Source: an uncultured Enterobacteriaceae bacterium
GTDB taxonomy: Bacteria > Myxococcota_A > UBA796 > GCA-2862545
Reading direction: 5' to 3'
NCBI GenBank assembly: GCA_964419905.1
Contig: CAYQSE010000010.1
Span: forward strand, 1-56,987
Length of the DNA stretch: 56,987 nt
The translations under genes were made by a program, and so were the position numbers. The notes under the pieces were generated by a model. The model saw only the letters and a program-made list of their open reading frames with translations, searched no databases and had not been told where the DNA came from. Of this stretch, positions 1 through 56,987 are shown one piece after another (within the stretch, counting starts at the first letter, position 1; every line of letters begins with the position of its first letter).

Positions 1-145
1 CGAACCCGCCTTCATCCGGACTTCTTGGAGAAGTGATCAATCGACAGCCGGGACGCCCGCCCCACGTTCATGGGTCCTCGTGAACCCGCCTTCAGCGGGT
101 CTTGGTAGAGCAGTGATCGATCGTGAGCGCCTCGGGGGGGGGCGA
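1..145. repeat. two imperfect tandem ~60-bp repeats (GAACCCGCCTTCA...TTGGaGAgcAGTGATCgATCG...) followed by a G9 homopolymer (134-142)
   Basis: Seen directly. Copy A carries a GAGGA-ATG mini-ORF on the minus strand (12-71, MNVGRASRLSIDHFSKKSG). Copy B encodes ..TIDHCSTKTR* in the same relative frame. Confidence 0.5.
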
Positions 146-195
146 GCCCGCCAGCGTATGGCGAGCGGTGAGCACGGGCTCCCGCTCGCCCGCGC

Positions 196-1251
196 TCACT
201 CCGCGAGGAACGGCAGGATCGCGTTGCTGGCCGTGGTGAGTGTGCCCGCCACGGCGCCGCTGGCGTTGATGGCCAACGCCTGTGTTCTGAGCGACGCCGC
301 GACCTGGTCGTCCTCGTCGAGCAACCACTGCGGCTCACTCTCGGCATCACGCACCCAGATCGCGTCATGTGCCAGCGCATCGACGCCGTCGCGGCTCTGC
401 CAGCCGACCAGGGCGCCGTCCTCGTTGACATCGCGAACGGCGCCGAGCGGTGTCACGATCGTGTACGCGCTGGGCTCCGACGCGTGCCACACCAACCCGT
501 GGACGCCGTCTCCGCCGACGATCACCCCGCTGTCGGTGATCTTGTACGGCGTGACCATGGTGCCGCGCGACGCCGGCGTTGCCAGTACGGCTGGCTCCCC
601 GTCGGTCCAGACGTAGCCATCGATCACGGAGGTCGAGCTGCGCATGCAGAAGGCGACCACGTCACCCCCCGCGTTGATCGACCATCCGTTGCACAGCGAG
701 GTGCCCTCGGGATTCTTCAGGTAGTCCGACCCGGACGCACGCAGGATCGCGGTGTGATTGACCGTCCCGATGCGCGCGGTCGCGGCGACCTCACCGTAGG
801 TGTTCACCCCGCGCGGCGCGGTCACGCCTGTCGCCTCGGGGGGGAGCGGGAGGATCTCCCAGCCATCCCCCTGCCACAGCCCGACGCCGACGCGGAGGGT
901 GCCGCTCTGAAGGTATCGGACGGTGGCGGCGAGGTGGGTGCCGTCCGCGCTGACGCTGCCGGGATCGGTCGTGGACACCGTGTACTCGGCGACGGTGCCG
1001 TCGCTCTGGGTCACCCGCGCCACGCCCTTCAGGACCTCGATGGCGTCGTCATGCCACAGCACCGCGTACGTCCCGAAGGTCTGTCCAAAGCAACGGCCGG
1101 CGACGACGCCCGCGTCGGTGATGCCGACGGGTGAACAAGTGGTCGCTCCTTCAGGGAGCGGGAGCAGTCGGTAGGTGCTCGGCGGCTTCGGCCCGCCGTC
1201 GTCGTCGCCATCGCCACCGTCTCCCGCATCGTCACCGTCCTCGCAGCGCAC
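196..1251 (-). CDS. HAF-repeat secreted protein, possibly interrupted (in-frame TGA at 1255-1257 separates an upstream signal-peptide ORF 1258-1404 from this body)
   Basis: Repeated ...N(D/A)xG(q/v)vvG... units, typical of HAF extracellular repeats. It is a paralog of the 2166-3218 gene. A textbook signal peptide (MQQTAVLLLALSMVAPSAWA, ATG at 1404) is in the same frame, 51 codons upstream, and is separated only by a TGA. The track ORF itself starts at GTG 1251. Confidence 0.7.
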   Translation of the reverse strand: MRCEDGDDAGDGGDGDDDGGPKPPSTYRLLPLPEGATTCSPVGITDAGVVAGRCFGQTFGTYAVLWHDDAIEVLKGVARVTQSDGTVAEYTVSTTDPGSVSADGTHLAATVRYLQSGTLRVGVGLWQGDGWEILPLPPEATGVTAPRGVNTYGEVAATARIGTVNHTAILRASGSDYLKNPEGTSLCNGWSINAGGDVVAFCMRSSTSVIDGYVWTDGEPAVLATPASRGTMVTPYKITDSGVIVGGDGVHGLVWHASEPSAYTIVTPLGAVRDVNEDGALVGWQSRDGVDALAHDAIWVRDAESEPQWLLDEDDQVAASLRTQALAINASGAVAGTLTTASNAILPFLAE

Positions 1252-1897
1252 GCCTCACGCGAGCGGGTCGCCCTCGCCTTGGTCGAGACCGTACGCGTTG
1301 CCGGTGCACAGACCCTTCGCGTGCCCGTTGCCGTTGCCCGGGCGGGCCCAGGCGGACGGTGCGACCATCGAGAGCGCCAAGAGGAGAACCGCTGTCTGCT
1401 GCATCCCACACCCCCCTGCTCGAGACCCTCGGCGCCCGGCCTCCGTGGACGACGCGCCGATCCTGCAAGCTCGATCGTAGGCGAAAGGGTGGTGCCCGGA
1501 TCAATCCAGGTCGCGCGAACCCAGACCGGATGCGGTATCGCGTGAACCACCGTGGGAGGCGGTGATGGCGCGCTCGCTGGTGCGCCGGGTCGCGGTCGTG
1601 GGTTGCCCGATCACCCACGGGTTCCGGATCCATCAGAACGTCGACCGAAGGCTGGATGATGACCACCGACGTGTCGATCCGGTCAGGCCCGTGAGCGCCT
1701 CGACGGCCCGCCTGCTCGCGGCAGGCTCGCCAAACGTCCGTACCGGCCCGAAGCGCTCGAGCTCCACGACGGAGGATCACCAAGGTCCACAGAGGTCAGC
1801 GGATCGGGTCTCTGTAGACGAGGCACTTGATCTCGAGTGCTCGTGGGCAAGACGCGCTCCGACAAGGCGACGAGGACCGCGACATCGATGCGGCTTG

Positions 1898-1931
1898 CTC
1901 TGTGGAACATTGTGGACCTCTGTGGTCGAAC
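1898..1931. repeat. three 10-bp-phased TGTGG(A/T)(A/C)C direct repeats (1901, 1911, 1921) with an inverted CCACAGAGG copy at 1787-1795
   Basis: CTCTGTGGAACATTGTGGACCTCTGTGGTCGAAC. In the 760-bp intergenic spacer between the two HAF genes. Confidence 0.5.
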
Positions 1932-2165
1932 CAGGGCGAGTGCGCCGGCGATGACGCTACGCGAGGACAGGGCGTTGGAGGTCAGACCCCGGCGCCCATG
2001 CCACCAGACAGCCGGACCGCAGCACTTCACACGCTGCTGCTGCAACGGACGTATGGGGCCATAATCTCCGGCGGAACACCGGTCGCATGGGATCGGATCC
2101 CATGGGATCACGGGGCGGGGCCGGCCCCCACGGTCGTGGCGCGAGGATGCTGCGGCAGCGGCGCT

Positions 2166-3218
2166 TCAGCGGGCGACGAACGCCCGTGCGCGCCCGTTCT
2201 TCAGCCCAACGAGACCGACGACCGTGCCGTCTCGGTTGATCGCGCGCGGGAACGAGCGCTCGAAGTCCTCCGCGTCGACCAGCGGGGTCGGTTCCTGCCC
2301 GGCGTTTCGCCACCAGAGGCCCATCGGTGGGTCACCGACCGGGCCGTTGACGCCCACATAGCCGACGATCACGCTGCGGTCGTTGATCCCGTTGGCGGAC
2401 CCCTCCGAGGCGAGGAGGGTGCACGTGTCGGGCTCTGACGCGTCCCACGCCGCGGCGGCGCGCCCATCGAAGCCGACGATCTCGCCGTGGGCGTTGATCG
2501 CACGGCCGAAGGCGGCGCTGGTGGACGGCGCGCACCGCGGCAGGACATGGGGCGCGCCGGCATCCCACAGCACCGGCTCGAATGCGCCGGTGCTCCCCAT
2601 GAAGCACTGGCCCACGACCTGGTCGACGTCGTTCGTGGCGAAGGCGAGGCAGTTTCTCCCACCCACGGGCGGCAGCAAAGCATCGGACCCGCTCGGGTGG
2701 AACGCGGCCGCGACGCGGCTCACGCCTGGCGCGAACGCTGCGCCGACGACGACGCCCGATGCGCTGATTCCGCGCACGCCCGATCCGGTGAACCCCGTCG
2801 GCAGCGGCAGCGCCACCCACGCGCCGTTCTCCCACAGCGACGCACGGAACGCGACGGACCCGTCGGGGAGCTCAGCGCTGATCTGGCCGGCGATCTGCCC
2901 CGCGTCGTTCACGGCCCACGCGATGCCGGCGATCGGGTCGTGTGACGTCCACGCGCCGTCGGCGCCCTCGATGCGCAGCGGCCCGTCGAGCACGGTCAGT
3001 GCCCCGTCGACCCACGCGACCGGGAGGTCGTCGCAGGTCCCGACCACCACCCCGCTCGCGTTCAACGCGAACGCGTCGCAGTCGGCGTCCGGGGAGGGCG
3101 CCTCGAGCACGGTGAGGGTCGTGGGTGGCTTCGGCGCGCCGCGGCCGGGCACGGCGTGCGCCGCGAACGGCAGGGCGACGGCGGATGAGAGCGCGAGCAG
3201 CGCGATGCGACGGTCCAT
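2166..3218 (-). CDS. HAF-repeat secreted protein
   Basis: Signal peptide MDRRIALLALSSAVALPFAAHA (ATG at 3218) followed by repeated INDAGQIAG / VVVG / IVGF units. The longer track ORF to 3341 is an upstream extension. Confidence 0.75.
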   Translation of the reverse strand: MDRRIALLALSSAVALPFAAHAVPGRGAPKPPTTLTVLEAPSPDADCDAFALNASGVVVGTCDDLPVAWVDGALTVLDGPLRIEGADGAWTSHDPIAGIAWAVNDAGQIAGQISAELPDGSVAFRASLWENGAWVALPLPTGFTGSGVRGISASGVVVGAAFAPGVSRVAAAFHPSGSDALLPPVGGRNCLAFATNDVDQVVGQCFMGSTGAFEPVLWDAGAPHVLPRCAPSTSAAFGRAINAHGEIVGFDGRAAAAWDASEPDTCTLLASEGSANGINDRSVIVGYVGVNGPVGDPPMGLWWRNAGQEPTPLVDAEDFERSFPRAINRDGTVVGLVGLKNGRARAFVAR

Positions 3219-3389
3219 GATTTCCCCCTCGGCTCGGCGCGCGCCGTCCGGCGGCGTGCTGTTCGAGCATTCGCGAGTTTCTCGGTTGAGAAGACTCGTG
3301 GCAAGGAGCTGCGTGCGAGCCCGCGCGGCGGGCGGATTCATCGAGGACCGCCCGCGCGCGCTCGCGCAACAGTGTCGTGCGGAGGAGGA

Positions 3390-4709
3390 CTATGCGCCGG
3401 GTGGGGGCGGCGGCGCGCTGCCCGGCGGGGGCGGCGGCGCGGTCGCGAGCGCGGACTTCACCGCGTCGACCTCGACAGCCGGCTTCCATCCGGGCCAGCC
3501 CGCCTGCCACAGGTGGTGCGCGCCGTCCGGATCGGCCTTCACGATCGCGACGATCTCGGCGAGCGCGCGCTCACCGTCGCCGGCGGGGCCGTGGTAGTGG
3601 AACTTCGGCCCGGCGGACGGCTCGGGCGGCACGCGAGACGCGATCTCGGGCACCTCGGACCACGCCTTCCACGCGGGCCAGCCGGCCTGCCACACCATGT
3701 GCGATGCGGCGCGATCGGCGAGCACGCGGCGCGCGATCTCGTCGGCGGGGAGCTGGGCCTGGCCGCTGGGGCCGCTGTAGTGCAGCGGGGCTGCGCCGGG
3801 CAGCGGCGGCGGCGCGGCGCCGCCGGGCGCGCCGCCGAACGCCGCGCCCATCTGCGCGCCCATCATGTTGCCCATGCCGAAGCCGACGCCCATGCCCACG
3901 CCGGCGCCCGCGATCCCCGTGTTCTTCGCGGCGTGCTCGATCGCGTCCGCCGCCTTGAACTGGGTGTACGCGTTCAGATCGCCGATCACGCCCATCTTCG
4001 TGCGCGTGTCGAGCGCCTTCTCGACCTCTTCGGGCAGGCTGATGTTCTCGATCGTGAACGTGGTCAGCGTGATGCCGTAGGAGGCGGTGAACGCCGGGTT
4101 CATCCGATCCCGCAGCGTCTCGCCGAGCGAGAGGTAGCTCGACGCGAGGTCGAGCACCGGGATCTTCGACTGCCCGATCGTGTCGGCCACCGCGGACTGA
4201 AGCTGCTTCTTGAGCTGGCCGGAGATCTCGGCGGTGGTGAACAGCCCGTCGGTGCCGACGAGCTGGCGGATGAACACGGCGGGATCGGTGACGCGCCACG
4301 CGTAGATGCCGAAGCCGCGGATGCGCAGCGGGCCGAACTCGGCGTCGCGCATCATGATCGGGTTCGGCGTGCCCCACTTCTGATCGGTGAACTGCCGCGT
4401 GCTGACGAAGTAGACCTCGCCCTTGTAGGGGTAGTTCAGCTTGTAGGCGATGCTCTGGAAGAACGACGCGATCGGGGCGTTTCGCGTGTCGAGCGTGTAC
4501 GTGCCGGGACCGAACACGTCCGAGAGCTTGCCCTCGGACACGAACACCGCCGCCTGCCCTTCGCGCACGACCAGCTTCGACTTGTCGGTGATCATCTGGT
4601 TGAAGATCGGGAAGCGATACACGATCGTGTCGCTGGAGGCGTCGAGCCACTCGATGACTTCGAGGAACTGCGCGCCAGCGTGCGTCTTGAGGGTGTCCCA
4701 GAGGCTCAT
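3390..4709 (-). CDS. SPFH/band-7 domain protein with two C-terminal DUF4339 (GYF-like) repeats
   Basis: N-terminal MSLWDTLKTHAGAQFLEVIEWLDASSDTIVYRFP... resembles SPFH (COG4260-type). A Gly/Met-rich linker follows. Two repeats HY(S/H)GP...(L/E)...WQAGWP(A/G)WK(A/P) match DUF4339. GGGAGGAG RBS lies 6 nt before ATG 4709. Confidence 0.8.
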   Translation of the reverse strand: MSLWDTLKTHAGAQFLEVIEWLDASSDTIVYRFPIFNQMITDKSKLVVREGQAAVFVSEGKLSDVFGPGTYTLDTRNAPIASFFQSIAYKLNYPYKGEVYFVSTRQFTDQKWGTPNPIMMRDAEFGPLRIRGFGIYAWRVTDPAVFIRQLVGTDGLFTTAEISGQLKKQLQSAVADTIGQSKIPVLDLASSYLSLGETLRDRMNPAFTASYGITLTTFTIENISLPEEVEKALDTRTKMGVIGDLNAYTQFKAADAIEHAAKNTGIAGAGVGMGVGFGMGNMMGAQMGAAFGGAPGGAAPPPLPGAAPLHYSGPSGQAQLPADEIARRVLADRAASHMVWQAGWPAWKAWSEVPEIASRVPPEPSAGPKFHYHGPAGDGERALAEIVAIVKADPDGAHHLWQAGWPGWKPAVEVDAVKSALATAPPPPPGSAPPPPPGA

Positions 4710-4757
4710 GGATCGACTCCTCCCGGTCTTGGGGGCAATAGAGTAATCCCTGCCATC

Positions 4758-5372
4758 ATGCGCGACACCACCCCCCGACGCTTCGTCGCCGCCCTCGAGC
4801 GGCTCACCCCTCCCCAGCTCGCCGCTGGCGCGCTCGCGCTCGTGTGCGGGCCGCTGATCGGCACGGTCTGGGCCACCGGCGCGCTCGACGCGGTGCTGAT
4901 CGTGGCGTCTGCGCTCGGCGCGCTCGGCGCGGGCGCGCTCGCCCTGCATCGCCGCCGGCTCGACGCGCTGCCGCTGGAGCTCTCGCCGGTCGCCCTCGCC
5001 ACGACCGAGCGCGGGCATCGCGTGTACCGGTTCCGCGCGCGCCTCGGGCACGGACGGGTGCTGCGCGCCGTGGGCCACGAGGTCCGCTTCGAGCTCCCGG
5101 ACGGCTCGATGCTCACGCTCCCCACCGCCATCCCTCACCTCTCGGCCGTGGTGGGGCCGTGGACGATCCTGGTCGATGACGGGCCGGGGCTGTGCGACCG
5201 GCCTGGCGTGTTCCGCGTGCGGGCGTGGGGTCGGGAGGGCGCGCGGACGTGGGAGACCGAGCGCGTCTATCCGCGCGAGGCGCTCCAGCCGGGGCGGTTC
5301 GCGCGGCCGGCGGAGCGGTGGCGCGGTCGGCTCGCGCTCTCGCCGGACTGGGACGCGGTGGAGCCGGCGTGA
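4758..5372 (+). CDS. hypothetical membrane protein
   Basis: ATG at 4758. The N-terminus has two hydrophobic helices (LAAGALALVCGPLIGTVWATGALDAVLIVASALGALGAGALAL). The stop overlaps the next gene start (GTGA). No recognisable domain. Confidence 0.45.
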   Translation: MRDTTPRRFVAALERLTPPQLAAGALALVCGPLIGTVWATGALDAVLIVASALGALGAGALALHRRRLDALPLELSPVALATTERGHRVYRFRARLGHGRVLRAVGHEVRFELPDGSMLTLPTAIPHLSAVVGPWTILVDDGPGLCDRPGVFRVRAWGREGARTWETERVYPREALQPGRFARPAERWRGRLALSPDWDAVEPA

Positions 5373-6856
5373 GCCCGATCCTCCTCGCGACGACGCTCGC
5401 GCTGGGGCCGATGGACCTGGTTCGGGTCGACGATCCCGACTTCCCGGGCGCGGACGCCGTGTCCGCGACCGGCGCGGTGCTGCTCGCGCCCCCGCCGCCC
5501 GGCGTGCCGTGGCGGTGGGAGGCGGTGCCCGAGACGACCGCCGCGCCCGCCGTCGAGGCGCTCGACGCGATGCAGGTGCAGGGCTGGCACGACGCGGGGT
5601 TCACCGGCGCGGGCGTGAAGGTCGCGGTGTTCGACCTGCAGTGGTTCGGGGTCGAGGCCGACGCGGCGACGCTCGCGCCGTTCACGACGCACGACTGCTA
5701 CCTCACACCCACCTGCGAGGCGCCGATGGACACCTGGCGTCCGCGCTTCGGCTTCGAGGAGGGCGCGCACGGTCACGCCTGCGCGCAGGTGATCCGCGAC
5801 ATCGCGCCCGACGCGATGCTGCACCTGGTGCGGGTGAACACGAGCACGACGCTCGAGAACGCGGTGGACTGGGCGATCCGCGAGGGCGTGCACGTGGTGA
5901 GCATGTCGCTGTCGTTCTTCAACACGAGCTTCTACGACGGCACGGGCTTCGTGTCGGCCCAGATCGACAAGCTCGCGCGCGCGGGCGTGCTGCCGGTGGT
6001 CAGCGCGGGCAACTACGCGAGCGCGCACTGGCACGGGCCGTACGCCGACACCAACCACGACGGGCGCATGGACCTCGACGGCGGCGACGGGCTGTGGGTG
6101 AACCTGCCGGTGGGTGGGGTCCGGGGGCTGTTCGTGAACTGGAACCAGCACCGCTCGTGCGGGCTGACCGACCTGGACGCCTACCTCTACGACGCGGCGG
6201 GCAACCGGGTCGGCGGCTCGGAGGACGTGCAGCAGGTCGGCGCGGACCGCTGCGCGCCGGTGGAGCGGCTGTCCGGCATGGTCACCGAGGCGGGCTGGCA
6301 CCGGCTCGAGATCGTGCACCGGCGCGGCGCGCGCGTCGCGCTCGAGGTCGACGTGCTCGCGACGAGCGGTCGCGTGTTCGAGGGGCACCCCGGCGGCTCG
6401 ATCGCGGATCCGGGCTCGGCGGCGGGCGCGTTCACCGTCGGCGCGGTGCGGGCGCGCGGCTACCTCACCAACGACGTCGCGTCGTACTCGTCGCGGGGCC
6501 CCACCTCGGACGGCCGCGAGAAGCCCGACATCGCGGGCCCGGACGGGCTGACCACCGTGTCCTACGGGCTCGAGGGCTTCTTCGGCACCTCGGCGGCGGC
6601 GCCCGCGGTGGCGGGCCTGGTCGCGCTGGTCCTCTCGGAGGATCCGAGCCTGACGCCCCGCGCTGCCGCCGCGCGCCTCCAGGGGTGGGCGATCGGCGCG
6701 CCGCGCGCGCCCTGGCGAGGCGATCCGCGCTGGGGTGCGGGGAAGGCCCGTCTGCCGTCGGAGCCCGAGCCGGTGGGATGCGGACGGCGCCCCCTCCTGC
6801 TCCCGTTGTGGCTGCCGCCGCTGTTCCTGCTGCGCCGCCGCGTCGGTGCGCGGTAG
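5369..6856 (+). CDS. S8 family subtilisin-like serine peptidase with MYXO-CTERM-like C-terminal sorting tail
   Basis: HGHACAQV (catalytic His) and GTSAAAPAVAGLVAL (catalytic Ser, GTSxAAP) motifs. The C-terminus GCGRRPLLLPLWLPPLFLLRRR resembles the MYXO-CTERM Cys-Gly/hydrophobic/Arg-cluster tail. Start GTG 5369 overlaps the upstream stop; alternative ATG at 5411. Confidence 0.8.
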   Translation: MSPILLATTLALGPMDLVRVDDPDFPGADAVSATGAVLLAPPPPGVPWRWEAVPETTAAPAVEALDAMQVQGWHDAGFTGAGVKVAVFDLQWFGVEADAATLAPFTTHDCYLTPTCEAPMDTWRPRFGFEEGAHGHACAQVIRDIAPDAMLHLVRVNTSTTLENAVDWAIREGVHVVSMSLSFFNTSFYDGTGFVSAQIDKLARAGVLPVVSAGNYASAHWHGPYADTNHDGRMDLDGGDGLWVNLPVGGVRGLFVNWNQHRSCGLTDLDAYLYDAAGNRVGGSEDVQQVGADRCAPVERLSGMVTEAGWHRLEIVHRRGARVALEVDVLATSGRVFEGHPGGSIADPGSAAGAFTVGAVRARGYLTNDVASYSSRGPTSDGREKPDIAGPDGLTTVSYGLEGFFGTSAAAPAVAGLVALVLSEDPSLTPRAAAARLQGWAIGAPRAPWRGDPRWGAGKARLPSEPEPVGCGRRPLLLPLWLPPLFLLRRRVGAR

Positions 6857-6857
6857 G

Positions 6858-9080
6858 ATGCCGTCCGTGCATCGGCGCCTCCCCATCGCGATCGGCAGCG
6901 TGCTCCTGGCCGCCTGCGTCTCTCCGGGCGCGGTCGAGCCCGTGGGCGCGGCGTTCTCGCTGTGGGAGGTCGACGGGTACGCGGTCGATGACCGAGCCGG
7001 CGGGGTGCCCCTGCCCGTCCTCGTGCGCGCGGTCAACGCGTGGAGCGCGCCGGTCCCCGACGCGTCCGCGCGGGTCCGCGTCGGCGCCGACGCGGTCGAC
7101 ATCCCGCTGGACGCCTACGGCTACGGGACGGCGTGGGTCGTGGCGCCCGGATCGATCGAGGTCGCCGCCGGAGGTGCGCGCGCCACCGCGCACGCCACCG
7201 ACGCGGCAGTCGCACCGCTGGCGCTCTCGGGGGCCGCGCCGCCCGCCGGCGAGCTGATCGGCGCAGTGGCGGGTGCGCGCGGCGCGCTCGTCGCGACCGC
7301 GGACGCCGTGTCGTTCGTCGCGCTCGACGGGTCGCGCCACGAGGTGCTGCGTCCGCCGGGCGGCGGCATCCAGGGGCTGCACGCCGCCCATCTCGATCAC
7401 GACGGGGTGATCGACGCGGTCGTGTGGACGAGCGACGTGGTCGTCGGGCTGCGGGGGCGTCCGGGCGGCGGCGCGGGCTGGTCGTTCGGGCTGCGCGCGG
7501 ATGGCTGGGCGGTCGGTGGGGTGGCGGTCGGCGACCTGAGCGGCGATGGCCTGCCCGACGTCGCCGTCGCGTGGGTCGACGGCGCGCGCACCACGGTCGA
7601 GGTGTTCGAGGCGCTCGGGCTGGAGCGCTACGAGGCCGCGGGGGTGGTGCAGGTCAGCGCGCGCGTGGTCGGGCTGGCCGTTGGCGACGCCGACGGCAGC
7701 GGGACCGCACAGCTCACCGCGATGCGTCTCGACGGCGAGTGGTCGCGGATCGCGCGCGGTCCCGGCGGGACGTACGGCCACGTCGGGCCCTCGTGGCCCC
7801 AGCTTCAGATCGCGGCCGAGACGGGGACGCGGCCCGCGAGCGAGGGCGACTTCGACGGCGACGGCGGGGCCGAGGTGTTCCTGTTCGGGCCGCGTGCCGC
7901 CGGCGTCGAGCGCGTCGTGCAGGTCTGGGGTCTGCTCGGTGATCCGCCCACCGTGTTCCAGCTCTCGGCGACGGGGGCGTTCGTCGACCTCGCGGACGCC
8001 CAGGGCGACGGCCTGATCGACCTGTGGCTGCTCGACGAGCACGGGGAGCTCACGGTGCTCACCCGCGCCGAAGGGCTCAACACCCGCCGCAGGGTGGCCA
8101 CGCTGCCCGAGTCCGGCCCGCTCGCGCTGTTCGATCAGGACGGCGATCGACGCCCGGAGCTGTTCGTCGCGGGCGGCACGCTGTGGACCTGGCGCGACGG
8201 GGCCGCGCACCCGACCGATCCGTGGACCGAGGCCGAGGCCGACGTGCTGCGGTTCCCGGTCGGCGCGCGTGCGGCGGTCGTCGCGGGTGATCTCGACGCG
8301 AACCCCGACAACCTCGAGGTCGCGACGCTCGGGTGGACGGACGACGGGGCCGTCGTGTCGCTGTTCCGCCTCGCGGTGGGCGCGACGCCGACCCTCACGC
8401 TGGTGGACACGATCCTCCTCTCGTCGACCGGGGAGCCGCGCGATCTGGCCCTGTGCGGCTCCACGATCTACGCACTGGCCGACGACGCGCTCGCCGCGTT
8501 GACGTTCGCCGGCGGCGTGAGCGAGGCGGTGCAGGCGGGCGGAGACCACGTCGCGTGCGGCGTCGGAGCGAACGGCGCGCGGGTCGCGGTGGCGGACGCG
8601 AGCCGGATCGAGCTTCGCGATGCCGGTCTCTCGGTCGTCGAGCAGCGCGAGGTGGGCGCGCACGGGCTCGCGTTCGTGGGCGCGGGGGTGAGCGACGCGC
8701 TCGCGGTGTGCGACGCGCCGGGCTGCGGGGTCGTCGGCTGGGCGTGGTCCGCGGTCGGCGGCCCGGTCGTCGCCCGCACCGAGGCGGGCGGGATCACGGT
8801 CGAGGTCGAGCCGGCCGCGCGGCTGGACGGCGCCGGGGCGCTGCTCACCGGCGACGTCGACGGCGACGGGAACACCGACCTGATCGCCGCGTCGGGCGAG
8901 TGGATCGCGGTCTACCTGTCCACGGGCGAAGGCTTCGGCGTCGGGCGATCGTTCCGCGCGCCGCGCCCGGTGGTGGGGCGTCCAGTGGCGGTCGACGCGA
9001 CCGGCGACGGGGCGGACGACCTGCTGTGGATCGACGACGCGGGCGATCTGGTCCTGTCTCGGCGCGGCGGCGCATGGTGA
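6858..9080 (+). CDS. FG-GAP/integrin-alpha-like repeat lipoprotein
   Basis: Lipoprotein signal MPSVHRRLPIAIGSVLLAAC. Repeated GDLSGDGLPDVAVAW, GDFDGDGGAEVFLF, GDVDGDGNTDLIAA, DATGDGADDLLWID (FG-GAP calcium-binding loops). The ATG is 1 nt after the protease TAG. Confidence 0.75.
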   Translation: MPSVHRRLPIAIGSVLLAACVSPGAVEPVGAAFSLWEVDGYAVDDRAGGVPLPVLVRAVNAWSAPVPDASARVRVGADAVDIPLDAYGYGTAWVVAPGSIEVAAGGARATAHATDAAVAPLALSGAAPPAGELIGAVAGARGALVATADAVSFVALDGSRHEVLRPPGGGIQGLHAAHLDHDGVIDAVVWTSDVVVGLRGRPGGGAGWSFGLRADGWAVGGVAVGDLSGDGLPDVAVAWVDGARTTVEVFEALGLERYEAAGVVQVSARVVGLAVGDADGSGTAQLTAMRLDGEWSRIARGPGGTYGHVGPSWPQLQIAAETGTRPASEGDFDGDGGAEVFLFGPRAAGVERVVQVWGLLGDPPTVFQLSATGAFVDLADAQGDGLIDLWLLDEHGELTVLTRAEGLNTRRRVATLPESGPLALFDQDGDRRPELFVAGGTLWTWRDGAAHPTDPWTEAEADVLRFPVGARAAVVAGDLDANPDNLEVATLGWTDDGAVVSLFRLAVGATPTLTLVDTILLSSTGEPRDLALCGSTIYALADDALAALTFAGGVSEAVQAGGDHVACGVGANGARVAVADASRIELRDAGLSVVEQREVGAHGLAFVGAGVSDALAVCDAPGCGVVGWAWSAVGGPVVARTEAGGITVEVEPAARLDGAGALLTGDVDGDGNTDLIAASGEWIAVYLSTGEGFGVGRSFRAPRPVVGRPVAVDATGDGADDLLWIDDAGDLVLSRRGGAW

Positions 9081-9155
9081 GCCCGGGATCGCTGCTGAAG
9101 CCGGGCCGCGACCCGGGCCGGGCGTCATTTTCCGGTCGCTTGTGGCGCGACCGGC

Positions 9156-9185
9156 TTGACCATGGAGGGGTGGAGCGCCTATATG
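9156..9185 (+). promoter_or_regulatory. sigma70-like promoter: -35 TTGACC (9156-9161), 17-18 nt spacer, -10 CTATAT/TATATG (9179-9185)
   Basis: AT-rich island in a 70% GC context. GGAGAG RBS at 9214-9219 and ATG at 9225 follow. Confidence 0.4.
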
Positions 9186-9224
9186 TGCCCACTTCATACT
9201 TGGGCCCCCTCGTGGAGAGCTGAA

Positions 9225-10379
9225 ATGCTGCGCTCGTTCACTCCCCTCCTGCTGCTGGTCGCGGCGGCCTGTGCGCCCCAGAACGCGCAGCTCACCGAAG
9301 GCCAGTACACGGCGTTCATGCCGCTCCGTAGCTCCCGCACGCTGTTCGAGGGCCGGATCAAGCCCGAGAACGCCGACGAGAGCTGGGCCGTCGACTGTCG
9401 GAACGATCCCCCGATCCCCGGCGCGCTCGACATCTGCGACAGCCGTCAGACCTGGCCGCCCGTTCACGAGCAGTGGCTGGTCCGCGACGCCTACCAGGTG
9501 ATCTCCGAGCCGCTCGATCCGTGGCGCGGCGAGGCGATCATCACCTCGGAAGGCGACATGCAGGTCACCTTCCACCAGCGGCTCCCGGGCGGTCCCGACT
9601 TCTTCTTCGCCTTCGTCGTCAACCCCGACTTCTACCCGACGCGCTGCACGCAGGACGCCGACGGCGAGCTGGTTCGGGTGCCGATCGACGGCGAGGACTG
9701 GCTCGAGAAGTGGTCCGAGGATGTCGACAGCGGCACGCTGTACTACCTGAACTCCGGCGCCTACCAGTTCGACCCGACCGCGACCGATCGCGTGTGGGCG
9801 CTGCCGCAGGAGTGGCGCGCGGGCTTCTCGTCCGCCCGCTTCGGCGCCGAGGATCTCTCGATCCGCCGCATCCGCTACGGCCTGCCGAGCGCCTACACCT
9901 CGTTCGAGTCCGAGGAGACCGAGCTCGATGCGGCCGCCCTGTTCTACACGGACATGGACGTCGGCACCGATCCGACCACCTACGGGCCGTTCCAGGAGCA
10001 GATCGCCCGGGTGGAGGGCGTGGCCGAGGCGGTCACCGAGGAGCTCACCAACGTGAACCTCACGCACTTCGCGCCGCGGGTCCACACCAACGAGTGGCGC
10101 GCGCCCGACGGTCTGCCGTCTGGCATCGATTCCTGGGTCGAGCTGCACTATGCGTGGGTTCACTTCGATGATGGCGCCGATCTCGCGGTCGGCGGCTCGG
10201 CATCGGGCTCGTTCGCGCTCGTCTACGACGCGCAGACCTCCCAGACCCGTGTGTTCGTGACCGGCTCGTTCGAGATCCCGCGCATCAAGCGCGATCGCTG
10301 GGTCACCGACGACGTTCGCGCGGCGAAGTTCGAGGAGTCCGGCACCACGCTGTGCGGCCTCACACCGGACCAGCTCTAG
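9225..10379 (+). CDS. hypothetical lipoprotein
   Basis: MLRSFTPLLLLVAAAC lipobox signal. No recognised domain. The 3' end overlaps the convergent methyltransferase by 20 nt. Confidence 0.6.
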   Translation: MLRSFTPLLLLVAAACAPQNAQLTEGQYTAFMPLRSSRTLFEGRIKPENADESWAVDCRNDPPIPGALDICDSRQTWPPVHEQWLVRDAYQVISEPLDPWRGEAIITSEGDMQVTFHQRLPGGPDFFFAFVVNPDFYPTRCTQDADGELVRVPIDGEDWLEKWSEDVDSGTLYYLNSGAYQFDPTATDRVWALPQEWRAGFSSARFGAEDLSIRRIRYGLPSAYTSFESEETELDAAALFYTDMDVGTDPTTYGPFQEQIARVEGVAEAVTEELTNVNLTHFAPRVHTNEWRAPDGLPSGIDSWVELHYAWVHFDDGADLAVGGSASGSFALVYDAQTSQTRVFVTGSFEIPRIKRDRWVTDDVRAAKFEESGTTLCGLTPDQL

Positions 10380-11148
10380 CCGCGTCGTCGCGCGGCGCGG
10401 TCACCAGGACCCACTTCGTGGCGTGCGCGTTCAGCGCGCGCCCATGGAAGTCGCTCGCCTCGGCGATCACCTCGAAGCCGGCCCAGTCGAGGAGCGCGCG
10501 GAGCTCCTGCGGGTAGAACATCCGCAGGTCCAGGTGCACCTCGTGCGGGGCTCCGTCTCCGCGGTCGTAGACGTAGTGGACATGGTGGATCTGCGTCAGG
10601 GGATCCCAGGCGCTCTGCTCCCACGACGCGATCGTCTCGCCGTCGCGCGGGTCGATGAACGTGCGCTCGCCGTAGCGTTGCGCCGGGTCGCGCGCGTAGA
10701 GCTCGGGGAAGGGCAGGTACATGTCGAACGCGAACCGTCCCCCGGGCAGCAGCACCTCGCGCACGCCTCGCAGCAGCGCGAGCACGTCGCGGTGGTCGCG
10801 GCAGTGGTGGATCGTGTTGAACGGCAGGATCACCAGCGGGTAGCGCGGCGGGCCCGAGAGCTGTCGGAAGTCGCCCCGCTCGACGTGCAGCCGGCTCCGC
10901 ACGGCGTCGGGCTGCGCGTGCCGCTTCCGCTCCAGGTCGGCCAGCATGCCCGGGTTCGCGTCGACCCCGTGCACCTCGACCCCCGACTGCGCGATCGCGA
11001 GCGTGATCCGGCCGTTGCCGCAGCCGAGCTCGAGCACCGGGCCGCCGACACGCTGCGCGAGCCCGATGTAGTACGGGATGTCCTCGAGGTGGTCGGCATA
11101 CTCGAGGTCGTAGTGCAGCGGGCTCGCGTACGGATCGTCGTTGGGCAT
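10360..11148 (-). CDS. class I SAM-dependent methyltransferase
   Basis: VLELGCGNGRITLAIA (glycine-rich SAM motif I). Acidic motif II and motif III follow, ending at VLLPGGRFAFD. ATG at 11148. Confidence 0.8.
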   Translation of the reverse strand: MPNDDPYASPLHYDLEYADHLEDIPYYIGLAQRVGGPVLELGCGNGRITLAIAQSGVEVHGVDANPGMLADLERKRHAQPDAVRSRLHVERGDFRQLSGPPRYPLVILPFNTIHHCRDHRDVLALLRGVREVLLPGGRFAFDMYLPFPELYARDPAQRYGERTFIDPRDGETIASWEQSAWDPLTQIHHVHYVYDRGDGAPHEVHLDLRMFYPQELRALLDWAGFEVIAEASDFHGRALNAHATKWVLVTAPRDDAARAGPV

Positions 11149-11223
11149 GACGCGGAGCATGGCACGGCGCCGCGCGCCTCGCGACGGCGGTTGAGGTAGA
11201 GAGGGTGCTCGGCGTACCCTCGG

Positions 11224-12861
11224 ATGGCTTACCTCGGCGTAGGGAGCGAGCGCTTGTCAGGTCTGCTTCGCATCGACGGCCACACGCTCGACCTGTCCGA
11301 CGTCGTCTCCGTGGCGCGACAGTCGCGCGGCACCGTGCTCGACGCGGACGCGCGGACGCGGATGGAGGCCAGCTGCGCGTGGGTCGAGCAGGTCGCGGCG
11401 GGTGCGATCCGCGACGCGGACGGGGCGCCCCTCTCCGTCTACGGCGTGAACACCGGGTTCGGCTCGCTCGCGCGGATCGCGATCGACGGCAGCCAGAGCC
11501 GCATGCTGTCGTGGAACCTGATGCAGTCGCACGCCGCGGGCGTAGGGCCGCGGGTGGCGCCGGACGTCACCCGCGCGATGATGCTGCTGCGCGCGAACGC
11601 GCTCGCGAAGGGGGCCTCGGGCTGTCGCCCCGCGCTGGTCGAGACGATCCTCGCGATGCTCGATCGCGACGTCGTGCCCGAGGTGCCTTCCCAGGGCTCG
11701 TGCGGCTCGTCCGGCGACCTCGCGCCGCTCGCGCACCTGGCCCTCGTCGTGTTTCGTGGGCCCGAGGAGGAGGGCGACAGCGGGTGGGCGTGGCATCGCG
11801 GCGAGCGCCTGCGGGGCGCGGACGCGATGGCGCGCGCGGGCATCCCGCGCCTCGTGCCGCAGCACAAGGACGGGCTGGCGATGTGCAACGGCAGCCAGCT
11901 GACCACCGCGTACGCGACGCTGGCATGCGAGGACGCGGCGCTGCTGCTTCACGCCGCCGAGATCGCCGCCGCGATGAGCTGGGAGGCGCTGCGTGGGGTC
12001 ACCCGCTGCCTGCTGCCCGAGGTGCACGCGCTGCGCCCCTACCCAGGCAGCCAGGCGGTCGCCGCGGATCTGACCCGGCTGCTCGAGGGCAGCGCGCTGA
12101 CCGACTCGCTGCCGGGCAAGGTGCAGGACGCCTACGCGCTGCGCTGCACGCCCGAGGTGCTCGGCGCGGTGCGCGACGCGATGCGCTATGCGCGCTCGCA
12201 GGTGCGCGTCGAGCTGAACGCCGCGACCGACAACCCGCTGGTGCTGCTCGGGCTCGACGACGCGAACAAGGCGGTCTCGGCGGGCTTGTTCCACGGCGAG
12301 CCGGTCGGGATGGCGTGCGACCACCTCAAGCTCGCGCTGTGCGAGCTCGGCGCGCTCTCGGAGCGGCGCACCTATCGGCTGACCACCGGCTCGCTCTCGG
12401 CGCGCCTGCCCGCGGCGCTGGTGCGCTCGGATCGACCCGGCATGGGGCTGATGGTGCCGCAGACGACCGCCGCGGCGCTGGTGAGCGAGAACCGCTCGCT
12501 CGCCTGGCCGGCGTCGGCCGACTCGATCCCGACGTGCGAGGACCAGGAGGATCACGTCGCGATGTCGACCACCGCCGCGCGACGGGCCGCCGAGGTCGCG
12601 CGCAACGCCCGTCGGATCGTCGCGGTGGAGCTGCTGGCTGCGGCGAGCGGGCTGTGGTGGCGGCAGGCCGAGGAGGGGGTGACGACGCTCGGGCGCGGCA
12701 CTCGCGCGGCTCTCGCGGTGATCGAGGCCGCGATCGGGCGCACCGGCCTCGGGGCGCCGTCCGAGGAGATCGCTGCGCTCGACGAGGTGCTCGTGCGCGG
12801 AACCCTCGTCGCGGCGGTGCAAGACGCGATCGGGCCGCTTCGTGGGGTGGATGATGCCTGA
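11224..12861 (+). CDS. histidine/aromatic amino acid ammonia-lyase family protein with Ser-Ser-Gly at the MIO position
   Basis: YGVNTGFGSLA (Tyr loop), GSCGSSGDLAPLAHL (MIO segment, canonical ASG replaced by SSG), NPLV, and full-length HAL architecture. Confidence 0.85.
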   Translation: MAYLGVGSERLSGLLRIDGHTLDLSDVVSVARQSRGTVLDADARTRMEASCAWVEQVAAGAIRDADGAPLSVYGVNTGFGSLARIAIDGSQSRMLSWNLMQSHAAGVGPRVAPDVTRAMMLLRANALAKGASGCRPALVETILAMLDRDVVPEVPSQGSCGSSGDLAPLAHLALVVFRGPEEEGDSGWAWHRGERLRGADAMARAGIPRLVPQHKDGLAMCNGSQLTTAYATLACEDAALLLHAAEIAAAMSWEALRGVTRCLLPEVHALRPYPGSQAVAADLTRLLEGSALTDSLPGKVQDAYALRCTPEVLGAVRDAMRYARSQVRVELNAATDNPLVLLGLDDANKAVSAGLFHGEPVGMACDHLKLALCELGALSERRTYRLTTGSLSARLPAALVRSDRPGMGLMVPQTTAAALVSENRSLAWPASADSIPTCEDQEDHVAMSTTAARRAAEVARNARRIVAVELLAAASGLWWRQAEEGVTTLGRGTRAALAVIEAAIGRTGLGAPSEEIAALDEVLVRGTLVAAVQDAIGPLRGVDDA

Positions 12862-14335
12862 TCCGATCGGGATCGACGGCGGCTCGCTCACCTGTGCCCC
12901 GCTGGCCGCGGTCGCCGCCGGCGCGCCGGTGGCGCTCGACGAGGCCGCGCGGGCGCGCATGGAGGAGAGCGCCGCGTGGTACCGCGCTCAGGGCATCCCC
13001 AACGTGCTCCGGGCGAAGTGGTCGATCCTGGTGGGTGGTGCTGCGCCCGAGGACGACGCGCGTCTGATCCGGGACTTCGTGCTCGGGCACTGCGCGGGCG
13101 TCGGCGACCCGCTGCCGCCCGAAGCCGTGCGCGCGACGATGCTCGCGCGCGCCAACGTGCTGGCGACCGGCGCCTCGGGCGCGAGGGCCCGCTGTGTCGA
13201 TGTGCTGCTCGCGATGCTGAACGCCGGCGTCGTGCCGGTGGTGCCCGCGCAGGGCTCGGTGGGCGCGGCGGGCGACCTCGCGCCGCTCGCGCACATCTGC
13301 AGGGTCGCGTGCGGGTGGGGGGGCCAGGCGTGGCGCGACGGCGTGCTGCGCCCGGCGGCCGACGCGATGGTCGGGCTGCCGCGCATGGCACCAGACGACA
13401 AGGAGGCGCTGTCGCTGATCAACGGCGCGACGCTGACGGCTGCGCTCGCGGCGCTGGCGTGCGTCCGTGCGGAGCGACTGCTCGAGACCGCCGAGTCGGC
13501 GTGTGCGCTGTCCTTCGAGGTGAACCGCGCCGACCTCGGCTGCCTGCACCCGCGCGCGCTCGCTTCGCGCCGGCACCCCGGCGGGGTGCGGGTCGCGACG
13601 CGGCTCGCGGCGCTGCTCGACGGCAGCGCGCTGGTGCACTTCGGCCGCCGACCCGATCCGTTCTCGGTGCGCTGCGCGCCCGCGGTGCTCGGCGCGGCGG
13701 TCGATGCGCTCGCCTACGTGCGCGGGATCGTGGAGGACGAGCTGAACGGCGCGTGCGACAACCCGCTCGTGTTCCCGGACGCCGGCGTGTTCGAGGCGGG
13801 CAACTTCCATGGCGCGCCGACCGCGCTCGCGATGGACCACCTGAAGGTGGCCCTCGTGCAGGTCGCCTCGATCGCCGAGCGGCGCGTGTTCCGGATGACC
13901 TATGGCCAGCTCTCGGGGCTGCCGAGCTATCTCGCGCGCGACAACGGTATGAACAGCGGCCTGATGCTCGCGCAGTACACGGCGGCGTCGCTGGTCAGCG
14001 AGTGCAAGGGCAAGGCGTTCCCCGCCTCGGTCGACTCGATCCCCACGATTCAGCACTACGAGGACCACGTCTCGATGGGGCCGATCGCGGCCCGCGGCGC
14101 GCTCGACATCCTGGAAGCGGTGGCCGACGTGCTCGCCATCGAGCTGATCTGCGCGGCCCAGGGGCTCGAGTTCCACGGCCCGGAGCGGGCCGCGCCGGCG
14201 ACGCGCGCGCTGCATGCGGCCGTGCGGGAGGAAGTCGCGCCGTGGGATCGCGACCGCGCGCTGTACCCGGATCTAGACGCGATCGGGGCCGCGGTGCGCG
14301 CCGGACGCTTCACGCACGCGCCCGGGCCGTGGTGA
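12851..14335 (+). CDS. ammonia-lyase-like paralog lacking MIO serine (Ala-Ala-Gly), probable non-catalytic subunit
   Basis: GSVGAAGDLAPLAHI replaces ASG. The N-terminal YG.NTGFG Tyr-loop is missing. The C-terminal HAL fold is conserved (NPLVF, IPTIQHYEDHVSMG). The start overlaps the upstream stop (ATG 12851/12854, GTG 12842). Confidence 0.8.
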   Translation: MMPDPIGIDGGSLTCAPLAAVAAGAPVALDEAARARMEESAAWYRAQGIPNVLRAKWSILVGGAAPEDDARLIRDFVLGHCAGVGDPLPPEAVRATMLARANVLATGASGARARCVDVLLAMLNAGVVPVVPAQGSVGAAGDLAPLAHICRVACGWGGQAWRDGVLRPAADAMVGLPRMAPDDKEALSLINGATLTAALAALACVRAERLLETAESACALSFEVNRADLGCLHPRALASRRHPGGVRVATRLAALLDGSALVHFGRRPDPFSVRCAPAVLGAAVDALAYVRGIVEDELNGACDNPLVFPDAGVFEAGNFHGAPTALAMDHLKVALVQVASIAERRVFRMTYGQLSGLPSYLARDNGMNSGLMLAQYTAASLVSECKGKAFPASVDSIPTIQHYEDHVSMGPIAARGALDILEAVADVLAIELICAAQGLEFHGPERAAPATRALHAAVREEVAPWDRDRALYPDLDAIGAAVRAGRFTHAPGPW

Positions 14336-15566
14336 GCGGGGCGCCAGCGCTCGACCACGTCGGTGCCCACCGCAGCAGCCACATCGCCGACAGCGCGGTG
14401 AACGCGACCAGGAGCACGGCCCACGGCGCGGCGGGAGGCCACGCGATCGCCCACGCGAGCGCGAGGGAACCGACCGCGCCGAGCCGAAACGCCTCGGACG
14501 GCACCGCCCAGGCGCGATGCTCGAACAGCCCGCCCCAGTTCAGGGTCGCCCACACGATCGCCGCGGCGGCGGGCGCGAGCAGCGTCCACGGCGCGGTCTC
14601 CTCGACCCACAGCACGGTGGTCACCGCGATGGCGACCACGCCGAAGTGCGCGAGCACGTAGGGCGCGAGACCCGGCGCGGTCGGCGTGTCGAACTTCACG
14701 AACGTCTCGGGCGAGACGTCGGCGGGCCCAGGCAGCGCCGGGCGCCCGGGCGCGCGCCACTCGGGCGGTCGGAAGAACACCCCGATCTTGTCGACCCAGC
14801 GCTCGGACTCCCGCGCCTCGCGCAGCAGGTACGCCCAGTGCTCGAAGTTCGCCCACACCGGGTTCCACGACGAGAACCGCTTGATCGTGCCGTAGCAGGC
14901 GGGCTCGGTCTCGGGCTCGAACGTGCCGAACAGGCGGTCCCAGACGATGAGCACGCCAGCGTAGTTCTTGTCGACGTAGCGGGGGTTGATGCCGTGGTGG
15001 ACGCGGTGGTGCGACGGCGTGTTCAGCACCCACTCGAGCGGACCGAGGCGCCGCACCGTCTCGGTGTGGATCCAGAACTGGTACAGCGTGTTCAGCGCGT
15101 CGTTCACCAGATAGACCACCGGCGGGATGCCGAGTAGCGCGAGCGGCCACGCGAACGGCGCGTGCGTGGCGCTGCTGAACCACGCCTGGCGCAAGGCCAC
15201 CGCGAGGTTGTAGTCCTGGCTCTGGTGGTGCGGGACGTGGGTGGCCCAGACGAGATGGACGCGGTGGCTCGCGCGATGCCAGGCGTAGTACGCGAGGTCG
15301 ACGAGCAGCGCCGCGAGCACCCACACCGCCCAGTGCCCGGCGGGCAGATCGAACAGGCGCACGCTGTCGTAGATCGCGATGTAGCCGGCGAACACCGCCA
15401 CCTTGAGGAACACGCCCACGACCTGGCTGCCGATCCCGCAGGACAGGTCGGTGATCGCGTCGTTGAGCCGGTAGACCCGTCGCCCCTGCCAGCGAGACAC
15501 GAGCAGCTCGACCCCGATGAGCAGGAAGAACAGCGGGATCGCGACGGCGATGAGGTTGATCTCCAC
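14310..15566 (-). CDS. fatty acid hydroxylase / sterol desaturase superfamily membrane enzyme
   Basis: Three His boxes: WHRASHRVH, HVPHHQS, HHRVHHG. Hydrophobic N-terminus and a Trp-rich C-terminal membrane extension. GTG start at 15566 with GAGGAGG RBS. Confidence 0.8.
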   Translation of the reverse strand: MEINLIAVAIPLFFLLIGVELLVSRWQGRRVYRLNDAITDLSCGIGSQVVGVFLKVAVFAGYIAIYDSVRLFDLPAGHWAVWVLAALLVDLAYYAWHRASHRVHLVWATHVPHHQSQDYNLAVALRQAWFSSATHAPFAWPLALLGIPPVVYLVNDALNTLYQFWIHTETVRRLGPLEWVLNTPSHHRVHHGINPRYVDKNYAGVLIVWDRLFGTFEPETEPACYGTIKRFSSWNPVWANFEHWAYLLREARESERWVDKIGVFFRPPEWRAPGRPALPGPADVSPETFVKFDTPTAPGLAPYVLAHFGVVAIAVTTVLWVEETAPWTLLAPAAAAIVWATLNWGGLFEHRAWAVPSEAFRLGAVGSLALAWAIAWPPAAPWAVLLVAFTALSAMWLLRWAPTWSSAGAPLTTARARA

Positions 15567-15636
15567 CTGGCCTCCTCGGGCGAGATGACGGATCCGTCCG
15601 CGTCGCGATAGGGTACGCGCCGCGATGGAGGGTGGT

Positions 15637-16662
15637 GTGAAGAGTTTGCTTGCAAGCCTGATCGTCGCGATGTCGCTGGTCGGCTGCGCGCGGAGCCTTC
15701 CCCCCAACGTCGCGCCGGATGGGCAGGTCAAGGCGGTGACCGCGGACGGCTGGGTGCTGCCGCTGCGGCACTACGCGGGCCCGGGCGCGCCGGTGCTGCT
15801 CGTTCACGGGATGGGCGCGAACCACTACAACTGGGACTACCGCGACGAGGTGTCGCTCGCGGTCTACCTGCAGGAGGAAGGGTTCGACGTGTGGGTGCCG
15901 GAGCTTCGCGGTGATCCGGGCGCACGCCCGCCGTCGCGCGCCGCCGCGCGCTCGTTCTCGTTCGACGCGCACGCGGACTACGATCTGCCGGCGGTCGTCG
16001 ACGCGGTGCGTGAGGTCACCGGCGCCGATCAGGTCGCTTGGGTCGGCCACAGCATGGGCGGGATGCTCCTCTACACCGCGCTCGTCCGCTACCCGGAGAA
16101 GATCTCCGCGGGCGTCGCGGTGTGCTCGCCGGGCGAGCTGACCACGCTCGGACCGCTGCAGCGCAGCGTGCGCGGGCTCGGCTGGGCGGTGCGGGGCGAC
16201 GGGCTGATCCGCTCGACGGGCCTCGTGAAGCTCGTCGCGCCGCTCGGGCGAGCCAACCCGCTCTACGGCAAGCTCGCGAACCGCGCCAACCTCGACTATC
16301 CGGTGGCCAACGGGCTCGCGCGGCACGCGCTCGTCGACATGACGCGCCCGATGGCGCGACAGGCGACCACCTGGGTCAAGCGCCGCACCATCGTGCGCGA
16401 GGACGGCACGCCGTGGTTCCCCACGCTCGACGCCCAGGTGCCGACCTTGCTGCTCGGTGGCTCGGTCGACAAGATCGTGCCGGAGCCCAATGTCGCTGCG
16501 ACCTGCGCGCGGATGGCCGACTGCACCTACCAGGTGCTCGGTACCGCTGGAGGGCTGTCCACCGAGTACGGTCACGTCGACCCGATCGTCGGCCGTACGG
16601 CGCGAGACGAGGTCTACCCGCTGATCGGATCGTTCCTCGCGGGCCACGTCGTCAGGCCCTGA
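15637..16662 (+). CDS. alpha/beta hydrolase lipoprotein
   Basis: MKSLLASLIVAMSLVGC lipobox (GTG 15637 after GGAGGG; alternative ATG 15625). HGMGANHY oxyanion region and GHSMGG nucleophile elbow. Confidence 0.75.
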   Translation: MKSLLASLIVAMSLVGCARSLPPNVAPDGQVKAVTADGWVLPLRHYAGPGAPVLLVHGMGANHYNWDYRDEVSLAVYLQEEGFDVWVPELRGDPGARPPSRAAARSFSFDAHADYDLPAVVDAVREVTGADQVAWVGHSMGGMLLYTALVRYPEKISAGVAVCSPGELTTLGPLQRSVRGLGWAVRGDGLIRSTGLVKLVAPLGRANPLYGKLANRANLDYPVANGLARHALVDMTRPMARQATTWVKRRTIVREDGTPWFPTLDAQVPTLLLGGSVDKIVPEPNVAATCARMADCTYQVLGTAGGLSTEYGHVDPIVGRTARDEVYPLIGSFLAGHVVRP

Positions 16663-16676
16663 CCGCGTTACCGCGG

Positions 16677-17126
16677 GTGGCGAGGCGGGCCTGGCCGTGC
16701 CATGTTCCCGCCCAACGCACGACGGGAGGGCGCCTGTCCGAGTCCGCGCCAGTTCGCATCTTGGTGGTCGAGGACGACGACGACGTCGGCGAGCTGCTCG
16801 AGATGGCGCTGACGTCGCTGGTCGGCAACGTGCGGACCGAGCGTGCTGCGAACGGGCTGATCGCGCTCAGACGCATCGAGGAGGACGCGCCGTACGATCT
16901 GGTGCTGTGCGACATCATGATGCCGGGCCTCGACGGCGCCCGCCTGCTGCGCGACCTCGACGCGCGCCGCGCGTTCCGAGGTCAGCGGGTGTTGTTGCTC
17001 TCTGCGGTGCCCGAGAGCCAGGTGCGCGACCTGATGGAGATCACCGAGGTCGTCGGCTACCTGCAGAAGCCCGTCGACCCGATGCGCCTCGCCGAGCGCG
17101 TGCGCGACCTGCTCGCCGCCGCCTGA
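16677..17126 (+). CDS. single-domain response regulator (REC only)
   Basis: ILVVEDDDDVGELLE, YDLVLCDIMMPGLDG (phospho-Asp), LLLSAV and YLQKP motifs. Start uncertain: the first in-frame canonical start is GTG 16677. Confidence 0.7.
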   Translation: MARRAWPCHVPAQRTTGGRLSESAPVRILVVEDDDDVGELLEMALTSLVGNVRTERAANGLIALRRIEEDAPYDLVLCDIMMPGLDGARLLRDLDARRAFRGQRVLLLSAVPESQVRDLMEITEVVGYLQKPVDPMRLAERVRDLLAAA

Positions 17127-17261
17127 GGACGCTCCGGACGCGCGTCCTCGGTTGAAGGGTCGGTTCCGTCGGATCGCGGGCGCGAGTTTGGCCGACGTCC
17201 GTCAGTCGCATATGCTGGCGGCTCAGCAGACCCACCGGTCGCGAGGGGGCGCAGACCGCCG

Positions 17262-19706
17262 ATGCAGCAGTCCACAGGACGCGTCATGTCGGATGCGCCT
17301 CGAGGTCGCTCCGAGCGGGCCTTTCGGGCACTCGGCGCGTTCGTGGTGCGTTGGCGCATCGCGCTGCTCACGCTCGACGTGCTGCTCACCCTGGCGCTGA
17401 GCGGGGTGATCGCCAGCCGGTTGGAGGTCCACAACAGCAACGACTCGTTCCTTCCCTCGTCCGGGCCCGTCCACGAGGCGATGGAGGCCCTCCGCGCGTC
17501 GTTCGGTGACGATCAGACCTTCCTGCTCCTCGTCGAGGGGGAGGTGTTCGACCTCGACTACCTGGCGCGCCTGCGCGCGCTGCACGAGGACGTCGCGCGC
17601 ATCGATCTCGGGGAGGCGGCCGACGCCGCGCCGGCGGGCACGTCGGGCGGGGGGGACGGGTTCGACGACGTGGGCTGGGGCGATGTCGCCGGCGGCTCGG
17701 TCGTCGAGGAGGTCACCAGCCTCGTGAACGTACGCGAGATCGCGTGGACGGAGGGTGCCCTGCACGTCGGCGGGCTCCTCGACGCGTGGCCGTCGCCCGC
17801 GGAGCTACCCGCGCTGCGCGTGCGCGTGCTGGGCTCGGACGTCCCGGCGGCGCAGCTGGTCGCGGGCTCGGGTGAGATGTCGATGATGGCGGTCCGTACG
17901 GTGCCGCTCTCGCACGACGAGGTCACCGAGGTGTTTCTCGCGCTGCAGGAGGTGATCGCGCGCCACCAGGCGCCTGGCTTCCAGGTGGGCATCGGCGGTG
18001 CGTCCGCGCTGTACGCCGAGCTCGATGGCTTCACGATGCGCGACATGCTGCGGCTCGGCAGCGCGGTGGTGTTCGCGCTGATCGCGGTGATGCTCCTCCT
18101 GTTCCGCAGCCCGGCGCGCGTGTTCGGCCCGCTCACCGCGGTGGCCCACGCGGGCGTGTGGACCCTCGGCCTGATGGCCGTGCTCGGCATCCCGCTCACC
18201 CTGGTCACGCTGATCTTGTGGCCGATGCTGCTGTGCGTCGGGGTCGGCGCGGCGATCCATGTTCAGGAGGTGTTCCTGGACGCGCGCGCCGAGGGGCTGG
18301 ACCGGGACGAGGCGGTGCGCCGCGCGCTCGGGCTCGCGGGGGTTCCGGTCGCGCTGACCGCGGCCACCACCGCGGCGGGCCTGCTGAGCTTCACGCTCGC
18401 AGACATCCCGCCGGTCCGCGAGCTCGGTCTGCTCGGCGCGTTCGGCGTCGGCGCCACCTTCGTGCAGACGGTGACCTGGGTGCCGGCGTTCCTGGCGCTC
18501 GATCGTGCCCGCCCGGATGCACGGACGTCGCGCGGGCTGGCGATCGGTGAGGTCTTCGTCGGATGGTGCAACGCCGCCTCTCGTGGCGTCGTCGGGCGCA
18601 GGCGGACGCTGTGGGCCACCGCCGCGGTGGTGCTCCTGGGTCTGCTGTTCGCGTCGCAGGTGGAGGTCGCGCACGACACGTTGTCGTTCCTGCCGCGCAC
18701 GCACGCGGTCCGGGCGACCTTCGACCGGATCGACACCGAGATCGGCGGCACGAACACGGTCTCGATCCTCGTCGAGGCCGACGACGTGCGGCGACAGGAG
18801 GTCTTCCAAGCGCTTCAGCAGGTCGAGGACACGCTGAAGGACTTCCGGGATCCGTCCGGCGCGCGCGTCGTGACGAGCACCGACGGGATCGGCGCGATGG
18901 TGCGCGAGGGGTGGCGCGCGCTGCACGAGAGCGATCCGGCCTTCTACGCGCTGCCGGACACCGGCCGCGGTCTGAAGGAGACGCTGCTCTTCCTCGAGAC
19001 AGGCGATCCGGCCACGCTGGGGCGCGCGCTGACGCCGGACGGCCGACAGGCCCTGGTCACGGCGAGGATGCGCTGGCGTGACTCGAACGTCTACCACGAG
19101 CTGCTGAGCGAGATCCCGGAGCGCTTCGAGGCGGCCCCCGACGTCCGCGTGCGCGCGACCGGCTCGGTCGTGAACCACCTCGCGGTCGAGCACAAGCTCT
19201 CCTCGGGGTTCTTCCGCAGCTTCGGCGGTGCGCTGCTCGTGATCACCGTGTTCATGGTGCTGATGCTCCGCGATCTCCGCCTCGGCCTGATCGCGATGCT
19301 GCCCAACCTCGCACCGATCGTCATGGTGCTGGGCCTGATGGGGCTCGTGGGTGCGCGGATCGATGTGCAGAACGTGCTCATCTCTTCGCTGGTCATCGGG
19401 GTCGCGGTGGACGACACGATTCACTTCCTGCATCACTTCAAGCGCCTGCATCGGCAGACCGGCGACGTCGAGGCGGCGATCGCCGGTGCACTTCACCACG
19501 CGGGCCGAGCGATCGTGGCGACGACGATCGTGCTCGGCGTCGGCTTCGCGGCGTTCCTGGCGAGCAGCATGCCCACGGTGCGCCTGTTCGGCGTCCTGGT
19601 CACCGCGGCGGTGTGCTTCGCGCTGATCGCCGACCTGCTGTTCGCCCCGGCGCTGCTGCGTCTCGTCTACCGCCGTGTGGAGGCGGGCGTCCCCCATTCG
19701 CCTTGA
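17262..19706 (+). CDS. MMPL/RND superfamily transporter
   Basis: Two 6-TM bundles (aa ~240-400 and ~640-800), each followed by a large periplasmic domain, as in MMPL/HpnN-like exporters. Alternative start ATG 17286. Confidence 0.85.
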   Translation: MQQSTGRVMSDAPRGRSERAFRALGAFVVRWRIALLTLDVLLTLALSGVIASRLEVHNSNDSFLPSSGPVHEAMEALRASFGDDQTFLLLVEGEVFDLDYLARLRALHEDVARIDLGEAADAAPAGTSGGGDGFDDVGWGDVAGGSVVEEVTSLVNVREIAWTEGALHVGGLLDAWPSPAELPALRVRVLGSDVPAAQLVAGSGEMSMMAVRTVPLSHDEVTEVFLALQEVIARHQAPGFQVGIGGASALYAELDGFTMRDMLRLGSAVVFALIAVMLLLFRSPARVFGPLTAVAHAGVWTLGLMAVLGIPLTLVTLILWPMLLCVGVGAAIHVQEVFLDARAEGLDRDEAVRRALGLAGVPVALTAATTAAGLLSFTLADIPPVRELGLLGAFGVGATFVQTVTWVPAFLALDRARPDARTSRGLAIGEVFVGWCNAASRGVVGRRRTLWATAAVVLLGLLFASQVEVAHDTLSFLPRTHAVRATFDRIDTEIGGTNTVSILVEADDVRRQEVFQALQQVEDTLKDFRDPSGARVVTSTDGIGAMVREGWRALHESDPAFYALPDTGRGLKETLLFLETGDPATLGRALTPDGRQALVTARMRWRDSNVYHELLSEIPERFEAAPDVRVRATGSVVNHLAVEHKLSSGFFRSFGGALLVITVFMVLMLRDLRLGLIAMLPNLAPIVMVLGLMGLVGARIDVQNVLISSLVIGVAVDDTIHFLHHFKRLHRQTGDVEAAIAGALHHAGRAIVATTIVLGVGFAAFLASSMPTVRLFGVLVTAAVCFALIADLLFAPALLRLVYRRVEAGVPHSP

Positions 19707-19767
19707 CAAACGCGGACAACGCCGTACGTGGGCGGCCCGCCCACGTTGGGTGATCTGGATGGCGTCG

Positions 19768-20733
19768 ATGAAGTCCCTGTTTCATGTCCTCACCGTGGCG
19801 CTGGCCCTCGGCGCGTGCAGCACCCCCGAGCAGATCGCGTTCGAGTCGCGTCGCGCCTCGCACGGCCTCACGCTGACCGGGAGCTGCGAGGCGGCGGAGA
19901 CGTGCGGTGGAAGCTCGGAGGGCTCGTGCTGGTGTGACGATCAGTGCGTGTCGTTCGGTGACTGCTGCACGGATGCGGCCGAGGTCTGCGGCGTCGACGA
20001 GTGCGATCCGGCTCGCGGAGACGGCTGCCCCGAGGGCGAGCGCTGCGTCGACGGCCCGCCCGCCGACTGCCAGCCCGAGGACGCGTGCGGCGCGCAGGAC
20101 GCGCGCAGCGAGGGCATGTGCATGGCGTTCTGGGGCTATGCGTGGGATGGCGAGCGCTGCGTCGGGCTGAGCGGCTGCGGGTGCGAGGGCGACGACTGCG
20201 CCGCGCTCCCGATGGAGCTCGAGGCCTGCGAGGCGGCCTACGCCACCTGTGACTGCCGCGACGCCGCCGATCCGGCGGTGCATCACGTCACCCAGGATCC
20301 GAGCGTGTGTCAGGTGATCCGCTACACCTGCGCGCCCGGGCAGGAGATGTTCAGCGACGCGTGCGGCTGCGGCTGCGTCGACCCCGAGCCGGCGCCGACC
20401 TGCGCCTCGAACGCCGACTGTGGGGAGGACGCGTTCTGCGCGTTCACCGACACCTGTGGCGAGGGGGATGGCGTCGGCGAGTGCGTCACTCGCCCCCAGG
20501 CGTGCACCCACCACTACGATCCCGTGTGCGGCTGCGACGATCGGACGTACGGCAACGCGTGCATGGCCGCCAACAGCGGCGTCAACGTGGCCGCCCCGGG
20601 CGCGTGCCCGCCCGCCGCCGACAGCTGCGAGGATCAGTGTGGCGACGCGTCGCGTGACGGCTCCTGCTACTGTGACGATTGGTGCGAGGCGTTCGGCGAC
20701 TGCTGCGCGGACATCGGCGCGTGGTGCGACTGA
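19768..20733 (+). CDS. Cys-rich secreted lipoprotein with two somatomedin-B-like modules and a Kazal-like module
   Basis: MKSLFHVLTVALALGAC lipobox. GSCWCDDQCVSFGDCCTD and GSCYCDDWCEAFGDCCAD match CxCDxxCxxxGDCCxD of SMB domains. PVCGCDDRTYGNACMA matches Kazal CG.D..TY.N.C. Confidence 0.7.
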   Translation: MKSLFHVLTVALALGACSTPEQIAFESRRASHGLTLTGSCEAAETCGGSSEGSCWCDDQCVSFGDCCTDAAEVCGVDECDPARGDGCPEGERCVDGPPADCQPEDACGAQDARSEGMCMAFWGYAWDGERCVGLSGCGCEGDDCAALPMELEACEAAYATCDCRDAADPAVHHVTQDPSVCQVIRYTCAPGQEMFSDACGCGCVDPEPAPTCASNADCGEDAFCAFTDTCGEGDGVGECVTRPQACTHHYDPVCGCDDRTYGNACMAANSGVNVAAPGACPPAADSCEDQCGDASRDGSCYCDDWCEAFGDCCADIGAWCD

Positions 20734-20745
20734 GCTGGGCGTCGC

Positions 20746-21360
20746 TCAAGCCGCCGCGGGGGCGCGTCTCGCGGCGGCGAGCCACGCCGCCGCGCCGACG
20801 ACCGGCGCGAGGGTGACGAACCACGGCGCGCGGCTCTCGGCGGCCCGCCGCCTCGCCTCGATCGCGAACACGAGGGTGAACGCGAGGAAGTCGAAGGTCA
20901 TCGCCCAGATGAAGCCTTCCTCGCGGAACGCGCGGGCGAAGTCGGCGGGATCGCCAGCGACGAGCGCCCACGCGAGGATCCCCGCAGACACGACCCCGAG
21001 CGCGACGGGCGCCCGCGGCGTGCCGGCCCACGCCGGCGCGGGCGGTCCGCTCGGCGCGGGCTCCCGGCGCAGCCAGAACCACGGCAGCAGCGCGAAGCAG
21101 CCGAGCGCGAAGCTGCCCAGCAGGAACGGCCACGCCGGGATCGGCCGCGCGCGCCAGTGATCGCGCAGCAGCAGCCCCATGAGGAGCGGCCACACCCCCA
21201 TCAGCCAGAACTCGCCGACGATGAGCGGGTTCTCGTCGCCCCAGCGACCGAGCATCAAGTCGAGCAGCCAGGCCGTCTGGTCGGGACGGGACGGCGGCGC
21301 CGGGCCGAACGCGACGACGACCAGGACGAGCCAGAGGGCGAACCACGCCGCGCGCTGCAT
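20746..21360 (-). CDS. hypothetical Trp-rich integral membrane protein
   Basis: Multiple hydrophobic helices (WFALWLVLVVVAF, LIVGEFWLMGVWPLLMGLLL, FLLGSFALGCFALLPWFWL, FIWAMTFDFLAFTLVFAI). The overlapping 20582-21388 ORF is Arg-rich noise. Confidence 0.55.
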   Translation of the reverse strand: MQRAAWFALWLVLVVVAFGPAPPSRPDQTAWLLDLMLGRWGDENPLIVGEFWLMGVWPLLMGLLLRDHWRARPIPAWPFLLGSFALGCFALLPWFWLRREPAPSGPPAPAWAGTPRAPVALGVVSAGILAWALVAGDPADFARAFREEGFIWAMTFDFLAFTLVFAIEARRRAAESRAPWFVTLAPVVGAAAWLAAARRAPAAA

Positions 21361-21481
21361 GGGGAGGACTCCGTGTGGGGCTCGTCACAGGGTATCCGGC
21401 CGCTGCCGGCGGGCCCCCCGCTGGGTGCCGTAAGCCTGGGGGGCCGGCGCCCGAAGCGCCCCTCGGCTATGCGATCCCATC

Positions 21482-23326
21482 GTGACGAATCGCGCCCTGC
21501 TGCTCCCGATCTCCCTCGCGCTGCTCGCGGCGGCATGCCACCGCGCGCACGAAGGGGCGCCCTCCGCCGTCGACGCGCGCGCACCGGTGGAGCCGCCGAT
21601 GGTCAGGCTGGCGGAGCAGGTGCGGGTGGCGGTCCCGGCGTTGCTCGAGGTGCCCGAGGACGCGCTCGCGGTTCCGGTCGCGCCGCAGCCGCCCGCGGTG
21701 CCGATCGCGGGGCAGCGGCTCGCGGACTACGAGGCGCTGCGCCCGAAGTCGGTCCTCGACCTCCAGCCGTGGCGGCGCGAGGTGTCTCCGGAGGAAGGCG
21801 TCACCCTGATCGACCTGCACCCGCGGCACCACCGCTGGCTGCTGCTCCAGGTCGGTGACCAGACCTACCACCTCGAGAACCCAGCACCCGAGACGCTGCT
21901 CGTCGACCTCGCGGCGTCGAACCCGAGTGGGCTCGCGCTGGTACACCTGGGGGATCACCGCACGATCCACTGCGCCCCGTGGAAGGGCGTGCCCACCGAG
22001 CTCGAGGCCGCGCGTGCCGATCCGCGGGCCTACGTGCCGATCTGCGAGCACCTGCTGCTGCGCAACCCGGTCCGTGGGCGGCGATCGACGCTCGAGTGGA
22101 GCGCGCAGTTCGTCCGGGACCACTTCGCGGGTGCGGAGCACCTCACCGAGCTGGTGAAGCGCACGACGGGCGGGCGCTTTCGCGTGCAGGCGGACGTCGA
22201 AGAGGTACGCGCCGCGGCGCCTGGCGCGGTCGGGCCGATCGCGGTCCGGCTGCTCGACGAGCACGCCGGTGCCTCCGTAGGGCGCGGATCGCTCGGGCTT
22301 CCGCTGGAGGAGACCGCGACGCACCTGCCCGCAGGGCGCTACCACCCCGTTCGCGAACAGCCGGGTGTGTCGGTCGCGCTGGTCTCGCCGCGCATGGTCG
22401 CGCAGCCCGACGATCCGGCCGATCGCGCGCTGCTCGGGTCGATCGACGAGCGCGAGGCCGACGCGCTCGTGGTGCTGGTCGCGCTGGACCTCGGGGCGTT
22501 CGAGCTCGACTTCGAGGTGGGCACCGAGCACCCGGGCGTCGCGTGGTCGCCCCGCGCGCCGCCCGAGCGAACGGACCGCGCGCTGCCGGGGCCCGACGGG
22601 ATCGGCGATCTGGCGCCGCTCGCGCGCACCGGCCAGGTCTCGCCGTTCCTGGCGCATCGGCTGGCGGGGACGTTCGTGGGCGGGTTCAAGCGGGACCACG
22701 CGGCGTTCCGCAGTGGGCCGCTCGTCGAGGGCTACGGCGCGAGCCACTACGGGGTGATCCAGGACGGGGTGATCCACTCGAAGCTGCAGCCAGGGCTGTC
22801 CACCCTCGTGGTGTGGGACGACGGTGAGGTCGACGTGCTCACCTGGGCGGCTGCGCTCGACGCGGAGCTGGATCGGGTACGGCACGCGAGACAGAACGGC
22901 GTGCCGCTGGTGGAGCGCCGGGACGGGGTTCCGCGCGCCGGCACCTTGGTCGGCGCGTGGCGCGATGGCAACTGGGGGGGCTCGGTGCACGGCGACCTGC
23001 GCAGCCTGCGCGCCGCCGCGTGCCTCCAGCGGGGTCCGCGCGGTCCGCACCTGATCTACGGCTACTTCACCGCGGCCACCCCGCGGACGATGGCGCGCGT
23101 GCTGCTCGCGGCGGGCTGTGAGGACGCCATCCACCTCGACATGAACGCGCTCGAGCACACCTACCTGGCGCTCTACGACCACGGGGTCGACGGGCGGTGG
23201 ACCGTGCACCACCTCGACACCGGGATGGCCGTGTTGGACAAGGAGCAGAGGGGCGTGACGCTGCCGCGGTTCGTCGCGCTGGCGGACAACCGGGACTTCT
23301 TCCTGCTGCTGCGGAGGGAACCCTGA
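21482..23326 (+). CDS. hypothetical lipoprotein
   Basis: GTG start. LLLPISLALLAAAC lipobox. No known domain recognised. The stop overlaps the next gene start (TGATG). Confidence 0.65.
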   Translation: MTNRALLLPISLALLAAACHRAHEGAPSAVDARAPVEPPMVRLAEQVRVAVPALLEVPEDALAVPVAPQPPAVPIAGQRLADYEALRPKSVLDLQPWRREVSPEEGVTLIDLHPRHHRWLLLQVGDQTYHLENPAPETLLVDLAASNPSGLALVHLGDHRTIHCAPWKGVPTELEAARADPRAYVPICEHLLLRNPVRGRRSTLEWSAQFVRDHFAGAEHLTELVKRTTGGRFRVQADVEEVRAAAPGAVGPIAVRLLDEHAGASVGRGSLGLPLEETATHLPAGRYHPVREQPGVSVALVSPRMVAQPDDPADRALLGSIDEREADALVVLVALDLGAFELDFEVGTEHPGVAWSPRAPPERTDRALPGPDGIGDLAPLARTGQVSPFLAHRLAGTFVGGFKRDHAAFRSGPLVEGYGASHYGVIQDGVIHSKLQPGLSTLVVWDDGEVDVLTWAAALDAELDRVRHARQNGVPLVERRDGVPRAGTLVGAWRDGNWGGSVHGDLRSLRAAACLQRGPRGPHLIYGYFTAATPRTMARVLLAAGCEDAIHLDMNALEHTYLALYDHGVDGRWTVHHLDTGMAVLDKEQRGVTLPRFVALADNRDFFLLLRREP

Positions 23327-24300
23327 TGATCTGGACCTTGCTGGCGACCGTCGCGCTCGGGCAGCCGTGGGTGGACGCCCTGGTGGAGGCGCACGGGCTC
23401 ACCGCCGAGCAGGCCGCCGCGGTGGCCGCCGTCGTTGCCGCCAGCGATCGGCTGGGTCAGGGCCTGGAGGGGCCGACGCGGTACGCGATGCCCCGCGAGG
23501 ACTGCCGCGCGCGGCGCGCCGAGGCGGGGGTCTTGGATCGCGATCCCGCGCTCGAGGCCCTCTGTGGGCGGCCCTACATGGCGCCGCTGTACGACCCGGC
23601 GACACAGCGCCCCGACGACGCCCGGGTGTGCATCGACCAGTACGAGTTCCCGGGTGCGCCGTGTGAGTACCCGGTGGTCTGGGTGCGGGCGGGCGAGGCC
23701 GCGTCGCTGTGCGAGGCGGTGGGCAAGCGACTCTGCGACGCGCACGAGTGGGAGGGTGCGTGCGCTGGCGCGCTGCGGGAGCCCGACTATCGCTACGCGC
23801 TCGCGGCCGGCCGGTCGCCGAGTGACGCGGTGCGCGCGATGCGCGCGGCGCACAACGCCGCTGAGGGTCCCACCCGGTCGTGGGCGTACGGGCCGGCCTA
23901 CCAGAAGGGCGTGTGCGCCGCGGCGAGCTTCAAGGCGGACGCGTGCGACGGGAGCGATGCGCGGCGGTGCGGCAGCAACACCTATCCGACCGGTGCGTTC
24001 CCCGGCTGCGTGAGCGCGCTCGGGGTGTACGACCAGCACGGCAACGCCGCCGAGCACATGAACCTGCCGCTGACGCCCGAGCAGCGCGCGAGCCACCCGA
24101 GCGGCGCGCTCGGCGTCACCGAGATGAAGGGGAGCTGGTTCATCTGGGACACCTTCCAGGCGCACGAGGACTGGTGCAGGTGGCGCGCTCCGTTCTGGCA
24201 CGGTGGGCTCGTGCGCGCCCCGGACAGCCACCGCAACTACCACCTCGGCTTCCGCTGCTGCGCGGACCTCCCCACCGTCGACGAGACGTGCGCGCCGTGA
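23326..24300 (+). CDS. formylglycine-generating enzyme (FGE/SUMF1) family domain protein
   Basis: GVYDQHGNAAEHM, GSWF and HLGFRCC, arranged as in the FGE-sulfatase fold (GNvwEW / GGSW / GFRC). N-terminal signal-like MIWTLLATVALG. Confidence 0.8.
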   Translation: MIWTLLATVALGQPWVDALVEAHGLTAEQAAAVAAVVAASDRLGQGLEGPTRYAMPREDCRARRAEAGVLDRDPALEALCGRPYMAPLYDPATQRPDDARVCIDQYEFPGAPCEYPVVWVRAGEAASLCEAVGKRLCDAHEWEGACAGALREPDYRYALAAGRSPSDAVRAMRAAHNAAEGPTRSWAYGPAYQKGVCAAASFKADACDGSDARRCGSNTYPTGAFPGCVSALGVYDQHGNAAEHMNLPLTPEQRASHPSGALGVTEMKGSWFIWDTFQAHEDWCRWRAPFWHGGLVRAPDSHRNYHLGFRCCADLPTVDETCAP

Positions 24301-24369
24301 GGCCGCTCGTTGGACACGGCGCCTGGCGTGCTTACGCTCTCGATTGAACCGCTCTCCACCGAGGACGCC

Positions 24370-25155
24370 ATGCTCCTGCTCTGGCTCGGCACCGCGTTCG
24401 CCGGACCCGCGACGTGGACGGGGAGCGCGTTCGCAGACGCGACCGCCAACCTGGACGACCGTGCTCGTCAGCGTGCGGCGGTCGCGCGCCTCGTCGACCA
24501 CGCGGTGCCGTCGTTCCTGTCGCACCTCGCGCCGGTCCGCTACGAGGCCGCCGACGCCTTGGGGACGCTACACGTCGTCGAGGTCGCGGTGCTGCCCGAC
24601 TACCTGGCGATCGGCACCGACGACGACTTCCTGCGGTTCGGGCTCGACCTCCCCGGCGCGCTCGCGGTCGCCCGCGCGTGGGGGATGGCCCTGCCGACGC
24701 CAAAGCTCGTCGACGCGATCTACGCGGCGGCGTCCGTGCGGCTCGCGCCGATCCCGCTCGCGCCCGGACCGGACATGCGCTCGATCGGCTACCTGCTCCG
24801 CCACCACGACCTGATCGGCGCGCAGGGCGCCAACGCCCCTGCGGCGGCGCTGCGCGCGGGACACAAGAAGGACGTCGTGCTCACGCGGAAGCTCGTCGAG
24901 CAGCCCGACCGGGTCGCGATCTACGGGTGGCACGTCGACGAGTCCGCGCCGATCCAGCCGCTCTCGCTGTGGCACGGCGCGGGCTATGCCGACTACAGCC
25001 ACGGGGTTCGGCTCGTAGACCCGATCGTCCGCGTGGACGGCGCGGTGTTCAGCTTGTTCGACCTGCTCGCGGACCCGTCGCTCGCGCCGCTGGTCAGCGA
25101 CGAGGGGCCCATCCCCGAGGCGCGGGCGCTGATCGAGGGCTGCGAGACCCCGTAG
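24370..25155 (+). CDS. hypothetical secreted protein
   Basis: MLLLWLGTAFAGPATW signal. GAGGA RBS. Convergent with the operon terminal gene. Confidence 0.5.
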   Translation: MLLLWLGTAFAGPATWTGSAFADATANLDDRARQRAAVARLVDHAVPSFLSHLAPVRYEAADALGTLHVVEVAVLPDYLAIGTDDDFLRFGLDLPGALAVARAWGMALPTPKLVDAIYAAASVRLAPIPLAPGPDMRSIGYLLRHHDLIGAQGANAPAAALRAGHKKDVVLTRKLVEQPDRVAIYGWHVDESAPIQPLSLWHGAGYADYSHGVRLVDPIVRVDGAVFSLFDLLADPSLAPLVSDEGPIPEARALIEGCETP

Positions 25156-25188
25156 GGCAGCGGCCAGGGCACGTTGCCGTCGCGCGCC

Positions 25189-28100
25189 TCACTTCTGGCG
25201 GTACACGATCGCGTTCGCGATCTTCGCGGCGTCGTCCTGGCCCACGCGGCGCGCGGCGAGGTCCTCGTACAGCGCGTCGGACTCGCGCCTTCGCCGCACG
25301 CCGTCGTAGAAGTCGAGCGCCTGGAGCGTCCAGGCGCGGAGGCGATCCCAGCGGCTCGCCTCGGCGGTCGTGTGCAGTCCGCGCTCGCGCAGCGCGAGCA
25401 GCCCGCGCAGGCGGGTGACAGTGCGGGCCACCTCGGCGTCGAGCCCGGCGGTCTGCAGTCGACCGCTGTCGAGCGCGTCCTGGAGAGCCTGGACGGCGAT
25501 GCGCGTGTCGGCGACGCCATAGTTCGGATGTGCCGCGAGGGCGCGGACCCGATCGCGCAGCGTGTCGGGATCTACCGCGAGCAGGTCGGTGGTCAGCGTG
25601 AGGATGCGCTGCAGCGACAGCCAGCGGTACACGTAGTCGAGCCCGGTGCCCTTGATGTTGCAGCTGCCGAGGATGCGGAGATCGGCGCCCGGGGGGGCGA
25701 TCATCACGATGTTGTGCAGCACCTGGTCGCCGGTGAGCGCCGAGTTCGACAGCGGGCGCGCGCGGGCCTCCATCAGCGTGAGGAAGCCCTCGATGACGTG
25801 GCTCGCGTCCCAGGTCTCCTTGCGCGCGAGGTGATGCAGCCAGCCGGTCACCCGCAGCCACTGCTCGACGACCTGCGCCTTGGTGCGCCCGTCCTGCGCG
25901 GTGTCGCGCGCGTGGTGTCGCACGAGGGCTGCGGGTGCGGGGTTGTCGGTGTAGTAGGCCGCGATCCACCGGTCGACATCCGCGGGCTCGGCGCCGAACG
26001 CGATGCAGAGCGCGCGCGCTGGCTCGGGCGCTAGGGGCTGCCTTCGCAGGCGGCGGCCGATCTCGGCGATCAGGCGGGGCTTGTCGCTCGCCAGATCCTG
26101 CATCCGGTCGCGCAGATCGGTGTGCAGGAAGGTCACGTACGCCTGGTGGAACGGGATCACGTTCGTGCCGATCGTGACCAGCGCGTCGGCGGACACGTCG
26201 AGCGCTGCGATGCGCGCGAACACGCCCTGCCGCGCGAGCCGGTCGGCGCGGTTGTTCACGACCGTGATCGTGAACTGCCCGAGCCCTGCGTCCTCGGGCT
26301 GCTCGTCGAAGCCCATCCGCGCCCAGTTGGAGAGGAAGCCGGCGCGCTCGTTCGCGGACATGCCGTTCACGAAGCTGACGATGCGCCCGTCGTAGGGCAC
26401 CGGGCCATACTCCTTGAGCACGCCGAGGTCGGGCACGACGTGATCCGCCATCGCGCGCAGCGCGACATCGCGCTCGATGCCGAGCGCGCGGGCCATGCGC
26501 ACGACGAGCGCGATGTTGCGTGGGTGCTCGTTGTACGGGAACCGGGCGAGCAGGTCGCGCGGCAGCAGCAGCCACTCCTCGGGCGGCACCATCGTCAGGT
26601 CGCTGCCACGGCGCAGCGCCTGCTCGCGCAGGATGGGCGTCATGTGCTGCTCTGAGGTCAGCACCGTGCCGCCATACGGGATGAACCGCGAGATCACCTC
26701 GGCGACGTCGAGGCCCGACGGGCCCTGGATGTCCTCGTGGTCGGGGTAGGTGTTCGTGATCGTCGTCAGGTCGTCGCGTACCCAGTCCTGCTGAAGGATC
26801 TCGACGTACTGCGGGTTGAGCGCCATGCACTCCCACAGCAGCACCTGGGGACGCAGGTGGTAGGCGAGGCGCAGGACGTTGCGCTGCTCGAAGATCGTCG
26901 CCTTGTCGTAGGGGCGGTACAGGAAGATCTCGGTCGGCTCCCGACCCGGGATGCTGCTGACGACCATCGCCTCGCAGCCGGTGGTCTTCGAGAGCACCGA
27001 GTAGCCGAGCCCGTGGAAGATCGCGGCCTTGAGCCGCTCGGTGCCGGACTTGCCGCGCGAGCCCCACCCGCCGACGACGAGCGGGATCCCGTTGCGCCAC
27101 CGGGACTCGTTCGCGCGGCGGCCGACGCTGCGCCCGATCCAGTAGGCCATCATCGCCGCGCTCACCGCCGCGAGCTGGGGCACGGTGTTCGCGTCGAGCG
27201 CGAGCACCCGGTTGAACACGTCGTCGGCCATCACCAGGGGGAGGGTCGCGAGCTTCGTGCGGTCGATCTCGAGACCGAGCGCGCGGACCTCGGCGTCCCA
27301 AGCGCGCACCGGGTCGAGATCCGCGCCGCCGAGCAACCGCAGCCGGTGGTCGGCGAGCGCCGGGTAGCTGCGATGGATCGCGGCACGCACCCGCCACGGC
27401 GCCCGCGTCGGGCGGACACGGTAGCCGGAGCGGCTGGCCTGGACGTGGATTCCGCCGGGGCGCGCCGCGGCGAGCAGCGTGGAGGGCAGCGGCAGCTCCG
27501 CGCCCCAGTCCAGCCGGGTCGGCGTGCCCTGCCGCAGCCCCGGCACCAGCGTCGGGGTGACCTCGGCGAGCCGCTCGGACATCGCGACCAGCCGTCCGCG
27601 CGGCCACCGATCGGTCAGGAACGACCACGCCTGGCGCTTGTCGGGCCGAGGGCGCGCGAGCTCGTAGCCCATCCGCCACCAGGCGAAGCGTGGCGGTGCG
27701 CCGACGTAGATGGTGTAGCCGCGACGAGGGGGCTTGTCGGGCCCGTCGTCGCCGTGCGGCTCGGCGGACAGGTCGAAGCCGTCGGCGGCTGCGACCGAGA
27801 GCACCTCGAGCAGGGCGCTCGGAGACAGCGCGCCCAGCGCGCCGCGACGGAAGCGCTCGGACGCGCCCTCGGGCGCGGTCGCGAGCCAGTGATTCAGCTC
27901 GGTCAGCGCCGCGTCCGTCGCCGGATCCGCGTGGATCTGAAGCGCTCGACGAAGCGTGGCGGCGGCGTTGGCGAGGTCCGGATCCTCGTCGTGCGTGGCC
28001 CACCGGTCGAGCGCCGTGGCCCACTCGGCGGACGCGTGGGTGGCGTCCTCGGCGAGGGTGGGCAGCCGGTCGAGCACGGCGCGGATCACCAGCGCGGCCA

Positions 28101-44878: not shown

Positions 44879-45751
44879 ATGATGGATCCACGCGCGTTCA
44901 CCCTCCCCCTCCCCACCCTCGGCGGCAAGCAGCTGTGGGCCGACGAGCTGGTGCACCGCCGCTATCGGGTGCAGCGCAGCGTGGTCACCGGTCACTTCCG
45001 CCTGCTCGATCCGCGCGACGTGCGGCTCGCGGTGGGCACCTTCGAGACGTGTGAGCGGGCGCTGGCGCTGCAGCTCGCCGAGCGCCCCGCGCCGCGTCAC
45101 AGCGACCACGTCGTCATCCTGCTGCACGGCATCTTTCGCGCGAAGGACGCGTGGGTGCCGATGGGCAAGGCGCTCAAGGCGGCAGGGTTCGATCCTGAGC
45201 CGGTGAACTACCCGAGCACCCAGGACAGCATCGAGGGCCACGCCGATCAGGTCGAGCGACTCCTCGGGCGGCTGCGCGGCGCGCGCGAGGTGTCGTTCGT
45301 CACCCACAGCATGGGTGGGCTGGTCGCGCGAGAGCTGCTCGCGCGGGACGCGCCGTGGCGCGAGCGGCTGGCGGTGAACCGACTGGTGATGATCGCCACG
45401 CCGAACCGCGGCGCGGACATGGCCGACCGGCTGGCGCCGCTGTGGGCGTTCCGGCGCCTCGCGGGCCCGGCGGGCTCGCAGCTCACCCACGACTATGTGC
45501 CCGAGCTCCCGTTGCCGAACGTCCCGTTCGGCATCGTCGCGGGCGTGCGCGGCGACGGGCGCGGGTTCAACCCGCTGCTGCAGGGCGACGACGACGTGAC
45601 CGTCTCGCTCGACTCGACCCACCTCGAAGGCGCCGAGGATCGGATGACGGTGCAGGCGATCCACACCTTCATCATGCAGAGCCCGCCCGTGGTGGCAGCG
45701 ACGGTTCGCTACCTGAAGACCGGGCGGTTCGGCGAGGTCACGGAAGGCTGA
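44879..45751 (+). CDS. alpha/beta hydrolase (lipase/PGAP1-like)
   Basis: VVILLHGIF and THSMGGLVARE (GxSxG) motifs. ATGATG start at 44879. Confidence 0.75.
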   Translation: MMDPRAFTLPLPTLGGKQLWADELVHRRYRVQRSVVTGHFRLLDPRDVRLAVGTFETCERALALQLAERPAPRHSDHVVILLHGIFRAKDAWVPMGKALKAAGFDPEPVNYPSTQDSIEGHADQVERLLGRLRGAREVSFVTHSMGGLVARELLARDAPWRERLAVNRLVMIATPNRGADMADRLAPLWAFRRLAGPAGSQLTHDYVPELPLPNVPFGIVAGVRGDGRGFNPLLQGDDDVTVSLDSTHLEGAEDRMTVQAIHTFIMQSPPVVAATVRYLKTGRFGEVTEG

Positions 45752-46622
45752 TCGGCAGGCGGAACCACGCGCTCTGCAGGTCGCTGCAGTTGTCGGTCCA
45801 CCACACCCACGACGCGCCGCGATCGTAGAACGGGGTGGGCCAGTAGGTGCCCCACGTCGACTGCGACGCGCAGGTGACCGCCGGACTCCACGCGCTGTCG
45901 TCGAACGCGGTGTCGGTCCAGTCGGCGGGCGGCTGCGTCGCGGTCATGCGCCACGAGCCGTCGCCGGTCACCCAGGTGTCGACCCCGTCCACCGCGACCA
46001 CCGCGATCAGCCCCGAGATCACCGACGCCTGGTCGCGCGCGTGGATCGCGAGGACGTGGTCGCCGCTGTCGAGGTCGAGGGTGAGCGTGTCGAAGTAGTT
46101 CCACACCGTGGTGTTCGTGCCCTGCTGGGCGACCCCGTCCACCCACGCGTCCCAGGCGTCGTCCGCGGTGAGGAAGATGTCGATCGTGTACGTCTGAACC
46201 GGCGGCGGTGGCGGCTCCAGCCCCTCTCCGGCGAGCGTGACGTCGACGACGCCGTCGAGGGCGGCGTCCGATGCGACGGTGACGGCACCGGACGCCGCGC
46301 CGACCGCGTTCGGGGTGAACGTGACCGCGAACGGGGTGGACTCGTCGGCGCCGAGCGTCGTGATCGTCAGCGGCGTGAGCGTGAACGTGCCGCTCGGATC
46401 GGTCAGCGCGAGCGGCTCCAGCGTCAGCGTGCCCAGGCCGACGTTACGCACGGTGACCGTCTGCTCCGCCTCCTCGCCGAGCGCGACTTCGCCGAAGTCC
46501 AGCGCGGAAGGCTGTACGCTGAGCGCGGGGCCGTTGCCGGGCGGGACGACACCGGGCGGGCCGTGCAGGTCGTACTCACCACAGCCGAGCGCCAGGATCG
46601 GCAGGATCCACCTTGCGATCAT
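45738..46622 (-). CDS. hypothetical lipoprotein with ASH/choice-of-anchor-D-like beta domain
   Basis: MIARWILPILALGCG lipobox. AAGGGGGAA RBS. LSVQPSALDFGEVALGEEAEQTVTVRNVG resembles an ASH-type beta-sandwich. Confidence 0.6.
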   Translation of the reverse strand: MIARWILPILALGCGEYDLHGPPGVVPPGNGPALSVQPSALDFGEVALGEEAEQTVTVRNVGLGTLTLEPLALTDPSGTFTLTPLTITTLGADESTPFAVTFTPNAVGAASGAVTVASDAALDGVVDVTLAGEGLEPPPPPVQTYTIDIFLTADDAWDAWVDGVAQQGTNTTVWNYFDTLTLDLDSGDHVLAIHARDQASVISGLIAVVAVDGVDTWVTGDGSWRMTATQPPADWTDTAFDDSAWSPAVTCASQSTWGTYWPTPFYDRGASWVWWTDNCSDLQSAWFRLPISLP

Positions 46623-46746
46623 CGTTTCCCCCTTGACCGTTTGGTCAGGCTCGCGAGGATACACGCCGGTCGCGCGGCCCGCAACCGCCAGTACACGCCG
46701 CGCTCGCCGGAGGTAGGATGCACGTGGCTGTCGACCGGAGGACGCC

Positions 46747-48411
46747 GTGCCGCGTACGTTCCTGACTCCCCTCGCCGCGCTCGCGCTCTGCGTCGGCCTC
46801 GCCGCGTGCAGTGCGACCCAGCGTCAGGGCAGCGTGCTCGCCCGTTCCGGGCAGTACGCCGAGGCCACCCAGGTCTATGTCGACGCGCTCCGCGCCAACC
46901 CGGGGCATGGCTGGGCGCGCAGCGGGATGCGCCGCTACGGCGAGCTGGCCTACCTCCAGACGCTGGACCTCGCCCGCGAGCGCGAGGCCGAGGGCGACTA
47001 CGAGGTGTCGTTGGTCGCCTACGACGAGGTGATCGGCCTCCTCTCGGCGCTCAAGACGTATGACGCGCTGACGTTCACGCCGGACACCCACCTGCGCGCA
47101 GAGCGGGACGGGGTGCGACGAAAGCTGCTCGAGACGCGGTACCGGGAGGGCGTCGCGAACGCGTCGCTGGGGCGGTGGGACACGGCGCTCGCTCGCTTCG
47201 AGTCCGCCTCCGAGATCGACCCGGGCTACCTCGACCTTCCGGCGCAGATCGAGCGCTCGCACCGCGCGCTCGCCGAGCAGGCGCTCGAGCAGCGCCGCTA
47301 CGCGGACGCGGTCCGCGCGTTCCAGGCCGCGCACGCGCTGTCGGGCGACACCGAGCACCTGGCGTGGGCCGCGGCGATCCTGGCCGCCACCGGGCGCTAC
47401 TACCTGCGCCAGGGGGCTTGTCGGCAGGCGGTGGACGCGCTCGAGGGCGCGCTGCCGCACGCCATCAACGACGCGACGCTCGAGGCCACGCTCGACGCTG
47501 CGCTGGAGTGTGCGCGGGTCGAGCTGGTGGTCGAGCCGTTCGAGGTCGCGTTCGGCCTCGCGGTGCCCGAGAACCTCGACCTCGGCGCGATGGTCGCCGA
47601 CAAGCTCTCCGAGCAGCTGGTCGCGCAGGGCAGCCGCCACGTCCGGCTGATCGACCCCGCGCTCGGTCGCGCGGCGAGGGAGCCGTCGGCGACGAGCCAC
47701 CGCTTCGCCGTGCGCGGGCGGATCTCGCGGCTCGAGGTGCAGCGGCTCACGCTGGAGCCGATCACCGAGCAGACGCAAGGCACGCTGCGCGATCTCTGTC
47801 CGGGCCACTCGGGCTACTACACGAGCACCGACGCGCTGTGCGACGAGGAGGTCGCGGTCGCGTACCGCCGCGACGAGCAGACGGTCGAGATGAAGCTGTC
47901 GGCGGCGCTCAAGGTGCTCGATCCGGTCAATGGCGAGCAGAAGCTGACGCGGACCCATGACGCGTCCGCGTTCCAGTCCGCGGTGCAGCTCTCCGAGTTC
48001 AAGCGGGTGTTTCGCGGCGAGTGGACGCCGACCGCCATCTCCGCGTCGCCGATGAAGGATACCGTCATGCTGCCCGAGGCGATCGTGGCGCTGCAGTCTC
48101 GCCCGGCGCCGCTGCCCACCGACGCCGACATGGTCTCGGCGGCAGCAGAGAACCTCGCGGTGCAGGTCGCGGCGGTGATCCTCACCAGCGTGGACGTCGA
48201 GGTCGAGGCCGCGGCGCCGAAGGCGCTCGCGAATATCCGGCGTCCGCTCACCGACCCGAACCAGATCGAGCTGCAGTCCGGCGAGGTCACGTCCCAGCCG
48301 GTGCCCGGGCGCGAGCCACCGCCCGAGCCCGAGCAGGAGGCCGAAGGCGCGCAGGAGTCCGAAGCCGAGCAGGAGGCCGAAGGCGCGCCCGCGCCGCCCG
48401 AGGCGCCGTAG
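46747..48411 (+). CDS. TPR-like repeat lipoprotein with acidic C-terminal tail
   Basis: GTG start. LAALALCVGLAAC lipobox. Helical repeat region. Glu/Ala-rich tail EPEQEAEGAQESEAEQEAEGAPAPPEAP. Confidence 0.65.
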   Translation: MPRTFLTPLAALALCVGLAACSATQRQGSVLARSGQYAEATQVYVDALRANPGHGWARSGMRRYGELAYLQTLDLAREREAEGDYEVSLVAYDEVIGLLSALKTYDALTFTPDTHLRAERDGVRRKLLETRYREGVANASLGRWDTALARFESASEIDPGYLDLPAQIERSHRALAEQALEQRRYADAVRAFQAAHALSGDTEHLAWAAAILAATGRYYLRQGACRQAVDALEGALPHAINDATLEATLDAALECARVELVVEPFEVAFGLAVPENLDLGAMVADKLSEQLVAQGSRHVRLIDPALGRAAREPSATSHRFAVRGRISRLEVQRLTLEPITEQTQGTLRDLCPGHSGYYTSTDALCDEEVAVAYRRDEQTVEMKLSAALKVLDPVNGEQKLTRTHDASAFQSAVQLSEFKRVFRGEWTPTAISASPMKDTVMLPEAIVALQSRPAPLPTDADMVSAAAENLAVQVAAVILTSVDVEVEAAAPKALANIRRPLTDPNQIELQSGEVTSQPVPGREPPPEPEQEAEGAQESEAEQEAEGAPAPPEAP

Positions 48412-48422
48412 CCCTGCGCGGC

Positions 48423-50327
<1,905 letters not shown>

Positions 50328-51875
50328 TCAGCGCCCTCGGCCGCGGACGCCGGTCTCCTGGTCGAGCACCTGCAGCGTCTGCTTGTACAAGAACCGCGCC
50401 TGCTGCAGGTTGTCGCCGATCGCTACCACGCCCACCTTCCCGTACTCCGATAACGCTCCGATGAGGTGGAAGACGACCCCGCGCTCGGTGGGGCCGTGGA
50501 AGTGCAGCCCATGGTAGACCGCGATGTCGATCAGGTCGTCGGGCATCAGGCCGCGGTAGCGACGCTCCTGGATGGTGTCGGTCGCGAAATAGTACTTCGG
50601 ACGCCCGGAAGGCGAATAGAACAGCCCGTCGCCGGGATGGAACTCGCCCGCCGTCAGGAACTTCAGCGTGAGGAAGGGGTGGGTGGTGCCACCCTTACGC
50701 AGGTTGATCTCGATCGCGGAGTGCTTCCACCCGGCATCGGTCTTCACCGAGACGTAGTCGATGCCGAACCGTCCGATCACGCCGTGCCGCGCGAGCACGG
50801 CGGCCACCTTGGCGGCTGAGTCCTGGATGTCGAGGCGATACGCGGGCGCGGCCGGAAACGTGCACCCGAGGAAGACCTGCCCGGACGGCCCGCCGAGCAC
50901 CTGATCGTGCGTCGAGATCACCTGCGGCTCGCCGATCGGGTTCACGCGGCACTGCGCCGACGGTGAGGTCTTGTGGGCGCCCTCGACGAACGCCTCGACC
51001 ACGCCGCCCATCTCCTGGTACTTCGCGGCGAACGACTCCCAGCGCTCGTCGGGGGCCTCGAACCGGAGGTCCGGCAGTCGGTCGAGGATCGCGCGCGCAA
51101 GCCCCGGATCGGAGGGATCGAGGCCCTCGTAGCGAAAGATCGCGTTGCCCTCGCCAGAGAAGCCCTCGTTGAGCTTGACCACCGCGCGGCTCGCGGTGGG
51201 ATCGTGGCGGTAGACCTCGACGAGCGCGCCCGCGATGTCGTCGGGCGTGCTCAGGCGCTCGAAGCCGAACGGCATCTCGACGCCCGCCTCGCGGAACACC
51301 TCGCGGCAGCCGCTCTTCGTGCCGAGGAAGTTGAGCTGTGGATCGACCGAGTTCAGCGGGATCCCGAGCCGCACCGCGAGCGTGCGCTCGAACGGGCTGG
51401 AGTTGAAGCAGACCATGTGCGCGCGGGACACGTCGCCCAGCTCGAGGCGCAGCCGCTCCAGCAGGCGCGGGCGCTCCAGGATCTTCTCGGTCAGGCACCG
51501 CTCGCTCGAGCCGTCGGCGCAGTCGAGCAGCACCAGCCGCTTGCGCGCGTGGCTGCTCGGCACGCCCGGCAGCAGCGCCAGGTAGTAGTCGACCACCGTG
51601 GGGTGGAGCTGCTGGCTCGTGACGTAGATCAACTTGGTCCGCGGCTGGCGGAGCAGCATCAGGTTCACGAGCATCCGCTCTTCGTAGTGGATCACCCCGC
51701 TGACCTTGCGCAGCTCGCGCGGATCGAGCGAGAGCGACGGCACGATCAGCACCGCCTGCGGGGTGCGCGGATCGCTTCCGAGCGCGTGGAACAGCGCGGG
51801 GACGCGCTCTTGGAGTTCGTGGAACGCCCGGATCTCCTCGGGCGAGCCGGGCGCGGGCCAGGGGGGTACCGTCAT
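50328..51875 (-). CDS. ATP-grasp superfamily protein, PGM1-like
   Basis: VVKLNEGFSGEGNAIF and RFGIDYVSVKTDAGWKHSAIEINLRKGGTTHP (ExN Mg site) suggest an ATP-grasp fold. The stop abuts the ftsH ATG. ATG 51875; the track ORF extends upstream. Confidence 0.7.
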   Translation of the reverse strand: MTVPPWPAPGSPEEIRAFHELQERVPALFHALGSDPRTPQAVLIVPSLSLDPRELRKVSGVIHYEERMLVNLMLLRQPRTKLIYVTSQQLHPTVVDYYLALLPGVPSSHARKRLVLLDCADGSSERCLTEKILERPRLLERLRLELGDVSRAHMVCFNSSPFERTLAVRLGIPLNSVDPQLNFLGTKSGCREVFREAGVEMPFGFERLSTPDDIAGALVEVYRHDPTASRAVVKLNEGFSGEGNAIFRYEGLDPSDPGLARAILDRLPDLRFEAPDERWESFAAKYQEMGGVVEAFVEGAHKTSPSAQCRVNPIGEPQVISTHDQVLGGPSGQVFLGCTFPAAPAYRLDIQDSAAKVAAVLARHGVIGRFGIDYVSVKTDAGWKHSAIEINLRKGGTTHPFLTLKFLTAGEFHPGDGLFYSPSGRPKYYFATDTIQERRYRGLMPDDLIDIAVYHGLHFHGPTERGVVFHLIGALSEYGKVGVVAIGDNLQQARFLYKQTLQVLDQETGVRGRGR

Positions 51876-51958
51876 GCAACGATCATACCCAAAGCTGGCG
51901 GCGTCGGGCTGCGGGTCGGCGTGGGTTGCGGCTATGTTCTCGCCCCGGAGGAGGACGC

Positions 51959-52792
51959 ATGGAGCCCGTGCGCGTCGCGGACATCGCAATCGGACCCGGC
52001 CGACCGCTCGTGCTGGTCGCGGGTCCGTGCGTGCTCGAGGGGCGCGACATGGCGCTCGCGATCGCCGAGTCCCTCGCGCGCACCTGTGCTGCGCTCGGGC
52101 TCCCGCTGATCTTCAAGGGGAGCTTCGACAAGGCGAACCGCACCAGCGCAGACAGCTTCCGCGGCCCGGGGCTCGATGCAGGGCTCGGCTGGCTGGCCGA
52201 GATCCGCGCGCTCACCGGGCTGCCCGTCACGACCGATGTGCACGAGCCCGCCCAGGCGAGCGCGGTCGCCGAGGCGGTCGACCTGCTGCAGGTGCCGGCG
52301 TTCCTGTGCCGTCAGACCGACCTGCTCGAGGCGTGCGGTCGCACCGGTCGTCCGGTGAACATCAAGAAGGGCCCGTTCCTCGCGCCGCGGGATCTGGCGC
52401 ACGCCGCCGCGAAGGTCCGCGGCGCCGGCGGCGCGGGGGTGCTCGCGACCGAGCGCGGCACCACGTTCGGCTACCACGACCTCGTGGCGGATCTTCGCGC
52501 GATCCCGTGGCTGCACGACGTCGGGCTCCCGGTGGTGTTCGACGCCACGCACGCGGTGCAGCGCCCCGGCGGCGGCGACGGGCGCAGCGGCGGGGAGCGG
52601 CGCCTCGCGCCCACCCTCGCGCGCGCGGCGGTGGCGGCGGGCGCGGACGCGATCTTCCTCGAGGTCCACCCCGACCCGGCGCGCGCGCTGTCGGACGCCG
52701 CGACCCAGCTCCCGCTGGACGGTCTGCCCGCGCTGCTCGCCGACCTGGTCGCGCTGGCGGCGGTGGTGCGGCGCGCGGGAGACGCGACGTGA
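51959..52792 (+). CDS. kdsA: 3-deoxy-8-phosphooctulonate (KDO8P) synthase
   Basis: PLVLVAGPCVLE, IFKGSFDKANRTS, TDVHEPAQA, VVFDATHAVQ; colinear with E. coli KdsA. GGAGGAGG RBS. Confidence 0.9.
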   Translation: MEPVRVADIAIGPGRPLVLVAGPCVLEGRDMALAIAESLARTCAALGLPLIFKGSFDKANRTSADSFRGPGLDAGLGWLAEIRALTGLPVTTDVHEPAQASAVAEAVDLLQVPAFLCRQTDLLEACGRTGRPVNIKKGPFLAPRDLAHAAAKVRGAGGAGVLATERGTTFGYHDLVADLRAIPWLHDVGLPVVFDATHAVQRPGGGDGRSGGERRLAPTLARAAVAAGADAIFLEVHPDPARALSDAATQLPLDGLPALLADLVALAAVVRRAGDAT

Positions 52793-53880
52793 TCCGGCTG
52801 GGCTGCGCGCTGCTGGCGCTCGCGGGCTGCGGTCCGCGCGGCGTCCCTGCCGCGGCGCCCGACGGCGGGCTGATCTGGGAGCAGCTTCGCCTGCGGGGCC
52901 CGGTGATCGGCGAGGCCGCGCTGGTGGTCGGTCCGGACGGCACCTCGGTGCTGATCGATGTCGGCAACGACAGCCACGAGGACGCGATCCGCGAGGCGCT
53001 GGCGCACCACACCGGCGAGGAGGCGGTCGACTGGGTCGTGCTCACGCACGCGCACGCGGATCACGTCGGCGGGTTCGACAAGCTCTTCGATCCGGCCGGC
53101 GCGCGCCCGGTGCCGGTGCGGCGCGGGGTGGTCGTGCGCGGCGGGCCGGTCGGCGGCGGCGCCAACGCGCGCGAGCGCGCCGAGGTCGACGCGATCCTCG
53201 CCGATCCGTCGTTCGGCGCGCCGGTGTTCGCGCTGTGTGACGCGGCCGCGTGTCCGGGGCTGTGGCGCGGCGCGCTCGATACGCCGGGCGACGAGGGGCC
53301 GACGCGGATCCCGCTCGGGGATGGCGCGGACCTGTGGCTCCTCCTGTCGAACGGCGCGATCGCGACCGCGGACGGCGTGATCCCCGGCCCACCGCTGGGC
53401 GTCGACGACAGCGAGGACGAGAACGCCCGCAGCCTCGGCGGCGCGCTGCGGTGGGGCGACTTCTCGCTGCTGTTCGCCGGAGATCTGACCGGCGGCGGCA
53501 AGGACACGCCGGACGTCGAGACGGCGATCGCCGCGGTCGCCGCCGATCCGTGGCCCGATCGGGTCGACGTGCTCAAGCTGAGCCACCACGGCATCCGCTC
53601 GTCGACCAACGACGCGTGGATCGCGCGCTTCCTGCACGGCGGCCCCGCGCACGCGCTGGTCGGCGCGAACAGCGGCTACCTCGCCGCGCCGTCGAGCGAC
53701 GTGCTCGACGCGCTCGCACCCGCGCTCGACGGCGGCCGCGTGTGGGCGTCGGGCACCGGCAGCCTGGTCCGCAGCCACCCCGCGCTCGTCGACGCGGGCC
53801 GCGCCGTCGTCGTCAGCGTCGACGGCGGCGGCGCGGACATCCGCGTCCTGCTTCGCGAGGGGCAGGGCTACGTCGAGTAG
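52789..53880 (+). CDS. MBL-fold metallo-hydrolase lipoprotein
   Basis: GTG 52789 overlaps the kdsA TGA. LLALAGC lipobox. VVLTHAHADHVGG (HxHxDH motif). LKLSHHG. Confidence 0.8.
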   Translation: MIRLGCALLALAGCGPRGVPAAAPDGGLIWEQLRLRGPVIGEAALVVGPDGTSVLIDVGNDSHEDAIREALAHHTGEEAVDWVVLTHAHADHVGGFDKLFDPAGARPVPVRRGVVVRGGPVGGGANARERAEVDAILADPSFGAPVFALCDAAACPGLWRGALDTPGDEGPTRIPLGDGADLWLLLSNGAIATADGVIPGPPLGVDDSEDENARSLGGALRWGDFSLLFAGDLTGGGKDTPDVETAIAAVAADPWPDRVDVLKLSHHGIRSSTNDAWIARFLHGGPAHALVGANSGYLAAPSSDVLDALAPALDGGRVWASGTGSLVRSHPALVDAGRAVVVSVDGGGADIRVLLREGQGYVE

Positions 53881-54004
53881 CCGAGGCGCGGCGCGCGATG
53901 ACAATGGGAACGATGTTCTCGGCGGATTGGAGGGGGGGCGCCTCGGAGTGGGAACAACGCCCGGTGGCGTGCTCGCGGCGGGTGGTGAGCGGCGGCGCGG
54001 TAGG

Positions 54005-54442
54005 ATGGTGGCCGGGCTGGGTCTCACGCAAAGACGCAAAGACGCAAAGGAGGGCAGGCTGACCGAGAACGAGGTCGCGAGGGTCGTCGTGGATGCGGCG
54101 TTCAAGGTCCACACGGCGCTGGGGCCTGGGCTGCTGGAGTCGGTGTACGAGACGGTGCTCGCGCACGAGCTGGGAGCTCGAGGGTTCCGGGTGCAGCGTC
54201 AGGTCCCGATCGCCATCGAGTACGACGGGATGCGCTTCAACGAGGCCTTCCGCGCCGATCTGCTGGTCGAGGACGTCCTGATCGTCGAGCTGAAGTCGAT
54301 CGAGGCCATCCGTCCGGTCCACGAGAAGCAGCTCCTCACCTACCTGCGCCTCTCCCCCCGCAAGCTCGGCCTGCTGATCAACTTCGGCGCTCCCGTGATC
54401 AAGGACGGCATCACCCGCGTCGTGAACGGCCCCGACCGCTGA
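54005..54442 (+). CDS. GxxExxY family protein (PD-(D/E)XK-like)
   Basis: LTENEVARVVVDAAFKVHTALGPGLLESVYETVLAHELGARGF...DLLVEDVLIVELKSIEAIRPVHEKQLLTYL matches the GxxExxY family (recalled from memory). AAGGAGG at 54047-54053 sits 5 nt before CTG 54059 (the LTENE start). The ATG 54005 N-terminus is encoded partly by the flanking repeat. Confidence 0.75.
   Translation: MVAGLGLTQRRKDAKEGRLTENEVARVVVDAAFKVHTALGPGLLESVYETVLAHELGARGFRVQRQVPIAIEYDGMRFNEAFRADLLVEDVLIVELKSIEAIRPVHEKQLLTYLRLSPRKLGLLINFGAPVIKDGITRVVNGPDR
54023..54050. repeat. left 28-bp inverted repeat CTCACGCAAAGACGCAAAGACGCAAAGG (partner 54451-54478; third copy 56850-56876)
   Basis: Its reverse complement matches 54451-54478 with 2 mismatches. 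Contains a GCAAAGAC triplication. Confidence 0.8.
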
Positions 54443-54450
54443 CGCCTCGG

Positions 54451-54478
54451 GCTTTGCGTCCTTGCGTCTTTGCGTGAG
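54451..54478. repeat. right inverted repeat GCTTTGCGTCCTTGCGTCTTTGCGTGAG
   Basis: Starts 9 nt after the GxxExxY stop. A near-identical copy at 56850-56876 follows the GxxExxY 3' fragment. Confidence 0.8.
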
Positions 54479-54575
54479 GTCCTTCCCGGTCCGCGAAACG
54501 AACGACGCTCCAAGCCTCCTGAACTTCCGGAGGGTTCGAAGGATCATTCCGAGCCGGATTATCGCGGTGCGCCTC

Positions 54576-55119
54576 TCAGCCGCTGCCCTTGGCAGCGGCG
54601 TCGGCACAAGCCGTCGAAGGGAACGCCGCCAGCGCCGCCTTCGCGACCGCCGCCTCCCGATCCGCCTCGGTCACCTGCTGGTAGAACCGCAGCATCACGA
54701 CCACCGAGTGTCCTGTCAGGCTCGCCGCCGTCGCCGGGTCCACCCCGGCGCGCAGCATCCGGGCGACGACCATGCGCCGCAGCCCGTGCGGCCTTGTCAT
54801 AGTGGGCGAGCGTGCGATCGGAGAGGTCGGCGCGCTCCTGCTGCCGGGCGTGCCAGCGGTCGATGAGCTCGCCCACGGTGTTCACCGGGCCGGTCGCGAC
54901 CTTGCTCGCCGGGGCCGGCAGTCCGCGCGTCACGTGGTCGGCGAGGAGGTGCTGGGCCTCGTCGCGGGTGGCCCAGCCCGCCCACACGAGGTCGCGGACG
55001 CCCTTTCGGCGTGCGCGCCCGTACCATGGCAGCACGCCGTCCTGCTCGCGGCTGCGGTTCATCGGCGAGGCGCGGACGGGGCCGATCTCGATGGGCTTCG
55101 GGCGGGTGGCCTTGGCCAT
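54576..55119 (-). pseudogene. tyrosine recombinase/phage integrase remnant with large internal deletion and frameshift
   Basis: N-terminal domain (...VNTVGELIDRWHARQQERADLSDRTLAHYDKAAR) in one frame; C-terminal HxLRH/Tyr box (RPHGLRRMVVARMLRAGVDPATAASLTGHSVVVMLRFYQQV) in another frame from ~54800. The catalytic core is missing. GGAGGTGAGC RBS. Confidence 0.6.
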
Positions 55120-55290
55120 CGCTCACCTCCGACCGGCGAACGGGCCGCCGAGGGGGCGCAGCGTGGGCGCGGCCGGCGCGCGGGTGCTCAACTCACAATG
55201 TTACCACGCCGTAGATGTCGTGTGCACACTCCATGGACGGCATGACACTCAGCGCGGCCCTCCTCCTGGTAGAGGCGCCCAGGTCAGCTT

Positions 55291-55331
55291 GCGCGCAGTT
55301 GCGCGCAAATGCGCGCAAAGGCACATGCGCA
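55291..55331. repeat. three 10-bp-phased direct repeats GCGCGCA(gtt/aat/aag) plus a GCGCA half-site
   Basis: GCGCGCAGTTGCGCGCAAATGCGCGCAAAG at 55291-55320, then GCACATGCGCATC. One helical turn of periodicity. Confidence 0.6.
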
Positions 55332-55453
55332 TCATGAAGACCGACGACCTCCCCGAGCTCCTCCGTGGTGGCGAGTCCGAGTCTGTCGAGTTCAAGACGT
55401 CGCTCGCGGACAGCAAGCGCATCGCGATGGCCTGGACGGCGCGATCACGATGA
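55325..55453 (+). pseudogene. truncated AlbA_2/Schlafen-like (divergent AAA-4) N-terminal fragment
   Basis: MRIMKTDDLPELLRGGESESVEFKTSLAD matches the characteristic N-terminus of AlbA_2-domain proteins but terminates after ~42 codons. Confidence 0.4.
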
Positions 55454-55511
55454 GTGGACTGCGCATTGGGGGAGGAGGGTAGCGTCCGGAGGACGTCGCT
55501 GCCTTCTTGGC

Positions 55512-55550
55512 ACCACGAAATCTCGGAGAATGGCTCCGAGATTTCGTGGT
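55512..55550. promoter_or_regulatory. perfect 17-bp inverted repeat ACCACGAAATCTCGGAG-aatgg-CTCCGAGATTTCGTGGT
   Basis: Seen directly. Lies 12 nt upstream of the ATG of the DUF4143 ATPase gene. AT-rich relative to the surrounding sequence. Confidence 0.6.
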
Positions 55551-55561
55551 AAAATTACGCC

Positions 55562-56728
55562 ATGACCGAACTTGTCCACCGCCCCAGCGAGCTGGCTCGC
55601 CTCCGCGCTCTGCTGGAGGAGTTCCCTGTCGTCGGCGTGCTCGGCGCGCGCCAGGTCGGCAAGACGACACTCGCCAACGAGCTCGGCGATCAGCGCGCCA
55701 CCCCCGTGACCACCTTCGACCTCGAGGACCCTCGCGACCTGGCGCGCCTGACCGACCCGATGCTCGCGCTGCAGGACCTGCGCGGCCTCGTCGTGTTCGA
55801 TGAGGTGCAGCGACGCCCCGACCTCTTCCCCGTTCTCCGTGTGCTGGCCGACCGTCGCCACGCGCCTGCACGGTTCCTCGTGCTCGGGAGCGCCTCGCCG
55901 GAGTTGCTCCGTCAAGGATCGGAGTCGCTCGCGGGTCGGGTGGCCTTCCATCACCTCGGGGGTCTCGCGCTGGATGAGGTCGGTCCGGAGCGCTGGAGGC
56001 GCCTGTGGATCCGGGGAGGTTTCCCCCGTTCGTTCCTCGCTCGCGACGACGCGGCGAGCCTGCGGTGGAGACAGCAGTTCACGCGGACCTATCTGGAGCG
56101 TGACGTTCCCCAGCTCGGGATTCACGTCGGCGCCGACTCCCTTCGTCGGTTCTGGACGATGATCGCCCACTATCATGGGCAGACGTGGAACGGAGCGGAG
56201 CTGGCCCGCGCCTTTGGCGTCACCGACAAGACCGTCCGCCACTACCTCGACGTGCTCGTCGCTACGTTCATGGTCCGACGGCTGGCGCCCTGGCAGGAGA
56301 ACCTGGGAAAGCGACAGGTGAAGGCGCCGAAGGTGTACCTCTCCGACCCGGGGCTGCTTCACGCGTTGCTCGGTCTCGTCGACGAGACCGACCTCCTCGG
56401 GCACCCGAAGGTGGGCGCCTCCTTTGAGGGCTTCGCCATCGGCGAGATCACCCGGCATCTCGGGTGCGAGCCTGAAGAGGCGTACTTCTGGGGCCTCCAC
56501 TCCGGCGCGGAGCTCGACCTCCTCGTGGCCCGGGGACGCAGGCGCCGAGGATTCGAGATCAAGCACACGGACAGCCCGGTCGTCACGCCGTCCATGCGGT
56601 CGGCCATCGAGAATCTTCGCCTGGACCAGCTCGACGTCGTCCACGTCGGGGACCGGACCTTCCCTTTGGGGGAGGGCATCCGCGCTGTCGGGCTGGCGCG
56701 GCTCCACGAGGACGTGGAGCCTCTCTGA
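55562..56728 (+). CDS. AAA+ ATPase with DUF4143 (COG1373-type)
   Basis: Walker A GARQVGKTT. Walker B LVVFDEVQ. C-terminal DUF4143-like region (HLGGLALDE...DVPQLGIHVGADSLRRFWTMIAHYHGQTWNGAELAR). Confidence 0.85.
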   Translation: MTELVHRPSELARLRALLEEFPVVGVLGARQVGKTTLANELGDQRATPVTTFDLEDPRDLARLTDPMLALQDLRGLVVFDEVQRRPDLFPVLRVLADRRHAPARFLVLGSASPELLRQGSESLAGRVAFHHLGGLALDEVGPERWRRLWIRGGFPRSFLARDDAASLRWRQQFTRTYLERDVPQLGIHVGADSLRRFWTMIAHYHGQTWNGAELARAFGVTDKTVRHYLDVLVATFMVRRLAPWQENLGKRQVKAPKVYLSDPGLLHALLGLVDETDLLGHPKVGASFEGFAIGEITRHLGCEPEEAYFWGLHSGAELDLLVARGRRRRGFEIKHTDSPVVTPSMRSAIENLRLDQLDVVHVGDRTFPLGEGIRAVGLARLHEDVEPL

Positions 56729-56744
56729 GCGGCAAATCCAGCGG

Positions 56745-56876
56745 GGCGGGGTTCTCGGTGGGGATGCGCTTCGACGAGGCTTGCCGTACGCCGCGGATCA
56801 AGGCCGGCATCCCCCTCGCGGTGAACGGCCTCGACCGCTGACGCCTCACGCTTTGCGTCTTTGCGTCTTTGCGCGA
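56745..56876 (+). pseudogene. 3' fragment of a second GxxExxY gene (..IKAGIPLAVNGLDR*) with its flanking repeat
   Basis: The last ~15 codons parallel ..IKDGITRVVNGPDR* of the intact copy. It is followed by GCTTTGCGTCTTTGCGTCTTTGCGCGA (56850-56876). Confidence 0.5.
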
Positions 56877-56987
56877 TCCTCTTCCTGGTGAGCCCTCACC
56901 ACGGCGCACCGCAGAGGTTCGCGGATCGGCCCTCCCTCGACCTCGACGACCTCTCTTCCGGGACCAGGCCGTGGCCGCACTCTACGA

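Follow-up and report, generated by a model that had tools for sequence, protein, structure and literature searches.

A histidine ammonia-lyase-like gene paired with a paralogue that lacks the MIO serine and both catalytic tyrosines

Introduction

What is the function of a HAL-fold protein that has lost the residues on which catalysis in its family depends, and what does it mean that such a protein is encoded directly behind a paralogue in which the same residues are intact? This question is raised by a pair of adjacent genes, here called alpha and beta, in a 56,987-nt stretch of DNA (the window). MIO enzymes (HAL, PAL, TAL, and the aminomutases) are known from textbooks as homotetramers and matter as biocatalysts; PAL, for instance, is given as a drug in phenylketonuria. 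A search of the literature on SSG and AAG triads, MIO-less HAL paralogues, HAL-like pseudoenzymes, and hutH1/hutH2 returned no description of the pair. The features discussed below are listed in Table 1, with residues of the solved enzyme from Pseudomonas putida given where an equivalent position is meant.

Table 1. Positions of the gene pair and of its catalytic and substituted sites within the window.
Feature	Position	Strand	Remarks
alpha, HAL-like gene with a complete catalytic set	11224-12861	+	545 aa; PF00221 E 5.6e-154
alpha Tyr loop YGVNTGFG, TyrA = Tyr73 (P. putida Tyr53)	11440-11463	+	from translation and alignment; Tyr in 120/120 homologues
alpha MIO-precursor triad Ser162-Ser163-Gly164, context GSCGSSGDLAPL	11707-11715	+	SSG in 120/120 homologues
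alpha TyrB = Tyr304 (Tyr280), inside KVQDAYALRC	12133-12135	+	
Overlap of alpha stop and beta start, ATGATGCCTGA	12851-12861	+	translational coupling
beta, HAL-fold paralogue without MIO Ser, TyrA, or TyrB	12851-14335	+	PF00221 E 5.8e-134
beta segment VLRAKWSIL in place of the Tyr loop	13004-13030	+	Lys56 family-invariant; modelled helix 52-60
beta Ala139-Ala140-Gly141 at the MIO position	13265-13273	+	central Ser absent in 120/120 homologues and 110/110 pairs
beta Phe271 at the TyrB (Tyr280) position, Pro at the Gln277 position (RRPDPFSVRC)	13661-13663	+	

Organization and Distribution of the Gene Pair

Both proteins are full-length matches to the Pfam family PF00221, with scores of 513.7 bits for alpha and 447.7 bits for beta against a cutoff of 27.3, and beta consists of this single domain with no DNA-binding or signalling domain attached. 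The two genes overlap, as an earlier note on this DNA had claimed, and the shared stretch is ATGATGCCTGA. The ATG of beta lies 11 nt inside the 3′ end of alpha and a second ATG lies 8 nt inside; initiation at the ATG at 12851 gives a protein of 494 aa, and the alternative GTG at 12842 gives one of 497 aa. Across 113 pairs, overlaps of 4 nt (67 pairs), 8 nt (11 pairs), and 1 nt (8 pairs) are found, and 109 junctions (~96%) fall between an 11-nt overlap and a 7-nt gap. The commonest junction is the 4-nt overlap, ATGA or GTGA. Scans for promoters and terminators found nothing, as expected at 72% G+C.

The alpha-beta pair is conserved in more than 100 uncultured genomes, mostly of the Myxococcota type. 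Beta lies downstream in 67 of 68 loci anchored on alpha, and alpha lies upstream in 53 of 56 loci anchored on beta. The exceptions include one locus with alpha and no beta (L140) and a small beta subclade with no adjacent alpha (L040, L046, and L058). The neighbors at these lone-beta loci (ExbB/ExbD and Band 7) are uninformative. Fusions of alpha and beta were looked for as Rosetta-stone evidence, and none occurs in the 113 pairs.

No universally linked third gene was found across ~140 loci, and the pair is therefore regarded as the functional unit. A divergent class-I methyltransferase encoded at 10360-11160 is present only in the closest relatives (~16 of ~140 loci), and the ~410-aa unknown protein, FG-GAP protein, S8 peptidase, and fatty-acid hydroxylase near the pair likewise represent lineage-restricted synteny. 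Because of this limited distribution, a scheme in which the methyltransferase would supply an MIO-less lyase with a betaine substrate was dropped.

Catalytic Residues of Alpha

In HMMER alignments alpha matches solved HALs over its full length, and its triad stands in the context GSCG-SSG-DLAPL. The triad is SSG in 108 of 108 alphas from covered pairs. Along with SSG, the residues Asp145, Tyr53, His83, Asn195, Gln277, Tyr280, Arg283, Phe329, and Glu414 are invariant across the 120 homologues and the pairs. Judged by its occurrence in related sequences, the SSG triad is not exotic: it is found in 10 of 150 family representatives and in single-copy HALs from Ignavibacteria, whose scores of 657 and 688 bits exceed the cutoff of the HutH equivalog model (TIGR01225; 539.15). 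Alpha itself scores 485.3 bits, below that cutoff.

The earlier note had stated that MIO enzymes require Ala-Ser-Gly, which is too strict at the first position. Its further suggestion that SSG may be functional is plausible, since the same triad occurs in these single-copy enzymes and since the central Ser and the remaining catalytic residues are invariant in alpha. Ser-Ser-Gly would thus be the presumptive source of MIO in alpha.

The pocket of alpha appears to be of the histidine type, since it keeps the imidazole-binding residues His83 and Glu414 as well as the carboxylate clamp formed by Gln277, Arg283, and Asn313 (residue roles after bioRxiv 10.1101/2025.08.13.670108). Histidine is accordingly the predicted substrate, and a pocket of this type makes the conversion of L-histidine, or a close derivative, to urocanate and ammonia the likely reaction. 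A role in histidine catabolism is only presumptive, given the score of alpha below the HutH cutoff and the lack of hutU and hutI (urocanase and imidazolonepropionase) among the genes of the window and in the gene tables of the examined flanks (L001-L003).

Residues Lost and Retained in Beta

In beta, the triad reads GSVG-AAG-DLAPL, and the central Ser is found in none of 120 homologues. Among 110 co-located pairs, SSG is found in every alpha and the central Ser in no beta. The conclusion drawn earlier from the single sequence, namely that Ala-Ala-Gly permits no MIO, is supported. The condition named as refuting it, an indel concealing ASG or a Ser elsewhere in register, was checked in HMMER alignments to the HALs of P. 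putida (1gkm), T. acidophilum (7tqr), and T. cruzi (6v6h). No such indel exists: SSG and AAG both fall on the MIO position, and a register error is ruled out by alignments that are ungapped around the triad for all three solved enzymes. A one-off mutation or sequencing error is ruled out by the family-wide invariance of both triads.

TyrA and TyrB are each essential in HAL, PAL, and TAL (PMC5573973). The Tyr loop, also reported missing in the earlier note, is indeed deleted or replaced in beta by VLRAKWSIL, which places a Lys at the position of Gly58, and the second essential tyrosine is gone as well. Tyr280 is changed to Phe in 110 of 110 pairs, Gln277 to Pro or Ala, and Glu332 to Ala; all three changes had gone unmentioned in that note, as had the invariant Lys and His-Cys pair described below. 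Of the positions kept in alpha that show at least 87% conservation among canonical HALs, only six are switched in beta, including Tyr53 (deleted), Ser143 to Ala, and Tyr280 to Phe. A further 55 positions are common to alpha, beta, and canonical HALs.

Much of the pocket is retained. The equivalents of the imidazole-binding residues His83 and Glu414 are invariant in alpha and beta alike, and beta keeps two of the three carboxylate-binding residues (the Arg and the Asn), with Gln277 lost. In beta numbering, the invariant pocket residues are His80, Asn191, Arg274, Asn304, Phe319, and Glu404-Asp405-His406. Lys56 and a His-Cys pair, in which Cys81 adjoins the His83 equivalent, are also invariant across the beta family. 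Against the HutH model, beta scores 451.5 bits, below the cutoff.

Predicted Fold of Beta and Selection

The AF2 model of beta has a pLDDT of 94.3 and a pTM of 0.94, and it matches solved HAL and TAM structures with TM-scores of 0.89-0.91. This confident model and its TM-scores agree with the earlier proposal that beta retains the rest of the fold. At the sequence level, 44 columns are invariant among 117 beta sequences, and the mean column identity is 60%. The dN/dS of beta ranges overall from 0.03 to 0.4, which is about equal to that of alpha and far below 1; in the least saturated pairs, the values for beta and alpha are 0.081 vs. 0.092 and 0.034 vs. 0.053. Beta is under purifying selection as strong as that on alpha.

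A Proposed Role for Beta

Several traits of a pseudoenzyme partner are found in beta: the catalytic residues are lost, the fold and the selection are kept, and the gene is co-encoded with a presumably active paralogue. The explanation favored here, to which about an even chance is given, is that alpha is an MIO-dependent lyase of the histidine type with which beta, itself non-catalytic, obligately assembles into a mixed tetramer. Under this proposal, the two genes would be one conserved module, coupled at the level of translation, in which alpha would be a working ammonia-lyase with MIO derived from Ser-Ser-Gly. Beta would be a paralogue of long standing in which the HAL fold is complete and most residues lining the pocket persist, with precisely three groups needed for catalysis missing: the MIO serine, TyrB, and TyrA together with its loop. 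The earlier note had named two alternatives for the pair, a heteromer of an active subunit with a pseudo-enzyme or a chemistry independent of MIO. That the genes are almost always paired and are coupled in translation, and that beta is under purifying selection, favors a functional partnership between the two proteins.

The active sites of HAL are built from three monomers (PMC11432326), and in AvPAL TyrB is supplied by an adjacent chain (bioRxiv 10.1101/2021.06.06.447205). Because HAL tetramers are obligate, and because their active sites draw on three chains with TyrB coming from a neighbor, we infer a physical complex of alpha and beta in the form of a mixed tetramer. Its stoichiometry might be, for example, alpha2beta2, with turnover occurring solely at alpha-alpha sites. 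Beta would then be a subunit without catalysis of its own, resembling a prozyme, with a structural or regulatory role that might involve ligand binding. A division of labor in which beta lends its Glu404 loop to the alpha site is not claimed, as in AvPAL the equivalent loop (446-455) and MIO belong to one chain, and neighboring chains contribute only TyrB and the 397-403 loop (bioRxiv 10.1101/2021.06.06.447205).

Several observations count against a heteromer. A tandem, overlapping arrangement is no less characteristic of genes for successive enzymes of a pathway, and fusions are absent from the 113 pairs. The lone-beta subclade and the lone alpha also weigh on this side. Furthermore, the invariant pocket of beta, together with Lys56 and Cys81, exceeds what a pure scaffold would appear to need, which hints at ligand binding or at a chemistry of its own.

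The latter possibility leads to a tentative reading, one well short of probable, in which beta is an independent, MIO-independent homotetrameric enzyme that catalyzes a reaction other than that of alpha on molecules of the same class, and the pair encodes consecutive pathway steps. Such an enzyme might act on the product or substrate of alpha, for example by conjugate addition, isomerization, or hydration of an imidazole-acrylate, by way of Lys56 and/or Cys81. These two residues are new, invariant, and located at active-site positions (in the former Tyr loop and by the His83 equivalent, respectively). The invariant pocket lining, a strength of selection equal to that on alpha, and the existence of lone betas all agree with this reading, and active MIO-less members of the family are known in ergothionase and histidine betaine lyase. 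However, the characterized MIO-less members all keep a catalytic Tyr and the Gln/Arg/Asn set, whereas beta lacks both tyrosines and Gln277, and a site of this kind has no precedent chemistry. The conserved motifs also lie on central helices that make up the tetramer core, and their conservation may thus be structural. In its specific form, a new enzyme on the HAL scaffold without MIO or tyrosines that relies on Lys56 and/or Cys81, within a pocket of the histidine type, to convert the alpha product or a histidine derivative (for example by isomerization of urocanate or conjugate addition to it), the idea is unlikely. Were it true, the two genes would encode a two-step pathway in uncultured Myxococcota that ends in an unknown imidazole metabolite.

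The retention of the imidazole-binding His and Glu and of the carboxylate-binding Arg and Asn, when the catalytic groups have all been lost, could also be explained if beta were a non-catalytic binder of a histidine- or urocanate-like ligand. It would serve as a sensor, buffer, or regulator, either functionally linked to alpha without being a stoichiometric subunit or as a transient allosteric regulator of alpha. This is distinctly doubtful, as 4-nt overlaps point to synthesis of the two proteins in roughly equal amounts, a trait commoner for stable complexes, and no DNA-binding or signalling domain is attached to the single PF00221 domain of beta. Finally, neutral loss in a decaying duplicate or pseudogene would explain the disappearance of three catalytic elements, but it has next to no probability and is effectively refuted by the conservation data, given an intact reading frame in more than 110 genomes, the invariant columns and alpha-like dN/dS reported above, losses that are surgical rather than scattered, and a confident structure model.

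Significance

Ultimately, the likeliest role of beta is that of a partner subunit without catalytic activity, a role that is undescribed for the MIO-lyase family. If this assignment is true, the pair would be the first MIO enzyme of heteromeric composition and would bring the first pseudoenzyme subunit to the family. It would also show, as an experiment of nature, how many of the four composite sites are required and what influence neighboring chains have on their shape. If beta instead has an activity of its own, the chemistry of the fold would extend past MIO catalysis and Tyr-dependent trimethylamine elimination. Public records label proteins of the beta clade as "histidine ammonia-lyase" or "aromatic amino acid lyase," which they almost certainly are not. 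A practical rule for annotators follows, in that lyase labels on the beta clade are misleading.

Comparison With Known Systems

HutH (P. putida HAL, PDB 1B8F/1GKM; TIGR01225) is the best sequence match of both alpha and beta and the best structure match of the beta model. Like HutH, both proteins carry His83, Glu414, and the motif of the Met382 region, and alpha has all of the catalytic residues. Unlike HutH, both fall below the equivalog cutoff (485 and 451 vs. 539 bits). Alpha differs further in an SSG triad preceded by Cys (GSCGSSG), several insertions, and a divergent C-terminus, and beta in the absence of the MIO Ser, TyrA, and TyrB. HutH is a homotetramer made from one gene product, whereas the alpha and beta genes are paired and never lie beside hutU or hutI in the examined flanks.

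The trimethylammonia-lyases (ergothionase 6S7J, histidine betaine lyase Swoo_3913, and SO_3057/SO_3299) belong to PF00221 and are functional without Ala-Ser-Gly. Like beta, they keep the imidazole- and carboxylate-binding residues, and the beta model superposes on ergothionase 6S7J with a TM-score of 0.88 at a sequence identity of only 24%. However, these enzymes retain the catalytic Tyr that accepts the beta-proton as well as the Gln, whereas in beta the Gln is missing along with TyrB and the Tyr loop. At the position of ergothionase Lys384, beta has no Lys and retains Met. The trimethylammonia-lyases are also stand-alone periplasmic proteins that cluster with urocanate-type reductases and have no MIO-competent paralogue as a partner.

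Two HAL paralogues in one locus, only one of which is needed for histidase activity, were reportedly described by Zhang and Rainey in 2007 as hutH1 and hutH2 of Pseudomonas. These genes sit in a full hut catabolic operon and have no known relation to the alpha and beta clades.

Pseudoenzyme partner subunits are reportedly found in the trypanosomatid AdoMetDC/prozyme pair, in deoxyhypusine synthase heterotetramers, and in HisZ-HisG. These systems differ from alpha and beta in fold and taxon, and the complex of alpha and beta is a predicted one. What beta shares with the prozymes is the condition of a dead paralogue held under purifying selection beside an active one, in a setting where active sites lie at subunit interfaces.

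Gene organization

The two overlapping HAL-like genes, here alpha (gene 1) and beta (gene 2), lie on the same strand and, with GC3 0.93, show the G+C distribution over codon positions expected of true genes. Both products match PF00221 ('aromatic amino acid lyase') over their full length, and histidine ammonia-lyase (HutH) is the best model for each, at 485 bits for alpha and 451 bits for beta, both under the NCBI HutH equivalog cutoff of 539 bits. The overlap reported in the earlier note is present, as the junction sequence, ATGATGCCTGA, places the beta start within the final codons of alpha. Flanked by a divergent gene upstream and a convergent gene downstream, the pair looks like a two-gene operon.

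Features of the locus and of the remainder of the window
Feature	Position	Strand	Description
Upstream gene run	5192-11160		S8 peptidase, FG-GAP repeat protein, ~410-aa protein without Pfam match, divergent class-I methyltransferase
Class-I methyltransferase	10360-11160		Divergent from alpha, upstream of pair
alpha	11224-12861	+	545-aa ORF, HAL-like
alpha/beta junction	12851-12861		Gene overlap
beta	12851-14335	+	494 aa from ATG; alternative start GTG at 12842
Fatty-acid-hydroxylase-family gene	14310-15731	-	Downstream, convergent with beta; overlaps beta 3' end by 26 nt (14310-14335)
Two large ORFs	25189-33545	-	1586 and 1467 aa
CapC-domain protein	36399-39386	-	995 aa; N-terminal CapC (poly-gamma-glutamate synthesis) domain
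ATP-grasp/PGM1_C protein	50328-51989	-	

Canonical hutH, hutU and hutI were found neither in the 57-kb window nor in the gene tables of homologous loci L001-L003. The methyltransferase is kept in the closest relatives only, as is the synteny of the upstream run (L002, L003, L005, L009 and others); its top NCBIfam match is a daptide-type RiPP methyltransferase (103 bits, below the 175 cutoff). A hydroxylase homologue also lies directly downstream of the pair in L001/L061, L005 and L007. Elsewhere, the two large ORFs have gene-like codon bias and no Pfam match at E<=1e-4, and their overlapping coordinates make the gene calls uncertain. The CapC-domain and ATP-grasp/PGM1_C proteins may point to a polyglutamate- or peptide-ligase-type system.

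Catalytic residues

HMMER alignment with the solved HALs of P. putida (1GKM), T. acidophilum (7TQR) and T. cruzi (6V6H) places GSCG-SSG-DLAPL of alpha and GSVG-AAG-DLAPL of beta on the Ala-Ser-Gly (MIO) position without gaps. The triads read earlier from the sequence are thus in register, and no Ala-Ser-Gly is hidden by an indel. The Tyr loop, YGVNTGFG in alpha, is indeed absent from beta, where VLRAKWSIL stands at the equivalent place. Every factual point of the earlier note thus holds. Further substitutions in beta (P. putida numbering) are Tyr280 to Phe, Gln277 to Pro and Glu332 to Ala, while His83, Asn195, Arg283, Asn313, Phe329 and Glu414-Asp-His are retained.

The MIO ring takes in the side chain of the central Ser and only the backbone of the flanking residues, leaving the first triad residue free to vary. 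Ser-Ser-Gly is an ordinary variant: it occurs in 3 of the 23 single-copy HALs recovered, the two that were scored against the HutH equivalog model reaching 657 and 688 bits, and in 10 of the best 150 representatives from a library of 1.84 billion proteins. It is probably no obstacle to function in alpha, in line with the earlier suggestion that retention of the central Ser may suffice.

Conservation and pairing

A search of 5.8 billion proteins returned well above 100 close homologues of each protein. In 120 alpha homologues the SSG triad, the Tyr loop and all catalytic residues are invariant. The central Ser is found in none of 120 beta homologues, whose triad follows the pattern [A/V][A/G]G; Asp145 is mostly deleted, the Tyr loop is missing in all, Phe occupies position 280 in 119 of 120, and Pro position 277 in 100 of 120. 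This invariance indicates that the SSG and AAG features mark two protein families rather than a single genome.

Pairing was assessed by independent scans anchored on each partner. Alpha lies immediately upstream in 53 of 56 testable beta loci (beta-profile scan of 185,579 species genomes), and beta immediately downstream in 67 of 68 testable alpha loci (alpha-profile metagenome scan), the sole exception, L140, being a real absence. The three beta loci without alpha belong to one small subclade. These loci (L040, L046, L058) carry the loop motif Lys-Arg, not Lys-Trp, and share three upstream gene clusters; in L040 the lone beta sits between ExbB/ExbD and Band-7 genes. Among 113 junctions no fusion was found, and 109 (~96%) fall between an 11-nt overlap and a 7-nt gap, most commonly a 4-nt overlap (ATGA/GTGA, n=67), followed by 8 nt (n=11) and 1 nt (n=8). 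Across 110 co-located pairs, alpha has SSG in all 108 covering the site; beta lacks the triad Ser and has Phe280 in 110/110, always has a Lys in the replaced loop, and has His-Cys at the His83 position in 109/110.

Every host is an uncultured MAG, and most record titles read Myxococcota or 'Deltaproteobacteria'. The records of L012, L014, L019, L021, L035, L036, L042 and L048, however, are titled 'uncultured Enterobacterales' or 'Klebsiella pneumoniae', and L008 (isolate name containing 'MYXO') and L029 are titled Alphaproteobacteria; these off-lineage titles probably reflect wrong taxonomic labels or contamination of the bins.

Evolution and fold

A neighbour-joining tree resolves three monophyletic groups: alpha, beta and the 23 canonical HALs encoded in single copy. 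Mean identity is 38% between alpha and beta, 45% and 42% between these and canonical HALs, and 62.5% and 56% within alpha and beta, respectively, indicating an old duplication with both copies well conserved. Nei-Gojobori dN/dS values are similar and far below 1 within the same genome pairs (alpha 0.092 and beta 0.081 for L028/L149; 0.053 and 0.034 for L036/L148).

The most telling result on constraint in beta concerns positions that canonical HALs conserve to 87% or more and that alpha retains. Beta changes at only six of these (Tyr53 and Gly54 deleted, Gly58 to Lys, Ser143 to Ala, one Gly to Ala, Tyr280 to Phe), whereas 55 positions are common to alpha, beta and canonical HALs. Beta is therefore a canonical HAL scaffold surgically stripped of its MIO serine and of the two catalytic tyrosines. 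The AlphaFold2 prediction for beta, based on 117 sequences of the family, is of very high confidence (pLDDT 94.3, pTM 0.94) and has TM-scores of 0.89-0.91 against HAL and TAM crystal structures, bearing out the claim that gene 2 keeps the rest of the fold. Alpha departs from canonical HALs in its insertions, in a Cys that replaces Val ahead of the triad, in modified 'LSARLP…MVPQTT' loops and in a C-terminus that has diverged; in these regions beta looks canonical.

Proposed function

HAL-family enzymes are tetramers in which each of the four active sites is built by three monomers (PMC11432326), and in AvPAL the equivalent of TyrB (Tyr280) is supplied by the adjacent chain (bioRxiv 10.1101/2021.06.06.447205). 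Alpha and beta may likewise assemble as a mixed tetramer. Catalysis would then be confined to sites that two alpha chains form, with beta as a subunit that serves structure or regulation rather than turnover. We infer the complex, its stoichiometry and MIO formation, and give this arrangement an even chance of being correct; near-obligate pairing, translational coupling, equal constraint, an intact beta fold and surgical catalytic losses favour it. The earlier interpretation is partly supported: of its two proposals, a heteromer or MIO-independent chemistry, the heteromer appears the likelier. L-histidine or one of its derivatives is the suggested substrate, given the histidine-type pocket (His83, Glu414, Met382 motif).

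The main rival, which we consider rather unlikely, would give beta a chemistry of its own through Lys56 and/or Cys81; both are invariant and the pocket is still conserved. A ligand-binding or regulatory role, intermediate between these two readings, appears less probable again. Donation of Glu414 in trans to the alpha site is contradicted for AvPAL (bioRxiv 10.1101/2021.06.06.447205) and hence forms no part of the proposed arrangement. Neutral decay of beta is excluded by the conservation data.

Comparison with MIO-less relatives

To our knowledge, trimethylammonia-lyases (ergothionase, histidine betaine lyase and SO_3057/SO_3299 of Shewanella) are the only triad-less PF00221 members that have been characterized. 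The literature search turned up no description of the pair or of the beta family, and as far as can be told this conserved module of an active and a dead paralogue is undescribed. In the representative search, beta-type proteins form only ~12 clusters at 50% identity, a compact and unusual family. The other triad-less clades all keep the Tyr loop; they have Ala-Cys-Gly (representatives P0304, P0318, P0307) or a deleted triad (P0297, P0359, P0387), some with Tyr280 to Leu and Gln277 to Arg, and may be trimethylammonia-lyase-like or otherwise MIO-independent enzymes.

Since trimethylamine leaves readily, trimethylammonia-lyases can do without MIO, but they retain the catalytic Tyr, which accepts the beta-proton, together with the Gln, Arg and Asn that bind the carboxylate. 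Two tyrosines are reported to be essential in HAL, PAL and TAL (PMC5573973). Beta has neither the catalytic Tyr, the second Tyr nor the Gln, and so misses the defining features of both the trimethylammonia-lyases and the MIO enzymes.
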